A stretch of DNA of 64,000 bases from a virus. Taxonomy: Duplodnaviria; Heunggongvirae; Uroviricota; Caudoviricetes. Below the pieces are notes generated by a model that saw nothing but the letters and a program-made list of their open reading frames with translations, was not told the origin of the DNA and ran no database searches. The stretch is taken from the IMG/VR virus record IMGVR_UViG_3300031784_000007; one strand, 5' to 3'. Position numbers and translations under genes: made by a program. Numbering within the stretch: position 1 is the first letter of the stretch; each line of letters starts with the position of its first letter. This document shows positions 1-64,000 of the stretch, one piece after another.

Positions 1-1265
1 CTTGATGTTGAAACTCCCATACCACCCGTAATATCAATAACAATAAACGCATCGTAGTAATTTCCCCACTTATAAGCAATTTCAGCCGCAACATCAGGAG
101 GAAGTTTTCCAACATACTCGGCAACTTGTTCCCTTTCGTCAAAATCGATAACTTGGAATGATGTAAAATCCTCAGAGTCACCCCTTGATACGTCCATACC
201 CATAATGTATCTGTGACCAACAACTGGTTCTTTCCAAATCCATAATTGATTTTGAACCATCTTTGATTCAGGTTGACGAACCATTTCAGTTCTAATCTTA
301 TCAGTTAATTGTGCATCGAATACGTTATCTCCCGAACCTAAAAAGTTACATTCCAACTCCTGAGAAATTTTTCTCTTATCAAATTTTAACTTTTTGGCCA
401 TAGTTTCAAACCAACCAGAACTTACTTTGTAACCATCATCCATTAATTTTTTGAAATCACCAAAATTTCTTTGACTTGTTGGTACACCATCAAAACTAAT
501 AATCTCAGGGTTGGGGTATTCATCACGATTTAAAAAATAGTGAATTAAATCTTTGACTTTAATAAAGTATAAATCTTTAGTATATCTTGGGTCTCTCCAC
601 CAATACATTTCAGTAACTTTAAAACTATTCATTCCTTTAATAGCCTGTTCATAGATACTGTAATAGATTGCATCATATCCGTTTGGTGTTGAAATTACAA
701 TAACTTTACCACCTGTTGATAACGATGCCATACAAGCTGCCCAGAAATCGTCATTAGCTTCGATGTACGCAGCCTCGTCAAATATCAATACGGTAGGGGT
801 ATAACCACGAAGTGCATCAGGTGAAGTTGCAACCGCTTTGACTTCACACCCATTTGATAATTTAAAGTGTCTTTGTGAATTCTTTTCAGATGAAAATGAT
901 ACCCCCATCCAATTTGGCCACTGTTCCGTAAACCCTCTAATTTTATTAGCAAATTCTACCGCAGTATCTAATTTGTTGGCAATTACAAGAATTTTTTCAG
1001 GTTTTTGTTTGTTTGCAAAAACTACTTTTTTAGACGCCCAAGCGGCAGTAACTGTTGATACACCGGCTTGACGATATTTTAAGGCAATGTTTTCCTCGTA
1101 GTTATCATAATCTTCTACTAAGGTTTCTTGGTCAGGAAATAAATCCAACGGAACGTATTTTGACTGTGTGTTGTCATACGTTTGTAAATAATTTCTTAAA
1201 GCGTATGGAGTGTTTTTGACACACTTAGCATATTCTATAAGGGCTTGTTCTTTTGTGATACTCAT
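1..1265 (-). CDS. terL: terminase large subunit, partial (N-terminus at 1265; C-terminus runs off the left edge)
   Basis: Hand translation of the minus strand from ATG 1265 (in-frame TAA two codons upstream). Deviant Walker A KYRQAGVSTV, Walker B-like VLIFDEAAYI, and the nuclease-domain start IMGMDVSRGDSEDF. Absent from the ORF track because no stop falls inside the window. Confidence 0.75.
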   Translation of the reverse strand, partial: MSITKEQALIEYAKCVKNTPYALRNYLQTYDNTQSKYVPLDLFPDQETLVEDYDNYEENIALKYRQAGVSTVTAAWASKKVVFANKQKPEKILVIANKLDTAVEFANKIRGFTEQWPNWMGVSFSSEKNSQRHFKLSNGCEVKAVATSPDALRGYTPTVLIFDEAAYIEANDDFWAACMASLSTGGKVIVISTPNGYDAIYYSIYEQAIKGMNSFKVTEMYWWRDPRYTKDLYFIKVKDLIHYFLNRDEYPNPEIISFDGVPTSQRNFGDFKKLMDDGYKVSSGWFETMAKKLKFDKRKISQELECNFLGSGDNVFDAQLTDKIRTEMVRQPESKMVQNQLWIWKEPVVGHRYIMGMDVSRGDSEDFTSFQVIDFDEREQVAEYVGKLPPDVAAEIAYKWGNYYDAFIVIDITGGMGVSTS

Positions 1266-1282
1266 CCCTTATAAATACTCCG

Positions 1283-2614
1283 TTACTTGGTTGGCGGAGT
1301 ATCAATACCTAAATCACTTAAGAAACTCAAGTCAACATCATCGTCATCATCATCGTCAGATGGATAACCCATAGTGTCGTCATCGTCATCATCTTCATAG
1401 TTTGAACTACCTAAAATTTCTTCTAAATCTTGTTTGTTTAACTCATCGATGATTTGGTCAGCAATACGTTCCATTTCAGTATACGCAGTTGCATCACCCT
1501 TATTAACTCTTTGGGCTAATGATGTGAATTTGTTTTTTGGTAATTTAGAAAACTCTCTGAAAATTAAACTTTGAACAATCTTCATGTTGTCTTCTAATAC
1601 TTTTGCAGGATATGTTTCCAACAATTTTTCCCACAAATATGTACCTGTGATAATATCAAATATTTCGTTTACTAATGTGTCAGCAGTTTGTTTAACCATT
1701 TGAGCTTGAATTGGGTCAGTTGGTAAAGATGCCGCACCTAAAATATCGTAATAACCTTTAATTAATTCATGAACCAAAATTGGGAACATAACCGCCTTTG
1801 CTCTAACAACAAAATTACCAGTATATTCACCGTCCTCATCTTGTTCCATTTCTACTTCTTCAGAACCACCCATATTTTGTCCCGCCGCAGCCATTTGTTG
1901 TACCATTTCAGGTGGTAATAACCAATACAAGTAATCATTCATTGCCATCAAAGCACCATACTTGTCAGTAATACCAGGTTCCATTTCTTCCAATGAATCT
2001 CTGATTAATTCAAACATAAAGTGACCCTTTTTAGCGGCACCTTGAATAATTGCGTTCATAAATCTACGTTTTGCAACCATGTAATCAAAGTTTTCAAACG
2101 CATCTACAAATTCTTCTAAATCTTCACCTGAATCTTCAAATGCTAATTCAATATCTTCAGATGAAAACTCTTCAGGTTCTGCTTGGAAATTTTCATTCCC
2201 CGCTTCACCCATTCCAACCAACTTAGGGTCAAATTGTATAAATTCGGCATATTTTGGGTCAACCAATTCATTTGATACTAAATCTTTTGCCAATTGTTCA
2301 AGTTCTTGTCTTCTTGAACTTTCAAATTGACTAACCTCACCAAACAATCTCATCATCATCATTTGAAGTCCACCCATATTGTTAGGAACATTCATTCCCA
2401 AATATCTTTCAAGTTTTGTCACAACATCTCTAAATCTTTTAGATGCTGCAATTTCTTCAAATGATTGTCTATCATCTTCACCCTTTTTAGGAATAAATGG
2501 ACTATTAGAAAGTGGTGTTTCACCTCTTTCAATTGCCCTTTTTAAATCAGGGTTTATACTAAAACCTGTTGGCTCATCAATTGGAGCTTCAAATATTTTT
2601 CTTTTGTTTTTCAT
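1283..2614 (-). CDS. hypothetical acidic protein with poly-Asp C-terminus (DDDDDD x2), immediately upstream of terL
   Basis: 443-aa ORF with TAA stop; position before terL suggests a packaging or head role but no motif was recognised. Confidence 0.5.
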   Translation of the reverse strand: MKNKRKIFEAPIDEPTGFSINPDLKRAIERGETPLSNSPFIPKKGEDDRQSFEEIAASKRFRDVVTKLERYLGMNVPNNMGGLQMMMMRLFGEVSQFESSRRQELEQLAKDLVSNELVDPKYAEFIQFDPKLVGMGEAGNENFQAEPEEFSSEDIELAFEDSGEDLEEFVDAFENFDYMVAKRRFMNAIIQGAAKKGHFMFELIRDSLEEMEPGITDKYGALMAMNDYLYWLLPPEMVQQMAAAGQNMGGSEEVEMEQDEDGEYTGNFVVRAKAVMFPILVHELIKGYYDILGAASLPTDPIQAQMVKQTADTLVNEIFDIITGTYLWEKLLETYPAKVLEDNMKIVQSLIFREFSKLPKNKFTSLAQRVNKGDATAYTEMERIADQIIDELNKQDLEEILGSSNYEDDDDDDTMGYPSDDDDDDDVDLSFLSDLGIDTPPTK

Positions 2615-3558
2615 TATTTTAACTTGTAACCCATTGAGGTGAATGTATTATAGCTCAACCATTTTGGACCTTTAGCTTTTGGATTTGGTTTTTGTGCCGG
2701 TTCAATCTTGAAAGGATTTTTCTTACCAGGTGCTTTACTTGGTGTTTTTGTTGGTGTCTTAACAGGTGCTTTTGTTGGAGCTGGTGCTCCAACTCCCGCT
2801 TCAGTCATCTCAGCTTTTGGATTTGGTTTTTGCGCAGGTTCAATTTTAAAAGGGTTCTTCTTACCAGGTTGTTTTACTTTTTCACCTGGTTTTACAGTTG
2901 GTACCTTTGCAGGTGCCGGTGCCGATTTAGTTGAACCTTCAAACATTTTCATTAATTGACCTTTAGTGATATGTTCAGGTATATGCTTTTCAATTAACTT
3001 AGTCAAGCTTTCCTCCAATTCTTGCATATCTTTCTTCTTTTTTTCAGGTAATTTACTGAAATCAGTATCATCTGAAAATTCTTTAGCCCATTTACACCAT
3101 TTTCTTTTGGCTTTCTCAGTTCTTGAGTTTTCACATTTTGCCCAAAATAATCTTTGTTGTGATTTTGATTGAAACTTTTCGGTTACTTCAGTTTCACCTA
3201 CCATTTTTCTATCATTATTTTGTGGTGATGTATCATCATCCATACCATCATCGGCAGATTGAATCTCACCGTGAGCACCTAATTGTCCTGTATAATCTTG
3301 GTCAGCGTCTAATCCAAAATCATCTTCATCAATATTTTTTTCGGCTAAACCTAATTTTTTCATTTTTAACTCAACATCGGTTAATTTTCTATTCAATAAA
3401 TCCAATCCCTGAATGTTTTTTTCTAAGTTAGGATTTGTTGGTTGTTCAACCAATCTTGTATATAATAACCCAATCTGAGATTCATTCAAACCTCTTAGGG
3501 TGTTGTAAGTAAAACCATTACTTATCAATTTTTCTATTTTTTCACCAATGTTAGACAT
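2614..3558 (-). CDS. hypothetical Lys/Pro-rich protein with a tandem 19-aa repeat (PGKKNPFKIEPAQKPNPKA, two copies)
   Basis: 314-aa ORF; the repeat is visible at DNA level around 2690-2760 and 2840-2905; basic histone-like tail. Confidence 0.5.
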   Translation of the reverse strand: MSNIGEKIEKLISNGFTYNTLRGLNESQIGLLYTRLVEQPTNPNLEKNIQGLDLLNRKLTDVELKMKKLGLAEKNIDEDDFGLDADQDYTGQLGAHGEIQSADDGMDDDTSPQNNDRKMVGETEVTEKFQSKSQQRLFWAKCENSRTEKAKRKWCKWAKEFSDDTDFSKLPEKKKKDMQELEESLTKLIEKHIPEHITKGQLMKMFEGSTKSAPAPAKVPTVKPGEKVKQPGKKNPFKIEPAQKPNPKAEMTEAGVGAPAPTKAPVKTPTKTPSKAPGKKNPFKIEPAQKPNPKAKGPKWLSYNTFTSMGYKLK

Positions 3559-3955
3559 GTGTTAAATTTTTTTCAAATGTTAATATAATATCCCTCTCGT
3601 ATAGTTTTGACATAACATCTTGTTCACTATCACCATAATGAAATACCAATCTTGTATCTTCTTCATTATAGTATTCATTTTCAATGTCTTCCCACGATAA
3701 TGCAATCACTTTATCAACTGCGTCGTAGAAAGAAAAAAAGTCAGAGTTCTGAATAACGTTAAGTTTTATTTTATCGTTTTTTAGAACTCCAACTTTTGTT
3801 ATGTAGTCTATATGAGGGGGTTGTGGATTTCCACCAGCTGGTGATGATTCCCAATCTTCCCCGCTTACGTCTTCGTTGTCTGAGAATATAAACTCATAAA
3901 GGTTGTCGCCTCTAAAGTTTGGTCCTAACTCATTTACGAAAACTAAACGGTTCAT
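3551..3955 (-). CDS. hypothetical protein
   Basis: 134-aa ORF that overlaps both neighbours by a few nt (operon-style). Confidence 0.45.
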   Translation of the reverse strand: MNRLVFVNELGPNFRGDNLYEFIFSDNEDVSGEDWESSPAGGNPQPPHIDYITKVGVLKNDKIKLNVIQNSDFFSFYDAVDKVIALSWEDIENEYYNEEDTRLVFHYGDSEQDVMSKLYERDIILTFEKNLTHV

Positions 3956-5181
3956 AGAATTTCACCTTTTGGAGAAACCTTAATTTGTTTTCCCTCGTTT
4001 TCAAATACTAAGTTTTTCAAGTTAGTTTTACCAATAAATTTAGCACCTTCATTTTCCCTTAAAATAAATTCAGATGTTAATTCTTGTTCAATTGTTTCTG
4101 AAAGATTTTTAACTTCTTCCATAACACTAACTTTGTTTATTTTTTTCTTAATATAAGTTTGTACTTTTTTTGATTCGTTAAGTTCTTTTTCTTCAGGTGT
4201 TTCAACAAAATACTTAGATAATATTTTATCAACTTTAGACTCAGTAAACATACCGTCCATAATTGCATTTATCTTAGAATTGTAACTATTACCTTCACCT
4301 ACTTCAGGTTCAGCAGTAATTTCATCACCCATGTCCAAATCAGAAGTATCAGGTTCAGTTGGTTCCATACCGATTTCGTCATAACTAGAACCATCTTCAC
4401 CACCTTCCTCTCCTTCAAATCTTGATAAGATATCCTCCTTATCAGTTTCGTCCAATAAATTCAAATCAACAGCTGATAAGATAGAATTAAGAACATACTT
4501 AACATCTTCAGAAGTCATTTCTTGTTCAGATGCGTAAGCTCTTAATTTTTGCCCCAATTTACCGGTTAACTTTTGAACTTGTTTCAATGTCACAGGACCT
4601 TCATCTCCTTCACCACCCATATCATCTGGCATCATATCATCACTTGGTGGTTCTTCCATACCCATATCATCCGGCATCATATCATCACTTGGTGGTTCAG
4701 GCATTGCCTCATCTCCCATAGGAGCAGGTGCTGGTTCAGGTGATGGTGCTGCCGGCATTTCAGGTGCGGGTGCAACGGGTGCAGGTGCGGGAACATCAGA
4801 TTTTGGTGTTTTTAAAACAAACTTTTTTTGTTCACCAAACAATGCAGTACCTTGTTCATTTTCATTCAATCTATTTAATTCACCTGCAATTAAATTTAAT
4901 TTCTTTAATGCTTGTGAATAAGATGAATGATATTTTCTATTTTTCATTGGGTCAATGTAATCCAAAGTAGATTCATCAATACCTTTTTTAACGATATATC
5001 CGTTTCTTTCTTTTACAATACCGTACACATTGCCATCGGCAAGTACTCTTGTATAATCGGTTGTTTCATTTACATTGATTTCTTGTTTAGGTGCTTCACC
5101 GTATCTTGCAATTTCCATTATTCTTGCAATCTTCTCGGCTCCTTGAAGTTTTTCACTACCTATTGGTTTTAAATCTGCCAT
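3952..5181 (-). CDS. hypothetical acidic Pro-rich protein with tandem EPPSDDMMPDDMG repeats (scaffold-like)
   Basis: 409-aa ORF; an approximately 54-nt DNA tandem repeat at 4620-4700; PAPAP low-complexity linker. Confidence 0.5.
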   Translation of the reverse strand: MADLKPIGSEKLQGAEKIARIMEIARYGEAPKQEINVNETTDYTRVLADGNVYGIVKERNGYIVKKGIDESTLDYIDPMKNRKYHSSYSQALKKLNLIAGELNRLNENEQGTALFGEQKKFVLKTPKSDVPAPAPVAPAPEMPAAPSPEPAPAPMGDEAMPEPPSDDMMPDDMGMEEPPSDDMMPDDMGGEGDEGPVTLKQVQKLTGKLGQKLRAYASEQEMTSEDVKYVLNSILSAVDLNLLDETDKEDILSRFEGEEGGEDGSSYDEIGMEPTEPDTSDLDMGDEITAEPEVGEGNSYNSKINAIMDGMFTESKVDKILSKYFVETPEEKELNESKKVQTYIKKKINKVSVMEEVKNLSETIEQELTSEFILRENEGAKFIGKTNLKNLVFENEGKQIKVSPKGEIL

Positions 5182-5207
5182 TTTATATGTTGTTTAATTT
5201 TTATCTT

Positions 5208-5399
5208 TTATGAGTTTAGTCCATTAAATCCACCCAATGTTATTGCACTACATTGGATTGCGATTGATGTATTATCGGTTTCGGTCCATACAGGGTGTGG
5301 TGTGTTGAACGTAACAATTTCACCAACGGTATTTCCTGTACCAGGTACGTAACCTACTACGACTGCGGTATTATTAGAAGTACATGCTGTTGTCGCCAT
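5208..5399 (-). CDS. small hypothetical protein
   Basis: 63-aa ORF in an intergenic gap on the same strand as its neighbours. Confidence 0.3.
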   Translation of the reverse strand: MATTACTSNNTAVVVGYVPGTGNTVGEIVTFNTPHPVWTETDNTSIAIQCSAITLGGFNGLNS

Positions 5400-5427
5400 A
5401 ATTTTTCTTTATAAATATGTTATTACA

Positions 5428-6183
5428 TCAAAATAATTCATCATCTTCCAAAGAAAGACGTTTATCCATCAAATCATTTTCAAAGTCAAAAAGTTTTTGA
5501 AGATATCCATTTCTTCTTAAAACTTTAAAAGTTAAATTTTCATACGAGTATTCACCTTCTTTTTCTAACCCACTTGTTCTGTATTTTTTTATTTTATCTT
5601 TAACTTTTTTAATCATTTCTTTAGCGTCATCCAATTCTTCTTCCTCAGCATTATCAATGACAGTGTCTATCATATCTTGTAATTGTCCTACCTTTTGAAC
5701 TAAAATGTCTTTATCAATATTGACATCTTCTTCTTTCTTTGGGACGGTGTCCCACTCATCGTTCATGATGGAATATACACCCGATGAAAAGTGTGCTTCG
5801 TTTGAATCTTGGATATACAATTCAACTTCAAATCCTTTGATTGTGATATTGTGTGATGAGTTAAATAATGTTTTCTTTAATTTGAACAATTCAGAATACA
5901 ATTCTTTTTGTTCCCCAAAATCTTCAAAGTTTACAATGATGTGTAAATCAACATCAGAATATTCAGACCAGTTGTAATTACACAATGAACCTGTCATGAT
6001 AATGTCTTGAACAAACATATCAACATTAACGAATTTAATAAACTCTTCAGCGATTTCTTCAAGTTGGTCTCTAATTTCCAACTTCATATGTGACTTAGAA
6101 GCATCGTCAGGACTTACCCATATTTCAGGATTTAATTCTTCTTGAACACCAAAACTAGAAATAATTTTTTGCAAGTCTTTCAC
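5428..6183 (-). CDS. nucleotidyltransferase-fold (Pol-beta superfamily) protein
   Basis: GS...DVDLHIIV motif (G[SG] x9-13 DhDh) in the N-terminal third; acidic C-terminal half. Confidence 0.4.
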   Translation of the reverse strand: MKDLQKIISSFGVQEELNPEIWVSPDDASKSHMKLEIRDQLEEIAEEFIKFVNVDMFVQDIIMTGSLCNYNWSEYSDVDLHIIVNFEDFGEQKELYSELFKLKKTLFNSSHNITIKGFEVELYIQDSNEAHFSSGVYSIMNDEWDTVPKKEEDVNIDKDILVQKVGQLQDMIDTVIDNAEEEELDDAKEMIKKVKDKIKKYRTSGLEKEGEYSYENLTFKVLRRNGYLQKLFDFENDLMDKRLSLEDDELF

Positions 6184-6203
6184 AATGATAAATACAAAGA
6201 ACT

Positions 6204-6446
6204 TTACAATTTTTTGTATTTATAATTTTTACTGATTTCAGTGGTGAAAAACTTACCTTGTGATTCTGATAATCTGAACTTAGCGTAAACTTTGTGTGGT
6301 ACATTTTCATATTCATACTTTGTACCGTTTTTAAATGTAACAACCATATTTTCGGTTGACATATCATACTGTGATTCTGTGATGTTGGATGATTCAATTA
6401 CATTATAAATCATCATACCTTTAATTTCTTCTCTTAAAATTGCCAT
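6204..6446 (-). CDS. KTSC-domain protein
   Basis: 80 aa; VTFKNGTKYEYENVPHKVYAKFRLSESQGKFFTTEI matches the KTSC pattern (G..Y.Y..VP..vy..f..a.S.G.yf...I). Confidence 0.5.
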   Translation of the reverse strand: MAILREEIKGMMIYNVIESSNITESQYDMSTENMVVTFKNGTKYEYENVPHKVYAKFRLSESQGKFFTTEISKNYKYKKL

Positions 6447-6454
6447 ACTAATAA

Positions 6455-6490
6455 ATACAAAAAAACCCCTACTTTGTGTAGGGGTTTTTC
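6455..6490. terminator. bidirectional intrinsic terminator (CCCCTAC / GTAGGGG with an A-run on one side and a T-run on the other)
   Basis: 7-bp stem with loop tttgt. Confidence 0.6.
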
Positions 6491-6491
6491 T

Positions 6492-6947
6492 TTAGGACTT
6501 CATTTTATTTATTTTGTCTCGTAATTTAATTGCCGATTCAAAGTCTTGTTTACTTATAACCTCGTCCAATTCGGTTTGTAGTTTTTTGACTTCATCTTTG
6601 TTCTTTTCAAGTTTTTTGATTTTATCTCTAACTTCGGCAGCCTTTTCAAATTCTTGATTTTCAACATAATTTTCAATCTCTTTTTTAAGTAGAGAAATTT
6701 CATCAGTTTCTTTAGGAGACTTTTTGTTTGGAGTTCCATAAGTCGTTGTAATCACGTACCTAAACATTCCATTTGGTGATGTATACGTTTCTGTTTTCCA
6801 TTCACCATTTTCATTAGAACCTTCTTTAATTTCAGATTCATCATGTGAGATAGATGAAAATTCTTGGTTTAATGAACCAATCATCTCATCCAATTCACTC
6901 ATCATTTCTTTTAAACTTTTTCTGTTTCTTCCAAATAATTCAAACAT
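6492..6947 (-). CDS. coiled-coil protein with two UVR motifs (possible AAA+ adaptor)
   Basis: QEFEKAAEVRDKIKKLE and QDFESAIKLRDKINKM match the UVR consensus; sits divergent from the ClpC-like gene. Confidence 0.5.
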   Translation of the reverse strand: MFELFGRNRKSLKEMMSELDEMIGSLNQEFSSISHDESEIKEGSNENGEWKTETYTSPNGMFRYVITTTYGTPNKKSPKETDEISLLKKEIENYVENQEFEKAAEVRDKIKKLEKNKDEVKKLQTELDEVISKQDFESAIKLRDKINKMKS

Positions 6948-7091
6948 ATTTTTTTTCTTAATTTTTTTAGTTTATCTTTGTAAAACCAATTATACAAAAA
7001 TATGCCAAACAAGTAAACCTGACAATATGTCATATTTGTATGTCATTTTGACATTATTGATAATTTAGAATAAAAACTTATACTTTAACAT

Positions 7092-9176
7092 ATGATTGAA
7101 TCACAAGACCAAAACGAAAAGATGGGTGGAAACCGAAAAGGTAAAACAGATACAATTAACTCCAAAACACCTGTTTTGGACAATTTTTCTCGTGACCTTA
7201 TTAAACTAGCAAAAGAAGGCAAACTTGACCCTGTAATTGGTAGGGAACATGAGATTGAAAGATTGGCACAGATTATTTCAAGAAGAAAGAAAAACAACCC
7301 TATTTTGATTGGTGAACCAGGTTGTGGTAAAACCGCAATTGTTGAAGGTTTAGCTATGAAAATATTTCAAGGAGACTGTCCTCAAAACTTAATTGATAAA
7401 AGAATTGTTAGTTTAGATATGACATCAATTGTTGCCGGTACAAAATATCGTGGACAGTTTGAAGAACGTATTAAAGTAATACTTGATGAGTTGAGTGATA
7501 ACCATGATGTTGTCATATTCATTGATGAAATTCACACAATCATTGGTGCTGGAAATTCATCAGGTTCGTTGGACGCTTCTAATATCTTTAAGCCAGCACT
7601 TGCTCGTGGTGAACTCCAGTGTATTGGTGCGACAACCTTAGATGAATACCGTGAACATATTGAAAAGGATGGTGCGTTAGAGCGTCGTTTCCAAAAAGTA
7701 CATGTTGATGCAACATCTATTGAGGACACAATTATAATTATGAATCGTGCCAAAGAAAACTACGAAAAACATCACAAGGTTCATTTTAGTAATGAAGTTA
7801 TTAAAACTTGTGTAATGTTGGCGGACCGATACATCACTGACCGTGAGTTTCCTGATAAAGCAATTGATATTATGGATGAGGTAGGTGCAAGATGTCAAAT
7901 CAACGTAACCGTTCCTGAAATTATTGAAAAACTTAAAGAGGAAGCAAACCAAATTAAGGACCGTAAAGTTGAAGTTGTTAGAAGTCAAAAGTACGAAGAA
8001 GCTGCGGAATTACGAGATATGGAACGTAAAGTTTTAGCTCGTCTTCAAGAAGAAAAAGAGAAGTTTGAAAAAGACCGACTAACAAATAAAAAAGAAGTTA
8101 CCGAAGAAATGGTTTATGAAGTTGTTTCCCAAATGACCAAAATCCCAATTTCAAAACTTTCACAATCAGAATCAGATTCGTTAATTAATTTAGAAGAAAG
8201 TTTAACCAAAGCGGTTATTGGACAAGAAGATGCGGTATCTAAAATTTCAAAAGCAATCCGTAGGAATCGTGTAGGTATTAAAGACCCGAATAAACCAATT
8301 GGTTCATTTATTTTCTTGGGTTCAACAGGTATTGGTAAAACACATTTGGCTAAACAATTAGCCAAAGAAATCTTTGGAAGTTCAGATGCTTTGATTCGTG
8401 TAGATATGTCTGAGTATCAAGAAAAATTTACAATGACAAGATTGGTTGGTTCGCCTCCAGGTTATGTTGGTCACCAAGAAGGTGGACAATTAACTGAACA
8501 AGTTAAAAACAAACCTTATTGTGTAATCTTGTTTGATGAAATTGAAAAGGCACACAAAGACGTTTATTCACTTTTGCTACAAGCGATGGATGAGGGACAT
8601 TTGACTGACGGTCTTGGTAGAAAAATCAACTTTAAAAATACCTTGATTATTATGACATCTAACATTGGTGCTAGAAAAGTACAAGACTTTGGTACTGGAG
8701 TTGGATTTGGAACTCGTTCTAAAAATGAAAAAGAAACTGAAATCAAACAAATGATGATTGAGGATGAACTTAAAAAGTTTTTTCCACCTGAATTTTTGAA
8801 TCGTGTTGATGATGTTGTTTTCTTTAATTCATTAAAAGAAAATGAAATTAAACAAATTGTTACTTTGGAAATTTCTAAATTAATTTTACGATTACGTTCT
8901 ATGAACTATAACATTGTTATTGATGAAAGTTTGGTTAGTAGAATTTGTGAAGTTGGGTTTGATGAAAAATTTGGGGCTCGTCCAATCAAAAGAGCTATCC
9001 AAAATCAAATTGAGGATTTTATCTCAGATGAGATTCTTAAGAAGAATATTGTTAATGATTCAGTATATATATTGGAGTTTGTTGATGACAAAGTTCGTAT
9101 AAAAGAAAAAACATCAGAAATTACTGATGTTTCAGAAAAACCAAAAAGGGGTAGAACAAAAAAAGGGGTCAATTAA
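7092..9176 (+). CDS. ClpC/ClpA-family AAA+ unfoldase lacking the Clp-N domain (two AAA modules with a UVR linker)
   Basis: D1 Walker [11 protein letters not shown] preceded by the [27 protein letters not shown] signature; linker [17 protein letters not shown]; D2 Walker [13 protein letters not shown]; VGFG loop near [10 protein letters not shown] (possible ClpP-docking tripeptide). Confidence 0.85.
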
Positions 9177-9190
9177 GACCCCTTTTTTTT
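9160..9190. terminator. bidirectional intrinsic terminator between convergent genes (GGGGTC aattaa GACCCC, A-run and T-run)
   Basis: 6-bp GC stem, 8 T residues downstream, 5 A residues upstream. Confidence 0.7.
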
Positions 9191-10031
9191 AATCCCATAA
9201 CATCCATCGTTCCGTTTTTGGTTTGTGTTCGTGGAATGTGTGACCCAAACTTTCAATCATTTGTTTTACCATCTCAATCGCTGTGAACACATCCTCAATA
9301 ACAACATACTCATTGGCTGTGTGGTAGTTGTAATAACCACAAGATACATTTAAACAAGCAATGTTGAATTTTGATGCAATTTGTGAAACGTCAGTGTACG
9401 GGTGTTTCATCAATTCATGTTTTTCACCAAAATGTTCATTAAGAAGTGGTCCAACCTTTTCAAAGAAAGGAGAGTTACGGTCAAAAAGTTTTACACCCCA
9501 ACAATATTCAGTTACCATCCAAGATTCGGGAGCATCAAACTGAATACAGTAACCAACATTAGAGAAAAACTCAGGACTTGCTTTTCGTGAACCGTGACAA
9601 CCTGTTTCTTCAGATACAAAGAAAGCCGCTTTAATAACGGGGAGTTGTTCAAGGACATCTAAACATGAATAGACACCACATTTGTCATCACCACCAATTC
9701 CAACAGGGTTACCTGTAACTGCGTGATAAGCCTTAAAGGAATCTTTTAGTTCCCCATGTACGTTTGGGAGTTGTTCTTCCTCTACAACCATTTCAGTGAT
9801 TGAGTGGACGGTGTCAGTATGTGCAATAACACATGGATAGACATCTGCCTCACCTTTTGTAACATAAACGTTACCATACTGGTCAATTGTGTGGTCGTAT
9901 CCTTTTTCAGTAAAATACTTGTCAAGATACTCAATCATAAGAGTTTCTTGGTAAGTTTTAGTCGGAATAGAAAGGACTTCTTTTAGGTGTTGAATTTTTT
10001 CTGGAGTCATTTGACTACAAAGATACAACAA
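9189..10031 (-). CDS. zinc metallo-aminopeptidase-like protein (M42/M20/M28-type motifs)
   Basis: Ordered metal-ligand motifs VIAHTDTV, GGDDKCG, SEETGCHGS. Confidence 0.5.
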   Translation of the reverse strand: MLYLCSQMTPEKIQHLKEVLSIPTKTYQETLMIEYLDKYFTEKGYDHTIDQYGNVYVTKGEADVYPCVIAHTDTVHSITEMVVEEEQLPNVHGELKDSFKAYHAVTGNPVGIGGDDKCGVYSCLDVLEQLPVIKAAFFVSEETGCHGSRKASPEFFSNVGYCIQFDAPESWMVTEYCWGVKLFDRNSPFFEKVGPLLNEHFGEKHELMKHPYTDVSQIASKFNIACLNVSCGYYNYHTANEYVVIEDVFTAIEMVKQMIESLGHTFHEHKPKTERWMLWD

Positions 10032-10036
10032 ATATT

Positions 10037-12187
10037 TTAAATTTCAAAAAGTTGATAATTTTTTAACAAAGAAATTAGTTGTTCAAAAGTTAATGTGTAT
10101 TTTTTAACTTTTGCTGAGTACCCAATATTTTTTTGTATTTTCACGGTTATTGTATTATCAGGTTCCACACCAATAATTATAATCTGTGTGTCTTTTAAAG
10201 TTGGTATGTCTTTTTTAACATTAAAACCAATCTTATCAACAATGTATGATACTATTTTTTGATATTCTTGGATATCATCAAATGCACCATCTTCTTCATC
10301 AAATAAGTTTTCATATAATTCATCTAACAATTTTTCGGATTCAAAATTAAACCTTGCGTCAAAAGTATCATCATCTTTGTATTCATAATAATTATCAAAA
10401 ATATCACTTACCGAGATTTCATCATCAATCGCAGCAGTAATAACGGCTCTAATTGATTTTTGTGGTGAACCATATTTTTCATAAAGTGACAACATATTGT
10501 CAACCGATGTATAATATTTACGAAAACAAACTTTAGATTCAACACCAATTGGTTCTAAAACATTACAATATTCATCATTAACCGCAGCTTCAATTCCAAC
10601 TGTATACGCATCATTAGTAGCATATTCATATTCTTCCGTCATTTTTTCTTTAAACCAATTGTGTGCGTTTAAAATTTCAGCACATTTAGAATAATAATCA
10701 CTCCTATAATTTTTCATCAATTCATCTTTTTGTTGAAATAATTGTGGTGAAATGAGAGTGATAATATTATCTAATTTTTCTTTATTTTCTTGATTTAAAG
10801 ATGTTAAAACATAACCTTCCTTCCAATCTTCCTCGGCAGTATATGAATCAACCCATTCAGTTTGTCTACCATAACTATTACCCGCAAATGACTCTAACTG
10901 TGATATTGTGTATTCGTATAGTTGATGTTTAAATAATTTAAAATAATCTTCAGGGTCAAAAAATAACATAACATTTCCATCAACAATTTCAAAAGTTTCT
11001 TCACCACTTGTAATATTAAACGATGCGTCAATTTTATCTTTTTTATAGTTAAGTAATGTTTGATAATCAGTTCCACCAATGTTTAAAATGTTACTTAATA
11101 TTTCGTCCATTCCTGGCATTGATGCGTATAACACATCAAAATTTGAACGATTGTCTTGTTGGTCCCATACTTCAGGTTTTCCACTTTCAGGTATTCTAAT
11201 GGCAAATTTTGAATTTCTAATGTTGGTTCCTTTTTTATTGATTACATAAACAAATTTTGAATTTCTAGTGTAATCGTCAAAGTATCTTGAACTATCTCTT
11301 GATGAAACACACCATTTTGTTTCCGCACCATAAACACAAGATGCTTGGTAAGTCATTGGTTGAACAATCAAATATTTTTGGTCTTCGTATAATTTTCTTG
11401 ACTCATTCTTGGCTTTTTTAATTTCATCTGTTGTATATGTTCTATTTTTGATTTGACGAAAAAACTCTCTCATCGCATTTATATCTGGATATGCGTTGAT
11501 GTCTTTTGGTGATTTAACAATTTTATTATACGACGAACCAAAATTTTCTAAATCACCTCTCTTCAATCTATTTGCAAATTCTTCGGTGTCTTTTTTGGAA
11601 ACTCTTCTATCAATAAAAATCATTATGTCACTAACCTGAGACATTGAATTTAACAAATTAATCCAATCAAGTTTTTTAATTTCTCTTGCCTGTGATATTA
11701 CCCAAGGCAAATACTTTTTTGTTGAACTTTCATCACGAGCCCAAAGTGAATCAAATATTTCTTTTTTTAAATTTTCATTATCAACATCTTTTCCCCAATC
11801 AATATCCAAACTTTTAAAGTCATTATATAAATCAGTTTGTTTATCTTCTCTTAATAACCCCTCAAATAACGTTCTTAGGTCCTCTGAAGGACCGTTAAGC
11901 ATCACGTCAATATAATGTGACGTTTCCTCAGGTTTATCTTCAACACTACCAAGATATTCACTTTTACCATTATACTCACAATAAATTCCACCTTCAGGTG
12001 TTATGGTTAATGTAAATGTTAATCCGTCACCTTCAATAACATATTGTTCAGTTCCAACATCAGTGTTATCATCATATGTACAAGTAATTCTTTCTGTTGG
12101 GAAATCAAATTTTCCCAAAATCTCTTGTATTTTAGTAATATAAGAAAAATATGAAGCTGGTTGTCCGAAATAACTTATTTGTTCCAT
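10037..12187 (-). CDS. large hypothetical protein carrying a conserved SCxYGAxTKWC...YFDDYT domain (paralogue of 52739-54373)
   Basis: 716-aa ORF; the segment MTYQASCVYGAETKWCVSSRDSSRYFDDYTRNSKFVYVI aligns with the 52739 ORF. Confidence 0.6.
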   Translation of the reverse strand: MEQISYFGQPASYFSYITKIQEILGKFDFPTERITCTYDDNTDVGTEQYVIEGDGLTFTLTITPEGGIYCEYNGKSEYLGSVEDKPEETSHYIDVMLNGPSEDLRTLFEGLLREDKQTDLYNDFKSLDIDWGKDVDNENLKKEIFDSLWARDESSTKKYLPWVISQAREIKKLDWINLLNSMSQVSDIMIFIDRRVSKKDTEEFANRLKRGDLENFGSSYNKIVKSPKDINAYPDINAMREFFRQIKNRTYTTDEIKKAKNESRKLYEDQKYLIVQPMTYQASCVYGAETKWCVSSRDSSRYFDDYTRNSKFVYVINKKGTNIRNSKFAIRIPESGKPEVWDQQDNRSNFDVLYASMPGMDEILSNILNIGGTDYQTLLNYKKDKIDASFNITSGEETFEIVDGNVMLFFDPEDYFKLFKHQLYEYTISQLESFAGNSYGRQTEWVDSYTAEEDWKEGYVLTSLNQENKEKLDNIITLISPQLFQQKDELMKNYRSDYYSKCAEILNAHNWFKEKMTEEYEYATNDAYTVGIEAAVNDEYCNVLEPIGVESKVCFRKYYTSVDNMLSLYEKYGSPQKSIRAVITAAIDDEISVSDIFDNYYEYKDDDTFDARFNFESEKLLDELYENLFDEEDGAFDDIQEYQKIVSYIVDKIGFNVKKDIPTLKDTQIIIIGVEPDNTITVKIQKNIGYSAKVKKYTLTFEQLISLLKNYQLFEI

Positions 12188-12229
12188 TATAAATAAATAC
12201 TTTGATTTGGCACTTTGAGATAATATTTA

Positions 12230-12237
12230 TATCTTTG
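12230..12237 (+). promoter_or_regulatory. Bacteroidetes-type -7 promoter box TAtcTTTG driving the ORF-free region
   Basis: Matches TAnnTTTG; TTTG motifs lie upstream; no ORF follows for about 550 nt. Confidence 0.45.
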
Positions 12238-12245
12238 TATAACAA

Positions 12246-12775
12246 ATCACGGGTGACTCCCTTAATAGTTAAGGCTGACCTTAAGCATCTGACGCAAGTC
12301 TATACAGGGGGCGAAAGTGATTTTAATGTTCTTTGAAAATATGGGGGTGAAATAGAATCGATTGGCGTGGCTAGTCAATGGATGCACGTATGAGCTGAGT
12401 TAACTCATTAAAAACTGATTTAAAAAATTAAACGGCAACGTTTTGAACAAAATGGCAGCTATCGGTTTAATCCGTGAAGATGCTTCTGTATTAGCTTAAT
12501 TGTTAATACAACACAGGTCGGGAGACATATAACCTAGGAACAGAAGTCTTGAAAGATGTGGTTTCTATCTTAAAAGGAACAAACAGGGTGTAGGACATCC
12601 TTTAAGTTCTACCACCGTGGCTGAACGGTGTGAAAATTCAGATATTTTGGATTGTTAGAAAACAATAACCTAAACGTGTAGTATCTTTTGGTTGGGACGA
12701 ACAAGACCGCAGGGCGGTACTGCGCACTTCCACTAAACAAATTAAAGTGGTCTAATTTGACCACTTTTTTTTTTG
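12246..12775 (+). ncRNA. candidate structured non-coding RNA (about 520 nt), family unassigned
   Basis: No ORF of 60 aa or longer in any frame; GC visibly higher than flanks; many local hairpins (ccttaa/ttaagg, caccg...cggtg, cgcag...ctgcg, GNRA-type GCGAAAG and GTGAAAT loops); bounded by a -7 box at 12230 and an intrinsic terminator at 12745-12774. Confidence 0.4.
12745..12774 (+). terminator. intrinsic terminator (AAGTGGTC / GACCACTT stem plus T-run)
   Basis: 8-bp perfect stem, 6-nt loop, 9-10 T residues. Confidence 0.7.
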
Positions 12776-12794
12776 TAAATTAAAAAAATTGTCG

Positions 12795-12802
12795 TATCTT
12801 TG
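12795..12802 (+). promoter_or_regulatory. -7 promoter box TAtcTTTG
   Basis: Lies 20 nt upstream of ATG 12823. Confidence 0.45.
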
Positions 12803-12822
12803 TATTGTTAATCACTACCACT

Positions 12823-13563
12823 ATGACAAACACAACCACTAAACTCAACGCCAAAATCAGAAACTACAACGGTCAAAATGACTTCGTTCGCAAAATGAAA
12901 CAAGTAGTATTCCAATACGGAGGACTAACTGAAAAACAAGCCCAAGCAGCTGAAAAAGCATTGGCCGAACCAACAAAAGTTGAGACACGTTTCCTACCTG
13001 ACAATATGAGAAAAATCGCTGACTACTCAGGTGAAAACACCTTCGTGTTGGATGTAAAAGGTAAGTTCCTTAAATACGGTACTTTGTCAGACGCACAAGT
13101 ATCTGCAGCAAACAAACAAATCCAAAAAGAAAATGACGACAAAAACCGAATGGACGTGAACATTGACGTAATCGGTGAAACAATCGTGGTAGGTCGTAAC
13201 ACAGGTGAGGACTTGAAAAAACAAAAAGGTTTGAACTTCAACCCACTTTTGTTGGACATCACTGAGGTTGTTACCTTGACTGCAAAAGCGGTAAAATTCA
13301 AAGGTAAATTGACAACCAAAAACTGTGGTGTCTGCAAATCATGTGGTCGTACCTTGACCGATGAGTTCTCTCGTCTAACAGGATACGGTAAGACATGTGC
13401 AAAACACTTGAGAGTTGAGTACATCAAAGACAAGTCTGAAGTTGAACGTTTCAACCAAGATGTACTTGCAAGAATTGAAGAGATTGGTGAAATGGAATTT
13501 TGGGTTCCTCGTCGTCAAATCAAAGTGTGGAACGGAGTTTCAGCAATGTTGTTGAAATTCTAA
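12823..13563 (+). CDS. hypothetical protein with C-terminal zinc-ribbon (CGVCKSCGR...GKTCAKH)
   Basis: ORF-track start at TTG 12805; an in-frame ATG at 12823 downstream of the promoter box is preferred. Confidence 0.5.
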   Translation: MTNTTTKLNAKIRNYNGQNDFVRKMKQVVFQYGGLTEKQAQAAEKALAEPTKVETRFLPDNMRKIADYSGENTFVLDVKGKFLKYGTLSDAQVSAANKQIQKENDDKNRMDVNIDVIGETIVVGRNTGEDLKKQKGLNFNPLLLDITEVVTLTAKAVKFKGKLTTKNCGVCKSCGRTLTDEFSRLTGYGKTCAKHLRVEYIKDKSEVERFNQDVLARIEEIGEMEFWVPRRQIKVWNGVSAMLLKF

Positions 13564-13580
13564 TAAACAAAAACCGATAA

Positions 13581-14135
13581 GTGTTTGATACTTCGGTATC
13601 AAATACTTATCATTACACAAAGTATATGGAAAAAGTATTAGTATTAAACAGCGATTACACACCCTTGAACGTAACAACAATGCGTAGAGGATTTGTATTG
13701 GTTGATAAAGGTAAAGCTGAGGTATTGAAGAAGGATGAGAATCCCATTATTACCACTATTGGTAACTTTGTAAGACCTATCATCATTAGATTGCTCAGTT
13801 ATATCAGAATTAAGAAAAACGCTAAAGATATCAAGATTTCCCGTTCACGAGTTTATCAAAGGGACGATTATGCTTGTGTATATTGTGGAGGATTAAAGAA
13901 ATTAACGATTGACCATGTCATACCAAAATCTCGTGGTGGTGATAACACTTGGGAAAACATGGTCACTTGTTGTTTTGATTGTAACTCAAGGAAGGGGAGT
14001 AAGACACCTGAAGAGGCTGGTCTGAAATTTAGGGTTCGTCCTTATAGACCCTCCGTTTTTTCTGAATTGGTTGCAGGTCGTGCCGCACATATTTGGGAAG
14101 AGTTTCAACAAGACTTCTTTAGTTATCCAAAATAA
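13581..14135 (+). CDS. HNH endonuclease
   Basis: YACVYCGG...LTIDHVIPKSRGGDNTWENMVTCCFDCNSRKG is the classic HNH/zinc-finger core. Confidence 0.8.
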   Translation: MFDTSVSNTYHYTKYMEKVLVLNSDYTPLNVTTMRRGFVLVDKGKAEVLKKDENPIITTIGNFVRPIIIRLLSYIRIKKNAKDIKISRSRVYQRDDYACVYCGGLKKLTIDHVIPKSRGGDNTWENMVTCCFDCNSRKGSKTPEEAGLKFRVRPYRPSVFSELVAGRAAHIWEEFQQDFFSYPK

Positions 14136-14140
14136 TTTCT

Positions 14141-14148
14141 TATCTTTG
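14141..14148 (+). promoter_or_regulatory. -7 promoter box TAtcTTTG upstream of tRNA-Leu
   Basis: TAnnTTTG, 15 nt before the tRNA 5' end. Confidence 0.45.
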
Positions 14149-14162
14149 TATAAGAAATAATT

Positions 14163-14248
14163 GCTTGGGTGGCGGAATAGGTAGACGCGCTGGACTTAAA
14201 ATCCAGTGAACAGTAATGTTCGTACGGGTTCGATTCCCGTCTCAAGTA
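14163..14248 (+). tRNA. tRNA-Leu (anticodon TAA), type II with long variable arm
   Basis: Manual cloverleaf: acceptor gcttggg/ctcaagt (two GU pairs), 3-bp D-stem gcg/cgc, anticodon stem ctgga/tccag with loop cTTAAaa, variable arm tgaacagtaatgttcgt, T arm acggg-TTCGATT-cccgt. Confidence 0.7.
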
Positions 14249-14255
14249 CTAAAAG

Positions 14256-14283
14256 AAAAAGGTGTCTCACGACACCTTTTCTT
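14256..14283 (+). terminator. intrinsic terminator (GGTGTC tcac GACACC plus T-run), A-run on the other side so probably bidirectional
   Basis: 6-bp GC-rich stem with a tetraloop, flanked by AAAAAG and TTTTCTT. Confidence 0.65.
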
Positions 14284-14319
14284 AGATTTAGGACCCCTCC
14301 TTTCAATTAAATGTTTATC

Positions 14320-14958
14320 CTATATGGAATTCCGAATCTCTTCGGCTTTAGCATCCATTTTATCGGACACCTTTTTGAGTTCTGAACAAATTTCTCCCAT
14401 CATTTTATCTTGTAAATCTCTGTGGAAATTATCATCACCCATGATTGTTTGAACTGAAGATTTAAATACCTGACCTGTTTTTGACCCTAATTCGGTATCA
14501 ATCCCTGTTGCCAAGATATTATCACCAAAACCTTGTATCATTCCTTTAGACACTTTGTCTGTTAAAAATCTACAATCAGAAAAAAGTTTTGGAACATCTT
14601 CATCACTTACATTTTCAATTTCTACTTTTACTGCATTTCTTACCCAACCATCAAATTCCATTTTATCTGAAATCCAATCGGCCAATCTTGATTTAACTGT
14701 TCCAAAAAACTCACTATCAAAATCACCAAACAAACCTTGTAACATATTGAACAAAGATTCGTTAATTAGTTTATTTGAAAAGTTTTTGTTTTGGAATGTA
14801 TTAACTTTATGTATGGTAGTCTCAATTAGAGAATCTATATCAGAACAATTTTTTAAAGTTCCAAAATGACCATCAAGTATTTTACTCTCAATCACCAAAG
14901 AATTTTTGTTCTGTTTTTCTTCTAATAAAGCCCCACGCAATTTATTTCTAAGATTCAT
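14320..14958 (-). CDS. hypothetical protein (uses TAG as its stop codon)
   Basis: 212-aa ORF; the stop codon on the minus strand is TAG (plus-strand cta at 14320-14322). Confidence 0.5.
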   Translation of the reverse strand: MNLRNKLRGALLEEKQNKNSLVIESKILDGHFGTLKNCSDIDSLIETTIHKVNTFQNKNFSNKLINESLFNMLQGLFGDFDSEFFGTVKSRLADWISDKMEFDGWVRNAVKVEIENVSDEDVPKLFSDCRFLTDKVSKGMIQGFGDNILATGIDTELGSKTGQVFKSSVQTIMGDDNFHRDLQDKMMGEICSELKKVSDKMDAKAEEIRNSI

Positions 14959-14980
14959 AACTATAAATATATGGTTGTAA

Positions 14981-16285
14981 TTAAATATCCAAATAATATG
15001 GACTATCTTTATCTTGTTGGATTCTAAATCTCTGTGAAATTAATGTATCTAACTTAGCTCTGTCTTTTAAATCAGAAGATTTCTGACAATATAATATTTT
15101 GTCTTTAATTGGTCTTAATTGTGCGTCAGTTATATTTGGCGCTTGGTTTACCTTTTTCAATCTTCTGTAATTTAATGCTTGTTCGGAATAATAATCAAAC
15201 AATGATTTACAAGTTGCGTAAGCAGGTATACCAGTACCAACAGCATTTGCGTAATCATTTAAATACTTTAACTCAATTGGTGTTGATGTTGTAGTATTTG
15301 TTGGTGGTGCAGTTGTTTTTTGTCCCGAAGATGAGACACACAACTTTTTGTATTGTTCAATACTACATATTAATTCTTTACTGATATTACCATTGGTATT
15401 ATCTAATCCGTTTTTACCTTTATAATCAATTATAAACTTATCAAAATCATCAGTAAAATAAGGTGTACTATCTTTTGTATAACCTAAAGCTTTTTTAATT
15501 CTGGCAACTGTATCGCTTTTTTCTCCCCTTATTACTTCATCACCACCACCAATTACTGATGTAATTATTTTACCTGAAGCGTTTTTGTAGTTGTCATCTT
15601 CAGTTTGTTTTTTTGGAATGCCATTAACAACATTAACAACAACTATTTTTGATGCTTGTTCTAAAATTTGTGATAAACCACTACTTCTTTTTAATTGAAT
15701 TCCCTCATATAATGTTAAGTAGTTTTGTAGACTTGGTAAATGAAGGTCAATTTTACTTTGTATATCTTCATCTGTTTTATATTTAGAAATATTTTTACCA
15801 TATAACGATAAAATTGCTCCAACATATGAAGTTTCTTCATTAAAGTTTTTACTTAAAAAATGTTTAATTTTATTACTTACTTGTTGATTGTATTCTAAAT
15901 TGAATTTTTCATTATTAACTGATAAAAAATTTACTGATTCATTAAATTTATCAAATATTTCTTTTGCTTTGTCTACGGTTTCTGATTGTTGTGCTGCACC
16001 ACCACCTGACGTTAAAGATTGTTGATACTCATTACCATACTTTTGGTATGCAGTTCTAATTGTATTATTGTTAAATGGTCCTGTCGCTGATAAATTTATT
16101 TGCGTTGCATATGCCGCATCAGTTTGTCTAACCCACGCTCTAAACGCATCACCTTCAGCTTGTGTTTTAAACGGTGTTGAAGGTAATTGGGTACCTCCTG
16201 AATTCTCACCTGTGTTAGTGTTAGTTTTTTGAGGTTTACCAGTTTTTTTTGGTTTGTCTTCTAATAATATTTTTTCTAATCCCAT
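14981..16285 (-). CDS. hypothetical protein
   Basis: 434-aa ORF in a co-oriented block, possibly structural or internal virion protein. Confidence 0.5.
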   Translation of the reverse strand: MGLEKILLEDKPKKTGKPQKTNTNTGENSGGTQLPSTPFKTQAEGDAFRAWVRQTDAAYATQINLSATGPFNNNTIRTAYQKYGNEYQQSLTSGGGAAQQSETVDKAKEIFDKFNESVNFLSVNNEKFNLEYNQQVSNKIKHFLSKNFNEETSYVGAILSLYGKNISKYKTDEDIQSKIDLHLPSLQNYLTLYEGIQLKRSSGLSQILEQASKIVVVNVVNGIPKKQTEDDNYKNASGKIITSVIGGGDEVIRGEKSDTVARIKKALGYTKDSTPYFTDDFDKFIIDYKGKNGLDNTNGNISKELICSIEQYKKLCVSSSGQKTTAPPTNTTTSTPIELKYLNDYANAVGTGIPAYATCKSLFDYYSEQALNYRRLKKVNQAPNITDAQLRPIKDKILYCQKSSDLKDRAKLDTLISQRFRIQQDKDSPYYLDI

Positions 16286-16290
16286 GATAA

Positions 16291-17613
16291 TTATTGTTCA
16301 AGATATTTAAAACTGTTGCCGTCCTCAGTGTATTTATAATCAACACCATTTACATCTGTTACAATATAAACATTACCTTCTTTATTGAATTTTTCTTTAC
16401 CAGTGTAGTCAGCTCCCCAATCTTTTTTAATAAATTCTTTAAAATTAAATAATGGGTCAACCTTCTGTATTTGTTTTTTACCTTTATCCCACAATTTATT
16501 AGCCGATTCCATTGAAATGTTTTCAGATAGCATATCTTTGGTATCCGATAAGAATGTTGCTGGTAACCAAAGTGGTGTGTAAAAAAACTTCATACCAATT
16601 TTACTTATAAAGTATTCTTGCCATTCAGTTAAAGCAACTTCTTTTTGGGTGTCAGTCATTGTTTCCCATTCAGGATACTTGGTGTTAACCCATTTTGTAA
16701 AAAGTGCATCTTTAATTCTTAAACTCTGAATTATTGAGTATCCGCTAATTACTAACCCGATTGTAAAATACCACTGTAGTACTCCTGTCAATTTATTACC
16801 TTCAAATTTATAATTTTTCAAAAACTTAGTTATCCATGATGTTTTATAATTTGCTGGTAACTCATCATAAATTTTTTGAATATCATTGGTTAAATATGTT
16901 AAAACATTTTCATATGTGGGTTCGTTAACATTTTTAACAATTTTATTATATAAACCATCTAAAAACTCTTGAGCATTTCTTTTTTTAGTTATTGCATTAA
17001 ATTGGTCTTTTGTATTTGGGTCGGTAAGTAATTCAACTAAAGCATCATCTGCGTTTTTAGTTATTGTATTTTTACCAACTTTGATTTCTTCGTATACCCA
17101 ATTAAATATTTTTTTCTGTGTTAGAATAGATGGGTCAGTTAAAAGTGAGTTTGTAATTTTTTTAATATTTACTATGTCTTCTATACCTACTTTTTTCAAA
17201 AATAATTTAAAGTCATCGTATTCTAGAGCTCCTAAATCTTTAAGTAATGGTTTGTTTATTAATAAATTATCAACAAAAGTTTTTTCTAATTTAGTATTGC
17301 TATTTATTAATTTTAAAAATTTTGATATTGCGTCTTCTTTAGTTGAAGTAGCTAATTCAGAAACTATTTTACTAGCTCTTGCAAATTCATCATCAACATT
17401 TGTTATATTTTTACCTAAATTAGGAAACTCAGTCAAAAAATCATCAATTGAATTTGCGAACACATTTTTTTCGGCTCTTGAAAATGTTTTAATTCCTGAT
17501 AGTACGTTATCTAATACACTTAAAACTGTTGGGAGTAATCCTTCAGCTTCCGTTATCAACATCAATTCTCTATATCTTTTGATTTCACTAATAATATTTT
17601 GTTTCATAATCAT
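16291..17613 (-). CDS. hypothetical protein
   Basis: 440-aa ORF, tightly packed with its neighbours. Confidence 0.5.
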   Translation of the reverse strand: MIMKQNIISEIKRYRELMLITEAEGLLPTVLSVLDNVLSGIKTFSRAEKNVFANSIDDFLTEFPNLGKNITNVDDEFARASKIVSELATSTKEDAISKFLKLINSNTKLEKTFVDNLLINKPLLKDLGALEYDDFKLFLKKVGIEDIVNIKKITNSLLTDPSILTQKKIFNWVYEEIKVGKNTITKNADDALVELLTDPNTKDQFNAITKKRNAQEFLDGLYNKIVKNVNEPTYENVLTYLTNDIQKIYDELPANYKTSWITKFLKNYKFEGNKLTGVLQWYFTIGLVISGYSIIQSLRIKDALFTKWVNTKYPEWETMTDTQKEVALTEWQEYFISKIGMKFFYTPLWLPATFLSDTKDMLSENISMESANKLWDKGKKQIQKVDPLFNFKEFIKKDWGADYTGKEKFNKEGNVYIVTDVNGVDYKYTEDGNSFKYLEQ

Positions 17614-17631
17614 ATAAATATATTGTAAAAG

Positions 17632-19569
17632 TTATTTATTTGTTTGTGTAGTATCAGCATTGATAAATAAATTCTTTTCATCTGGTTTTAATTCAACATC
17701 AAACATACCTGATAAATCAATTTCATTATCCATATTATTAATTGTTGTGTCTAAACCATTTGTAATTTTTTCTAAGAAAGTATTATATTCATTTTTAGCG
17801 GTGTTTTCTTTTATCTTATTAATAATCTTTCTTTTTTCCTTAATATCATCAAGAATTTCTTTAGCGTTATTGAATTTTTTTTCGGTAAATAACTTTTCAA
17901 AATTTGTTTTTAATTGATTTTGTTCATTTTCTGTTAGGGTCTGGTCCGCAGACAATGAGTTAAAGATTAAATCAAACATTTCCAATCTAGTTTTAGATTG
18001 TATTTCTGCATCATCCAATGTATCCCAAAGAGAATATAAGGCTAATCCTGTTACACCAAGTTCAGCACCTATTTTTTGACCAATTATGTTAGATTTAACA
18101 GGACTTGATTTTACAAGTTCTTTAATTTTATTCTGTGCGTTTATATTTTTTACTGAATTTATTACCTTTTCTAAATTACCTGTTTTTGATAACGCATCCA
18201 TTATTTTTAACTCTTCGTCAGTCAATGTTTTGAATACATTTGCAACATCACTTTTTGTAGCGTTTGCAAACTTTTTGGCCAAGTTTGTGGCCTCCGAAGG
18301 ACTAACTTTAATACCAAATGATGCAAATGGTGTAAATGCAAGTATGGTACTTAACAAAGCTCCCGCAGAATCACCTGAATCTGATTGTATTTTTGCTGCA
18401 ACTAAATCTAAACCAAGAGATGCTAAATAAGCAATTAAATTACCTTTACCAAGTACGCTAACAATTATGGAAACCCCATTTAGTATTAAAGGACCATATT
18501 CTTCAATAAATGATGCATTACCATATCTTAATTTATCGTAAGGAATTAATTTATCATTTGATTTGAAATAATATTTTTTTGATATTTCGTAATTTCCTTC
18601 GTTATTTACATATAAATTTTTTTTCCAAACATATTCATCATATGGTGGTGGTAGTATAAAATCTTTTACAGTATCTTTAATTTTACTAAATATCAATTGA
18701 TATAAATCACCATTTTTAGGTGCGTTACCTGATTGATAAAGTCCTTTAGGTGAATTTGTAAAACGTCTTAATTCATCATCTGTCAATTTGGTTATAAATG
18801 ATTTTTTAATTGAGTCTACCGAATTAAAATCTTCGTAAGTAAAATAACTAACTTTACTATTTTTTGGTAGGTCAACATCACCATATTCATTAAAGGATGC
18901 AAATTTTGTTTTACCATATTTATCATTCAATTTTTTAACCTCTTGGCAGTACTCGGGATAGTACGCACAGCTACCCGAATTTTTTTGATATTGTATAATA
19001 TAATCATCCAATTCTTTTCCTGATAAACCACTCCCATATGGTGAAACCATTTTTTTGGTACCAACACCAAATTGTTTTTTTAGTTCGGCTAATTCTCTTT
19101 GATATAAAGATTCAATATTTTTAAGTTGTTCTTTTTGTTTTAAAACCGGTGTTAATTTTTCTTGTTGTTTTGGGTCATACTCAGGAAATTGTTGTTGGAA
19201 TCTTCCACCTGGTCCTAAGTAGTCTGATTGAGGTATTTGAGGCTTTTCAAATTTTGGAATTTGAGTTGTTTGTGTTTTTGGCATCTGAGAAACAATTTTA
19301 TTAATGTTTCTTCCTGCCAATGCTGTTTGAATTTTATTAAAATCAGCGGTTTGTGGGTATTGATTATTTGTAATGTTTGGGTATATATCTTTTGCTGGTA
19401 TGTTTGAGTTGTTAGTTCCAGGATACCCAACCAATTTACCTGATGGTGTGTAATAATATCCACCTTGTTCCAATATTATTTCTCTGTTTTCAGAAAGCGT
19501 TTTTGAAGAATCATACCTCATACAAAGTAAAATTTCATTTAATATGTCTTGTGGATTCTGATTACTCAT
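17632..19569 (-). CDS. large hypothetical protein with Gly/Ala-rich hydrophobic segments (membrane or tape-measure-like)
   Basis: 645-aa ORF with hydrophobic stretches GPLILNGVSIIVSVLGKGNLIAYLASLGLDLVAA. Confidence 0.5.
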   Translation of the reverse strand: MSNQNPQDILNEILLCMRYDSSKTLSENREIILEQGGYYYTPSGKLVGYPGTNNSNIPAKDIYPNITNNQYPQTADFNKIQTALAGRNINKIVSQMPKTQTTQIPKFEKPQIPQSDYLGPGGRFQQQFPEYDPKQQEKLTPVLKQKEQLKNIESLYQRELAELKKQFGVGTKKMVSPYGSGLSGKELDDYIIQYQKNSGSCAYYPEYCQEVKKLNDKYGKTKFASFNEYGDVDLPKNSKVSYFTYEDFNSVDSIKKSFITKLTDDELRRFTNSPKGLYQSGNAPKNGDLYQLIFSKIKDTVKDFILPPPYDEYVWKKNLYVNNEGNYEISKKYYFKSNDKLIPYDKLRYGNASFIEEYGPLILNGVSIIVSVLGKGNLIAYLASLGLDLVAAKIQSDSGDSAGALLSTILAFTPFASFGIKVSPSEATNLAKKFANATKSDVANVFKTLTDEELKIMDALSKTGNLEKVINSVKNINAQNKIKELVKSSPVKSNIIGQKIGAELGVTGLALYSLWDTLDDAEIQSKTRLEMFDLIFNSLSADQTLTENEQNQLKTNFEKLFTEKKFNNAKEILDDIKEKRKIINKIKENTAKNEYNTFLEKITNGLDTTINNMDNEIDLSGMFDVELKPDEKNLFINADTTQTNK

Positions 19570-19913
19570 TATAGTAATGTATTACCTTTACCTCTTTTAG
19601 TTCCTGATTCCCATTTGGTAACACCAATTTGATTAGATTTACTTCTTGTTAATCCTGATTCCCATTTAGTGGTTCCAACAGGATTTGCTTTACCTCTTGA
19701 CACACCTGATTCCCATTTGGTTACTGATGGGTATCCTTTTCCACCTTCCGCTCCTCCCGATGAACTTGAAGATGAAGAACTTGACGAAGGTGTTGATGGT
19801 TCTGATGGTGTAGAAGCCGCAGCTGGTTCAGCGGCAGGTTCTTCATCCTCTACCATCATCAGTTGTTTAATTCTTTTCAATTCCTCGTTAAGCATTACCA
19901 ATAAATACAACAA
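19569..19913 (-). CDS. small protein with three tandem TKWESG(x)12 repeats
   Basis: VTKWESGVSRGKANPVG / TTKWESGLTRSKSNQIG / VTKWESGTKRGKGNTLL; DNA periodicity of about 51 nt at 19605-19760. Confidence 0.5.
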   Translation of the reverse strand: MLYLLVMLNEELKRIKQLMMVEDEEPAAEPAAASTPSEPSTPSSSSSSSSSSGGAEGGKGYPSVTKWESGVSRGKANPVGTTKWESGLTRSKSNQIGVTKWESGTKRGKGNTLL

Positions 19914-19922
19914 TATTGTATA

Positions 19923-20255
19923 TTATTCGTATTCTGCGGGTGGAATTTTGTCAGGGTAAACAATATAAAATTCATTTAGAAATGACATAAGTTCATCTTC
20001 ATCCAAATATTCAGGGAACTCGTTGTTAATTTCTAATGAATCTTCTTCAAATAACCAGTCAGTAACTGGCGCTAAGTAATCGTATCCAAACTCTTCAAAG
20101 AAGTTGTTTTCAATTACATCTGTCCTAACCATGTCTTCTTCATCATTCATTAATCTAAAGGTGACTTCAGTAATGTTTTCGGATTGGTGGTAGGAAATAA
20201 TTTCTACTATTTCCATTTTGTTTTGTTGTAAAAAATATTTATCTTTGCTTATCAA
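19923..20255 (-). CDS. hypothetical acidic protein
   Basis: 110-aa ORF. Confidence 0.4.
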   Translation of the reverse strand: MISKDKYFLQQNKMEIVEIISYHQSENITEVTFRLMNDEEDMVRTDVIENNFFEEFGYDYLAPVTDWLFEEDSLEINNEFPEYLDEDELMSFLNEFYIVYPDKIPPAEYE

Positions 20256-20298
20256 AATATCTTAATAATTTACAAAAGACACATTAAACCAAAAAAAT

Positions 20299-20511
20299 AT
20301 GTTATTTAAAAAAACTAAAACCGAACCAAATTTGATTGAATTTCGTAAAGCTTGTGTTGTTATTAACTCTTGTAAGACCTATGCTCAATTAAAAATTGCA
20401 ATTAATTATGCAAATCTTTATTACGTCAAAAATAAAGATTTTACCACCCACCAACATTTAATGAAATTGGTGTCCAAAAAACTTCAAGAAACGAAATTAG
20501 TTAAAGTTTGA
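20299..20511 (+). CDS. small hypothetical protein
   Basis: 70-aa ORF; TATTTATCTTTG promoter-like box about 50 nt upstream. Confidence 0.3.
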   Translation: MLFKKTKTEPNLIEFRKACVVINSCKTYAQLKIAINYANLYYVKNKDFTTHQHLMKLVSKKLQETKLVKV

Positions 20512-21201
20512 GAATCTCTTGAACCAATTCAAAGATTCTTTAATTGAATCTTTAACTTTTTCAGGATTTTCAACACCCTCAAAAGTATTTGTTGCGCCAT
20601 AAGGACCTGGTGAATCAAATTCGTATGCTGGTTTTTCTTCAGGGTACATTTCTTTACCATCTTCCATGTCGCCGTTGAGTTTTACCATTCCTAAAAAATT
20701 TCCATCAGAATCATAAGAAGGAAATAATTCCTCACCACCAGCTTGCATGTCTTCATCTTCAAATTGTTCAGGTCCTTTTGAATCAAAATCATAATTAGAA
20801 AAATCAATTTCAGAATAAGGTTCAGTAATATCTTCATTCATGTAACTTTCACCACACACTTCGCAAACATCTTCTTGAATAGAACCACCACACGCTTCAC
20901 ACATTTTGTTCTCAACGTAATCAAACGAACCGTAGTGTGGTTCAGCAACATCACTATTCATTGATTCATTAATACCCACATTGGTATATCGTTTAACTTC
21001 ACCTTTGTTATTAACAGTGATTCCCGCTTTATCACCAGCAGGGTCATAAGTATGAATTCTATTGTCAGGTTCAGGGAATCTTAATGTTTGATAACCATCA
21101 TATGGTCTGCTATGTTGGTTTAATAGGGCTTGTTTTTCTTCATCAGAAATGTTTAACATGTATCTCATACACAATAAATATCTTATTTGTTTAAAATCCA
21201 C
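20497..21201 (-). CDS. hypothetical acidic protein with CxxC...CxxC zinc-ribbon
   Basis: CEACGGSIQEDVCEVCGESY. Confidence 0.45.
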   Translation of the reverse strand: MDFKQIRYLLCMRYMLNISDEEKQALLNQHSRPYDGYQTLRFPEPDNRIHTYDPAGDKAGITVNNKGEVKRYTNVGINESMNSDVAEPHYGSFDYVENKMCEACGGSIQEDVCEVCGESYMNEDITEPYSEIDFSNYDFDSKGPEQFEDEDMQAGGEELFPSYDSDGNFLGMVKLNGDMEDGKEMYPEEKPAYEFDSPGPYGATNTFEGVENPEKVKDSIKESLNWFKRFSNFN

Positions 21202-21333
21202 TTGATTATAATTTTAATCTTTATTACAATTTCACTACAGGGTAAGGAAATGGTGATTTGAGTCTAAAAGCATCTTGGTAATTTGTAAAAGCCCTAAATT
21301 CCATTTCCCCCTTTTTTTGACCGAAAAAAACAA

Positions 21334-21729
21334 ATGAAAAATATATTTCTATCCCTATTATTGTTGTTATCAACAAGTCTATTTGGTCAATACACGACCA
21401 CACAAATCCGAACAAATACGGTATCAACATCAAAAATGATATTCAACTATCAAACTGATAAATGGGATTTTGTATCAAACAATGATTACACATCATTTGT
21501 TAGTGATTGGACTTTCAACATAACTGATGAAAACACAGGAATGATTTCAAATGGAGGTGTCAATTATGATATCTTATCATATTCAAAAGTTGATGATGCC
21601 GCTTACGTCAAAGTATTCAACATTAGGGCACAAAGAGTCATGGAAATAGTTATAAGAAAAACTGAAAATGGTCTTGGTATTGTTGTATTTGATAAGGAAC
21701 AAAGAATATCATATTATTTTTTCCCATGA
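21334..21729 (+). CDS. secreted hypothetical protein (signal peptide MKNIFLSLLLLLSTSLFGQ)
   Basis: N-terminal hydrophobic signal of the Bacteroidetes type. Confidence 0.45.
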   Translation: MKNIFLSLLLLLSTSLFGQYTTTQIRTNTVSTSKMIFNYQTDKWDFVSNNDYTSFVSDWTFNITDENTGMISNGGVNYDILSYSKVDDAAYVKVFNIRAQRVMEIVIRKTENGLGIVVFDKEQRISYYFFP

Positions 21730-22022
21730 GTTTTACAATAGATTTAGATGAATATGCCGAAGGAGCCATTTTGTTAGATGGACTTGAGGAGGCGATTATT
21801 GGAATTGTTGAGGAATTTGGAAATGGTAGACGAATCTTATATTCCAAACCAAAAATACTATCAATATTATGTGAAAGAGATTTGATGACAATGGGTGAGG
21901 CCGAAGAATTTTACGATTATAACATTTTAGGTTTACATGCTGGTGAACAAAATGCGGTATTCCTTGATGTTGATGTGTCCGTAAAAAAAACAGGAGAAGG
22001 TTACAAGTATTTGGTTAGTTAA
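21726..22022 (+). CDS. hypothetical protein
   Basis: 98-aa ORF; start overlaps the previous stop (ATGA). Confidence 0.4.
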   Translation: MSFTIDLDEYAEGAILLDGLEEAIIGIVEEFGNGRRILYSKPKILSILCERDLMTMGEAEEFYDYNILGLHAGEQNAVFLDVDVSVKKTGEGYKYLVS

Positions 22023-22033
22023 AATTTTAATAC

Positions 22034-22041
22034 TATCTTTG
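22034..22041 (+). promoter_or_regulatory. -7 promoter box TAtcTTTG immediately before ATG 22046 (near-leaderless)
   Basis: TAnnTTTG 5 nt before the start codon. Confidence 0.4.
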
Positions 22042-22045
22042 TGGT

Positions 22046-22696
22046 ATGAAATTGATTTTAGAAAAAGGTCAGCAGTTATTTTTCACGAGTGATACACATT
22101 ATTCTCACTCTAATATCTGCCGTGCAACAACTCGTTGGGCTGGTTCTGAAAACTTAACCCGTGATTTCAAGTCTCTTGACCACATGAATGACACATTGGT
22201 AAATAACATCAACGAAATGGTTGGTGAAAATGATGTTTTGATTCACTTAGGTGACTGGTCTTTTGGCGGGTTTGAACAAATTGAAGAGTTTCGTAACAGA
22301 ATTTTATGTAAAAATGTTCACTTGGTTTATGGAAACCACGACCATCACATTCGTAGAAACAAAGAGAATGTTCAAAGTTTGTTCACATCAACTCAAGATT
22401 ATATCCACTTGGATTTAAGAATCCCAAACGGAAAAGAAATGGACAAACTTTCAATTGTATGTATGCACTACCCAATTGCAAGTTGGAACGGAATGAACGA
22501 TGGTGTAATTCACTTACACGGTCACGTTCACTTACCTCCACACCTTAGAATTAACGATGGTAAGGCAATGGACGTGGGTGTTGATGGTAACAACTTGTAT
22601 CCAATTAACATCAAAGAAATTCGTTCAATTATGAAAGACCGACCACACAAAAAATTGACATTACCTAAAGACCATCACGAAAAAAGAATTGACTAA
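22046..22696 (+). CDS. calcineurin-like metallophosphoesterase (candidate RNA/DNA 3'-phosphatase of a repair module)
   Basis: LIHLGDW, GNHDHH, LHGHVH motifs. Confidence 0.7.
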   Translation: MKLILEKGQQLFFTSDTHYSHSNICRATTRWAGSENLTRDFKSLDHMNDTLVNNINEMVGENDVLIHLGDWSFGGFEQIEEFRNRILCKNVHLVYGNHDHHIRRNKENVQSLFTSTQDYIHLDLRIPNGKEMDKLSIVCMHYPIASWNGMNDGVIHLHGHVHLPPHLRINDGKAMDVGVDGNNLYPINIKEIRSIMKDRPHKKLTLPKDHHEKRID

Positions 22697-23129
22697 TATG
22701 ACAACTTATACATCAGCAGGAAAAAACCTTTATCTATTACGTGGAATACCAGGGGCTGGTAAATCCACCTTGGCAAAACAACTTGGTTGTACTCATTTTG
22801 AGACCGATAAATATTTTACGGATATTCATGGAAACTACAATTTTGATGGATTAAAATTAAAACAAGCACATGAGTGGTGTCAATCTCAAGTTGAGATGGC
22901 AATGATTCAAAATCATATTACAAGTGGTTTGGATTCATCTGACATTGTTGTTTCCAACACATTTACACAAGAGTGGGAAATGAAACATTACTATGATTTG
23001 GCAAGTCAATATGGGTATAAGGTATTCAGTATAATTGTGGAAAACAGGCATGGTGGTGTTAATGAACACGGAGTACCTGAGGACAAATTACAGGCAATGA
23101 AAGACCGATTTGAAGTTAAATTAGTTTAA
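22689..23129 (+). CDS. P-loop kinase, polynucleotide-kinase-like
   Basis: Walker A LLRGIPGAGKSTLAKQL; 146 aa; overlaps the phosphoesterase gene (operon). Confidence 0.5.
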   Translation: MTNMTTYTSAGKNLYLLRGIPGAGKSTLAKQLGCTHFETDKYFTDIHGNYNFDGLKLKQAHEWCQSQVEMAMIQNHITSGLDSSDIVVSNTFTQEWEMKHYYDLASQYGYKVFSIIVENRHGGVNEHGVPEDKLQAMKDRFEVKLV

Positions 23130-23145
23130 TAAAAATAACTATTTA

Positions 23146-23176
23146 AAATCCCCATCAAAAGTGGGGATTTTTTTTA
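23146..23176 (+). terminator. intrinsic terminator (ATCCCCA / TGGGGAT plus T-run)
   Basis: 7-bp stem, 7-nt loop, 8 T residues. Confidence 0.65.
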
Positions 23177-23223
23177 CACTCAGAATACCTTTTTGTACAT
23201 AATATTGTCTATACTTATAAGAT

Positions 23224-26200
23224 ATGAAAAAATTATTACTTTTAATGATGTTCTTGTTCAGTTTTTTAACTGTTCAGGCAACCCACATGATGGGTGCAGA
23301 TGTTTCCTACAAATGTTTAGGAAATGGAAAGTACAAAATAATTGCTAAAGTTTACCGAGATTGTAGAGGTGTGTCTATGGGTACACCGTCATTTGGCACT
23401 TATGCAGGATTAAATGGTGGAAATGGATGTGGTAGTTACACATTAAGTGGACTATCAAGGGTTTCAATTAAAGACGTAACAACAAGATGTTCAACAAGTA
23501 GTAATCCATGTGGTACCGCAAATTCCGCCTTTGCGAATAAAGGTGTTGAAGAACACACATTTGAAGCCACGATTGATTTTAATACGTCACCATTAAACAA
23601 TTTTGTAAATAAATCAACATGTTGTGAGGTTACATTTTATGTGAATGAGTGCTGTAGAAATGGTGGTATTACAACAGGACAGTCAAATCAAAACTTTTAC
23701 GCCACGGCAATGGTTAACATTTGTAACCTTCAAAAAATGAAGAACAAGTGTAACAGTTCACCACAATTATCTAACCCACCTATTGCCTTTTTATGTTGTA
23801 ATCAACCTTGGTATTACAATAATGGTGCGACTGACACAATAGATTATGATTCAATTTCATATAAGTTAGTAAATGGGCTTCAGGGTATTCCTAACAGTTC
23901 AGTTTCATATTCATCACCATTTACTGCTAGAGTGCCTATGACACCGTATTGTGTACCACCAACGACAATTAACTGTACACCAAACCCAAAAACAAACCCA
24001 CCAAGAGGTTTTTATTTTGATACAACAAATGGTGATATTATTACAACACCAACCAAATGTGATGAATCTGCGGTTATATGTGTTGAACAAACTGAATGGA
24101 GAAAAGACACGTCTGGTGTATGGCGTGTAATTGGTAGAACAAGACGTGACATGCAGGTATGGGTTAGGGATGATTGTGGATATAACAAAGCACCGACTTT
24201 GGGTCCCAAGTTTACTTACAAAGTATGTGAGGGTGAAACTTTGAAGTTTAAGGTTGAATCTGATGATGAAACTTTTACACCATATCAGACAACTCCTGAT
24301 ACAACAACAATGAAATGGAACAACGGTATTCCTGGCGCGAAGTTTACATTGGCGAATAAGAGTGATTGGCCAGAAAAAAGAAAGTCTTACGCAAACTTTG
24401 AATGGACACCGCCAATTGGTTCGGCTTCTGATATATCATATTCATTTACAGTTACCGTTAGTGACGAACACTGTGAACCACCAGCAACATCAATTCGTTC
24501 ATTTAAGATTAAGGTAAATCCAAAACCTACATCAAAACGTAGATATACCCAATTAAAATGTGGAAGGTTCGCCATGGAAGCGTATGAGTTATATGCCGCA
24601 ACAAGTTATTCATGGAGTGTTAGAGATACTTTGGCGAACGAGTTATTTTACTCTTCAAAGAAAACCGATACCATGAATTACTATTATGAAGGTAAGTATA
24701 TTATCATTCATAAATTAACAAGTGCCCAATCATGTGTTACGATTTATAGTGATACCGTTTATTTAACCCAACCACCAAAAGTTGTATTGGCAGATGCTGA
24801 TAGTTTTGCTTGTAAAGAAACTACATTTACATTGAAGGCTAAAGTAATTGCTGGTAAACCTACTTTGAAATACAAATGGAATAATGGTGATACCACCGAT
24901 TTCACAACGATTAAAAACTTCAAATCCGATTCAACATTGATGTTGGAAGTAACTGATGGTGATGGTTGTAAGTTCCGTGATACCACATTAACATTTGTTA
25001 AACCACTACCTGTTATTACTTTGGGTTCAGATAAGGTTATCTGTACCTATGAAACTAATACATTTGATGGTCAAAACAATGACACGGTAAAATACTTGTG
25101 GAGTACGGGTGATACAACTCGTTACATGACAACAAACCTAAAAGGTAGTTATTGGGTTAGAATTACTGATACGACATATCAGTGTGTGAAGTATGACACG
25201 GCAATACTTGTTGTGAATGATACTGTCATATCTAATGCTGGACCTAACCAATCAATATGTGATAAAGATACATTCACCTTGACTGCCAATCATAAACCAA
25301 CATCATTGACTCCTACATATACTTGGGGTGGATTAGGGAATTTATCAACCTATAAGTTAAAATCTGATATTACAAAGTTAACTTATATGTTTACATTGAA
25401 GACGGTGTTGACTCAAAACGGGCACACTTGTGAAGATATGGATACAATTTTTGTAAGGGTTAAACCATTACCAAAAATTGGTTGGGACCCAAAACCATTG
25501 AAACCTCAATGTTATTCTTATGGTAGTGTATGGATGGAACCATTCTTGGTTAAACCTCATAACTTTGGAACATATGAAATATGGAGCGGAAACAAAAATA
25601 AAATAGGAAACATTGTTACGAATCCATCTAACGGAAGGTTCCTATTCAACACAATATCAGTAGATAATAGTAAATTACAAGGAGGTAATAACTTTACTAC
25701 AAAAGTTTATGTTAAGTTTAACGATACAAATGGTTGTTCAAACATGGATTCAACAACACAAACAATATATGGTACACCCATTATCCAATTAAGAAAGGCG
25801 ACAGTATGTCAAGATATTGGGTCAATGATGATGGACAATTTGAGAGTAAGACCAGCAACCAAAAATGGTGTGAACATGTTATGGGAAGTTGTTAGAGCAC
25901 CTAATGGTGTGGACACATCTAAACTACTTTATAATATTTCTACGAACTCAATTCCAAACATTAGATTTAACTTTGGTGCACCTTCACAGGATTATTACAA
26001 AGGTTTGTACACTTTCAAACTTACCGTTAAAGATTTAATTACGGGTTGTCAAAGTACCGACACTGTTGATGTAAATATCATTACAGAACCTAAAGTTGAA
26101 TTGACAACCATACCTCTTTATTGTGAAAATTCAGGTGTGAGTATTAATTTATTTGATTACATTTTGGTGGATGGTGTTAAACCTACTCAAGGTACCATCT

Positions 26201-27759
26201 TTATTCAGGATAGGAATGGTGATAGAAATGACCCTAAAGTATCTACAGATATATCAACAGGTATATTCAAAACTAGTATAGGTGTAGGTAATTATAACAT
26301 TAAGTTTGTAAGTAACCTTATAGCTCCTGACCATTCAGTTACTTGTTCAAGAGTGGATAGTTTTGATGTGATTATTAGTTATAAACCTGACCTGAAAGTA
26401 ATAGGTATGGGTTTTTGTTCAACATATCCTTGGCCATATGAATTGAAAAATGTAATAACCGATGGTAGTTGGGGTGTGACAAAAATCACTTACCCTGATG
26501 GGGGACTTTTTACACCAACACCGAAGGCTAAAGGATATATCGGAGGTTTTAATAATCCTTACAAACTTATGATGGTTGGTGAAAGTCAATATGGTTGTAA
26601 AGATACTGAGATATTAAAACTAACAGTAATGAACCAACCTGAAATTAAGTTTGTTCCACCATTTGTGAGTTGTGGTAAAGATACTTGGACTCTAAAATTA
26701 GACACTGCAAACATTGACTCCGCAGTTAAATTCAGATGGGTAGTTAATACTAATCTTTATGATACTCTAACACCTCCTGGTGGTCAAATGATTGGTAACA
26801 AAAGAGGTTTTGGTAAAAAACAATACGTACCATCTGATAATGATACTGCAAGAGGATACTTTACGGTTAAATTCAAATCTTGGGACGCACCACTTTGTGC
26901 TAGAGTAATTGACAGTGTCAAGATTTTAATCACACCTTATCCTGAACCTGACTTCACCACAACAAATGGATGTCAACCACATTTTTCAACATTCACACCG
27001 ACTGAAAAACGCGGAATTAAATCAATTGAGTATTCGTGGGTTGTAAATGATACATTCTTACTAAGAGATAATTTTAGTTGGTCAAAAACTTTTAATAACT
27101 TTGGTTATTATAGAACATCATTAACAGCGGTTAATAACACGTTCTTTCCTGAAAAGATATGTGGAACATCTATAACAAAAACATTTGAAGTTTATCCAAA
27201 ACCAAGTGTTGTGTTTACTACTGACCCATTGTACAAAACAACGGTGGCATTACCTAAGTTTAAAACTATTAATACATCAAGTGTTAGTCAGAATCCATTT
27301 GTGACTAATATGAAGTACAATTGGACTTGGGGTAAATTATTTAAGATTGGTAGTGATACATTTAAGAATTCAAACATTGTATTTGGTAAAGATACGGGAA
27401 CTTATTGGATTAAGTTAGTTGTTACAACAGATAAAGGATGTAAAGACTCAACAATTAGTAGAGTACTAATTGGGCCTGACATAATTGTGTTTGTTCCTGA
27501 CGCTTTCACACCTGACAATGCAGGTCCAAATGAAAACAATACATTCAAACCATTCGTTATTAATAATAAAACATACGAAATGTTAATCTTTAACCGTTGG
27601 GGAGAAAAAATGTTTGAAACAACTGACCTTTCAAAAGGATGGGATGGAAACTATTTGGGTAAACCAGCACCCGATGGTGTATATGTGTATAAGATGATTG
27701 TAACTTCATTGGAAGATAAGGTTTTCCAATATAATGGAACTTTTACATTATTAAGATAA
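23224..27759 (+). CDS. giant Cys-rich cell-surface protein with signal peptide and T9SS type-B C-terminal domain (gliding-motility-associated CTD)
   Basis: 1511 aa; N-terminal signal MKKLLLLMMFLFSFLTVQA; C-terminus FVPDAFTPDNAGPNENNTFKPF...FNRWGEKMFET...GWDGNYLGKPAPDGVYVYKMIV matches the type-B CTD pattern (PNAFTPNGDGiND...NRWGe.vF...WdG...G.Y.Y). Confidence 0.8.
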   Translation: MKKLLLLMMFLFSFLTVQATHMMGADVSYKCLGNGKYKIIAKVYRDCRGVSMGTPSFGTYAGLNGGNGCGSYTLSGLSRVSIKDVTTRCSTSSNPCGTANSAFANKGVEEHTFEATIDFNTSPLNNFVNKSTCCEVTFYVNECCRNGGITTGQSNQNFYATAMVNICNLQKMKNKCNSSPQLSNPPIAFLCCNQPWYYNNGATDTIDYDSISYKLVNGLQGIPNSSVSYSSPFTARVPMTPYCVPPTTINCTPNPKTNPPRGFYFDTTNGDIITTPTKCDESAVICVEQTEWRKDTSGVWRVIGRTRRDMQVWVRDDCGYNKAPTLGPKFTYKVCEGETLKFKVESDDETFTPYQTTPDTTTMKWNNGIPGAKFTLANKSDWPEKRKSYANFEWTPPIGSASDISYSFTVTVSDEHCEPPATSIRSFKIKVNPKPTSKRRYTQLKCGRFAMEAYELYAATSYSWSVRDTLANELFYSSKKTDTMNYYYEGKYIIIHKLTSAQSCVTIYSDTVYLTQPPKVVLADADSFACKETTFTLKAKVIAGKPTLKYKWNNGDTTDFTTIKNFKSDSTLMLEVTDGDGCKFRDTTLTFVKPLPVITLGSDKVICTYETNTFDGQNNDTVKYLWSTGDTTRYMTTNLKGSYWVRITDTTYQCVKYDTAILVVNDTVISNAGPNQSICDKDTFTLTANHKPTSLTPTYTWGGLGNLSTYKLKSDITKLTYMFTLKTVLTQNGHTCEDMDTIFVRVKPLPKIGWDPKPLKPQCYSYGSVWMEPFLVKPHNFGTYEIWSGNKNKIGNIVTNPSNGRFLFNTISVDNSKLQGGNNFTTKVYVKFNDTNGCSNMDSTTQTIYGTPIIQLRKATVCQDIGSMMMDNLRVRPATKNGVNMLWEVVRAPNGVDTSKLLYNISTNSIPNIRFNFGAPSQDYYKGLYTFKLTVKDLITGCQSTDTVDVNIITEPKVELTTIPLYCENSGVSINLFDYILVDGVKPTQGTIFIQDRNGDRNDPKVSTDISTGIFKTSIGVGNYNIKFVSNLIAPDHSVTCSRVDSFDVIISYKPDLKVIGMGFCSTYPWPYELKNVITDGSWGVTKITYPDGGLFTPTPKAKGYIGGFNNPYKLMMVGESQYGCKDTEILKLTVMNQPEIKFVPPFVSCGKDTWTLKLDTANIDSAVKFRWVVNTNLYDTLTPPGGQMIGNKRGFGKKQYVPSDNDTARGYFTVKFKSWDAPLCARVIDSVKILITPYPEPDFTTTNGCQPHFSTFTPTEKRGIKSIEYSWVVNDTFLLRDNFSWSKTFNNFGYYRTSLTAVNNTFFPEKICGTSITKTFEVYPKPSVVFTTDPLYKTTVALPKFKTINTSSVSQNPFVTNMKYNWTWGKLFKIGSDTFKNSNIVFGKDTGTYWIKLVVTTDKGCKDSTISRVLIGPDIIVFVPDAFTPDNAGPNENNTFKPFVINNKTYEMLIFNRWGEKMFETTDLSKGWDGNYLGKPAPDGVYVYKMIVTSLEDKVFQYNGTFTLLR

Positions 27760-27760
27760 T

Positions 27761-27967
27761 ATGAAGCTACATAAAATAATTTTGGCATGTATTTTATTAG
27801 TAGGGTGTGAAAAAGAACCAATACAAATAAACCCACCTAAAATTTTAAATAATTACCAAAATGAAGTTAAAACAATTTCTAAACCTAATTCAAAAAAGCG
27901 TAAATTGGGTAAAAGAACATTCCGTATTCCAAAAATTCTAAAAACAAAAACTAAAAACTATTTATAA
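27761..27967 (+). CDS. small lipoprotein (lipobox LLVGC)
   Basis: MKLHKIILACILLVGCEKEP. Confidence 0.35.
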   Translation: MKLHKIILACILLVGCEKEPIQINPPKILNNYQNEVKTISKPNSKKRKLGKRTFRIPKILKTKTKNYL

Positions 27968-27977
27968 ATAAAAAAAC

Positions 27978-28703
27978 ATGAAAAAAATAATATTATCGCT
28001 CGTTTTAGTTGGTATGATTGGTTTTATGGGTTGTGAAAAAGAACCTATACCAACACCAAACCCAACAGTTAATCTTTTGGTAGATGAAGAACCAAACGCT
28101 GTAGTAGATTCTATGGGTACCGTTATCTTTGATAACCCAATGACATCTGACATAACACCAACAACTGATGCAACAATAATGGATTATCCATTATTTTTGG
28201 ATTACGACCCATTTACAATGGTTACATCAAGAACTGGTAAAATTGATTCTTGTGTAAAAGGTATTGAAGTTACAAAGGCCGAAAAAGAACTTTTAACTAA
28301 GGCTCATTTAAATAAAGTTGAATGTCAAAAACAAAACAAAATAATTGTTGCAAGAATTAATAGAGAAATTGAAGGTTGGGCTAAAACACAAAAATATAAT
28401 TATTATGTAAATTGGTATATGGTTGAAAAATCAAAATTAGATTATGATTTAAAAATGGGTGTAATAACTGAATCCCAATATAAAGAAAAACTTACCACTT
28501 TAGAAAAAACATGGAAAAGTAAAATGTCCTATTTAAATAATCAGGTAAAAGAAAAAATCAAAACAAGTTTGGATAGAGCAACTGCGTGTGGTAAAATAAA
28601 AGATTGTGAAAAGGAGTATCTACATAAGGTGTTAGATATACTTGGTAAATCAAGATATAAGAAATGGATGGAGTGTCACAAACATAACTACAAAAAGAAA
28701 TAA
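27978..28703 (+). CDS. lipoprotein (lipobox FMGC)
   Basis: MKKIILSLVLVGMIGFMGCEKEP; 241 aa. Confidence 0.5.
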   Translation: MKKIILSLVLVGMIGFMGCEKEPIPTPNPTVNLLVDEEPNAVVDSMGTVIFDNPMTSDITPTTDATIMDYPLFLDYDPFTMVTSRTGKIDSCVKGIEVTKAEKELLTKAHLNKVECQKQNKIIVARINREIEGWAKTQKYNYYVNWYMVEKSKLDYDLKMGVITESQYKEKLTTLEKTWKSKMSYLNNQVKEKIKTSLDRATACGKIKDCEKEYLHKVLDILGKSRYKKWMECHKHNYKKK

Positions 28704-28708
28704 AAATA

Positions 28709-28741
28709 AGACCCAAGATTTGATTATCTTGGGTTTTTTTA
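28709..28741 (+). terminator. intrinsic terminator (ACCCAAGAT / ATCTTGGGT plus T-run)
   Basis: 9-bp stem followed by 7 T residues. Confidence 0.7.
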
Positions 28742-28754
28742 TTATTATGCGGTT

Positions 28755-29435
28755 ATGAAAAAAAATATAATAGGAATTATCCTTTTAATTATTCTAATAA
28801 TTTTAAGTTTTATAGGTATTAGTTCAACCCTATATTCAAAACCCAATTTACCAAATGATACAATCATTGTAATACCAAAAGTTCAAGATACCGTTGTTAA
28901 TATTAACGGAAAATATGGAACTTTTATTGGTGATTCACACACATCAAATCATAATTCAGGATGGCAAGTTGTTGTTTGTAAAAAAACAGGTCTAAGAATG
29001 AATAATCTATCAGTTTCAGGTAAGACAACAGGTTGGATGCTTGAAACCGCAAAAACATCACTACATAAGGGTATTGATTATTGTTTTGTTTATGGTGGTG
29101 CCAACGATATGTTCACAAAATCAATAACACCTAAACGAGCAGTTTCTAATATTCAACAAATTGTTGACTTATGTCATACATATAACATTCGTTGTGTGGT
29201 TTTAACAGGTTTTGACCCTGTTAAATGTACAAGGACATCAAATCCCGCTTATGGTCCAAGATACGCTCAGTTTCAAAAAATGTTAATGGATTCAATATCA
29301 GGTGCAACTGTTGTTGATACACGTGTAATTGATAGAACAGGATGTTGGGACGAATTATGTCATATGAACCCTGAAGGTCACAAAAAAATTGGAATGAAAG
29401 TAATTCATGACATGAAATTTCATATTATCAGATAA
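28755..29435 (+). CDS. SGNH/GDSL-family hydrolase (esterase) with N-terminal membrane anchor
   Basis: FIGDSHT (GDS block I), GGANDM (block III), DELCHMNPEGH (DxxH block V). Confidence 0.6.
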   Translation: MKKNIIGIILLIILIILSFIGISSTLYSKPNLPNDTIIVIPKVQDTVVNINGKYGTFIGDSHTSNHNSGWQVVVCKKTGLRMNNLSVSGKTTGWMLETAKTSLHKGIDYCFVYGGANDMFTKSITPKRAVSNIQQIVDLCHTYNIRCVVLTGFDPVKCTRTSNPAYGPRYAQFQKMLMDSISGATVVDTRVIDRTGCWDELCHMNPEGHKKIGMKVIHDMKFHIIR

Positions 29436-29441
29436 TTTTAT

Positions 29442-29449
29442 TATCTTTG
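29442..29449 (+). promoter_or_regulatory. -7 promoter box TAtcTTTG ending 5 nt before GTG 29454 (leaderless-type start)
   Basis: TAnnTTTG; no ATG is available in frame before codon 2. Confidence 0.4.
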
Positions 29450-29453
29450 TATT

Positions 29454-30485
29454 GTGTTACCTAAATTAAACAAATATCACAATGATGGACTGTTATATAA
29501 ACAGACACATCCTACATTACCGTTAACCATATGGAATTATACACCAGCGGTTCAATACGGTGAAAAGTGGGATGAAGTAACTTTACAGTGCCGTGGTTTA
29601 GTGACTGGTACTGAAGGTAATGTAGTTGCAAGACCATTTAAAAAATTCTTCAACATAGAAGAAAACAAACACACACCTACCCAAGATTTTGAGGTATTTG
29701 ATAAGATGGATGGTTCATTGGGAATCATATTCAAGTACAATGGTGAAATGATATGTGCCACTCGTGGTTCTTTTACCTCAGACCAATCAAAGTGGATGAG
29801 TGAGTTCGCTCAAAAGTACAATTACCAAGACATCATAGTTGAAGGGTTCACTTATTTGTTTGAAATCATCTACCCTGAAAATAGAATAGTTGTTAATTAT
29901 GATGGTCAAGAAAGATTGGTATTGTTAGGTATCATCAATACTGAGACAGGTGAAGAACTTCCACACAATGAGTTGTTTGAAGGGTTTGACGTTGTCAAAA
30001 AATACGATGGAGTTCGGGATTATTCCGAATTAAAGGGTAAAGTTGAGCAAAACTCTGAAGGATTTGTTGTTCGTTTTTCTAACGGAGACCGAATGAAAAT
30101 TAAAGGTGAGGAATATCTACGACTTCATAAGATAATGACAAATGTATCAACCACTGGTGTTTGGGAATTGTTATCTAATGGTGGCGACATCAATGAGTTC
30201 TTAAAGGACGTACCTGATGAATTTTATAAGAAAGTAAAAGATTATGCGGATTTATTGAAGTATGGGTTTTACCGAGTATCTGAAGATTGTGGAAAGGCAC
30301 ACTATTACTTCAGATATGGAAAATATAGTGATAAAGAAATTGAACCAACTAAAAAACAGTTCGCAGAACATGTTATGAATCATGGACATCCACCATACAG
30401 AGCGGTGATGTTCGCCATGTGGGATGGAAAACCTTATGATAAATTGATATGGAACATAATAAAACCAGAATGGAAGAAACTGTAA
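29454..30485 (+). CDS. ATP-dependent RNA ligase, T4 Rnl1-like (nucleotidyltransferase motifs I, IV, V)
   Basis: Motif I FDKMDGSLGII (compare Rnl1 KEDGSL), motif IV EGFVVRF, motif V RMKIKG; 343 aa. Confidence 0.6.
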   Translation: MLPKLNKYHNDGLLYKQTHPTLPLTIWNYTPAVQYGEKWDEVTLQCRGLVTGTEGNVVARPFKKFFNIEENKHTPTQDFEVFDKMDGSLGIIFKYNGEMICATRGSFTSDQSKWMSEFAQKYNYQDIIVEGFTYLFEIIYPENRIVVNYDGQERLVLLGIINTETGEELPHNELFEGFDVVKKYDGVRDYSELKGKVEQNSEGFVVRFSNGDRMKIKGEEYLRLHKIMTNVSTTGVWELLSNGGDINEFLKDVPDEFYKKVKDYADLLKYGFYRVSEDCGKAHYYFRYGKYSDKEIEPTKKQFAEHVMNHGHPPYRAVMFAMWDGKPYDKLIWNIIKPEWKKL

Positions 30486-30682
30486 CCCGTGAAGAAATGG
30501 TTTCATTGGTCAAATCACGTGGATGGTATTCTATGTGGAATGAAAACAATTGGAATAGTCCTGAGACTGATAATTTAGATTGGGGTGGGCGGTCTTTGAA
30601 AGCCGCCTACCAACAATGTCTTGATGATATTGAAATGGAAGAACGAGTTAAACAAGGAAAAACAATAAAAATTAAAATATAA
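30449..30682 (+). CDS. small hypothetical protein (overlaps the ligase 3' end)
   Basis: 77-aa ORF. Confidence 0.3.
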   Translation: MEHNKTRMEETVTREEMVSLVKSRGWYSMWNENNWNSPETDNLDWGGRSLKAAYQQCLDDIEMEERVKQGKTIKIKI

Positions 30683-30686
30683 AGTT

Positions 30687-30956
30687 ATGCCAGATTTTAG
30701 TACGGAAATCGACATTGATGTTGATGAATTTTGGGATGAATGCTCAAGAAGTGAAAAAAAAGAGTTAATCGACCTTTTGGTTGAGGAAGGACATGTTACA
30801 AGAGTTCCTAACAGTAGTATCAATGATGAAATTCAAAAACCGTCTTTGATAGAAATTGAGTGGAATGATATGATTGATAAATTATCTTTATTAAGACAGA
30901 GATTGTCAATTGAAGAGGAAGATACCATAAAGGCTCTGGTTGAAAAATACTCATGA
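30687..30956 (+). CDS. hypothetical protein
   Basis: 89-aa ORF. Confidence 0.4.
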   Translation: MPDFSTEIDIDVDEFWDECSRSEKKELIDLLVEEGHVTRVPNSSINDEIQKPSLIEIEWNDMIDKLSLLRQRLSIEEEDTIKALVEKYS

Positions 30957-31330
30957 AAAACAAAAAAATCTACTACTCATCTAAAAATGAAAAACACGAA
31001 ATTTTAGAAATTTATTGGATAAAAAATAAATTTATTAATAAAGGATATCATGAGCTAACTGTTAACCTTAATGGTGCACATCACTCATATGATATAAATG
31101 ATTTAAATAGATATACAATCAATTCTATTGCAGGTGCTTATATTAAGAATATAACTCTTGGTTTCAAATGGGTTCGTGATGATGATTTTATGGATAGATT
31201 CATTCAAACACTAACACCAATTGTTGAGGAATTTAAAAAAGACGTTGAATATCATCATTCAATTGATGGTTGGATTGGAAGAGTTTTTATTGAACCTATT
31301 GAAAACCTTGTTGATTGGTTAAAAAAATAA
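30953..31330 (+). CDS. hypothetical protein
   Basis: 125-aa ORF; ATGA overlap with the previous gene. Confidence 0.4.
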   Translation: MKNKKIYYSSKNEKHEILEIYWIKNKFINKGYHELTVNLNGAHHSYDINDLNRYTINSIAGAYIKNITLGFKWVRDDDFMDRFIQTLTPIVEEFKKDVEYHHSIDGWIGRVFIEPIENLVDWLKK

Positions 31331-31345
31331 AACTATATTTAAAAC

Positions 31346-31603
31346 ATGTTTAACAAATTTTATAAATTAGATTTTGGACTACAAATGATTATCACTTGTC
31401 TTGTCCTATTTTTTTCAAACCAACTTGTGTCATACACATTGAGTATGGCTAACGTTCCTAGTACAGTATCATTTAACGTGGGTGTTGTACTAACATTTAT
31501 ATTGTTTTTACTCCAAACAATATCAATTTATCTTGGAGCAATGGGAATTATTAACTACATAAAACAAACAAAAACAAAAAATAAAGATGAGCAATCTAAC
31601 TAA
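31346..31603 (+). CDS. small membrane protein (two TM segments)
   Basis: Hydrophobic segments. Confidence 0.4.
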   Translation: MFNKFYKLDFGLQMIITCLVLFFSNQLVSYTLSMANVPSTVSFNVGVVLTFILFLLQTISIYLGAMGIINYIKQTKTKNKDEQSN

Positions 31604-32441
31604 ACTTCTAATCGGAGTATCGGTACTGGTACTTTTGATTTTCGGGTTCACGGGATGTGAACGAATTGACGCAGGACACGTAGGTGTTAAAGTAAATCTT
31701 TACGGTGATGGTAAAGGTGTTGATGATGTAACTGAGGTTACAGGATGGGTATTGTATAACCCGATTTCAACCAAAATTGTTGAATTCCCAACTTATGTTC
31801 AACATAAAGAATATAAAAAAACTGAAGACGGTGTTGATGAATCTTTTGTGGTAAACTCTAAAGACGGTTCCGAGTTCCATTGTTCACCAATGGTAAACTA
31901 CGCAGTAAAACGTGAAAAGGTTCCTTATATATTTGCAAAATATCGTGTTGAGTTGGACCGAATTGAAGAAGGTTTCTTAAAGACATCTATCTTTGATGCG
32001 TTCCGTGTGGTAGCAAATAGTTACACAGCAGACGCTCTTATATCTAATAGACAAGAGTTTGAAATCAAAGTCCGACAGGTATTGGAAAAACAATTATCAC
32101 CTGAAGGATTTGTATTACAACAATTTACATCAAACTTAGTTTACCCTGAAACATTTAAGAAAGCGATTGAGGCTAAGAACAACGCTGTACAATCGGCACT
32201 TATGGCGGAAAATCAAGTTAAAACCGCTGAAGCACAAGCAAGAATTAAAATTGCAACCGCTGAAGGTAATGCACAGGCTTTGTTGACAAACGCAAGGGCT
32301 GAGGCGGAATCTAACAAATTGAGACAACAAACTTTAACACCGTTGTTGCTTCAACAAATGTGGATTGAAAAATGGGAAGGTAATGTTCCAAGTACTGTTC
32401 TCGGAAGTAACCAAAACCTAATGTTTGGATTAAATAAGTAA
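31587..32441 (+). CDS. SPFH/band-7 (HflK/C, prohibitin-like) membrane protein
   Basis: N-terminal TM, then C-terminal Ala/Glu-rich helix AEAQARIKIATAEGNAQALLTNARAEAESNKLRQQ typical of SPFH proteins. Confidence 0.65.
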   Translation: MSNLTKLLIGVSVLVLLIFGFTGCERIDAGHVGVKVNLYGDGKGVDDVTEVTGWVLYNPISTKIVEFPTYVQHKEYKKTEDGVDESFVVNSKDGSEFHCSPMVNYAVKREKVPYIFAKYRVELDRIEEGFLKTSIFDAFRVVANSYTADALISNRQEFEIKVRQVLEKQLSPEGFVLQQFTSNLVYPETFKKAIEAKNNAVQSALMAENQVKTAEAQARIKIATAEGNAQALLTNARAEAESNKLRQQTLTPLLLQQMWIEKWEGNVPSTVLGSNQNLMFGLNK

Positions 32442-32451
32442 AAAAAAATAA

Positions 32452-32479
32452 CCCGGGATGTAAAAGTCTCGGGTTTTTT
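32452..32479 (+). terminator. intrinsic terminator (CCCGGGA / TCTCGGG plus T-run)
   Basis: 7-bp stem with one GU pair, then 6 T residues. Confidence 0.55.
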
Positions 32480-32482
32480 GTT

Positions 32483-32490
32483 TATCTTTG
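32483..32490 (+). promoter_or_regulatory. -7 promoter box TAtcTTTG
   Basis: Lies 10 nt before ATG 32500. Confidence 0.4.
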
Positions 32491-32499
32491 TAACATATT

Positions 32500-32676
32500 A
32501 TGGAACTACTATATATTGTATTCGGCATGTGGATTGGGGTAATTTTTACTTATTTCCAATGGTACAGACCAATGGCACAAAAAATTGAAGACCTTGAAGA
32601 AGGTATGAAAGATTGTATTAAATCAGGATTAAATGGACCAATAAATTACGGTTCAATAGAAAAAGACATGGACTAA
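32500..32676 (+). CDS. small single-TM protein (58 aa, not in ORF track)
   Basis: MELLYIVFGMWIGVIFTYFQWY...; promoter box directly upstream. Confidence 0.35.
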   Translation: MELLYIVFGMWIGVIFTYFQWYRPMAQKIEDLEEGMKDCIKSGLNGPINYGSIEKDMD

Positions 32677-32692
32677 AAAAAAAATAAACGAT

Positions 32693-33154
32693 ATGATAAC
32701 ATTTCAGGAAATTGAACGTAAATTTTTATTGAAGAGATTCCCACGTCTCGCCAAAATCAATACTGTATACCAAATTGAACAATGGTATCATGCCGATGGT
32801 TTTAGATATAGATATCAAGTTGAAATTCCTACAGGTGAAATCCATATTTTTAAAACCAAAAAAACAAATATTTCCAAAGGTATTAATACTGAGGAAGAAA
32901 CAACTTTAACATCTGAGGAGTTCCAACAACTTGATTTGGCAAATTCACTTCATATTAAAAAAACCCGAACTGTTGTAAAACATAAGGGTCATAAATTGGA
33001 AATTGACAAATATGAAGGTTTAAATATTGTCATCATGGAGATTGAACTTGGTGATATTAATGAAAAATATTCATTACCGAAATATATTGAAAAAGAAGTC
33101 CTTTATGAAGTAACGGGTATAAAAGAATTTAGTAATAAAAATTTAGCGGAATGA
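32693..33154 (+). CDS. CYTH-domain (triphosphate tunnel metalloenzyme) protein
   Basis: N-terminal EIERKF (ExExK) signature and a 153-aa size typical of CYTH. Confidence 0.5.
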   Translation: MITFQEIERKFLLKRFPRLAKINTVYQIEQWYHADGFRYRYQVEIPTGEIHIFKTKKTNISKGINTEEETTLTSEEFQQLDLANSLHIKKTRTVVKHKGHKLEIDKYEGLNIVIMEIELGDINEKYSLPKYIEKEVLYEVTGIKEFSNKNLAE

Positions 33155-33245
33155 GAAAAATAGTGGACAAAGTTATTATTTTTTTCTTATGTTTAATACC
33201 AGGACCGATAATCATGCGGTTTATTAGAAACGACAAAAAAGACAA

Positions 33246-33452
33246 TTGGTTAATATGACAAACGAAGAATGGATTGAGGAATTGTATCACCTATCTCATG
33301 AGATTGGTAAGTACAATGAAATGCATGGTAAAGTAAATGAGTGTAGAAAAAAACACCCTGACTTAAATACTGTTGAATGTGCCGAATTAGCTTATATTGA
33401 ATTAAAACGACAATACGAAGAGGAGATTGAATTAAATGAACAACCTAGATAA
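33246..33452 (+). CDS. small hypothetical protein
   Basis: 68-aa ORF overlapping the thyA start. Confidence 0.35.
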   Translation: MVNMTNEEWIEELYHLSHEIGKYNEMHGKVNECRKKHPDLNTVECAELAYIELKRQYEEEIELNEQPR

Positions 33453-34605
33453 ACAATACCAAGACCTACTCAAATCTATTTTAGATTATGGTGTAGAAAA
33501 GAAAGACCGTACAGGTACAGGAACCAAATCTATTTTTGGTTATACAATCCGTCATAAAATGAGTGATGGGTTTCCATTACTTACAACCAAGAAAATGGCT
33601 TGGAAGACAATGGTGACAGAATTACTATGGTTTTTACGAGGTGATACAAACATCAAATACCTTGTTGATAATGATTGCCATATTTGGGATGGTGATGCGT
33701 TCAAAAACTTTATGACTACAAGTGAAGGTGACCCTGACATGATATGGAACCAAGACCAATTCATTCATCTGATTAAAACTAATGATGAGTTTGCTAAGGA
33801 GTGGGGTGAGTTAGGACCAATCTATGGTAAGCAATGGAGAAGTTGGAGCCGAAATGCAACCCGTGATGAGAAAATAGTTGACCCTGGTGTTTATACAAAA
33901 CAAATAGACCAAATCCAAAACCTAATCAACGACCTTAAAACAAATCCAGACTCAAGACGACTAATGGTTTCAGCTTGGAATGTAGGAGAATTAGACCAAA
34001 TGGTTCTTCCTCCTTGTCATTATGGATTTCAAGTTTATACGAGAGAATTAAGTAAGAGTGAGAGATATGTACATTTAAGAACGGGTAAGTATTCTGGAAA
34101 ATGGGATGGAACTGGTGATGAAATGGAGTATTATAATTCAATAGGTGTTCCTAAACGAGCAATCTCTTTAATGTGGAATCAACGTTCGTGTGACGTTCCA
34201 TTAGGAATTCCAATGAATATAGCATCATATGGACTTCTTTTAATGATGATTGCGGATGAAGTTAATATGATACCTGAAGAACTAATTGGTAATTTAGGAG
34301 ATTGTCACATCTATTTGAACCAAATGGACGGTGTTAAAGAACAAATTGGTAGAGAGTTTAGTTATGAAGAAAGATTAGAGTTGATTAAAGATAATAAAGA
34401 TTTTTTAGTTAAATTATCATCTTATTCATCAAACGAAGATGTTATGAAGTTATGTGATGAATTCTTAGTCCCAAGACGTACAAGAGAACCGTTTGAATTA
34501 CCAACAGTACACGTTAGAGACGGAATCCACTGTTCATCAGTAAATGATGTTATTTTGAAAAATTATCAATCACATTCTAAGATTTATTTTCCACTTTCTA
34601 ATTAA
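33436..34605 (+). CDS. thyA: thymidylate synthase family protein (ThyA; a dUMP hydroxymethylase cannot be excluded), with insertions
   Basis: DRTGTGT, GPIYGKQWR, SAWNVGELDQMVLPPCH (catalytic Cys), RSCDVPLGIPMNIASY (Asn gives dUMP specificity), C-terminus ...KIYFPLSN; 389 aa because of three insertions. Confidence 0.85.
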   Translation: MNNLDKQYQDLLKSILDYGVEKKDRTGTGTKSIFGYTIRHKMSDGFPLLTTKKMAWKTMVTELLWFLRGDTNIKYLVDNDCHIWDGDAFKNFMTTSEGDPDMIWNQDQFIHLIKTNDEFAKEWGELGPIYGKQWRSWSRNATRDEKIVDPGVYTKQIDQIQNLINDLKTNPDSRRLMVSAWNVGELDQMVLPPCHYGFQVYTRELSKSERYVHLRTGKYSGKWDGTGDEMEYYNSIGVPKRAISLMWNQRSCDVPLGIPMNIASYGLLLMMIADEVNMIPEELIGNLGDCHIYLNQMDGVKEQIGREFSYEERLELIKDNKDFLVKLSSYSSNEDVMKLCDEFLVPRRTREPFELPTVHVRDGIHCSSVNDVILKNYQSHSKIYFPLSN

Positions 34606-34666
34606 TTTTTAGGACTACCTTTTAACTTTTTAGATTTAACAGATATTTATATTAAAAGATAGTCCT

Positions 34667-35422
34667 ATGATTGGTATATATAGAATTAAAAATTTGGTTA
34701 ATGGTGATTGTTATTATGGTTCGTCCAAACAAATTGAAAAAAGATTGGGTAGACATAGAAGAGAATTGAAAAATAATAATCATATAAATTGTATATTACA
34801 AAGAGCATGGGATAAATACGGAGAAGATAATTTTTTATTTGAGATTGTTAAAGAATGTGATATCAGTGTCCTTCTTGAGACCGAACAAAAGTATTTGGAT
34901 TTACAACCTAAATATAACATAGGGATTAAATCAAGTGGTGGTGATAATTTGACAAAAAATCCTAACAAGAATAATATTGTTAAAAAAATGACTGAATCGG
35001 TTAAAAAAAGATATGATTTAATGACTGATGAAGAAAAAAAAGAAAAACATTCACAACCTATGGAAACAAACCCAAATTGGAAAGGCGGAACAAGTTTCAA
35101 ATATTGCGAATGTGGAGTTAAAATATCGGCAATTAACAATACCTGTATAAATTGTAGAGATAAATCAGGGATGAATAATCCTTTTTTTGGTAAACAACAT
35201 TCGGAAGAAACCAAAAAAAAATTAAGTGAAAGTAGAAAAGGAAAAAAACCAACAAATATGAAACAAGTTATAATTGATAATATTATCTATGAAAGTTTGT
35301 CGGAAGCGTCAAGACAAACAGGTATTCCGTCACCAACCATTTTATGGAGAATAAATTCCAAAAATGAAAAATACAAAAACTACAAATCACACTCATCAAT
35401 CAAAGCACCCTTATCAAATTAA
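34667..35422 (+). CDS. GIY-YIG homing endonuclease with a C-terminal tail duplicating the ThyA C-terminus
   Basis: MIGIYRIKNL...YYGSS...RLGRHRRELKNNNH (GIY-YIG core); NUMOD-like KKK/GK motifs; the last 13 aa KNYKSHSSIKAPLSN parallel the ThyA end KNYQSHSKIYFPLSN. Confidence 0.8.
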   Translation: MIGIYRIKNLVNGDCYYGSSKQIEKRLGRHRRELKNNNHINCILQRAWDKYGEDNFLFEIVKECDISVLLETEQKYLDLQPKYNIGIKSSGGDNLTKNPNKNNIVKKMTESVKKRYDLMTDEEKKEKHSQPMETNPNWKGGTSFKYCECGVKISAINNTCINCRDKSGMNNPFFGKQHSEETKKKLSESRKGKKPTNMKQVIIDNIIYESLSEASRQTGIPSPTILWRINSKNEKYKNYKSHSSIKAPLSN

Positions 35423-35424
35423 TC

Positions 35425-35949
35425 ATGGAATTTCCTTTTATTACAGAACACAAAACTTTTGGTGATGATAGGGGTAATTTTTGCCCATCACCACTCCACA
35501 TGAAACACGACCAACGTTTAGATAAACACTGGGTCCAAGTTAATACAAGTATTAGTCCTTTAATTTATACCATTAGAGGACTTCATTTTCAGTTAGAACC
35601 TTTTGAACAGGCAAAATACTTAAAAGTTGTTTCAGGTAAAATTTTCCAATTTGTAATGTGTATAGATAAAACACATTTTGATTTTGGAAAAACTTATATA
35701 TTTGAGGTTGATAAAGACCATGCTGTTATGGTACCAAGAGGTTACGCAAATGGTTTAATAACAATGGAACCTAATACAGTCATCCAATATTTTGTTGATT
35801 CACCTTATTCACCACAACATGAAAAATCTATGTTGTACAGTAGTGTTGAGGAATTTGATAAGTTTGTTAAAAATTACACGGAAAACCCGCATTTATCGGA
35901 AAAAGACCGTGATGGATTTTTATGGGAAGACTATAAAAAAACTTTATGA
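35425..35949 (+). CDS. RmlC-like cupin (dTDP-4-dehydrorhamnose 3,5-epimerase family), with the catalytic His replaced
   Basis: FGDDRGNF, IRGLHFQ, KYLKVVSGKIFQFV, VMVPRGYANGL align with RmlC; the NHS motif His is Thr here (VNTSIS). Confidence 0.6.
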   Translation: MEFPFITEHKTFGDDRGNFCPSPLHMKHDQRLDKHWVQVNTSISPLIYTIRGLHFQLEPFEQAKYLKVVSGKIFQFVMCIDKTHFDFGKTYIFEVDKDHAVMVPRGYANGLITMEPNTVIQYFVDSPYSPQHEKSMLYSSVEEFDKFVKNYTENPHLSEKDRDGFLWEDYKKTL

Positions 35950-37596
35950 CCAGTTTTGAAATAAATCTTCAAGAACATGAATTGAAATTTTTCTTAATTT
36001 ACTATTAACCTCTGATACATCAAAATCTTTATCACCTAAAGATTTAATTGCTGCATTTACCATTATCCCCTGAACTTGTGGGTTTAACTCAATTAGACCC
36101 TCAAGAGCGGCTTCTGAGTATTCATCTAAGTCTTTCCATTTTGCTTGGTCAGTAATCCATTCTAAAGGTGCGTACAGAAATGGAGCGGCTTGGTACATGT
36201 TGACAATACCTGTTTTTCTTAAAAATTCCAAATATTGTTTTATTGTGTCCCAATCTTTTGGTTCTATGTTACTATAAGCATCGTCCCTTCTAAACATTGT
36301 TTCCAATTCACGTGACTCTTGAATTAATTTTGATTTTTTAGTTAAAGTCATTTCATGTAGAGCGTCTTCCTTTACGGTGGTTACAATTTCAGGATACGTC
36401 ATACCAATATGCTCATCATTTTTACCAGGGTAATCAGTATTATTTAAGATTACACGTAGAGCATTTAAAATACCCGCTCTTTTATCGTTAGTGTCAATAA
36501 TGTACCAAGGCGAAGCTGTTTTTGTTGCCAATATCGCTTTTTTCTTGTATTCAGTATAATCATCCCATTTTTCTAATGACTTGGCATCGTTTGGTGAAAA
36601 TTTCCAATACTTCAATGGTGATGACTTTCTAAGATTAAATCTTTTTTCTTGTGTTTCAGGTGTTATTGAAAACCAAAATTTAAATAATGGTATTCCCGCA
36701 CTAACTAAACTTCTTTCAAATGGATAAACATTTTCCATAAAGTCTTTATATTCATCTTCAGATGAATAACCCATAACAGGTTCAACAATACCTCTATTAT
36801 ACCAACTTCTATCAAAGAAAATTAATTTATTTGGTTCCATTTGACTTTCATATCTATTAAACCAATTTTTTCTTTCTTCAGGTGTTGGTACACCTAAAGC
36901 AACTACTTTAAAATATTTTGGGTCTAAGTATTGTGTTAAAGTTCTAATCATTGTACCTTTTCCTGCCGAATCACGACCTTCAAAAACAACAAGAAATGGT
37001 TTTCCTGAGTTTTTAACCATTTCTTGTAATTTTAATAATTCAACTTGCATTGGCATCAATTCTTTTATATATTGTTTTTTACCAATTTTAGATTTAATTG
37101 GTTCTTCCGAACCATACATAAATTCATCTTCGTCAAAATCATCATTTGGTTCTGATTCAATATCTTTTCTATCCTCTAAAGATTTAAGATATTTGTCAAT
37201 ATATTTTTTTACATTTTCAGTCTTATCACCTGACTTTAATAATTTTCGGTCAATATTCCTTAAAAATTCATCGGTAATATCATCATCATTTAACTTAGTA
37301 ATTTCATCTTCAAAATCGTCAGGATTTAAACCATCATCAACTAATACATTGACAAATTTTTCTATAGATTCACCTAATACATTTTCAGATTCAAAATCCC
37401 AAGCATCAGTTTCAGGTATTAAATCTAAAGTAGAATCATTATCCCATTTAACGCTGTATTGTATACCCAAACCGAATGGAACTCGTACTATTTTTGTGAC
37501 AGTACCTGTGGTACCAATAGGAACATTTGATGTTTCACCTTCCATGTAGTAACAAACTACTCTATCACCTTCTTTTAATTGCGGATTTAACGACAT
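35944..37596 (-). CDS. polyphosphate kinase 2 (PPK2) family protein with an N-terminal SH3/KOW-like domain
   Basis: LVVFEGRDSAGKGTMI (Walker A), FDRSWYNRG lid motif, ...YIIDTNDKRAG; N-terminal 180 aa unrelated. Confidence 0.7.
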   Translation of the reverse strand: MSLNPQLKEGDRVVCYYMEGETSNVPIGTTGTVTKIVRVPFGLGIQYSVKWDNDSTLDLIPETDAWDFESENVLGESIEKFVNVLVDDGLNPDDFEDEITKLNDDDITDEFLRNIDRKLLKSGDKTENVKKYIDKYLKSLEDRKDIESEPNDDFDEDEFMYGSEEPIKSKIGKKQYIKELMPMQVELLKLQEMVKNSGKPFLVVFEGRDSAGKGTMIRTLTQYLDPKYFKVVALGVPTPEERKNWFNRYESQMEPNKLIFFDRSWYNRGIVEPVMGYSSEDEYKDFMENVYPFERSLVSAGIPLFKFWFSITPETQEKRFNLRKSSPLKYWKFSPNDAKSLEKWDDYTEYKKKAILATKTASPWYIIDTNDKRAGILNALRVILNNTDYPGKNDEHIGMTYPEIVTTVKEDALHEMTLTKKSKLIQESRELETMFRRDDAYSNIEPKDWDTIKQYLEFLRKTGIVNMYQAAPFLYAPLEWITDQAKWKDLDEYSEAALEGLIELNPQVQGIMVNAAIKSLGDKDFDVSEVNSKLRKISIHVLEDLFQNWS

Positions 37597-37628
37597 ATTT
37601 ATTAAATATAAGATACTTACATATAAAT

Positions 37629-38249
37629 ATGGAGATTATTATAACTGAAGAGCAACGCAGAGTAATTTTGAAAGAAAATTTCAAATCTGATGTTATTAAA
37701 AAAGTTGAATTGTTTAAACAATATACGGTTGATGTTATAAACGACCTTAAAAACTCCATGAATTTTAATTTTAGATTTGGTGTTACCTATGGCGCGGGAA
37801 TCGGTGTTGTATTGAATCACGTCATTGAACATTTACATGAAAACTATTCAGGGTTAAGTGATACTGATGTTAAAATGTTGGCATTAACAGCGATTATGGT
37901 TGTATTCTTTGAATCAAAGGACATCCTCAAAATGGAAAAAGAGGTTGAAGAAAAAGGGTTACAGAATGAATTAATTGATGCGGTTTCATTTACAGAAACT
38001 TTAAAAACAAAATTTTCAAAAATATTGAAAGCAGTTGGTTCAAGTTTTTGGAGAGGTACTGATATTATTGGTTATGCCTTTTTATTACCAATATTAGGTG
38101 AATTTACAAAATTCTTACAATCTTATAATGTTTCAGATATTGATTTTGATACAATTGCTAAAAGTTTATCTGAAGCAACTGGTATAATTGTTGGTGGACA
38201 CGTATTGAAAAGAATGTTCAATACTTTATCTGAAAAATACAAAAATTAA
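37629..38249 (+). CDS. hypothetical protein
   Basis: ORF-track start at 37527 overlaps the PPK2 gene; the in-frame ATG 37629 is preferred. Confidence 0.45.
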   Translation: MEIIITEEQRRVILKENFKSDVIKKVELFKQYTVDVINDLKNSMNFNFRFGVTYGAGIGVVLNHVIEHLHENYSGLSDTDVKMLALTAIMVVFFESKDILKMEKEVEEKGLQNELIDAVSFTETLKTKFSKILKAVGSSFWRGTDIIGYAFLLPILGEFTKFLQSYNVSDIDFDTIAKSLSEATGIIVGGHVLKRMFNTLSEKYKN

Positions 38250-38539
38250 TCAAGTAATTCAAAATAGATATTACCATTTGCGTAATATGTTCTTCTGGCA
38301 AGTTTTTTCTCAACTAGTTTACCCATTTCAGTTAACGCCTGACTATCCTCAAGTTTAATTGCCTTTGTCTTGTACTTAACAGATTTTGTTGTCGTTGTTG
38401 GTTTAATTCTCATTGGTTTAAAGTATTCGTCCAATGCAAAGATAAGTTCATCTTTTGACTTATCAAAATTCAAACCTTCTTTTTTACATAAATTCTTAAG
38501 TTCAATTAGTGATAATTTTTCAAGTTCACTTTTTACCAT
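38246..38539 (-). CDS. small protein with N-terminal SAP/HeH-like helix-extension-helix
   Basis: LSLIELKNLCKKEGL. Confidence 0.35.
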   Translation of the reverse strand: MVKSELEKLSLIELKNLCKKEGLNFDKSKDELIFALDEYFKPMRIKPTTTTKSVKYKTKAIKLEDSQALTEMGKLVEKKLARRTYYANGNIYFELLD

Positions 38540-39125
38540 ACTTCAATTCGTATTGTTTTATAAGTTCCTTTTTTAATTTTAATTGGTCTTTTTCACTCAT
38601 GTCACGATTGCTAATATTTCTTCTTAACCAACCATCAATTACTTCATCAATACCAATTTTTCTTAATTTCATTACTCTTCTGAATCCTTGTAAAACTGCT
38701 GGTATTTCGTGGGATTGTAAATAATATTTGTAATTCTTAGGTTGTTTACCATCAATATAAACTTCAGAGTCAGGTCTTAAACCCAAATATTGTTTGTGAT
38801 GTTCATATTCATGTGCAATAATATCATTTAAATCCGCAACCAAATCATACATCAATTCAGGATAGTAATCCTTATTTAAAAATACAACCACTTGCATACT
38901 TTCAGTCTCATCATCGTAATCACCATCAACAAAATATTTTTGATTACCTTCTTTCCAATTAAAGTTCCAATCAAAAAATACGTTAATGTCATAAGGATAG
39001 TATTCCTCATCGCTAATGTCTGATGGTAGGTCCCAACTACCTTCATCACCGTTTTTAATAATTCTAACAATATCCTTTACTATCATTCTAGTATCGGAAT
39101 CTATACTTTCTATTAATCTTTCCAT
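38526..39125 (-). CDS. HExxH zinc-metalloprotease-motif protein
   Basis: IIAHEYEHHKQY. Confidence 0.4.
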   Translation of the reverse strand: MERLIESIDSDTRMIVKDIVRIIKNGDEGSWDLPSDISDEEYYPYDINVFFDWNFNWKEGNQKYFVDGDYDDETESMQVVVFLNKDYYPELMYDLVADLNDIIAHEYEHHKQYLGLRPDSEVYIDGKQPKNYKYYLQSHEIPAVLQGFRRVMKLRKIGIDEVIDGWLRRNISNRDMSEKDQLKLKKELIKQYELKYGKK

Positions 39126-39559
39126 TCTATTTCATTTAAATTATAAGAAATTTCTCTCATATTACAATAACCAAAATAATCTTTAATTTTTTCATTAATT
39201 GGTGATAAAAAATGGCTATATTGTAAATTCTTTGGTGTACCTATCGGTAAAAAAAGGTTAAAGAATTCTTTTAGTTTTTCATCATTAAATTTCATATTGA
39301 ATATGACCACTTTAAATTGTAAAACTGGTACCCAATCACCTGTTGATATCATTGCTTTATAATGTAATGGTACTAACTTAACATCCATAGTTCCCAAAGG
39401 AGCTCTCATTGTTTCATCATCAAGATATCTTGTGAATGGAACATAGATGGGTAAATTTAATTCTTCTTCTGATATAAATTTTAAGCAAGGTTTTGTTTCC
39501 CTTAGTATTTGGGGCATTACACTATCTAAATCTTCTCTTTCCTTAAAACGTATCCTCAT
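39113..39559 (-). CDS. hypothetical protein
   Basis: 148-aa ORF. Confidence 0.4.
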   Translation of the reverse strand: MRIRFKEREDLDSVMPQILRETKPCLKFISEEELNLPIYVPFTRYLDDETMRAPLGTMDVKLVPLHYKAMISTGDWVPVLQFKVVIFNMKFNDEKLKEFFNLFLPIGTPKNLQYSHFLSPINEKIKDYFGYCNMREISYNLNEIEWKD

Positions 39560-39580
39560 TAATAATAAATACCTTGATTA

Positions 39581-40030
39581 ATGATAATATATTTCTATTT
39601 TTATTGTATGGAATTATTGAACACTCACCCAATTAAGAAATCTGATTTGGGTTTTCATGGGAATTTATTTGGTGGTAAAATTTTAGCTTGGGTTGATTCA
39701 GCAGCATCAGGACTTGCAATGCAACTTTGTGACTCACCTCGATTGGTCACGGTGTCATTAGATGAGTGTCGGTTTATAAAACCCGGTAAAGAAGGTCAGT
39801 TATTAAAAATTTATGGTAAACCACTTAAGGTTGGTAATACATCTATAAAATTATACATAGAGGCTCGTTCTCATAGTGTTTACACAGGTTCTCAAACTGT
39901 AATTCTTCATACCGAAACAACTTTTGTCAGAATCGATGAGGAAGGAAATCCAATTCCAATTAGTGACAGAGCAAAAAATAGAATTAATCAGATAATTCAA
40001 GGTATAGAAATTACAGATAAAACAATTTAA
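39581..40030 (+). CDS. hotdog-fold acyl-CoA thioesterase-like protein
   Basis: HGNLFGGKILAWVDSAASGLAM resembles YciA-type thioesterases. Confidence 0.45.
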   Translation: MIIYFYFYCMELLNTHPIKKSDLGFHGNLFGGKILAWVDSAASGLAMQLCDSPRLVTVSLDECRFIKPGKEGQLLKIYGKPLKVGNTSIKLYIEARSHSVYTGSQTVILHTETTFVRIDEEGNPIPISDRAKNRINQIIQGIEITDKTI

Positions 40031-40052
40031 TAGTTTTACAATAATTATTAGT

Positions 40053-40652
40053 ATGAAAAAACTAATACTAATATTATTATTACCCCTTTTTGCATTTACA
40101 CCTGTAAGAGAAAAAGTTTATTTTAAAAATAACATCTATCAAGGATATTACTCTGAAAAATTAGAACAACCTTTAGAGGTTCAGTATACTGTAATGTGTC
40201 CAAATGGAACTGCAAAAAGAACTGGAATGGATTTTTTTACCAACGATTCAATTCACACATCAGATAATAATGACTATACAAATAATGTTTATGACAAAGG
40301 ACATTGTGCACCCGCAGCTGACTTTAACTGTACTCGTGAGATGTTGTTATCAACATTTAGTTATTTAAATTGTGTATTACAACATCAGGATTTAAATAGA
40401 GGGGCTTGGAGGTTACTTGAAGCATATGAAAGACAATTGTCGTCAACAGGAAACGTAAAAGTATCAATATTGATGGTTTTTAGTCCGTCGTCAATCAAGT
40501 TAACTTCAGGCGCCACGGTTCCTGATGGATTCTACAAATATATTACTGTTAATGGTAAAACAACCATTTATTACTTTAAAAATGAAAAACCATTGTCAAC
40601 CGACTATACAAAATATGTGGTTGTAAAAGGTCCAAAACTAACAATAAAGTAA
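40053..40652 (+). CDS. secreted non-specific DNA/RNA endonuclease (NucA/EndoG family)
   Basis: Signal peptide; DKGHCAPAADF parallels the DRGH active-site motif. Confidence 0.5.
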   Translation: MKKLILILLLPLFAFTPVREKVYFKNNIYQGYYSEKLEQPLEVQYTVMCPNGTAKRTGMDFFTNDSIHTSDNNDYTNNVYDKGHCAPAADFNCTREMLLSTFSYLNCVLQHQDLNRGAWRLLEAYERQLSSTGNVKVSILMVFSPSSIKLTSGATVPDGFYKYITVNGKTTIYYFKNEKPLSTDYTKYVVVKGPKLTIK

Positions 40653-40723
40653 ATTTTCAATTTACGGCACCATATTTGAAAATTGGTTGTACCTTTGACT
40701 TTATAAGAAAAAAGGTTTAAACT

Positions 40724-41059
40724 ATGAATATGGAAAACATTAAAGAAAAACTCAAGCAAGTCGTAAAACAAGTATCATTGTACACAATCATCCTAATTAG
40801 TTTGGGTGCTGGAATTTCAATTGGTTATTACTACGACTTCATTAAAAACAGCTTTAAACGAAACCAACCCGTTTCTGTAAAAAGAAATGAAGTAAAACTC
40901 GCCATTGATGAAAGTAACCATCTTTTAGTAATTCACAAAAAAGATGGTACTTACACCGTTTATCAAGACTCAGTTGGTTACATGATTTTTAACTTGTACG
41001 CAAAGAACATTTGGGGACAAGCGGCTAACCCTAAAACCACTACTACTAATGGTCAATAA
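40724..41059 (+). CDS. single-TM hypothetical protein
   Basis: 111-aa ORF. Confidence 0.4.
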   Translation: MNMENIKEKLKQVVKQVSLYTIILISLGAGISIGYYYDFIKNSFKRNQPVSVKRNEVKLAIDESNHLLVIHKKDGTYTVYQDSVGYMIFNLYAKNIWGQAANPKTTTTNGQ

Positions 41060-41591
41060 AGGTGTTAAATTTCTCTACTTTTTGTTTAGTGTTGCAATTT
41101 TAGTTGCAACACTAAACTTATTCAACTTGTTCAAGGAAAAACCTGAGTATAAACTTGAAGATATGGGTGGAAAACCAAATTCACCGTATTGTCTTCAAAT
41201 GTACACATCAATTGAAAAATATTCCAAAACTTACAGGGTTCCAAAATACATAGCATATAACGTGGCGTATCTTGAAACAAGGTATCAAGGTCCTTTTGAT
41301 TGGGATTATCACGGTAAATTAACTTCTTATGCGGGAGCTCAAGGTCCAATGCAAATTATTACAAAATGGGCTCATCAATACGCAGAAAGACGTATTACCG
41401 AAAAAGAACTAAGAACCAACATTGACCTTAATGTAATGATTAGTATGAAAATGCTAAGAACCCGATATAATAGTACGGGTAACTGGGCAACCGCTTGTGG
41501 TGGATATAATACAGGTTCCGCAATTGTAAATGAATACGCAAGATATTGTGTTTCAAACAAAAACTACAAAGCTAAATGGGTTTCTTACTGA
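41049..41591 (+). CDS. lytic transglycosylase (SLT domain) with N-terminal TM anchor
   Basis: YLETRYQ...SYAGAQGPMQI matches the SLT E...S..GA.GLMQ motif. Confidence 0.6.
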   Translation: MVNKGVKFLYFLFSVAILVATLNLFNLFKEKPEYKLEDMGGKPNSPYCLQMYTSIEKYSKTYRVPKYIAYNVAYLETRYQGPFDWDYHGKLTSYAGAQGPMQIITKWAHQYAERRITEKELRTNIDLNVMISMKMLRTRYNSTGNWATACGGYNTGSAIVNEYARYCVSNKNYKAKWVSY

Positions 41592-41696
41592 TGAAACGTT
41601 TATTAATATTACTTGAGCTTATTATGTTAACACCATTAGTTATTTATTATTTAATCAAATACAAAATCAAAGGTTGGTAATATCAAAATTTATTAC

Positions 41697-41704
41697 TACC
41701 TTTG
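41697..41704 (+). promoter_or_regulatory. -7 promoter box TAccTTTG
   Basis: Lies 8 nt before ATG 41712. Confidence 0.4.
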
Positions 41705-41711
41705 TTTTGTT

Positions 41712-42407
41712 ATGAAAATTACGTTTATCTCTGATACCCACACCAAACACAAACAAGTGACATCAAGTCTTCCTGGTGGTGATTTGTTGATTCATGCTGG
41801 TGACCTAAGTTCAATGGGTTATAAACATGAAATCCAACAATTCTGTAAATGGTTCAATAGTATTGAAGGTTACAATCACAAGGCATTCATCGCAGGTAAT
41901 CATGATTGGGGATTTCAAAACAACAATGAGAAAATCATGGAAATTGTTAACTCTTATAAAGACATTGATTACTTACAGGATGACATGTTGATGATTGGCG
42001 AGGACTATGATAAGATGATTAAAATTTGGGGGTCTCCTTGGCAACCTGAATTCTACAATTGGGCATTCAATCTTCCACGGCAGGGTGAGGAATTGAAAGA
42101 AAAGTGGAATATGATTCCGACTGACATTGACATCTTGATTACTCACGGTCCTTCTTGGGGTAACTTGGATACTGTAAAATTTAACCCAACTTTCAATTTA
42201 GGTTGTGAGTTGTTGGCGGAAAGAATCAAAGTGGTAAAACCAAAGATTCACGTTTGTGGTCACATCCACACAGGATATGGTTACAAATTTGATGGAGATA
42301 CTCACTACTTCAATGCCGCAGTTTTGGATGAACAATATAACTTCACTCAAAAACCTTTGACCGTTGATTGGAACCCTGAAACTAATGAAATTGAATTTTT
42401 AGATTAA
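41712..42407 (+). CDS. metallophosphoesterase (calcineurin-like)
   Basis: LIHAGDLS, AGNHDW, ITHGPSWG, CGHIHTGYG. Confidence 0.65.
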   Translation: MKITFISDTHTKHKQVTSSLPGGDLLIHAGDLSSMGYKHEIQQFCKWFNSIEGYNHKAFIAGNHDWGFQNNNEKIMEIVNSYKDIDYLQDDMLMIGEDYDKMIKIWGSPWQPEFYNWAFNLPRQGEELKEKWNMIPTDIDILITHGPSWGNLDTVKFNPTFNLGCELLAERIKVVKPKIHVCGHIHTGYGYKFDGDTHYFNAAVLDEQYNFTQKPLTVDWNPETNEIEFLD

Positions 42408-42408
42408 T

Positions 42409-42981
42409 ATGGAAAAAGGATATAATCAATGGTATTGGAAACTTTATAGATGGTTCAGATGGGACGCTAAACACTTTCATCGTGATGTTGCTCAAGGATT
42501 TAGAAATTTGTGGAAATGGCTCCCAATCATTTGGAAAGACCGTGATTGGGATAACCATTACATTTTTGAAGTTTTAAAATTTAAAATCAAAAATACCGCC
42601 AAGTATACCGAAAAAAAACAAAGATTTGTTGGTTGGGAAAAAGAAGTAAAGTATATGAGAATATGTGAAACTTTAATTGATAGAATTCAAAATGAGTATT
42701 ATCAGATGGAATACCAAGACTATCGTGATTTGGAAATGAATACAGTTCCCACAGAAGATGGTTTGTATAAGGTTGTCTTTGATGTCAAACGTGATGATAC
42801 TGAACAATTTGTCAAAAAATACACCCACGCTTTAAGAAGGGCGAAAAAAGACCCAAGATTTAAGAGTTATTTTGAGGGTGATAGAAATGGTGGTCTTGCA
42901 GTTAGTATTGTCAGACATGAAAAAGCAAGAAAACTCTTATTCAAAATTTTGGAACAAAGAATTGAGCATTGGTGGGATTAA
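42409..42981 (+). CDS. hypothetical protein
   Basis: 190-aa ORF. Confidence 0.45.
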   Translation: MEKGYNQWYWKLYRWFRWDAKHFHRDVAQGFRNLWKWLPIIWKDRDWDNHYIFEVLKFKIKNTAKYTEKKQRFVGWEKEVKYMRICETLIDRIQNEYYQMEYQDYRDLEMNTVPTEDGLYKVVFDVKRDDTEQFVKKYTHALRRAKKDPRFKSYFEGDRNGGLAVSIVRHEKARKLLFKILEQRIEHWWD

Positions 42982-43004
42982 TTAATATTAAAATACATAT
43001 AAAG

Positions 43005-43463
43005 ATGAATAGAATTTATTTAGACGACGTAAGAACACCGGTTGAGGGTAATTGGATTGTTGTAAGAAACTACCAAGAGTTTGTTGATAAGGTTAATGAA
43101 CTTGGATTGGATAACATTGAACTTGTTTCTTTGGACCATGATTTGGGTGATACCGCAATGGCAGAATACTTCAACAATGTATCAAAAAACTATAAATTGG
43201 ATTATAACAACATCAATGAAAAAACTGGTTATGACGCAGCGAAATTCTTGGTTGATGTTTTTTATGATAACAATGTTGACAGATTTCAAATGAGCAGAAA
43301 GGACAAAAAAGAAAGTGAAATTAAATTTCCTGTTGTTTATGTTCACTCAGCAAATCCAATTGGAGCATCAAACATCATGGGTTACATCAATAACTTTTAC
43401 ATGAATGAAGGTCAACCTCAAACATGTGTTAGAGTTCAAATCCAACATACAACTGATTTTTAA
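43005..43463 (+). CDS. hypothetical protein
   Basis: ORF 42969; the internal ATG at 43005 is preferred. Confidence 0.4.
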   Translation: MNRIYLDDVRTPVEGNWIVVRNYQEFVDKVNELGLDNIELVSLDHDLGDTAMAEYFNNVSKNYKLDYNNINEKTGYDAAKFLVDVFYDNNVDRFQMSRKDKKESEIKFPVVYVHSANPIGASNIMGYINNFYMNEGQPQTCVRVQIQHTTDF

Positions 43464-43468
43464 CCATT

Positions 43469-43723
43469 ATGATTACACTTGATGATTTAAAAGATTTTTC
43501 CATTTGGAAACAGTGGATACATGGTGAAGTTGAATTAGGTGAACCTAAATTTCAAACAAAACCAGGATTTGTTGAAAAACGAATAAAACAAATGATTCAT
43601 ATTGGTGCTGATGATGAATGTGAACAATTTAGTGAAGGAATGAGTGATGATGATATTGCAAATTGGAAACGTGGTTTTATTCACGGGGCCAATTGGATGT
43701 TAAAATCCAAAGAAACCCTTTAA
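43469..43723 (+). CDS. small hypothetical protein
   Basis: 84-aa ORF. Confidence 0.4.
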   Translation: MITLDDLKDFSIWKQWIHGEVELGEPKFQTKPGFVEKRIKQMIHIGADDECEQFSEGMSDDDIANWKRGFIHGANWMLKSKETL

Positions 43724-43730
43724 TACATTA

Positions 43731-43757
43731 AAAACCACCTTCGGGTGGTTTTTTTAT
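43731..43757 (+). terminator. intrinsic terminator (CCACC ttcg GGTGG plus T-run)
   Basis: TTCG-tetraloop hairpin followed by 8 T residues. Confidence 0.7.
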
Positions 43758-43776
43758 CCTGATTATATTTATTATT

Positions 43777-44475
43777 ATGAACAAAAAAGAAATTCTTAAG
43801 GAAGAGTCCAACAAAATGAGAAAATTAATGGGTTTAAAACCTATTAATGAAGATATGTTGGACGATATTATCAATAAAATTAAAGATTCTGAAATTGTTA
43901 AAAAAATTGAAGATTTTTTTGATGGTGATGATGATGAAGATAGTGATGACTCTAAAAATTCCGATGATAAAAGCGTTGGTGATAAAATCAAAGATTTCTT
44001 CAAGTCTGTTGAAAAAGACCCATCAAAAACTGATGATATGATTTCACCTTTATGTGGTACAGAATATGAGTGGGAGGTTACAAGTGAATTTGGTGATAGA
44101 ACAAGAGATGGTAAGAGTGAAAAACATTCAGCAAATGATTTAAAGGCAAAACAAGGTACAACTTTGGTTTCACCATTTAACGGTGAAATTATTGATTCTA
44201 CTGACAACGCTTCTGATTGTGGTGGAATGATTAAGATTAAATTTGATAATGGATATGAGGCAAAGTTTTGTCACTTATCATCAAGAAGTGTTGAAAAAGG
44301 TGAATTTGTATTAAAAGGACAAGAGATTGGAAAATCAGGTGGTGACAAATCTGATTCAGCAAGCAAAAGAGGTAATTCAGAAGACGCTCACTTACACTTT
44401 GAATTGAAAAAAGATGGTTCATTTGTTGACCCATCAAAACATATTAACAAAAACTACTGTACAAAAGCATCATAA
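43777..44475 (+). CDS. M23-family peptidoglycan endopeptidase
   Basis: HSANDL...HLHFELKKDG (HxxxD and HxH motifs). Confidence 0.7.
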   Translation: MNKKEILKEESNKMRKLMGLKPINEDMLDDIINKIKDSEIVKKIEDFFDGDDDEDSDDSKNSDDKSVGDKIKDFFKSVEKDPSKTDDMISPLCGTEYEWEVTSEFGDRTRDGKSEKHSANDLKAKQGTTLVSPFNGEIIDSTDNASDCGGMIKIKFDNGYEAKFCHLSSRSVEKGEFVLKGQEIGKSGGDKSDSASKRGNSEDAHLHFELKKDGSFVDPSKHINKNYCTKAS

Positions 44476-44624
44476 TGATTAAAAAGATATTATCTTGGTT
44501 TAAGTTTAATAGATACATTAAGGTTGTTCATAAAGACCCAACAAGTTTTGAAATGGACCAATTGATGAAAAAAAATGAAAAACCAACCAAAATCGTAACT
44601 AAATTGAAATATACAAAAAATTAA
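44475..44624 (+). CDS. small basic protein (49 aa, not in ORF track)
   Basis: ATG overlaps the M23 stop (TAATG). Confidence 0.3.
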   Translation: MIKKILSWFKFNRYIKVVHKDPTSFEMDQLMKKNEKPTKIVTKLKYTKN

Positions 44625-44660
44625 TTTGACATTTTAAACAACTTATACTATATATAAAGT

Positions 44661-44990
44661 ATGAAATAGATTACAAACAGACTCTACGTAGTTACAAGAA
44701 AAGATTTGATGCCAGGTGCTCAAATCGCACAATCAGGACATGCAATTGCTCAATATCTGTTGGAGCATCCTGAAAAATCAAAAGAGTGGAACAATAACTA
44801 TCTTATTTGTTTATCCACCGAAAACGAACAATCATTAAACAAAGTATTAGAAAAGTTAGAATCGTTTGGAATTCCTATTTCCACATTCTACGAACCTGAT
44901 TTGAATAATCAGTTAACATCCATTGCGTTTCAACACAATGAAAAAAGTCATGGACATACAAAATCATTACCATTAGCACTTAAACAATAA
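44661..44990 (+). CDS. PTH2-family peptidyl-tRNA hydrolase; reading frame opens ATG-AAA-TAG (amber at codon 3), and the conserved N-terminal strand LYVVTRKDL lies between that TAG and the first downstream ATG (44709)
   Basis: Translation downstream of the TAG: ITNRLYVVTRKDLMPGAQIAQSGHAIAQ...IPISTFYEPDLNNQLTSIAF matches the PTH2 consensus (mvlvvRtDLkmgkGKiaAQcsHA ... DAG-like EPD ... T..a.GP). The ORF track starts it at TTG 44706, which would delete strand 1. Confidence 0.5.
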
Positions 44991-44994
44991 ACTT

Positions 44995-45252
44995 ATGAAA
45001 TAGATAACAGAAAAAAAAGAAGAAATTGTGTTTCATTTTAACAAGAAACACATTCAGAACTCAACAATCCCAATGTGGGTTGTGAAGTGTCGTGGTGATA
45101 CACATTACGTTGACCACGTTGATGTATTACCAGGAATTGGTTTTTCAACAAAAGAAACTCCCGACAATCCCCACACTAAAGGGAGTATAAAATTCAAAGG
45201 ACAATTGTCCATTAGTGAGGAAAACAATAAAATAACAGCAAAAATTTACTAA
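44995..45252 (+). CDS. hypothetical protein whose frame also opens ATG-AAA-TAG
   Basis: ATG 44995, AAA, TAG 45001-45003, then ATA ACA GAA ..., in frame with ORF-track 45028 (GTG). Confidence 0.35.
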
Positions 45253-45253
45253 A

Positions 45254-45595
45254 ATGAAAAACACAAAACACAACCCAACAATGATGATTAAATCGGCTTT
45301 CTCAAATAAAATCCATAAACTTTTAGGTGTATGTACCCATCACAAACCATATTCAAGAGAATACTGGGCATGTCTAAGTGAAAGAAAAAAATTAACTGAT
45401 GAAGATAAAGTTAAACTTTTTGATGAGGTTATGAAGATTTATAAGGAAACCTCAGATGAAATAAAAAACTACCGTAACGACAGAAACCTAAAGAAGTGGG
45501 TTAATAGAAGACGAGAAAACAGAGGGTATGTCCCAAAGAAAAAAACAACCAAAGAAGAATATCTGAATATGGTTGAAAATATGAAAGAAGTTTAA
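45254..45595 (+). CDS. hypothetical basic protein
   Basis: 113-aa ORF. Confidence 0.45.
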   Translation: MKNTKHNPTMMIKSAFSNKIHKLLGVCTHHKPYSREYWACLSERKKLTDEDKVKLFDEVMKIYKETSDEIKNYRNDRNLKKWVNRRRENRGYVPKKKTTKEEYLNMVENMKEV

Positions 45596-45704
45596 TAACT
45601 TTGTATTGTGATTGAAAAGTGACAGTGACGATTAGACCATGTGAGGCACACATAAAACGTATCAGTTGAAAGTTGAGGTGTTAGACCACCATTAATCACA
45701 TATA

Positions 45705-45776
45705 AGGTCGGGTGGCTGAGTACTTAGGTGAGGGTCCGCAAGACCCCTTAGGATAGTGGAAATCTATCTCCGACCT
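45705..45776 (+). pseudogene. tRNA-like element without a canonical anticodon arm or T-loop (perfect 7-bp acceptor aggtcgg/ccgacct; T-like arm gatag-TGGAAAT-ctatc)
   Basis: Manual fold; internal hairpin gggtc-cgcaa-gaccc has a 5-nt loop. Confidence 0.3.
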
Positions 45777-45782
45777 CTAATT

Positions 45783-45855
45783 GGCTCTGTGGTGTAGCGG
45801 TAACATTGCAGTCTCTAAAACTGATAGTCACGGGTTCGAACCCCGTCAGGGCCAC
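45783..45855 (+). tRNA. tRNA with anticodon CTA (amber suppressor, reads UAG), type I
   Basis: Manual cloverleaf: acceptor ggctctg/cagggcc (one GU), D gtgt-agcggta-acat, anticodon stem gcagt/actga with loop cTCTAaa (U33 and A37 present, 34-36 = CTA), variable tagtc, T arm acggg-TTCGAAC-cccgt, discriminator A. Confidence 0.6.
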
Positions 45856-45881
45856 AAAAAATAAAAAAAAAATAAAAAATA

Positions 45882-45912
45882 TTTGACATATCAATAAACT
45901 TTTGTATCTTTG
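45882..45912 (+). promoter_or_regulatory. promoter for the tRNA operon (-33 TTTG at 45882, -7 TAtcTTTG at 45905)
   Basis: Bacteroidetes-type spacing of about 20 nt between the two elements. Confidence 0.5.
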
Positions 45913-45935
45913 TACTATATTTAATAACAAACACA

Positions 45936-46031
45936 ATGAAACTCGTAAATAAACAAATCGTGAAACATGTCATTCAATTCTGTCAGAATTGGTATATTCG
46001 CTTATTTGCAAGTTCGGGTGTTTTAAGTTAA
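45936..46031 (+). CDS. putative 31-aa leader peptide (MKLVNKQIVKHVIQFCQNWYIRLFASSGVLS) overlapping attenuator segment A
   Basis: Not in ORF track; ATG lies 24 nt after the promoter; stop TAA at 46029 lies about 10 nt past segment A. Confidence 0.3.
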   Translation: MKLVNKQIVKHVIQFCQNWYIRLFASSGVLS

Positions 46032-46082
46032 CACGTAGTAGCCTAAAAAGGATACCCGAACTCACAAGGTTCGGGTTTTTTG
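46011..46082 (+). promoter_or_regulatory. attenuator-like element: segment A agttcgggt (46011-46019) can pair with B acccgaact (46054-46062); B alternatively forms terminator cccgaac/gttcggg plus T-run (46055-46082)
   Basis: Mutually exclusive 9-bp and 7-bp helices; a leader ORF ends at A. Confidence 0.4.
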
Positions 46083-46087
46083 TTTTT

Positions 46088-46114
46088 AAGTTCTTTGACA
46101 TGTTGGTAATCAAA
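46088..46114 (+). repeat. 27-nt repeated element aagttctttgacatgttggtaat(c/a)aaaaa (second copy at 50838-50864), each directly before a tRNA
   Basis: Near-identical copies; contains TTGACA, promoter-like. Confidence 0.5.
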
Positions 46115-46117
46115 AAT

Positions 46118-46190
46118 GGGACGGTAGCAAAGATGGTCAATGCACTGGACTGAAAATCCAGCCATGGTGGTTCGAGTCCACCCCGTCCCA
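46118..46190 (+). tRNA. tRNA-Phe (GAA)
   Basis: Acceptor gggacgg/ccgtccc, anticodon stem ctgga/tccag with loop cTGAAaa, T arm gtgg-TTCGAGT-ccac. Confidence 0.8.
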
Positions 46191-46198
46191 CAATACAT

Positions 46199-46272
46199 TG
46201 GTGATTAGCTCAGTTGGTTAGAGCACTACGCTGATACCGTAGGGGTCACAGGTTCAAGTCCTGTATCACCAA
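46199..46272 (+). tRNA. tRNA-Ile (GAT)
   Basis: Acceptor tggtgat/atcacca, D gctc/gagc, anticodon stem ctacg/cgtag with loop cTGATac, T arm acagg-TTCAAGT-cctgt. Confidence 0.8.
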
Positions 46273-46280
46273 CCATAAAT

Positions 46281-46351
46281 TACCCTTTCGTCTAATGGCA
46301 GGACAAGTGGTTTTGGTCCACTGAATGGAGGTTCGAGTCCTTCAGGGGTAA
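46281..46351 (+). tRNA. tRNA-Gln (TTG)
   Basis: Acceptor taccctt/aggggta, anticodon stem agtgg/ccact with loop tTTTGgt, T arm ggagg-TTCGAGT-ccttc. Confidence 0.7.
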
Positions 46352-46357
46352 CAATAT

Positions 46358-46432
46358 GACTTCGTAGCTCAATTGGTTTAGAGCACCTCACTTTTAATGA
46401 GGGGGTTTCGGGTTCGAGTCCCGACGGGGTCA
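46358..46432 (+). tRNA. tRNA-Lys (TTT)
   Basis: Acceptor gacttcg/cggggtc, anticodon stem cctca/tgagg with loop cTTTTaa, T arm tcggg-TTCGAGT-cccga. Confidence 0.8.
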
Positions 46433-46438
46433 CAACAT

Positions 46439-46511
46439 CTTTCCTTAGCTCAGTTGGAAGAGCATCTGCCTTACATGCAGAGGGTCGTTGGTTCAAATCC
46501 AACAGGAAAGA
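46439..46511 (+). tRNA. tRNA-Val (TAC)
   Basis: Acceptor ctttcct/aggaaag, anticodon stem tctgc/gcaga with loop cTTACat, T arm gttgg-TTCAAAT-ccaac. Confidence 0.8.
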
Positions 46512-46517
46512 CAAAAT

Positions 46518-46599
46518 GCCAGTATCGCATAGCGGCAATTGCACTTGACTGTAAATCAAGCCTCATTTGAGTTCGTAGGTTCGAGTCCTACTGCTGGCA
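46518..46599 (+). tRNA. tRNA-Tyr (GTA), type II
   Basis: Acceptor gccagta/tgctggc, anticodon stem cttga/tcaag with loop cTGTAaa, long variable arm cctcatttgagttc, T arm gtagg-TTCGAGT-cctac. Confidence 0.75.
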
Positions 46600-46661
46600 C
46601 AAAACTTATAATCCTCCAAAACTCGCTTTTTTTACTAGTTTTGGAGACTTATAGAATATAA

Positions 46662-46735
46662 GTCCATATGCCTGAATGGTAAAAGGGACAGTCTGCAAAA
46701 CTGTTATTCGTTGGTTCGATTCCAACTATGGACTC
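46662..46735 (+). tRNA. tRNA-Cys (GCA)
   Basis: Acceptor gtccata/tatggac, anticodon stem acagt/actgt with loop cTGCAaa, T arm gttgg-TTCGATT-ccaac. Confidence 0.75.
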
Positions 46736-46737
46736 TG

Positions 46738-46811
46738 TGACTGTAGCTCAGTTGGTTTAGAGCGTTGGTTTGTGGTACCAAAGGTCGTGGGTTCAAGCCC
46801 CATCAGTCACC
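46738..46811 (+). tRNA. tRNA-His (GTG), discriminator C, CCA encoded
   Basis: Acceptor gtgactg/cagtcac, anticodon stem ttggt/accaa with loop tTGTGgt, T arm gtggg-TTCAAGC-cccat; no encoded G-1. Confidence 0.75.
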
Positions 46812-46817
46812 CCAAAT

Positions 46818-46891
46818 GGTTCCTTAGCTCAATGGATTAGAGCGTTTCGCTACGGACGAAAAGGTTGGGGGTTCGAGTCCCTCAGGAATCA
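46818..46891 (+). tRNA. tRNA-Arg (ACG)
   Basis: Acceptor ggttcct/aggaatc, anticodon stem tttcg/cgaaa with loop cTACGga, T arm ggggg-TTCGAGT-ccctc. Confidence 0.8.
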
Positions 46892-46899
46892 CAACACAC

Positions 46900-46970
46900 A
46901 GGTCAGTAGTGAAATGGTATCATGACAGTCTCCAAAACTGTTGTTGGGGGTTCGAATCCCTCCTGGCCTG
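46900..46970 (+). tRNA. tRNA-Trp (CCA)
   Basis: Acceptor aggtcag/ctggcct, anticodon stem acagt/actgt with loop cTCCAaa, T arm ggggg-TTCGAAT-ccctc. Confidence 0.75.
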
Positions 46971-46976
46971 CAAAAT

Positions 46977-47058
46977 ACCAAAGTGGCGTAAAGGTAGCCG
47001 CGTTAGTCTTAGAAACTAATGTCCTCGGGACATGTGGGTTCGATTCCCACCTTTGGTA
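46977..47058 (+). tRNA. tRNA-Leu (TAG), type II
   Basis: Acceptor accaaag/ctttggt, anticodon stem ttagt/actaa with loop cTTAGaa, variable arm tgtcctcgggacatg, T arm gtggg-TTCGATT-cccac. Confidence 0.75.
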
Positions 47059-47063
47059 CATAT

Positions 47064-47135
47064 TCCTCGGTAGCTCAGCGGTAGAGCACTCGGCTGTTAA
47101 CCGAGCGGTCCCTGGTTCGAATCCAGGTCGGGGAG
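47064..47135 (+). tRNA. tRNA-Asn (GTT)
   Basis: Acceptor tcctcgg/tcgggga, anticodon stem ctcgg/ccgag with loop cTGTTaa, T arm cctgg-TTCGAAT-ccagg. Confidence 0.75.
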
Positions 47136-47178
47136 CAACTTTTTTTGGTAAAGTCAAATATCTGTTGTATATTTGTAT

Positions 47179-47656
47179 CATGACAACAGGATATATTTCT
47201 TCAACCGAATTTATCAAAGGTGCTAAAGAATCCGCATTGGCTAAAAGTGAGTCAGGTGATTGTGTTGTAAGAGCAATCGCATCTGCAGCTGAAATGGACT
47301 ATGATTCGGCTCATCAGTTTGTTAAACAAAAATTTAAAAGACAAAATCGTAAAGGAACTTTTGGTTTTGGTGTTACTATGAACCTAATGTCTAAAAATGG
47401 TGAAAAAATTAACGGTAAATCTGTTGAAATTATCTCTGAAGAATATAGTACCATGTTGTACTACGTTGTAGTGAAAGGGGTTAAAACCCTTAGAAGTACT
47501 ACAACGGGTTCTTTTATCAAAAAATATCCAAAAGGTACTTACGTGGTGGTTGTTAGAGGACATGCATTTACCATCAAAGATGGTGTGGTTATTGGTAACA
47601 TTGAAGATGGTAAAAAAATGAAAAAATACATTAATGGTGTTTGGAAAATTGGGTAA
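47179..47656 (+). CDS. hypothetical protein embedded in the tRNA island (possible Cys...His dyad GDCVVRAIA / RGHAFTIKDG)
   Basis: ORF-track 46922-47656 runs through five tRNAs; the real start is ATG 47179, preceded by tatatttgta. Confidence 0.45.
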
Positions 47657-47683
47657 TATGTTTTAACTTTGTATTATAATAAT

Positions 47684-47758
47684 GGTGTAGGTAGCTCAGT
47701 AGGTAGAGCAACGGTTTGAAACCCCGTGTGCCGAGTGGTTCGATTCCCTCTCACACCA
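47684..47758 (+). tRNA. tRNA-like, probable second tRNA-Phe (GAA), with imperfect acceptor and T-stem pairing
   Basis: D arm tagctcagtaggtagagca, anticodon loop tTGAAac, GGTTCGATTCC T-loop; acceptor ggtgtag/tcacacc has an A-C mismatch and the T-stem pairs poorly. Confidence 0.4.
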
Positions 47759-47974
47759 CAAAATAATTAGATGGGCGTAATGAGGGATGGTACCCGAGTC
47801 CCCAAGATTGGCGGTCACCTGTAATTGGTGGTCGTTGCGTCGTAAGGTTGTCTAATCCGTCCTGAACGGTATCCGGTTCGAGACCGGCTCTAATTATGAA
47901 AAACTAACCCAGTTTCACAATGAAGGCTGATACCTTCGGAGTGGGGGTGACGGTCAGGAGAGACTGACAACCAT

Positions 47975-48079
47975 AGTCAGGTGGCGGAATAGTAGACGCA
48001 ACGAAAGTAAAGTAAGATGGCCCAAACCTTTAAGGTGCGAATAAGCTACTTTGTGCAGGTTCAAATCCTGTCCTGACTA
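47975..48079 (+). tRNA. tRNA-like chimera E1: agtcagg acceptor plus Leu-type D arm, a 56-nt non-tRNA core, then acagg-TTCAAAT-cctgt and cctgact acceptor
   Basis: Core contains a 6-bp helix aaagta/tacttt and no 7-nt anticodon loop. Confidence 0.4.
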
Positions 48080-48122
48080 CAGAGAGTTTTATCAACGGTT
48101 CTCACTAAAAAACCAAAGAAAT

Positions 48123-48200
48123 AGTCAGGTGGCGGAATGGTTAGACGCGACCACGTGAGTGGTCAAACCGGTGTTACAGGTTCGAATCCTGTCCTGACTA
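48123..48200 (+). tRNA. tRNA-like chimera E2: same acceptor/T-arm scaffold; the anticodon arm is replaced by a GNRA-capped hairpin gaccac-GTGA-gtggtc
   Basis: 6-bp perfect stem with a 4-nt GTGA loop; no anticodon possible. Confidence 0.45.
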
Positions 48201-48274
48201 CCAAGTAGAGAGAACCGTGAGTTTGCGGATGGAAACAACCATAAAACGAGCATACGTCATACTCTACTTAAAAT

Positions 48275-48366
48275 AGTCAGGTTTGGTACAAGGTCGGTTG
48301 GATTCCGATGGAAGGTTGTGGCAACGGGTAGCTCCCTGTAGAGAGGTTCGATTCCTCTCCTGACTA
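48275..48366 (+). tRNA. tRNA-like chimera E3: same acceptor scaffold; the interior carries the T-arm-like hairpin tcgg-TTGGATT-ccga and other stems
   Basis: agtcagg ... agagg-TTCGATT-cctct cctgact. Confidence 0.4.
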
Positions 48367-48478
48367 CCGAAGATATCTGTCTAAAAGGACAGGGTTAGCA
48401 ATTTGGAAAAGTACGGAGCGGATAATATCCCTTCTGAGCGAAATCCTTAGGTTGTAGAGGCTGTGGAGCGACACCATA

Positions 48479-48486
48479 TATCTTTG
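48479..48486 (+). promoter_or_regulatory. -7 promoter box TAtcTTTG, 8 nt before tRNA E4
   Basis: TAnnTTTG. Confidence 0.4.
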
Positions 48487-48493
48487 CAAATTT

Positions 48494-48566
48494 AGTCAGG
48501 TGGCGCAATGGTGAGCGCAGGATGCTTATATCATCAAGGTTATGGGTTCGAATCCCGTCCTGACTA
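48494..48566 (+). tRNA. tRNA-Ile (TAT) candidate; canonical type I member of the agtcagg family
   Basis: D gcgc-aatggtga-gcgc, anticodon stem ggatg/catca (top pair mismatched) with loop cTTATat, T arm atggg-TTCGAAT-cccgt. Confidence 0.55.
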
Positions 48567-48581
48567 CTAATAACAGGAAAT

Positions 48582-49190
48582 ATGAAATATACACTAAATT
48601 GTTACGGATGGCAAATGGAAGCAATCGGAAAATCATTAACCGATGAGCAAGTTTCAAAAATTAAAGAGTTTATGAGCGAAAATGGGTATGAAAATTTGTG
48701 GGAAGCCCGTTTTGAATTGGACCAACTTTTAGACATTGACATTTGGGATGGTGAACTGTTTCATTTATCAAAAGCGTTTGATAACGGAGGAATGAATTTT
48801 GTTATTGAGGATGAAGAAGGGAAAGAGGTGTTAAAATTTGATATTCAAGATATGTTGGCTTTGGATGAGGTGATTGATGATTATTACACACATAATCGTC
48901 TTGAAGAGTATAACGCATTTCCAAATGAAAATGGTAACAATAACGTTCTGTTGATGGTTGATGAGAATAAAGGTGGGTTGTATTACATGAACTTTGAGTC
49001 AGATGATGTTCCAACAGTAGAAGATTTTACATTTATGACAGGTAGTATTGTAACACCTGAAGGCGATTATGATTATATTGATAAAATTTTCTTTAAAACT
49101 GTTGAGTTAGAAATTGAGGATTATTTGGATAATTCGGGGAAAGCATCAACCGTTGAATTGTTTACATCTGATGGAGGGGTAATAAACTAA
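48582..49190 (+). CDS. hypothetical acidic protein within the tRNA island
   Basis: 202-aa ORF. Confidence 0.5.
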   Translation: MKYTLNCYGWQMEAIGKSLTDEQVSKIKEFMSENGYENLWEARFELDQLLDIDIWDGELFHLSKAFDNGGMNFVIEDEEGKEVLKFDIQDMLALDEVIDDYYTHNRLEEYNAFPNENGNNNVLLMVDENKGGLYYMNFESDDVPTVEDFTFMTGSIVTPEGDYDYIDKIFFKTVELEIEDYLDNSGKASTVELFTSDGGVIN

Positions 49191-49200
49191 TTATAGTTTT

Positions 49201-49274
49201 GGCGAGGTAGCTCAATTGGTTAGAGCGTCTGTTTCATACGCAGAAGGTTAACGGTTCGATTCCGTTCCTCGCTA
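49201..49274 (+). tRNA. tRNA-Met or Ile2 (CAT), elongator type
   Basis: Acceptor ggcgagg/cctcgct, anticodon stem tctgt/gcaga with loop tTCATac, T arm aacgg-TTCGATT-ccgtt. Confidence 0.75.
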
Positions 49275-49315
49275 CAAAGTTGATTATTCAAAACAAGTTA
49301 TTTATATTTTAACAG

Positions 49316-50584
49316 ATGGAAAAATTATCAAGAGTAGGGAACCAAATCGTCGGTTCTGAGATTATCAAAATCTCACAACAAATCAAAGAAATTGCAAAAA
49401 CAAAACCTGTATCAAACTTAACCATTGGTGACTTTAGTTCCAAATTATGGCCAATACCAACAAAATTAAGTGATTACATTCAAGAAGCTTATGAACATGG
49501 TTTAACAAATTATCCAAATTCACAAGGTGAAATTGAGTTAAGGGAATCTGTTTCAAAACATATTAAACATCAATTCAATGTTGATTATTCACCTGAAGAA
49601 ATCTTAATTGGTGGTGGTGTTAGACCTTTGATTTATACAGTTTATAAATCAATGGTAAATCCGGGTGAGGGTGTTATTTATCCAACACCATCTTGGAATA
49701 ACAACCATTATTGTTTTTTACATAACGCTGAAAAACAAGAAATTGAATGTTCACCTGAAAATTCATTTTTTCCAACCGTTGAAGATGTTAAAAATAAATT
49801 GAGGGACAATACATCTTTAATTTGTATTTGTTCACCACAAAATCCAACAGGTCGTGTAATTAATTCAGAAGTTTTGAAAGGTATTTGTCAGGTAATTGTT
49901 GATGAAAACAATATCAGAAAAAATCAAGCATATACAAGACCATTGTATTTGTTCTTTGACCAAATTTATTCTGACATTACCAAAGATGGTTTATTTGTAC
50001 ACCCATTAACACTGTGTCCTGAAATTAAAGATTATTTGATTTGTGCTGACGGTATTTCAAAATCATTAAACGCAACTGGTGTTCGTGTTGGTTGGTTGTT
50101 TGGACCAAAAGATGTGATTGGGAAAATGACTGAGGTCTTGTCTCATATCGGAGCTTGGGCACCAAAACCTGAACAAACAGCATTGGCCAGATACATCAAA
50201 GAAAATCATGATGATTATTTGTCACACATTGATTATGTTACAAAAGAGTATGAATATTTATCAACCCAAATATGTGAAAAGTTTCAAGAGTTGAAGACAA
50301 AGGGTTTAGATGTTGATTATCAAAAACCTGATGGTGGAATTTATATTTCAGTTTATTTGGGTTATGTCCATTCATTTTCATCTACAGAAGAATATATTTC
50401 GTTCTTAATTAATACTTGTGGATTGGGAATTGTTCCTTTTGAATATTTTGGTTCCAAAGAAAATAAAGGATGGTTTAGAATCTCAATTGGTAACATTTCA
50501 TCATTAAATTTGGATTTTATTCTTGATACAATTGAAAAATCCGTATTAAAATCAAATAGTTTTATAAATTCTATGGTATTTTGA
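49316..50584 (+). CDS. PLP-dependent aminotransferase, class I/II fold
   Basis: ICADGISKSLNATGVRVGWLFGP (SxSK...GxRxGW lysine motif); 422 aa. Confidence 0.6.
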   Translation: MEKLSRVGNQIVGSEIIKISQQIKEIAKTKPVSNLTIGDFSSKLWPIPTKLSDYIQEAYEHGLTNYPNSQGEIELRESVSKHIKHQFNVDYSPEEILIGGGVRPLIYTVYKSMVNPGEGVIYPTPSWNNNHYCFLHNAEKQEIECSPENSFFPTVEDVKNKLRDNTSLICICSPQNPTGRVINSEVLKGICQVIVDENNIRKNQAYTRPLYLFFDQIYSDITKDGLFVHPLTLCPEIKDYLICADGISKSLNATGVRVGWLFGPKDVIGKMTEVLSHIGAWAPKPEQTALARYIKENHDDYLSHIDYVTKEYEYLSTQICEKFQELKTKGLDVDYQKPDGGIYISVYLGYVHSFSSTEEYISFLINTCGLGIVPFEYFGSKENKGWFRISIGNISSLNLDFILDTIEKSVLKSNSFINSMVF

Positions 50585-50730
50585 TTGATTTTTTCAAAAT
50601 ATTACTATATTTAATAAGAAATCAAATAATAATACATTCGATGAAAACCATATTCATATTCGGCACACCAGCAACAGAGGGTGATACTTCCAAAGTGGAG
50701 ATGGGATAATATTGTAAAAAATCTTACAAA

Positions 50731-50760
50731 AACCCATCTCAAAAGGATGGGTTTTTTTTT
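50731..50760 (+). terminator. intrinsic terminator (CCCATC / GATGGG plus 9 T residues)
   Basis: Follows the aminotransferase gene. Confidence 0.7.
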
Positions 50761-50791
50761 GGTTATGTTTGTCAATATCAAAAAAATGTAT

Positions 50792-50799
50792 TAACTTTG
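50792..50799 (+). promoter_or_regulatory. -7 promoter box TAacTTTG
   Basis: Precedes the second copy of the 27-nt element and tRNA-Glu. Confidence 0.4.
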
Positions 50800-50837
50800 T
50801 ATTGTTGTTGAAGATGACAACAGAACAAAAAAGTTCT

Positions 50838-50864
50838 TTGACATGTTGGTAATAAAAAAATTGC
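50838..50864 (+). repeat. second copy of the 27-nt element aagttctttgacatgttggtaataaaaaa
   Basis: Matches 46088-46114. Confidence 0.5.
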
Positions 50865-50931
50865 TCGGTTCGTCTATCGGTTAGGACCTCAGGTTTTCAT
50901 CCTGGTAAGAGGGGTTCGACTCCCCTACCGA
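50862..50931 (+). tRNA. tRNA-Glu (TTC)
   Basis: Acceptor gctcggt/accgagt, anticodon stem tcagg/cctgg with loop tTTTCat, T arm agggg-TTCGACT-cccct. Confidence 0.7.
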
Positions 50932-51036
50932 GTACAAAAGTTATATCCTCAGGTACCCGTACAGTGGTGAGTAGGGTTAAATTAGATACAAGTTCTCGGA
51001 ACTGGAAGTAGAATGCCTGTACGATGTAACTTAAAT

Positions 51037-51111
51037 GCCTCCGTAGCTCAGTTGGCCAGAGCTACTGATTTGTAATCAGTGGGTCGGCGGTTCGAATCCG
51101 TCCGGAGGCTC
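51037..51111 (+). tRNA. tRNA-Thr (TGT), CCA encoded
   Basis: Acceptor gcctccg/cggaggc, anticodon stem actga/tcagt with loop tTTGTaa, T arm ggcgg-TTCGAAT-ccgtc. Confidence 0.8.
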
Positions 51112-51120
51112 CAAATAAAT

Positions 51121-51276
51121 AGTCAGGTGGCGAAATGCTTATAAGCAGACATATAGTCCCCTTATAACTTGGAAGACGCTTAGTCCTATGATGGTGTATG
51201 GTTGAAAGAGCTTACCTAGGACGAATGCCGTAACTGCAGTAATCCGGCGCTACAGGTTCGAGCCCTGTCCTGACTA
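51121..51276 (+). tRNA. tRNA-like chimera E5 (156 nt): agtcagg acceptor and acagg-TTCGAGC-cctgt cctgact ends around a structured insert of about 110 nt
   Basis: Insert hairpins include gctta/taagc and gtccta/taggac. Confidence 0.4.
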
Positions 51277-51305
51277 CAAACATTCAAGAGTAATTAACTT
51301 GAATA

Positions 51306-51371
51306 GGCTAATTAGTGGAGTGGTACCACAGAGGTGATTCTCAGACGCAGGTTCGATTCCTGTATTATCCA
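51306..51371 (+). pseudogene. truncated tRNA-like element (acceptor, D and T arms present; only 17 nt between D and T arms)
   Basis: ggctaat ... gtgg-agtggta-ccac ... gcagg-TTCGATT-cctgt attatcc. Confidence 0.3.
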
Positions 51372-51372
51372 C

Positions 51373-51590
51373 AAACCTCAGGATTAATTACCCTGAGACT
51401 GGAAGGTTCGAAACTTCCGATTGGTTATGGTGTATGGGGCACGGCAGAACGTAATTGGGATGCAGGATTAAGGTTCAAATCCTTATTAATCAGCAAATGG
51501 AGGTATGGGGTGAACCCCTGACACAAAGTACAAGTGATGGTACGTACGACCTATAGGTTACCAACCTCTAAACTAATTACAACTTTTTTA
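51373..51590 (+). pseudogene. block of degenerate tRNA-like fragments and small hairpins (T-loop-like GGTTCGAAACTTCC and AAGGTTCAAATCCTT; no complete cloverleaf)
   Basis: Manual inspection only. Confidence 0.25.
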
Positions 51591-51593
51591 AAT

Positions 51594-51665
51594 AGCGGGG
51601 TAGAGCAGAGGTAGCTTGCAAGGCTCATAACCTTGAGGTCACAGGTTCGAATCCTGTCCCCGCTA
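51594..51665 (+). tRNA. tRNA-Met or Ile2 (CAT), A1-U72
   Basis: Acceptor agcgggg/ccccgct, anticodon stem caagg/ccttg with loop cTCATaa, T arm acagg-TTCGAAT-cctgt. Confidence 0.7.
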
Positions 51666-51671
51666 CCAAAT

Positions 51672-51749
51672 TGTGATACAGGTGTAACGTCGGTCTCATG
51701 AACCGAATTGGGTCGCCCCCCGTCAGAGGTTCGAGTCCTCTAATCACAA
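51672..51749 (+). pseudogene. aberrant tRNA-like (CAT anticodon loop cTCATga, no proper D arm, 18-nt variable region)
   Basis: tgtgata ... tcggt-ctcatga-accga ... agagg-TTCGAGT-cctct aatcaca. Confidence 0.3.
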
Positions 51750-51756
51750 CCAAATA

Positions 51757-51840
51757 TATGGCGAGTTGGTGTAATGGTAACATATTGGGCTCATAACCCA
51801 AAGTTCTAGGTTCGAGTCCTAGGTTCGCAACCAAGTACCA
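51757..51840 (+). pseudogene. aberrant tRNA-like with CAT anticodon arm (ttggg-cTCATaa-cccaa) and a tandemly duplicated T-arm segment ctaggttcgagtcctaggttcgcaacc
   Basis: The 3' acceptor strand does not pair with any candidate 5' strand. Confidence 0.25.
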
Positions 51841-52040
51841 CGATGATTACCGTAAGAACATCACAGTGGTAGATAGAGTTAACGTGAATAACCCAAGGCA
51901 TAAGCGTTAACAACCCCCCATAAGAATATTTGGCCAATAGAAACTGTGGGGGTTTTTAAAATCTTGTGTCTTGGTACGCTCTGACGAAAGTTAACGACAA
52001 GGTCTCGGTGGACAGAACTAGTCTGATTCCACCCAAAAAT

Positions 52041-52112
52041 GCGAGTGTCGTATAAAGGCTATTACTCCAGCCTTCCAAGCTGGAGATGGGAGTTCGATTC
52101 TCCCCACTCGCT
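52041..52112 (+). tRNA. tRNA-Gly (TCC)
   Basis: Acceptor gcgagtg/cactcgc, anticodon stem ccagc/gctgg with loop cTTCCaa, T arm gggag-TTCGATT-ctccc. Confidence 0.75.
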
Positions 52113-52321
52113 CAAAAAGAACCTTTCCTTACGGAAGTCCGATTAGCGCGGATGAAAGGAACCTTGACTTTGTGGGAGTAATTACCCAACCGAAGTTTGA
52201 ATGACTCAAGGTACTCTGTAATGGACCCTGCTCTATGGTGCACACATAACAGGTGATGGGGAACAAACCATCGGTAAAATCTAAACCTACGGTGAGCGTA
52301 GAAGGAAAGTTTCTTTTTGTT

Positions 52322-52394
52322 GCGGGAGTAGCTCAGTTGGTAGAGCACAACCTTGCCAAGGTTGGGGTCGCCGGTTCGAATCCGGTCTCCCGCT
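52322..52394 (+). tRNA. tRNA-Gly (GCC)
   Basis: Acceptor gcgggag/ctcccgc, anticodon stem caacc/ggttg with loop tTGCCaa, T arm gccgg-TTCGAAT-ccggt. Confidence 0.8.
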
Positions 52395-52463
52395 CAAATG
52401 TGAATCTTAAAAAGGGCCCTTCCGTGTTTATTACGGCTTGTTGGGCCCGGATTTACTAACTAC

Positions 52464-52535
52464 GGTCCTGTAGTTAATCGGCTATAATATTGCCCTGTCA
52501 CGGCAAAGTGCCGGGTTCGATTCCCGGTGGGACCG
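52464..52535 (+). tRNA. tRNA-Asp (GTC)
   Basis: Acceptor ggtcctg/tgggacc (two GU pairs), anticodon stem ttgcc/ggcaa with loop cTGTCac, T arm ccggg-TTCGATT-cccgg. Confidence 0.7.
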
Positions 52536-52544
52536 CAAAAATAA

Positions 52545-52618
52545 GGGCTGTTAGCTCAGTTGGCTAGAGCACCTGCCTTGCACGCAGGGGGTCGACGGTT
52601 CGAATCCGTCACGGTCCA
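52545..52618 (+). tRNA. tRNA-Ala (TGC) with the G3-U70 identity pair
   Basis: Acceptor gggctgt/acggtcc, anticodon stem cctgc/gcagg with loop cTTGCac, T arm gacgg-TTCGAAT-ccgtc. Confidence 0.8.
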
Positions 52619-52627
52619 CAAAAAAAT

Positions 52628-52703
52628 AGCGTAGTAGAGGAGTCAGGTTTATCTCATCTGCTTTGGGAGCAGAGGCACGCTGGTTCGAATCCAGTCTACG
52701 CTA
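52628..52703 (+). tRNA. tRNA-Pro (TGG)
   Basis: Acceptor agcgtag/ctacgct, anticodon stem tctgc/gcaga with loop tTTGGga, T arm gctgg-TTCGAAT-ccagt; D loop unusually long. Confidence 0.65.
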
Positions 52704-52738
52704 CAATTATTTTTTATTATCAACGTGTATTTATAGTT

Positions 52739-54373
52739 ATGGTATTATTAGAAGGTAGAAAAGAAGACATTTATAACAAATACAAAGGACAGATTGATGC
52801 CGATAGGAAATTAGATTCATCTTTTGAACCATTATCAATTTATGACATATTGATTGGGGAGCCGTTTTTACAACAAACAAACTACAAATATTTAGAACCT
52901 TTAGTACAACAATATTTTTTCAACAACGAAGTTTATCCAAGACAAGGTAAAGAGTTGGAAGAACTTGAACCAAATCACCCTAACACAGCAATTGAGTCTA
53001 TACGTAGCAAAAGACAATTTGTTCAGAATGTTGTATCAAAAGTTGAATTCTTTGATAAGAATAAAGACAAATACCCTAAAAAAGATTTAAGGGAATATAT
53101 TGGAGATTGGTTTGAAAGAGATTTTTTGGATTTTACAGATGATTTAATTAAAAAATCTTCAATTAAACAAGAGGAAAAGAAAGCTAGAAAAGAAGTTGAG
53201 AAAATCTACGATAGTGATACGGTTTTAATAGTGAAACCAAAAACACATACGGCATCTTGTTATTATGGTGCAGGTACCAAATGGTGTACGACAATGAAGG
53301 ATAACACATCCTATTTTGATAATTACACAAAAAATGCAAATCTTTATTATATAATTGTTAAAAAGAAAAAAGTATCTGATAGATTTTATAAAATAGCCCT
53401 TAGTATCAGACCAGGTCAGAAATTAATTGATGCCGAGTGGTATGATGTTTTGGATAATATGTTAGGTTATAGTGAAAAAGATTTATTCCTAACAATTATC
53501 CCACAAAAAGCTATTGATTCAATTTATGAAGATTTAAAACAGTTAAAAGATTCTTGGTTTACTAAAGAATTGGTTCCAACAATTCCAAAAACAGCTTTAA
53601 TGCAGGCAGGTTCTAGATTTTTTTTAAGTGGTACTAAATCAGTAAATATTGCGTTAAGATTTGAACAATTTGAATTACATGATGATTTGGGTGATGTTGA
53701 AGAGGATGGTGAATTTCAAAGATTTACCGCAAAATATAGACTTTCAGAATTCAATCAAACTGAAATGGAATTAGTTGACCCTGATGAGGATTCTCATTTT
53801 TATGAAGACGGTTCAGTTTATGGTGTAGTATTGGCAGGTGAAAACACATATCAAATTATTTTAAATTTTGAACAAGATGATGATTATGGTAATGATTATC
53901 TTTTAAATTACGGAGAACAATTACAAACTGATGGTAATTTTAATAAAGATAAGTCTTTTTCGGTGACAATGCACAAAATGTTAGATAAAACATTAGATAA
54001 AATTACAAGTTATGATTATTTCAAAGCTAAATTAAGGGAATTTAGTGAGAAAAAAGGTATTAATAGAAAATACACATTAGCTGGTTATACCTTTACTAAA
54101 GGTGGTAAATTAACAAGAGCGTTGATTAATTATATTGATTCATTACCTGAAGGTGTTGTTGGTAATAAATTAGATTTCTTAAAAAGAACAGGTCAAGTTA
54201 CTGTTACACCCCAAGGAAGTTTTAGTAAAACAGGAAGACAAATATCACTTCAAGGATATCTATCATCTTTCTTTTCAGCGGCAAACCAAGCCGGAATTAT
54301 TCAAAAACCTAAGGGTAAAAATGGATACATTAAAGGTCCAAATTTTGACAAATACAAGGAAAAATTCTCTTAA
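52739..54373 (+). CDS. hypothetical protein with the SCxYGAxTKWC...YFDNYT domain (paralogue of 10037-12187)
   Basis: LIVKPKTHTASCYYGAGTKWCTTMKDNTSYFDNYTKNANLYYII. Confidence 0.6.
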   Translation: MVLLEGRKEDIYNKYKGQIDADRKLDSSFEPLSIYDILIGEPFLQQTNYKYLEPLVQQYFFNNEVYPRQGKELEELEPNHPNTAIESIRSKRQFVQNVVSKVEFFDKNKDKYPKKDLREYIGDWFERDFLDFTDDLIKKSSIKQEEKKARKEVEKIYDSDTVLIVKPKTHTASCYYGAGTKWCTTMKDNTSYFDNYTKNANLYYIIVKKKKVSDRFYKIALSIRPGQKLIDAEWYDVLDNMLGYSEKDLFLTIIPQKAIDSIYEDLKQLKDSWFTKELVPTIPKTALMQAGSRFFLSGTKSVNIALRFEQFELHDDLGDVEEDGEFQRFTAKYRLSEFNQTEMELVDPDEDSHFYEDGSVYGVVLAGENTYQIILNFEQDDDYGNDYLLNYGEQLQTDGNFNKDKSFSVTMHKMLDKTLDKITSYDYFKAKLREFSEKKGINRKYTLAGYTFTKGGKLTRALINYIDSLPEGVVGNKLDFLKRTGQVTVTPQGSFSKTGRQISLQGYLSSFFSAANQAGIIQKPKGKNGYIKGPNFDKYKEKFS

Positions 54374-54459
54374 GATTATTTTTTAATTATTTTTTACTTT
54401 TTTTTGGTTTTTGCGGTTGAAATTGCACATTTTTTGATATATATTGTTTGACTAAAGCA

Positions 54460-54624
54460 ATGGACCCAAACGAAAAAACCACCGAACAAGATTTCAACAC
54501 GATTTTGGATAATTTTATATCCGATGATAAATCTGCGCAAGACGAAAATCCTCAGATTGAGTATTCGTTTTGGGAAGACGAGTGGGACAATTGTAATGGT
54601 GATATTATCTTATTTATTTAAAGA
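54460..54624 (+). CDS. small acidic protein (54 aa, not in ORF track)
   Basis: MDPNEKTTEQDFNTILDNFISDD.... Confidence 0.3.
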
Positions 54625-54746
54625 AATATTCTAAAAAACCAATTGCGCTTAACCCGAGCAACAGTATTACACAAATTATTGTACTCCAAAAAAACATTTT
54701 GTAAGAAAACTGAATATTTTCTTGTTTCTTACCTTGCCATTCAAAT

Positions 54747-55196
54747 TCATTGTCCTTCATAATATTGTATCATTTTTTTTGCGTTATTTATTAACCAATT
54801 TTCAACATTAGGTATTCTTCTTAAAAATTCTAATTCAGTGTAATAACAGAAAACCTCTTCTTCAATTGGGGTATATTTTATTTTTTGTTTTATAATTCTT
54901 AAATGATGTGATTCATGTACTAAAATTGCTGAAATGTTGTTTAAACAACTATGGGTGGCATCTTTTCTTGTTATAACAACTGTTTGACTGTCCTCAACTG
55001 TTGAGAAGTTCCCATTCCAAAATGAAACATTCTTACAATACTTTAAAATAACATTATAATTTGTTGTATCATATTTTTTAACTATCTGAAGAGCTGAATC
55101 AACTCGTAGTCTCCAATTGTCGCCCACATCATCAATTTTTATTTGTGAATATCCAAATATTGGTATATAAAAAAGAATTAAAACTAACCACTTCAT
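54747..55196 (-). CDS. secreted protein with a possible HExxH motif (VHESHHL)
   Basis: Signal peptide MKWLVLILFYIPIFGYSQ. Confidence 0.45.
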   Translation of the reverse strand: MKWLVLILFYIPIFGYSQIKIDDVGDNWRLRVDSALQIVKKYDTTNYNVILKYCKNVSFWNGNFSTVEDSQTVVITRKDATHSCLNNISAILVHESHHLRIIKQKIKYTPIEEEVFCYYTELEFLRRIPNVENWLINNAKKMIQYYEGQ

Positions 55197-55264
55197 CTTA
55201 ATGTTAAATATACACTAACAAGACACTAATGTCCACATAGTCATATTTATAGGTAATTACCAAG

Positions 55265-57163
55265 ATGCAAATGAAAAAAATTCTTTTATCATTAACGCTG
55301 GTTTGCGCTTCGCTGGTGAGTTACGCGCAAACATGTCCGACACCGTCCACGACGGCTGCTCACGTGACATTAGATTCAACTTACCAAACAGGTACCTATA
55401 GGTCTGGAAAAACAAACATAGGATTGTGTTGGTACAACAACACCTCAACAAACATTACGGCAACACAGTTTAGAGTATTCTACGATAAAACTGCGTTTGC
55501 TAAGGTTGATACTGTTACTTCGTTGAATACGTCGTTCTCACAGTATCTTCAGTATGTGGACAACCCAACAGGTGGATATGTAACAATTACTTTAACTTAC
55601 ACAGGTAATAATAGTAGTTTTACATTACCGAATGGTAAAATGTTCCAAGTTACTTTGAAACATTCATCAGTACTTGCAACAACATACTTTACCCCTACCG
55701 ATATGACATTTGGTGGAACCCCAACTTTTCCTCAGTTATCTACAACTCAGGCAGGTGCCGACTATGCGTTGACACTTAAAAACTTTGGTGGTGTTTTCAA
55801 ACCTCAGGTTATGTCATTTAAGGGTAAGTTTGTAAACGTTACTGGTACACCTTCAAAAAACTTGACAGTATCATTAGAGAAGAAACTTAAAACTTCTTCA
55901 ACATGGTCATATGTTCAAGATACCTTTACTAATAGTTTAGGTAAATTCTTCTTCACAGATGTTGCAATTGATACAACTGTTTGGGATGTAAGAATTGCAG
56001 TTAAAGGTGATACTATGGGTGTTGGAGCAATTGTTTCTACATCAGATGCACAAAGAATCAACCAATATGTATTGGGAACTCAGTCTATGACTGGTTTTGA
56101 TTACTATTCATCTGACGTAAACGGAGACAATTCAGTTTCAATCTCTGACGTTTATGGTGTTTACGCAAGAGTATCAGGTAGATTTACAACTTGGTCAAAT
56201 AGTGTTAAAGATGTTAAATTCTTTACAGTTTCTGAATACGACACTATTAACGGTTCGAGTAAAAACTACACAAGTACAATTGCGGGTGTAACAAACTTCA
56301 CATACCAAATCATCGCAGGTCAACCTGACTCTGTAACTTATTATGTTGTGTGTCCTGGTGATGCTAACGGAACAGGTTACAACAGAGCTCGTTTAACACC
56401 AATTCAAATTGTTAATCCAAACAATGCTAACAAACACATCATTGATGTAACTACAGCATATGATAACATTTTGGAAACTATTGAAGTTAACTACCCTAAA
56501 TTGGGTGTAGATGCTGGTGACGTGGTTAGAATTCCTGTAAAATTAAAAACAGGTGGTATTAACTTAGGTTCATTACAGATTTGTATGAAATACGATTCTA
56601 CTCTTTTAACTTTTAAAGGTGTAAAAAATGAAATGAAAACTTCTTATTGGATTTCTTTCATCAATACATCAAACAACATGGTTGAATGGGGTGGATATGA
56701 CCCATCTAATAACCAACACTTGGTTAACGATGGTGATTTGTTTTTTACATTAGAATTTGAATCTAAAAAACCACAGAACGAGTGGGGAAAAAGTCCATTG
56801 TATGTTCAAAGAAAATTTGCAGGTAACCCATTGGCAACTGATTTAAACATCACACCAACTGACGGAATCATTCAAGTTTTCAGAATGGGTGGTACAACAA
56901 ACAATTTCAAAGATATGATTTTATATCCTAACCCATTTGAGGGTGATGTAACAATTGGTTTTAAAATCTACAAAGAAGGTAAAAACATAATTGGTATTTA
57001 TGATATAAACGGAAAACAACAAATGGAAATTGTTGCAAACGAAACTAAAATTGGAATTTATTCAAACACAGTTGATTTGAGTTTTTTACCTCCAGGAACT
57101 TACTTGGCGGTTTTAAGAAACGAAGAAAAAACAACAACAAAAAAAGCAGTTAAAACTAAATAA
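55265..57163 (+). CDS. secreted protein with T9SS type-A C-terminal sorting domain (Por secretion CTD)
   Basis: Signal peptide; dockerin-like DVNGDNSVSISDVYGVY; C-terminus LYPNPFEGDVTIGF...IYDINGKQ...LPPGTYLAVL matches the type-A CTD. Confidence 0.75.
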   Translation: MQMKKILLSLTLVCASLVSYAQTCPTPSTTAAHVTLDSTYQTGTYRSGKTNIGLCWYNNTSTNITATQFRVFYDKTAFAKVDTVTSLNTSFSQYLQYVDNPTGGYVTITLTYTGNNSSFTLPNGKMFQVTLKHSSVLATTYFTPTDMTFGGTPTFPQLSTTQAGADYALTLKNFGGVFKPQVMSFKGKFVNVTGTPSKNLTVSLEKKLKTSSTWSYVQDTFTNSLGKFFFTDVAIDTTVWDVRIAVKGDTMGVGAIVSTSDAQRINQYVLGTQSMTGFDYYSSDVNGDNSVSISDVYGVYARVSGRFTTWSNSVKDVKFFTVSEYDTINGSSKNYTSTIAGVTNFTYQIIAGQPDSVTYYVVCPGDANGTGYNRARLTPIQIVNPNNANKHIIDVTTAYDNILETIEVNYPKLGVDAGDVVRIPVKLKTGGINLGSLQICMKYDSTLLTFKGVKNEMKTSYWISFINTSNNMVEWGGYDPSNNQHLVNDGDLFFTLEFESKKPQNEWGKSPLYVQRKFAGNPLATDLNITPTDGIIQVFRMGGTTNNFKDMILYPNPFEGDVTIGFKIYKEGKNIIGIYDINGKQQMEIVANETKIGIYSNTVDLSFLPPGTYLAVLRNEEKTTTKKAVKTK

Positions 57164-57230
57164 TAAATTTGGGGGTTACTGACCCCCATAAGCCGAAAAA
57201 AAAAATAAACAAAAAATAAAATACAAAAAA

Positions 57231-57563
57231 ATGAGTGAAGAACAAGAAACAAATGACAGTACTTGGTCAGGTTTAAAAAAAACAATTATCGGTACAATCG
57301 CAACAGCAGTTACGGCTGGTGGAGCATGGTTCACATCAACATTATTCGGTGGTGGTGATGACGAAGAAAAACCAAAAACAGAACAAGCACCTGCGGCAGC
57401 ACCTGTTATCAACTTAAGTGTTGACAATTCGTCAAAAAACACAGCAGGAGGTGGTGGCGGAACTACAACAGTTATCAAAGAAAAAACTGTTGTTGAAAAA
57501 CAAGCAGCACCAGCAGAATCTAAACCAGCAAAGAAAAGCGAAACTGAAGATGCGCCTTGGTAA
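57231..57563 (+). CDS. low-complexity Gly/Ala/Lys-rich small protein (uncertain)
   Basis: 110-aa ORF; the competing minus-strand ORF 57176-57616 was judged less likely. Confidence 0.3.
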   Translation: MSEEQETNDSTWSGLKKTIIGTIATAVTAGGAWFTSTLFGGGDDEEKPKTEQAPAAAPVINLSVDNSSKNTAGGGGGTTTVIKEKTVVEKQAAPAESKPAKKSETEDAPW

Positions 57564-58278
57564 TATACTAGTAGGTTTAACTTTATTATTTGCGAGTTGT
57601 GTATCAACACAACCACTAAGTGGGCAAATAGGTTCAGTTAAAACCGAAGAATATACCGCAGGATTTGAAAAGAAAAAATCTTTGGATTCATTACCTCCAT
57701 ACACAGATACAATTCAGATTCCAATACAAATTTTGAAAATTGGTATCAGTGAAGAAGTTTATGAGATGTACCCTGAGTTAAAAGACGCAAGAGTTGGTAT
57801 GGGTGTTACAAATATTGTTTTAGAATATTTGGAACAAACAGGAAGATTTGTTTTCACTGAAGACAAATTGGAAATAAAAGAAAGAATGGTTAACCAATTC
57901 AAAGCATCAAACAAAGGTTTTACTGAAAACAAAGTTGACGGTAAAGGTAAAATTAAGTTAGCAAAATACTTTGTCTACATTGAAGTTTATGACTTCTCTG
58001 TTGGTGAAGATGAGGTGGTTGAAACATCAGGTGTGACAATCAAACAAAATACACAACTTGGTTTACAAGTTAGATTTGTTGATGCAGAATCTGGTGAAGT
58101 TATCACAGGTAGTGGACAAGGAAAAGCGGTTACAACTAAAACATCATCAACTCTTGGTGATATTGATGGACCAAAATTCAATAAATCTACAGTTGGTGTA
58201 TCAACCAAAAAAGCATTAGAAACATCTACCGTAAGAGTGGTGGAAAAGTTGATAAAAAAAGGAGTATTTAAAAATTAA
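57550..58278 (+). CDS. outer-membrane lipoprotein, CsgG-like (tentative)
   Basis: Lipobox LLFASC; segments VLEYLEQTGRFVFTEDKLE and RFVDAESGEVITGSG resemble CsgG-family blocks. Confidence 0.4.
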   Translation: MRLGNILVGLTLLFASCVSTQPLSGQIGSVKTEEYTAGFEKKKSLDSLPPYTDTIQIPIQILKIGISEEVYEMYPELKDARVGMGVTNIVLEYLEQTGRFVFTEDKLEIKERMVNQFKASNKGFTENKVDGKGKIKLAKYFVYIEVYDFSVGEDEVVETSGVTIKQNTQLGLQVRFVDAESGEVITGSGQGKAVTTKTSSTLGDIDGPKFNKSTVGVSTKKALETSTVRVVEKLIKKGVFKN

Positions 58279-58279
58279 A

Positions 58280-58645
58280 ATGGCTATTAAAGACAAAATC
58301 AAAAATTCATTGGGTTTAGATAAACCTGATTTCGTAAAAGTAGAAGACAAAAACAGATTCTACTACATGTTGCAACAAATGCAAAATAATAGATGGAAAA
58401 TCACCTTGGCGGTGTTGTTCTTATTCTTCTTCATTATCGCTGGTATTAATTCAGCGGTTTTCTTCGGTGTATCCATCGGTGAAGATTGGAAAGAATTGTT
58501 ATTAATCTTGTTAGGTGCTTTTGTTGGTAACTTAAACAAAGTTGTTGACTATTGGTTCAACTCTGAAGACAGAGACAAAATGTTGATTCAAAAAGTTGAC
58601 GAAGAAGATGGTCAATCTTTATCTAACGTAACATCAGTTGATTAA
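58280..58645 (+). CDS. membrane protein (two TM segments)
   Basis: 121-aa ORF. Confidence 0.4.
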   Translation: MAIKDKIKNSLGLDKPDFVKVEDKNRFYYMLQQMQNNRWKITLAVLFLFFFIIAGINSAVFFGVSIGEDWKELLLILLGAFVGNLNKVVDYWFNSEDRDKMLIQKVDEEDGQSLSNVTSVD

Positions 58646-60447
58646 TGAAGTGGATATTTTCAATATTATTATTGTTAGTATCCTCTGCTAGTTTTGGTCA
58701 GGGGTTCTCATATTCGTATGTGGACCCCTGTTCTAAAAAAACAAATACTGTTTACATACCTTCGGGTCAAAATTCAGTAACAATAAGTTATTATGGAGTA
58801 GCAAATACGTTTACTCAAGCCGATTTTCAAAACGGAACATTTTCAGCGTGGATGTATTCAGTATCCGCAGCATCAACACAACCATGTGAGGGTTTAAAAA
58901 CACAAACACAAACCAATACAAATCAAATTATTACCAATAACATTATTTCAACACTAACAAGTGTGACAGCAGCGGCAACAATGTCCGTAACGAGTTCAAT
59001 TAGTTCTGTTAGTTCTCAAAGTGCAGGAACTGCGTTAGGAAATAGTGTGAATAACTCATCAGATAACAGTAGTGGTGGGGGAAGTTCAAAAGAAAACAAA
59101 AATGGACAGAATAATTCAGGAAGTAAATCAAATAATCAAGAAAGTGGAACCTCAGGACAACCTCAAGGAGGTGGAACAACAACTAATTCAACTCAAGGGT
59201 CTAATAAGACAGAAGGAGGAAGCTCATCAGGTACAAATCAATCAACTGAAGGAGGAAATCAACCGTCTGGCTCACCTGTAGGGGGTAATACGGCTCAAAA
59301 TCAACCAAATACGAGCCCAAATACAAATAAAACTGAGCCCAATACAGGGAATTCAGGGTCAAATACGGGGAATTCAGGTAATACCACACAATCAGGTCAA
59401 AATACAGGTAATAATACCCAATCGGGTACAAATACAGGGTCAAATGGGGGAAATAATACCCAATCGGGTACAAATACAGGGAATTCGGGGTCAAATACAA
59501 ATAATACAGGTGGTTCCGGTGGTACAAATACGGGGAATACAGGGTCAAATACGGGGAATTCAGGTTCTGGTGGTGGAAATACAGGGAATTCGGGGTCAAA
59601 TACAAATAATACAGGCGGTTCCGGTGGTTCGGGAGGTGGAACTGATACAAAAACCAACACAACAGACCCTACAACGACTCCTACGGACAGTAAATCAGGT
59701 GGGAATGGTGGAACCACCAACTCAGTTGCAAACGCTGCTGAGGCCTCATCAGGTGGTTCAACATCAAATGCATCAGAAGGTAGTGGTGGTGGAGGTAAAG
59801 GAGGCGCAAAATCAAATATTAGAGTGGGTTCAATCATTGGAACTGGTGATATTGTTGCAATTAGAAGTGCTGAAGATAATGCGAACTCATTTAAGGCAAC
59901 AATGTCTGTTACAAAATCAAATACTGATAATTCAAGAGCTAAGGGAGCTTTATTAAATTTTACAACCGCAATCAATAACTCAAATCTTACTTTTTACGGA
60001 GCGTTTACGAATAAAGCTAAATCAAATACTCTAATTTGCGCCAATTCAACAATGATTAACTTTAATTATGATTTGTTTAATACAACAACAGTTCTTGAAT
60101 CTCACAGATTTAACAAATTTTCACTTATGGGTGGTCTTAACTACACCATAGGTTCAATGGCTGAAACATCATTTAATAATATTTCAGCTGTTGGTGGTGG
60201 TTTTTACATGTTTAAAGTTAGTAAAAACTTATCAGGTAATATGTTGTTATTGGCGGTATATTCACCTTTTACAAAATTCTATGAAGGTACTTGGTGGCAA
60301 TCAGGAACATTGTTAGTCCCATTTAGTTCTTGGGATTATTCAATTTCAAAAAACTTTAAATATAATGTCAGTTTCTCAGGAACATGGGAAGTTGGTAAAT
60401 CTGTATTACAATATCAGATATTAACAGGTGGTAAAATAATGTTATAA
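58645..60447 (+). CDS. secreted protein with a long Gly/Ser/Asn/Thr low-complexity repeat region and a C-terminal beta-rich (OMP-like) domain
   Basis: Signal peptide MKWIFSILLLLVSSASFGQ; DNA tandem repeats at 59330-59650. Confidence 0.5.
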   Translation: MKWIFSILLLLVSSASFGQGFSYSYVDPCSKKTNTVYIPSGQNSVTISYYGVANTFTQADFQNGTFSAWMYSVSAASTQPCEGLKTQTQTNTNQIITNNIISTLTSVTAAATMSVTSSISSVSSQSAGTALGNSVNNSSDNSSGGGSSKENKNGQNNSGSKSNNQESGTSGQPQGGGTTTNSTQGSNKTEGGSSSGTNQSTEGGNQPSGSPVGGNTAQNQPNTSPNTNKTEPNTGNSGSNTGNSGNTTQSGQNTGNNTQSGTNTGSNGGNNTQSGTNTGNSGSNTNNTGGSGGTNTGNTGSNTGNSGSGGGNTGNSGSNTNNTGGSGGSGGGTDTKTNTTDPTTTPTDSKSGGNGGTTNSVANAAEASSGGSTSNASEGSGGGGKGGAKSNIRVGSIIGTGDIVAIRSAEDNANSFKATMSVTKSNTDNSRAKGALLNFTTAINNSNLTFYGAFTNKAKSNTLICANSTMINFNYDLFNTTTVLESHRFNKFSLMGGLNYTIGSMAETSFNNISAVGGGFYMFKVSKNLSGNMLLLAVYSPFTKFYEGTWWQSGTLLVPFSSWDYSISKNFKYNVSFSGTWEVGKSVLQYQILTGGKIML

Positions 60448-60451
60448 AAAT

Positions 60452-60907
60452 ATGAAAAACACAATTATACTATTAGGTATTATACTCACGGGTATAATCA
60501 ACCTAAACGCACAGGACTGTTACACAGTCAAAGAAGTTAACAACAAAACTGAAAATCCTGACCTTTCATCAAAAAGATTCACTTTCGGTATAAAACAAAT
60601 GACTGAAGAGTTGTTGGGTGAAAAATTTACAATCTGTACTGATGGTAAACCTGTTGTAGTTAACATCACATCAATTGAAGCTCCGACTGTTGGTATTAAC
60701 ATTGGTCCGTTTATGATTAGAAAGAAAAATACAATTGTAAAAACCGAAATCGTTATCAATGATAAAGTTTATGTTGGTGAGGGTACCGCAAAACTTTCAG
60801 TTAAAGCATCTTTTGCAGAATTAAAAGATGAAAATTTACCATTTGAAAAAAGCGTTTTTGCATCAGCAGTTAAAAAATCATTACAAGACGGTATTTCTAA
60901 AATATAA
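60452..60907 (+). CDS. secreted hypothetical protein
   Basis: Signal peptide; 151 aa. Confidence 0.45.
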   Translation: MKNTIILLGIILTGIINLNAQDCYTVKEVNNKTENPDLSSKRFTFGIKQMTEELLGEKFTICTDGKPVVVNITSIEAPTVGINIGPFMIRKKNTIVKTEIVINDKVYVGEGTAKLSVKASFAELKDENLPFEKSVFASAVKKSLQDGISKI

Positions 60908-61983
60908 TGAAGTGGATTATATTCATATTAACTTTTTTCATATCACTGAAGTCATATTCTCAATCACCATTATGTGCTAGTAGACCAACAAGTTTTTGTT
61001 GTGAATATGTTTCAAGTGTGAGTATTAATGGAAAAACATTTGCAGGAAGTACAGGATTTAGTAATACATCTGGTGGTAGTCCTGCGGGTTATTATGATTA
61101 TACATACACCAAAGATACTGTCCCAAGAATTAAAGCGGGTCAAAGTATTTCTATTTCATATACAGGGGTTACCAACGGTAACTACATGGAGTATTTCAAA
61201 CTATGGATTGATTTTAACGGTAATGGTGTTTTAACCGATGCCGGTGAGTTGGTCCATAGTTCTAATTATCAATGGACAGGTACCAAAACAGTTACCGCAA
61301 GTTTCACCGTTCCAACATCTGTTTATAACGGTGAAGTATATATGAGATTTGTAATGCAATATTCAGGTTCTCCTGTAATATGTGGTACATACTCATATGG
61401 AAATACATTTGATTTCAAAACAAGAATTGTAGGTGCGACTGACCCATTTAGTTATACAGGATATATCTATAATTCAGAAGGAACTGGTATTCAAAGTATT
61501 CCCGTAGAGTTATATAGTAAATTAAAAACTGATGTTACTTACACTTCTTTAAATAGCGTAACAACAGATGCAAATGGTAAGTTTAGTTTAAGTTCAACTA
61601 GAGACGCTACCTTATATGATTTTCAATTGAGAATCAGTACTCTAACAATATCATCACCAATTGTTAATGATGCAAAATTATTTAATACTAAAGTAATTGA
61701 ACAATCGTTTAATTCACGTGATTATTATAGAATGGATGTTAATAATGATGATAATTTATCTATAACAGATGTTTATGTAATTTATATGAAAATTATTGGT
61801 GTTGGTTGGAAATCAGGTGTTGTTAATTATAGAATTTTTACACCGACTGAATGGAGTACAATCAGTACATCAACAAGTAATTTGAAATCAACCTATTCAG
61901 GGACACAAACCATTACAGTCAATGGGTTAACAAATAAAGGTAGCTCTAATTACTATTTAGTGAGAACAGGATATAGATTCTAA
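60907..61983 (+). CDS. secreted protein with a dockerin-like Ca-binding motif and a CarbopepD_reg-like segment
   Basis: Signal peptide MKWIIFILTFFISLKSYSQ; DVNNDDNLSITDVYVIY parallels the motif in 55265-57163; TDANGKFSLSS. Confidence 0.5.
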   Translation: MKWIIFILTFFISLKSYSQSPLCASRPTSFCCEYVSSVSINGKTFAGSTGFSNTSGGSPAGYYDYTYTKDTVPRIKAGQSISISYTGVTNGNYMEYFKLWIDFNGNGVLTDAGELVHSSNYQWTGTKTVTASFTVPTSVYNGEVYMRFVMQYSGSPVICGTYSYGNTFDFKTRIVGATDPFSYTGYIYNSEGTGIQSIPVELYSKLKTDVTYTSLNSVTTDANGKFSLSSTRDATLYDFQLRISTLTISSPIVNDAKLFNTKVIEQSFNSRDYYRMDVNNDDNLSITDVYVIYMKIIGVGWKSGVVNYRIFTPTEWSTISTSTSNLKSTYSGTQTITVNGLTNKGSSNYYLVRTGYRF

Positions 61984-62025
61984 CATTATATTTTAAAATA
62001 TATTTGTTTTTAATAAAGTTTGTTA

Positions 62026-62033
62026 TTACCTTT
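62026..62033 (+). promoter_or_regulatory. -7 promoter box TAccTTTG
   Basis: Lies 8 nt before ATG 62042. Confidence 0.4.
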
Positions 62034-62041
62034 GTTCCAAT

Positions 62042-62449
62042 ATGGAATATAAACATACCTTTAAAAGGTTTCTTCAGAGAATCGCCATTGATATTACACG
62101 TAAGTTGGACTATCGTACATTAGATAAGTCTACTCACGGGAAAGAATGTTTTTCAATTTGTCAGAAATTAATCGGTAATCCCGAATCAGAACTTATTGTA
62201 TCACCATTAACGGCAAAAAGATACATTAAAAATGATGATTCAAATATCTTTGTAATTATACAAGGACGAACAGTTCAAATCATCAACCATATTTATAGTT
62301 ATTCAATACATCTTGATGAAAAGACATATGAAAGGGTAATGGCAACATTCAACCAAGAACAAGAAAAAAGATGTCTTAAATTGGAATCAGAAGTAGAAGT
62401 AAACATTAAACACTCACTTAAAAATATAATTAATAATTTACAAAAATAA
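62042..62449 (+). CDS. hypothetical protein
   Basis: 135-aa ORF. Confidence 0.4.
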   Translation: MEYKHTFKRFLQRIAIDITRKLDYRTLDKSTHGKECFSICQKLIGNPESELIVSPLTAKRYIKNDDSNIFVIIQGRTVQIINHIYSYSIHLDEKTYERVMATFNQEQEKRCLKLESEVEVNIKHSLKNIINNLQK

Positions 62450-62450
62450 T

Positions 62451-62750
62451 ATGAACAAGTCATTTAAAAATACGTATAGATTAGGAATGTTGGTCTTTAT
62501 AATCACAACATTATTTGCCAGCATTATTTTTGGTGCCATGTTTCGTTCTTGTAGTTCTGAACCTGTTGTCAACGTTAACGTAATGGACCGCAAAAATGAA
62601 TCAGTTCACGATACATTCTACATGGATAGAGAAGTCACAAGAGTAATACGTGACACTGTTAGAATACAAATCAAACCTGTGGTAATACCAACCGTAAAAC
62701 CTGTGGTAAAACCAACAGTAATACCAAAGACGGATACTACATCTAAATAA
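62451..62750 (+). CDS. single-TM protein with a C-terminal KPVV repeat
   Basis: 99-aa ORF. Confidence 0.4.
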   Translation: MNKSFKNTYRLGMLVFIITTLFASIIFGAMFRSCSSEPVVNVNVMDRKNESVHDTFYMDREVTRVIRDTVRIQIKPVVIPTVKPVVKPTVIPKTDTTSK

Positions 62751-62755
62751 TTTTT

Positions 62756-62829
62756 GGACCCTTAGCTCAGTTGGTTAGAGCGGCTGACTCATAATCAGTA
62801 GGTCACAGGTTCAAGCCCTGTAGGGTCCA
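62756..62829 (+). tRNA. tRNA-Met or Ile2 (CAT), CCA encoded
   Basis: Acceptor ggaccct/agggtcc, anticodon stem gctga/tcagt with loop cTCATaa, T arm acagg-TTCAAGC-cctgt. Confidence 0.75.
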
Positions 62830-62831
62830 CC

Positions 62832-63185
62832 ATGAATATAAATTTAAAAAACTTTTTGTTTTGTTTTGGAATATTTGCGTTAAGCCAAGTTTTGGTTTGG
62901 TTTCAACTGAATGGACAATTCTTTAATGAGTGGTTCAAAAAGAATACCTTTTTATTATCCCTTGTTGGTATTCCAATTAGTTATCTTTATATCTATGGTA
63001 CAAATTATGGTGTAAAAGCATTTGATGGATTGCTGTGGCCACAAAGATTTTTAGGGTTTTCTATTGGTATAATTATATTTGCAATTTTAAGTCATAGTAT
63101 TATGGATGAGACAATTAATTTCAAAACAATGCTGTCTTTATTCCTTTCTTTTCTTATAATATTAGTACAATTATTTATTAAATAA
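62832..63185 (+). CDS. membrane protein (three to four TM segments)
   Basis: 117-aa ORF starting 3 nt after the tRNA. Confidence 0.45.
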   Translation: MNINLKNFLFCFGIFALSQVLVWFQLNGQFFNEWFKKNTFLLSLVGIPISYLYIYGTNYGVKAFDGLLWPQRFLGFSIGIIIFAILSHSIMDETINFKTMLSLFLSFLIILVQLFIK

Positions 63186-63190
63186 GACTA

Positions 63191-63369
63191 TGGCATATTG
63201 TATTGTAAAATTGATGAAAAATACTAATGGTATTGAATTACCAGTTATCTTATTAGACAACAATGATGAGGTTTGGGAGTTTGAAAATAGTGATGTTGCT
63301 ATTAAAATGGCGGAAATTTTAACAAAAAATTCTGATTCAGGTTATAGATATTACGTAAAAAAGGTTTAG
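63191..63369 (+). CDS. small hypothetical protein (59 aa, not in ORF track)
   Basis: MAYCIVKLMKNTNGIELPVILLDNND.... Confidence 0.3.
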
Positions 63370-63387
63370 TTTTGTAATTATAAACAT

Positions 63388-63461
63388 GTCTTCGTAGCTC
63401 AGCTGGATAGAGCAACTGCCTTCTAAGCAGTAGGTCACAGGTTCGAATCCTGTCGGAGACA
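63388..63461 (+). tRNA. tRNA-Arg (TCT)
   Basis: Acceptor gtcttcg/cggagac, anticodon stem actgc/gcagt with loop cTTCTaa, T arm acagg-TTCGAAT-cctgt. Confidence 0.8.
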
Positions 63462-63472
63462 CAAAAAAATAC

Positions 63473-63559
63473 GGAGGTTTGGCAGAGCGGTCGATTGCGT
63501 CAGTCTTGAAAACTGAAGATGTTGAAAGGCATCCTGGGGTTCGAATCCCTAAGCCTCCG
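63473..63559 (+). tRNA. tRNA-Ser (TGA), type II, discriminator G
   Basis: Acceptor ggaggtt/agcctcc, 3-bp D-stem gca/tgc, anticodon stem tcagt/actga with loop cTTGAaa, long variable arm, T arm tgggg-TTCGAAT-cccta. Confidence 0.7.
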
Positions 63560-63563
63560 CAAA

Positions 63564-63598
63564 ATCTTGGGACACCAACCCAAGATTTTTTTTTTTGG
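63564..63598 (+). terminator. intrinsic terminator (ATCTTGGG / CCCAAGAT plus 12 T residues)
   Basis: 8-bp stem. Confidence 0.7.
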
Positions 63599-63684
63599 AA
63601 GATTACCCAAGTCGGTGAAGGGGGCAGTTTGCTAAACTGTTAGGCTGAGAAATTGGCGCGGGGGTTCGAGTCCCTCATCTTCCG
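63599..63684 (+). tRNA. tRNA-Ser (GCT), type II, discriminator G
   Basis: Acceptor ggaagat/atcttcc, D ccc/ggg, anticodon stem gcagt/actgt with loop tTGCTaa, long variable arm, T arm ggggg-TTCGAGT-ccctc. Confidence 0.7.
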
Positions 63685-63727
63685 CAGAAAAAGAACCAAG
63701 TTATTTGACTCGGTTTTTTTTATTTAC

Positions 63728-63735
63728 TATCTTTG
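63728..63735 (+). promoter_or_regulatory. -7 promoter box TAtcTTTG
   Basis: Lies 18 nt before ATG 63753. Confidence 0.4.
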
Positions 63736-63752
63736 TATCAAATAATTTAATC

Positions 63753-64000
63753 ATGACAAAATTAAAAGAATTTAGAGAAACCGCCCCTGATTGGATGAAG
63801 ATTTCAATGTTAGATGTTTTGGAACTGATAGACTCATCCAAAACTAATAAATTTTTACCAATGTTGACACAGATAGTTAACAATAGTTATAGGACAAGGA
63901 CTGATAATCCTCATGAAATTGATGACTATAGAAGAGAATTGGTACAAAGAGTTCCAAGTTTGAAAAATAAAATAAATACTTTTGGTAAGGGGACTCTTTT
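63753..64000 (+). CDS. hypothetical protein, partial (runs off the right edge)
   Basis: MTKLKEFRETAPDWMKISMLDV... open to the window end. Confidence 0.4.
   Translation, partial: MTKLKEFRETAPDWMKISMLDVLELIDSSKTNKFLPMLTQIVNNSYRTRTDNPHEIDDYRRELVQRVPSLKNKINTFGKGTL

What the first reader, a model, noticed from the sequence alone, without database searches (positions are those of the whole stretch)
47975..51276. Family of tRNA-like chimeras sharing an identical acceptor/T-arm scaffold (AGTCAGG ... ACAGGTTCGAATCCTGT CCTGACT AC)
Five loci begin agtcagg-tg-gcg and end acagg-TTCGA(a/g)(t/c)-cctgt-cctgact-ac. They are E1 47975-48079, E2 48123-48200, E3 48275-48366, E4 48494-48566 and E5 51121-51276. 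Only E4 is a normal tRNA (anticodon TAT). In E2 the anticodon arm is a perfect 6-bp helix capped by a GNRA tetraloop, gaccac-GTGA-gtggtc. E1, E3 and E5 carry inserts of 56 to about 110 nt rich in hairpins. Such molecules would be excised from the polycistronic transcript by RNase P and RNase Z like tRNAs but cannot decode. That is reminiscent of the stable species-1/species-2 RNAs in the T4 tRNA cluster, here expanded into a family. Possible roles include decoys for host anticodon nucleases or aminoacyl-tRNA synthetases, or structured sRNAs using a tRNA chassis for stability.
Basis: seen in the sequence. Interest (0 to 1): 0.7.

Follow-up and report, generated by a model that had tools for sequence, protein, structure and literature searches.

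The report
Phage tRNA-bodied RNAs with swappable inserts
Five genes in this phage's tRNA cluster belong to a large, apparently undescribed family of phage RNAs that keep one constant tRNA-shaped body but carry different, exchangeable structured inserts where the anticodon arm should be, so they look like natural "tRNA scaffolds" for other small RNAs rather than decoders.

Summary
Five loci share the acceptor stem AGUCAGG/CCUGACU plus A73-C74, and only E4 can decode.

They are not a local oddity. The same scaffold occurs in more than 250 uncultured, mostly freshwater viral contigs. It combines that acceptor stem, a tRNA-Leu-type D arm, U48 and a T arm. It is absent from Rfam, from cultured phages and from the searchable literature.

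The part between the D arm and the T arm is hypervariable. It is 20-196 nt long, and 188 of 251 unique elements have no insert relative. Each insert type is nevertheless conserved with strong covariation.

Three lines of evidence show that modules are exchanged:
- E4 carries the exact anticodon branch of a relative's tRNA-Ile(UAU) on a different body.
- Closely related small phages carry unrelated inserts at one orthologous locus whose flanks are 84-96% identical.
- D-loop hairpins swap independently of the main insert.

Bacteroidota-type promoters place the transcription start exactly at A1 in 16 elements. Introns, antisense targets near the gene and known RNA families were tested and found no support.

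Best reading: these are non-decoding tRNA-chassis RNAs carrying exchangeable payload modules. They may be chargeable by LeuRS. Their biological role is unknown.

The parts
47975..48079 (+). E1: scaffolded tRNA-like RNA. It has the AGUCAGG acceptor, a tRNA-Leu-type D arm (GCGGAAUAGUAGACGC), a roughly 55-nt insert in place of the anticodon and variable arms, a T arm GCAGG-UUCAAAU-CCUGU, and A73.
   Evidence: The insert type recurs in L287 7940-8077, there with an extra D-loop hairpin and a covarying T stem. Not callable as a tRNA, with or without intron mode.
48123..48200 (+). E2: a minimal member. It has a full tRNA-Leu-like body, but the anticodon arm is a 6-bp helix capped by the GNRA tetraloop GUGA, followed by an 11-nt variable region.
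   Evidence: 42.6 bits. Fold z = -2.1. Relatives in four jumbo-phage contigs, L283-L286, keep a GNRA loop (GUAA) and the variable region.
48275..48366 (+). E3: a five-helix member without a tRNA-type D arm. It comprises the acceptor, an internal T-arm-like hairpin GUCGG-UUGGAUU-CCGAU, a small covarying hairpin, the GGG-UAGCU-CCC hairpin and a T arm.
   Evidence: Found in 27 viral contigs, giving 14 unique sequences with a nearly invariant insert. 97.9% of cells are paired. The acceptor is sometimes GGUCAGG or GGUUAGC/CCUAAUC. L263 holds an identical copy in an unrelated context.
48494..48566 (+). E4: a decoding chimera. It is tRNA(UAU) with a canonical cloverleaf on the AGUCAGG body.
   Evidence: Rfam 62.5 bits. 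Positions 26-48 (23 nt: A26, the anticodon stem-loop and the variable loop) are identical to L285 tRNA-Ile(UAU) at 8916-8990, while all other arms differ.
51121..51276 (+). E5: a scaffolded RNA with two modules. One is a hairpin inserted in the D loop. The other is a long arm (AGUCCUA.../...UAGGAC) at the anticodon position. A variable-arm hairpin GCCG/CGGC is retained.
   Evidence: An identical copy is in L288. L290 has the same main module (1 nt different) but a different D-loop hairpin and a compensated acceptor, AGUCAAG/CUUGACU. L016 and L289 hold a diverged relative whose variable arm covaries (ACGG/CCGU).
47663..47675 (+). Promoter-like element TTAACTTTGTATT, containing the Bacteroidota sigma-A -7 box TAnnTTTG. 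It lies upstream of the array segment that holds E1-E4.
   Evidence: An exact 13-mer found at only two places in the window, both at the head of an array segment. Consensus and position of the box are from PMC9723704.
48479..48486 (+). TATCTTTG, a -7 box that ends 7 nt before A1 of E4.
50728..50756 (+). Intrinsic terminator-like hairpin with a T run. It ends the transcription unit that contains E1-E4, the ORF at 48582-49190, tRNA-Met and the aminotransferase.
50791..50803 (+). The second exact copy of TTAACTTTGTATT. It lies 72 nt upstream of tRNA-Glu, at the head of the array segment that holds E5.
47766..47897 (+). X1: a tRNA-like element with a different acceptor stem (AUUAGA/UCUAAU). Its insert type (GGGCGUAAUGAGG...) occurs elsewhere on the AGUCAGG scaffold.
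   Evidence: It is absent from the close relative L285.
51306..51372 (+). X2: a short tRNA-like element with a different acceptor stem and a truncated anticodon region.
   Evidence: Rfam tRNA model, 46.5 bits. Fold.
51669..51750 (+). X5: a tRNA-like element with the acceptor UGUGAUU/AAUCACA, a T arm and no anticodon arm.
   Evidence: Rfam tRNA model, 27.1 bits, below threshold. Fold.

Best explanation
E1-E5 belong to a large family of phage-encoded tRNA-chassis RNAs.

The constant part is a tRNA body:
- acceptor stem AGUCAGG/CCUGACU;
- U8;
- a tRNA-Leu-type D arm with A14, A15, G18G19 and A20a;
- U48;
- a T arm;
- A73-C74.

This body folds into the tRNA elbow and acceptor end. It makes the transcript a substrate for the tRNA maturation machinery. 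That means RNase P where there is a leader, then 3' trimming and CCA addition, because CCA is not encoded.

At the place of the anticodon arm, and sometimes also in the D loop, the body carries an exchangeable structured RNA module. The molecule therefore cannot decode, except for rare members such as E4, where the module is a real anticodon branch.

Each module type is a conserved, structured RNA in its own right and is the specificity-bearing part. The two conserved scaffold halves, about 25 nt each, also act as homology handles. Through them, modules and whole elements are swapped, duplicated and deleted between and within phage genomes.

Shown: the anatomy, the spread of the family, covariation, the promoter geometry and the modular exchange.

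Inferred: maturation, stability, and that the payload binds a variable partner. The discrete unrelated alleles at one locus suggest that partner is a host-defence or competitor-phage factor.
For: Family and scaffold. Pooling gave 252 unique elements, of which CCTGACT is the 3' strand in 220, A73 is present in 90%, C74 in 96%, U48 in 82% and U(-1) in 80%.

Not decoders. 136 of 174 elements are not callable as tRNAs.

RNA-level selection.
- Sub-family S1 (25 sequences) has 97.5% of cells paired. 20 of 27 pairs show double changes, against 7.3 +/- 1.8 in shuffles (0 of 500) and at most 8 in slid registers. This includes wholesale acceptor swaps such as AACAGAG/CUCUGUU.
- The E3 type has 97.9% of cells paired.
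- Inserts fold better than shuffles, with mean z = -0.70 and p = 2e-14.

Expression context.
- All 369 tRNAs within 2 kb lie on the same strand.
- The flanks are the same as those of the window's canonical tRNAs.
- A TAnnTTTG box ends exactly 4 nt before A1 in 16 elements. The box spans -12 to -5 relative to the start (PMC9723704), so this puts the transcription start at A1.
- The window has promoter and terminator units around the arrays.

Modularity.
- E4 against L285 tRNA-Ile.
- In group 1 the flanks are 84-96% identical, while inserts are either at least 92% identical or at random level, and insert type is uncoupled from flank similarity.
- L290 has the same main module as E5 but a different D-loop hairpin.
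- Between sub-families, insert identity is 39%, equal to shuffled sequence, while the scaffold is about 90% identical.
- The same insert type occurs in at least 23 (S1) and at least 10 (E3 type) unrelated flank contexts.
- The close relatives L285 and L014 differ from the window by whole elements.

Payload constraint. Unpaired nucleotides of the inserts are conserved in the E3 type and in S1.
Against: - There are no expression, end-mapping or binding data. Maturation and stability are inferred from anatomy.
- A pure 'chassis' role does not explain why one particular acceptor sequence is so strongly preferred, when the phage's own tRNAs use many others.
- No motif is shared across inserts, and no known RNA family matches them. 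The payload function is therefore unknown.
- No protein partner co-occurs with the elements.
- The scaffold statistics are partly ascertained, because both broad queries contained an acceptor strand. The acceptor-independent scans cover only two insert types.
- E3 and some other types lack the D arm, so the 'constant body' is not uniform.
- In some small phages the element abuts the terL start codon. That could mean a cis role instead.
Confidence: 0.6

Rival explanations
1. Body-centred function: these are leucylatable, non-decoding tRNA-Leu mimics. LeuRS charges them, since it ignores the anticodon and variable arms. They would then act as Leu donors for a non-ribosomal transferase, or as titrators of LeuRS, EF-Tu or another factor that binds tRNA bodies. 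The inserts would need only to fold and to avoid decoding.
For: The conserved positions match the E. coli LeuRS recognition set: A73, A15-U48, G18G19, A20a, U8:A14 and the D/T-loop contacts. The variable parts are exactly those that LeuRS does not need, and minimal tRNA-Leu lacking both arms is still charged (PMC9976931). The complete set is present in 167 of 252 unique elements. The D arm equals that of the window's own tRNA-Leu(UAA). Multiple copies per genome, up to 8, would raise dosage.
Against: - The E3 type and the GCGUAAUGAGG type lack the D arm, yet they are conserved.
- Insert sequences, including unpaired nucleotides, are conserved within a type. They also occur as discrete alleles rather than drifting.
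- Acceptor-stem invariance is not a known LeuRS requirement.
- The recognition rules of Bacteroidota LeuRS are not known.
- This is compatible with the best explanation rather than exclusive of it.
Confidence: 0.2
2. Cis-acting processing or leader elements. The tRNA-like body is a punctuation signal or 5'-UTR element that defines mRNA ends or stability for downstream genes such as terL, and the insert is incidental.
For: In group-2 phages the element lies between its own promoter and terL. The ATG starts 3 nt after the element in L104 and 33 nt after it in L139. Other groups sit next to terS. E1-E4 are co-transcribed with two ORFs. Bacteroidota lack Shine-Dalgarno sequences, so leader structure matters (background from PMC9723704).
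Against: It does not explain discrete, conserved and covarying insert types, D-loop modules, or several tandem copies inside tRNA arrays where canonical tRNAs already provide processing sites.
Confidence: 0.1
3. Immunity or antisense RNAs of the P1/P7 C4 kind. A constant tRNA-like frame would present variable loops that pair with phage or host mRNAs and set immunity or target specificity.
For: There is a precedent. C4 is a phage RNA processed by RNase P, and its variable loops a'/b' set target and heteroimmunity specificity (PMC5320573). Discrete alleles at one locus in related phages resemble an immunity-type polymorphism.
Against: Inserts show no excess complementarity to the 64-kb window. 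They show none to 6 kb of their own locus compared with unrelated loci either (9.54 against 9.49 nt, p = 0.72). Rfam reports no C4 match. Short kissing-loop contacts and host targets could not be tested.
Confidence: 0.07
4. Intron-containing tRNA genes. The inserts would be spliced out to give ordinary tRNAs.
For: Inserts sit where tRNA introns sit. The phage encodes a T4-type RNA ligase.
Against: - No anticodon stem halves flank the inserts.
- ARAGORN in intron mode finds nothing for E1, E3 or E5.
- Its calls on the pool give motley anticodons and are nearly as frequent with shuffled inserts (185 against 148-165).
- Inserts of 20-196 nt are too short for group I introns, and Rfam finds none.
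- E2's arm is a closed 6-bp helix with a tetraloop.
Confidence: 0.02
5. Decaying tRNA pseudogenes, or selfish repeats with terminal inverted repeats (MITE-like) that have no RNA function.
For: TAGTCAGG...CCTGACTA is an 8-bp terminal inverted repeat. Elements are gained and lost as units between close relatives. The same element occurs in unrelated contexts.
Against: - Compensatory changes occur in every helix, including the T stem and the insert stems.
- tRNA tertiary positions and the T loop are conserved.
- Orientation always matches that of neighbouring tRNAs.
- Promoters are placed precisely at A1.
- No target-site duplication is evident at the filled and empty sites.
Confidence: 0.04

Closest known systems
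Bacteriophage T4 RNA C and RNA D (stable 'species 1 and 2' RNAs of the T4 tRNA region)
   Same: They are small non-tRNA RNAs encoded with phage tRNA genes, and their function is still unknown (PMC9697503).
   Different: There are two single genes rather than a family. No shared constant tRNA body with exchangeable inserts has been described for them. No sequence relation was seen: no T4-like phage carries the scaffold.
tmRNA (SsrA)
   Same: It is a tRNA-like acceptor and T-arm domain whose anticodon arm is replaced by a large insert. It is matured by tRNA enzymes and charged by a synthetase that ignores the anticodon.
   Different: tmRNA has the AlaRS G3:U70 pair, lacks a D stem, and carries pseudoknots plus a tag reading frame. 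Here position 3-70 is U-A, a full tRNA-Leu-type D arm is present, inserts are 20-196 nt and of hundreds of unrelated types, and Rfam gives no tmRNA match. The phage has a separate genuine tmRNA at 12343-12735.
Engineered 'tRNA scaffold' for recombinant RNA expression (an RNA of interest replaces the anticodon arm). Recalled from my own knowledge (Ponchon and Dardel 2007); a follow-up paper, PMC3753655, appeared.
   Same: The design principle is the same. The tRNA body is kept for processing and protection, and any structured RNA is placed at the anticodon stem.
   Different: That is a laboratory tool. Here the design is natural, widespread and evolving by cassette exchange, with a second insertion site in the D loop.
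P1/P7 C4 antisense RNA
   Same: It is a phage RNA matured by RNase P. It has a conserved frame plus variable loops that set specificity, and different alleles in related phages (PMC5320573).
   Different: C4 is not a cloverleaf with a T loop and acceptor end. Its targets lie nearby and are complementary to it. No complementarity was found here, and Rfam reports no C4 match.
Minimal tRNA-Leu substrates of LeuRS (E. coli)
   Same: They retain A73, A15-U48, G18G19/A20a and the D/T-loop core. The anticodon and variable arms are dispensable for charging (PMC9976931).
   Different: These are in vitro constructs. Charging of the phage RNAs has not been tested, and the acceptor sequence differs from known tRNA-Leu, including the phage's own.
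Bacterial Y RNA-like YrlA
   Same: It is a non-coding RNA with a tRNA-like domain that also occurs in phages and near tRNAs.
   Different: In YrlA the RNA ends lie at the anticodon side and bind Ro60/Rsr, a circularly different topology (my own knowledge of PMC4201824). The only Rfam YrlA hits here are 21-24 bits against a 69-bit threshold, and they fall on ordinary tRNAs.

Membership tests
Canonical tRNA (Rfam RF00005) | 7-bp acceptor stem, a T arm with a TTCRA loop and a discriminator base. | tested here: met
   Met in all five elements.
Canonical tRNA (Rfam RF00005) | 5-bp anticodon stem with a 7-nt loop that presents an anticodon. | tested here: not met
   Met only in E4. E2 has a 4-nt loop. 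E1, E3 and E5 have no such arm. In the wider pool, tRNA calls occur at the same rate as with shuffled inserts.
Canonical tRNA (Rfam RF00005) | Score at or above the Rfam gathering threshold of 29 bits. | tested here: inconclusive
   E4 scores 62.5 and E2 42.6. E1, E3 and E5 are not reported even at E <= 1. Elements in other loci score 34-45 bits on the strength of the scaffold alone.
tmRNA | G3:U70 alanine identity pair, no D stem, pseudoknots, and a tag reading frame with a resume codon. | tested here: not met
   Position 3-70 is U-A, a D stem is present, inserts are too short, and Rfam and ARAGORN give no tmRNA call at these loci.
Intron-containing tRNA gene | Removing one contiguous insert leaves a canonical anticodon arm. 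Alternatively, a group I intron fold is present. | tested here: not met
   ARAGORN in intron mode makes no call for E1, E3 or E5. Its calls on the pool equal the shuffled control. Rfam finds no intron family.
P1/P7 C4 antisense RNA (Rfam C4 family) | C4 fold, with loops complementary to nearby target sites. | tested here: not met
   No Rfam match. No excess complementarity.
YrlA / Y RNA-like | Rfam RF02553 match, with a tRNA-like domain closed at the acceptor end and a Ro-binding stem formed by the RNA termini. | tested here: not met
   Hits of 21-24 bits against a 69-bit threshold, only on canonical tRNAs. The termini of these elements form the acceptor stem.
LeuRS-recognised tRNA-Leu-like RNA (a functional class) | A73, A15-U48, G18G19/A20a, U8:A14 and an intact D/T-loop core (E. 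coli rules, PMC9976931). | tested here: met
   Consensus frequencies are A73 90%, A14 and A15 90%, U8 96% and U48 82%. The complete set is present in 167 of 252 elements. It is met by E1, E2, E4 and E5, but not by E3.
LeuRS-recognised tRNA-Leu-like RNA (a functional class) | Actual aminoacylation with leucine. | not testable with these tools
   Needs in vitro charging or acid-gel northern blots.
T4 RNA C / RNA D | Sequence or structure homology to T4 rnaC or rnaD. | tested here: inconclusive
   The scaffold query found no T4-like phage among 50,697 phage records. No direct alignment to the rnaC or rnaD sequences was made.
T4 RNA C / RNA D | Stable small RNA that accumulates during infection. 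| not testable with these tools
   No expression data are available.

The most novel reading that the evidence does not exclude
The family is an RNA cassette-exchange system. One tRNA body would serve three roles at once:
- a maturation and stability chassis;
- possibly a LeuRS handle;
- a pair of homologous-recombination handles.

This would let phages of freshwater Bacteroidota trade structured RNA 'payloads' among unrelated genomes. Those payloads would be under diversifying selection because they neutralise variable host-defence or rival-phage factors. That would make the system an RNA counterpart of anti-defence gene cassettes. It would have two independent insertion sites on the scaffold, and it could even re-body true anticodon branches, as in E4.
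Probability: 0.3. Interest if true: 0.92.

Novelty: new variant of a known kind. Interest (0 to 1): 0.8.

Why it matters
tRNA-like non-coding RNAs in phage tRNA clusters have been known since T4, but they remain functionally unexplained (RNA C and D).

This finding gives a family of hundreds of members with three useful properties:
- a defined constant body;
- discrete, conserved and exchangeable modules;
- precisely placed promoters.

That makes the problem testable. One can express a member in Flavobacterium or E. coli and map its ends and CCA tail. One can test charging by LeuRS, and one can pull down whatever binds each module.

If the modules are anti-defence or immunity determinants, this would be a new RNA layer in phage-host conflict. 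It would also be a natural precedent for the engineered tRNA scaffold.

There is a practical point as well. tRNA finders either miss these genes or give them spurious anticodons, both in plain mode and in intron mode, so phage tRNA censuses and codon-usage inferences are affected. No Rfam model covers the family.

Tried and rejected
1. Known RNA families. The Rfam gathering scan of the window, the E-value scan of 45.5-53 kb and the scan of 20 element-rich loci gave only weak tRNA-model hits on the elements.
2. Introns. ARAGORN in intron mode with a shuffled-insert control gave no support.
3. Antisense targets. There is no excess complementarity in the window or in each element's own 6-kb locus.
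4. A dedicated protein partner. Clustering 2,038 ORFs within 4 kb of elements in 179 loci gave a best cluster, the terminase, present in only 23 loci.
5. A host tRNA origin. The scan of 185,579 species genomes gave only 26 hits. Nearly all are MAG contigs carrying the same non-decoding elements, and one is a tRNA fragment in a Hymenobacter isolate.
6. Cultured phages. None carries the scaffold.
7. Relatives via the ORF at 48582-49187. None were found by protein search.
8. A universal insert motif. None was found. A few short words recur, and internal T-arm-like hairpins are mildly enriched.
9. A phage-encoded CCA-adding enzyme. The nucleotidyltransferase-fold ORF at 5428-6180 could not be identified by Pfam, NCBIfam or PDB sequence search.
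10. Literature. Sequence strings and several vocabularies turned up no description of this scaffold. One search, on freshwater-1, was uninformative because of its settings.

Full report
**1. The observation**

The window is part of a large phage genome. It holds 32 ARAGORN tRNA calls, a tmRNA and a freshwater-1 RNA.

The exact 9-mer CCTGACTAC occurs five times in 64 kb, only at their 3' ends. The gapped acceptor pattern has a chance expectation of 0.00. No ORF of at least 50 aa overlaps them.

Only E4 is a normal tRNA, tRNA(UAU) at 62.5 bits. E2 scores 42.6 bits, and ARAGORN reports it with a 2-nt "anticodon". E1, E3 and E5 are not reported even at E <= 1.

Some details need correcting. Only the 7-bp acceptor stem and the A73-C74 tail are identical in all five. 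E3 has no tRNA-type D arm. The T arms of E1, E3, E4 and E5 differ from that of E2. E5 has a second insertion, in its D loop.

**2. It is a very large family, not a local expansion**

Two scans of IMG/VR were run, one with the 3' half of the scaffold and one with its 5' half.

Pooling gave 252 unique elements. Their consensus runs as follows:
- AGUCAGG-UG-GCGGAAU(U)GGUAGACGC;
- then a variable part;
- then U48-(A/G)CAGG-UUCGAAU-CCUGU-CCUGACU-A73-C74.

CCA is not encoded, since position 75 is C in only 5% of elements. U(-1) is present in 80%.

The window's canonical tRNAs each have a different acceptor stem, but they share the same flanks (U-1, N73-C-AAAA). The scaffold's D arm equals that of the phage's own tRNA-Leu(UAA).

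Each broad query fixed one acceptor strand, so acceptor invariance in that pool is partly ascertained. Two later scans were keyed on insert sequences only and are free of this bias.
- In sub-family S1, 25 of 33 unique members have AGUCAGG. L235 has AACAGAG/CUCUGUU and L238 has GGAGAGA/UCUCUUC, both fully paired.
- In the E3 type, 11 of 14 have AGUCAGG, two have GGUCAGG and one has GGUUAGC/CCUAAUC.

The stem is therefore an RNA helix under selection, with a strong but not absolute preference for one sequence.

The scaffold is not a common host tRNA. A scan of 185,579 species genomes gave 26 hits. Nearly all are freshwater MAG contigs, often binned as Bacteroidota, carrying the same non-decoding elements.

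No cultured phage among 50,697 records has it. Rfam reports only weak tRNA-model hits on it. I found no description in the literature.

**3. The inserts**

The segment between the D arm and U48 is 20-196 nt long, with a median of 56 nt. It folds better than dinucleotide shuffles, with mean z = -0.70 and p = 2e-14.

Its diversity is extreme. 188 of 251 unique elements have no insert relative in the pool. Between sub-families, insert identity is 39%, the same as for shuffled sequence, while the scaffold is about 90% identical.

No motif is common to all inserts. Internal T-arm-like hairpins are enriched (5 of 149 inserts against 0.46 expected), and 16 of 59 tetraloops are GNRA.

Within a type, however, the insert is a conserved structured RNA.
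- In S1 (25 sequences), 97.5% of cells are paired. 20 of 27 pairs carry compensatory double changes, against 7.3 +/- 1.8 in shuffles (0 of 500) and at most 8 in slid registers.
- The S1 fold has an 8-bp stem at the anticodon-stem position, an inner hairpin and conserved unpaired stretches.
- The E3 type is almost invariant across 27 contigs. It fits a five-helix fold with 97.9% of cells paired, including a small covarying hairpin.

Every window element has relatives elsewhere:

| Element | Relatives | Notes |
|---|---|---|
| E1 | L287 | Extra D-loop hairpin |
| E2 | Four jumbo-phage contigs, L283-L286 | GNRA loop kept (GUGA becomes GUAA) |
| E3 | 27 contigs | Insert nearly invariant |
| E4 | L065 and L285 | See section 4 |
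| E5 | L288, L290, L016/L289 | L288 is identical |

**4. The modules are exchanged**

(a) L285 is a close syntenic relative, at 83-96% nucleotide identity over window 46055-52707. Its tRNA-Ile(UAU) shares positions 26-48 with E4, 23 of 23 nt. That segment is A26, the anticodon stem-loop and the variable loop. Its acceptor, D and T arms are entirely different. E4 is thus an anticodon branch mounted on the AGUCAGG body.

(b) L285 has a single E2-type element, preceded by the flank that precedes E1 in the window. It lacks X1, E1, E3, the block that contains E5, and freshwater-1. This is what unequal recombination between scaffold repeats would produce.

A second relative, L014, also has five scaffolded elements. 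They are of other types and sit in other slots of a syntenic array.

(c) Two groups of closely related small phages each carry one element at an orthologous locus. The promoter, the flanks and the scaffold are constant, but the inserts are unrelated.
- Group 1 has versions of 159, 109, 96, 92, 132, 89 and 116-118 nt.
- Over 45 pairs in group 1, the flanks are 84-96% identical, while inserts are either at least 92% identical or at random level.
- Insert type is uncoupled from flank similarity.

(d) L290 has E5's main module with one nucleotide changed, but a different D-loop hairpin and a compensated acceptor pair. The scaffold therefore has two independently variable sites.

(e) One insert type occurs in at least 23 (S1) or at least 10 (E3 type) unrelated flank contexts. 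L263 holds an E3 copy identical to the window's over 97 nt, with no similarity around it.

**5. Expression context and host**

All 369 tRNAs within 2 kb of an element lie on its strand. Yet 57 of 121 sequences have no canonical tRNA at all, so many elements are stand-alone genes.

The Bacteroidota sigma-A -7 box, TAnnTTTG, is enriched upstream on the sense strand: 53 elements against 23 in the antisense control. It shows a sharp peak in which the box ends exactly 4 nt before A1, in 16 elements from two phage groups.

In Flavobacterium that box spans -12 to -5 relative to the start (PMC9723704). Transcription would therefore begin at A1, the mature 5' end.

In the window, an exact TTAACTTTGTATT heads both array segments, at 47663 and at 50791. 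A strong terminator lies between them at 50728-50756.

A window protein with a T9SS C-terminal sorting domain also points to a Bacteroidota host. So does the taxonomy of the MAG bins.

The window also encodes a T4-type RNA ligase, two metallophosphoesterases and an unidentified nucleotidyltransferase-fold protein.

In small phages the element often heads the packaging genes. It sits directly upstream of terL in group 2, and next to terS in another group.

**6. What it most likely is and how it works**

Shown:
- a constant tRNA body that keeps the acceptor end, the elbow-forming D and T loops and U48;
- no anticodon arm in most members;
- RNA-level selection on every helix;
- promoter-defined genes on the tRNA strand;
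- modular exchange at two sites.

Inferred:
- The RNAs are matured like tRNAs. This would use RNase P where a leader exists, then 3' trimming and CCA addition, because CCA is not encoded.
- They are stable because of the tRNA fold.
- The insert is the specificity-bearing payload.

The payload view is favoured for two reasons. Unpaired insert nucleotides are conserved within a type. Also, types behave as discrete alleles rather than drifting spacers.

The conserved scaffold halves, about 25 nt each, would provide homology for the observed swaps, duplications and deletions.

What the payloads bind is unknown. Discrete unrelated alleles at one locus in near-identical phages are typical of conflict interfaces, meaning anti-defence or inter-phage competition. 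That step is conjecture.

**7. The LeuRS coincidence**

A review of tRNA identity (PMC9976931) states what E. coli LeuRS requires. It needs A73, the A15-U48 pair, G18G19/A20a and the D/T-loop contacts. It does not need the anticodon arm or the variable arm, and minimal tRNA-Leu lacking both is still charged.

The required positions are conserved in this family, and the dispensable arms are its variable part. 167 of 252 elements have the complete set.

So E1, E2 and E5 may be leucylatable. This is compatible with the chassis model, and I keep it as a sub-hypothesis or rival. E3 lacks the D arm and would not qualify.

**8. Rivals tested**

- Introns. ARAGORN in intron mode gives nothing for E1, E3 or E5. 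Its calls on the pool (185) are nearly matched by shuffled-insert controls (148-165), and the anticodons are motley.
- Antisense or C4-like RNAs. There is no excess complementarity in the window or in the elements' own loci.
- A dedicated protein partner. No protein family co-occurs.
- Pseudogenes or inverted-repeat mobile elements. These are contradicted by the covariation, the tertiary-position conservation, the orientation and the promoter geometry.
- A cis role as a leader or punctuation signal. This cannot be excluded for the terL-adjacent members, but it does not explain the insert types.

**9. Comparison with known systems and novelty**

The family works like the engineered tRNA scaffold, and it resembles tmRNA in topology. 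It shares its genomic setting with T4 RNA C and D, which are still of unknown function (PMC9697503). It shares the logic of a constant frame with variable specificity with the P1/P7 C4 RNA (PMC5320573).

It fails the defining tests of tmRNA, C4, YrlA and intron-bearing tRNA genes. Most members also fail the anticodon-arm test for tRNA.

I rate it a new variant of a known kind, namely phage tRNA-like non-coding RNAs. Three features appear to be new: one scaffold shared across hundreds of phages, hundreds of unrelated conserved modules, and cassette-like exchange.

**Limits**
- There are no expression data.
- The scans were capped.
- Two of the broad queries fixed the acceptor sequence.
- LeuRS rules are taken from E. 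coli.

Noticed in passing
window 12343-12735 (+): A phage-encoded tmRNA. Rfam scores it 53.6 bits against a gathering threshold of 47, matching the full-length model.
   Followed up: no
window 45783-45855 (+): A tRNA with anticodon CUA, an amber-suppressor type that ARAGORN labels 'Pyl' (Rfam 60.9 bits). It lies in its own short unit, behind a 1-mismatch copy of the promoter motif at 45595 and before a terminator at 46054-46076. It could indicate TAG recoding in part of the phage genome.
   Followed up: no
window 52114-52321 (+), containing the Rfam freshwater-1 match at 52217-52279: The 62-nt freshwater-1 match, between the two tRNA-Gly genes, lies inside a block of about 200 nt. That block is conserved at 71-80% in five other loci (L014, L051, L203, L266, L273), so the functional RNA may be larger than the Rfam model. 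The close relative L285 lacks the block entirely.
   Followed up: partly
window 47898-47974, 48201-48274 and 50936-51036 (+): The 'spacers' between the tRNA-like genes are themselves conserved hairpin RNAs. 47898-47974 is 92% identical in L283-L286. 48201-48274 is 98.5% identical in L258. 50936-51036 is found in 12 loci, and in L285 it follows the E2-type element instead of tRNA-Glu. The arrays look like islands of many different small structured RNAs.
   Followed up: partly
window 47766-47897, 51306-51372, 51373-51432, 51433-51500 and 51669-51750 (+): Five further tRNA-like or T-arm-bearing elements have other acceptor stems. The insert type of 47766-47897 (GGGCGUAAUGAGG...) occurs elsewhere on the AGUCAGG scaffold. 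51373-51432 and 51433-51500 recur in 8 and 5 other loci respectively.
   Followed up: partly
window 47684-47759 (+): The first gene after the promoter motif is a low-scoring tRNA-Phe(GAA)-like gene, at 41.6 bits against 69 bits for the other tRNA-Phe at 46118. It is conserved in L285, and it may be another non-standard tRNA.
   Followed up: no
window 29454-30482 (+), 22046-22693 (+), 41712-42404 (+) and 5428-6180 (-): A T4 RnlA-type RNA ligase, two calcineurin-like phosphoesterases and an unidentified nucleotidyltransferase-fold protein. Together they could be a tRNA repair or end-healing toolkit, which would suggest that tRNA-targeting host defences matter for this phage.
   Followed up: partly
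window 33436-34602 (+) and 34667-35419 (+): The thymidylate synthase ORF is longer than the Pfam model (389 aa, with the match spread over residues 6-320). It is followed by a GIY-YIG homing endonuclease of the I-TevI type, an arrangement reminiscent of the T4 td intron and endonuclease.
   Followed up: no
window 55265-57160 (+): A protein with a T9SS C-terminal sorting domain (Por_Secre_tail), a hallmark of Bacteroidota. It supports the host assignment, and it is an unusual cargo for a phage.
   Followed up: no
window 13581-14132 (+) and 14163-14249 (+): An HNH endonuclease gene lies immediately upstream of an isolated tRNA-Leu(UAA). That tRNA has its own TAnnTTTG-like box at 14140, and its D arm matches the scaffold's D arm.
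   Followed up: no
L199 6800-6890 (Hymenobacter montanus isolate contig): The only isolate-genome hit to the scaffold's 3' half is a tRNA-like fragment. Its 5' strand does not pair with CCTGACT. It may be a junction left by an integrated element.
   Followed up: partly
L104 7262-7356 and downstream; L139 410-490: In one group of small phages the element lies between its own promoter and the large-terminase ORF. In L104 the ATG begins 3 nt after the element's A73-C74-A tail. 3' processing of the tRNA-like RNA would therefore leave an essentially leaderless terL mRNA.
   Followed up: partly
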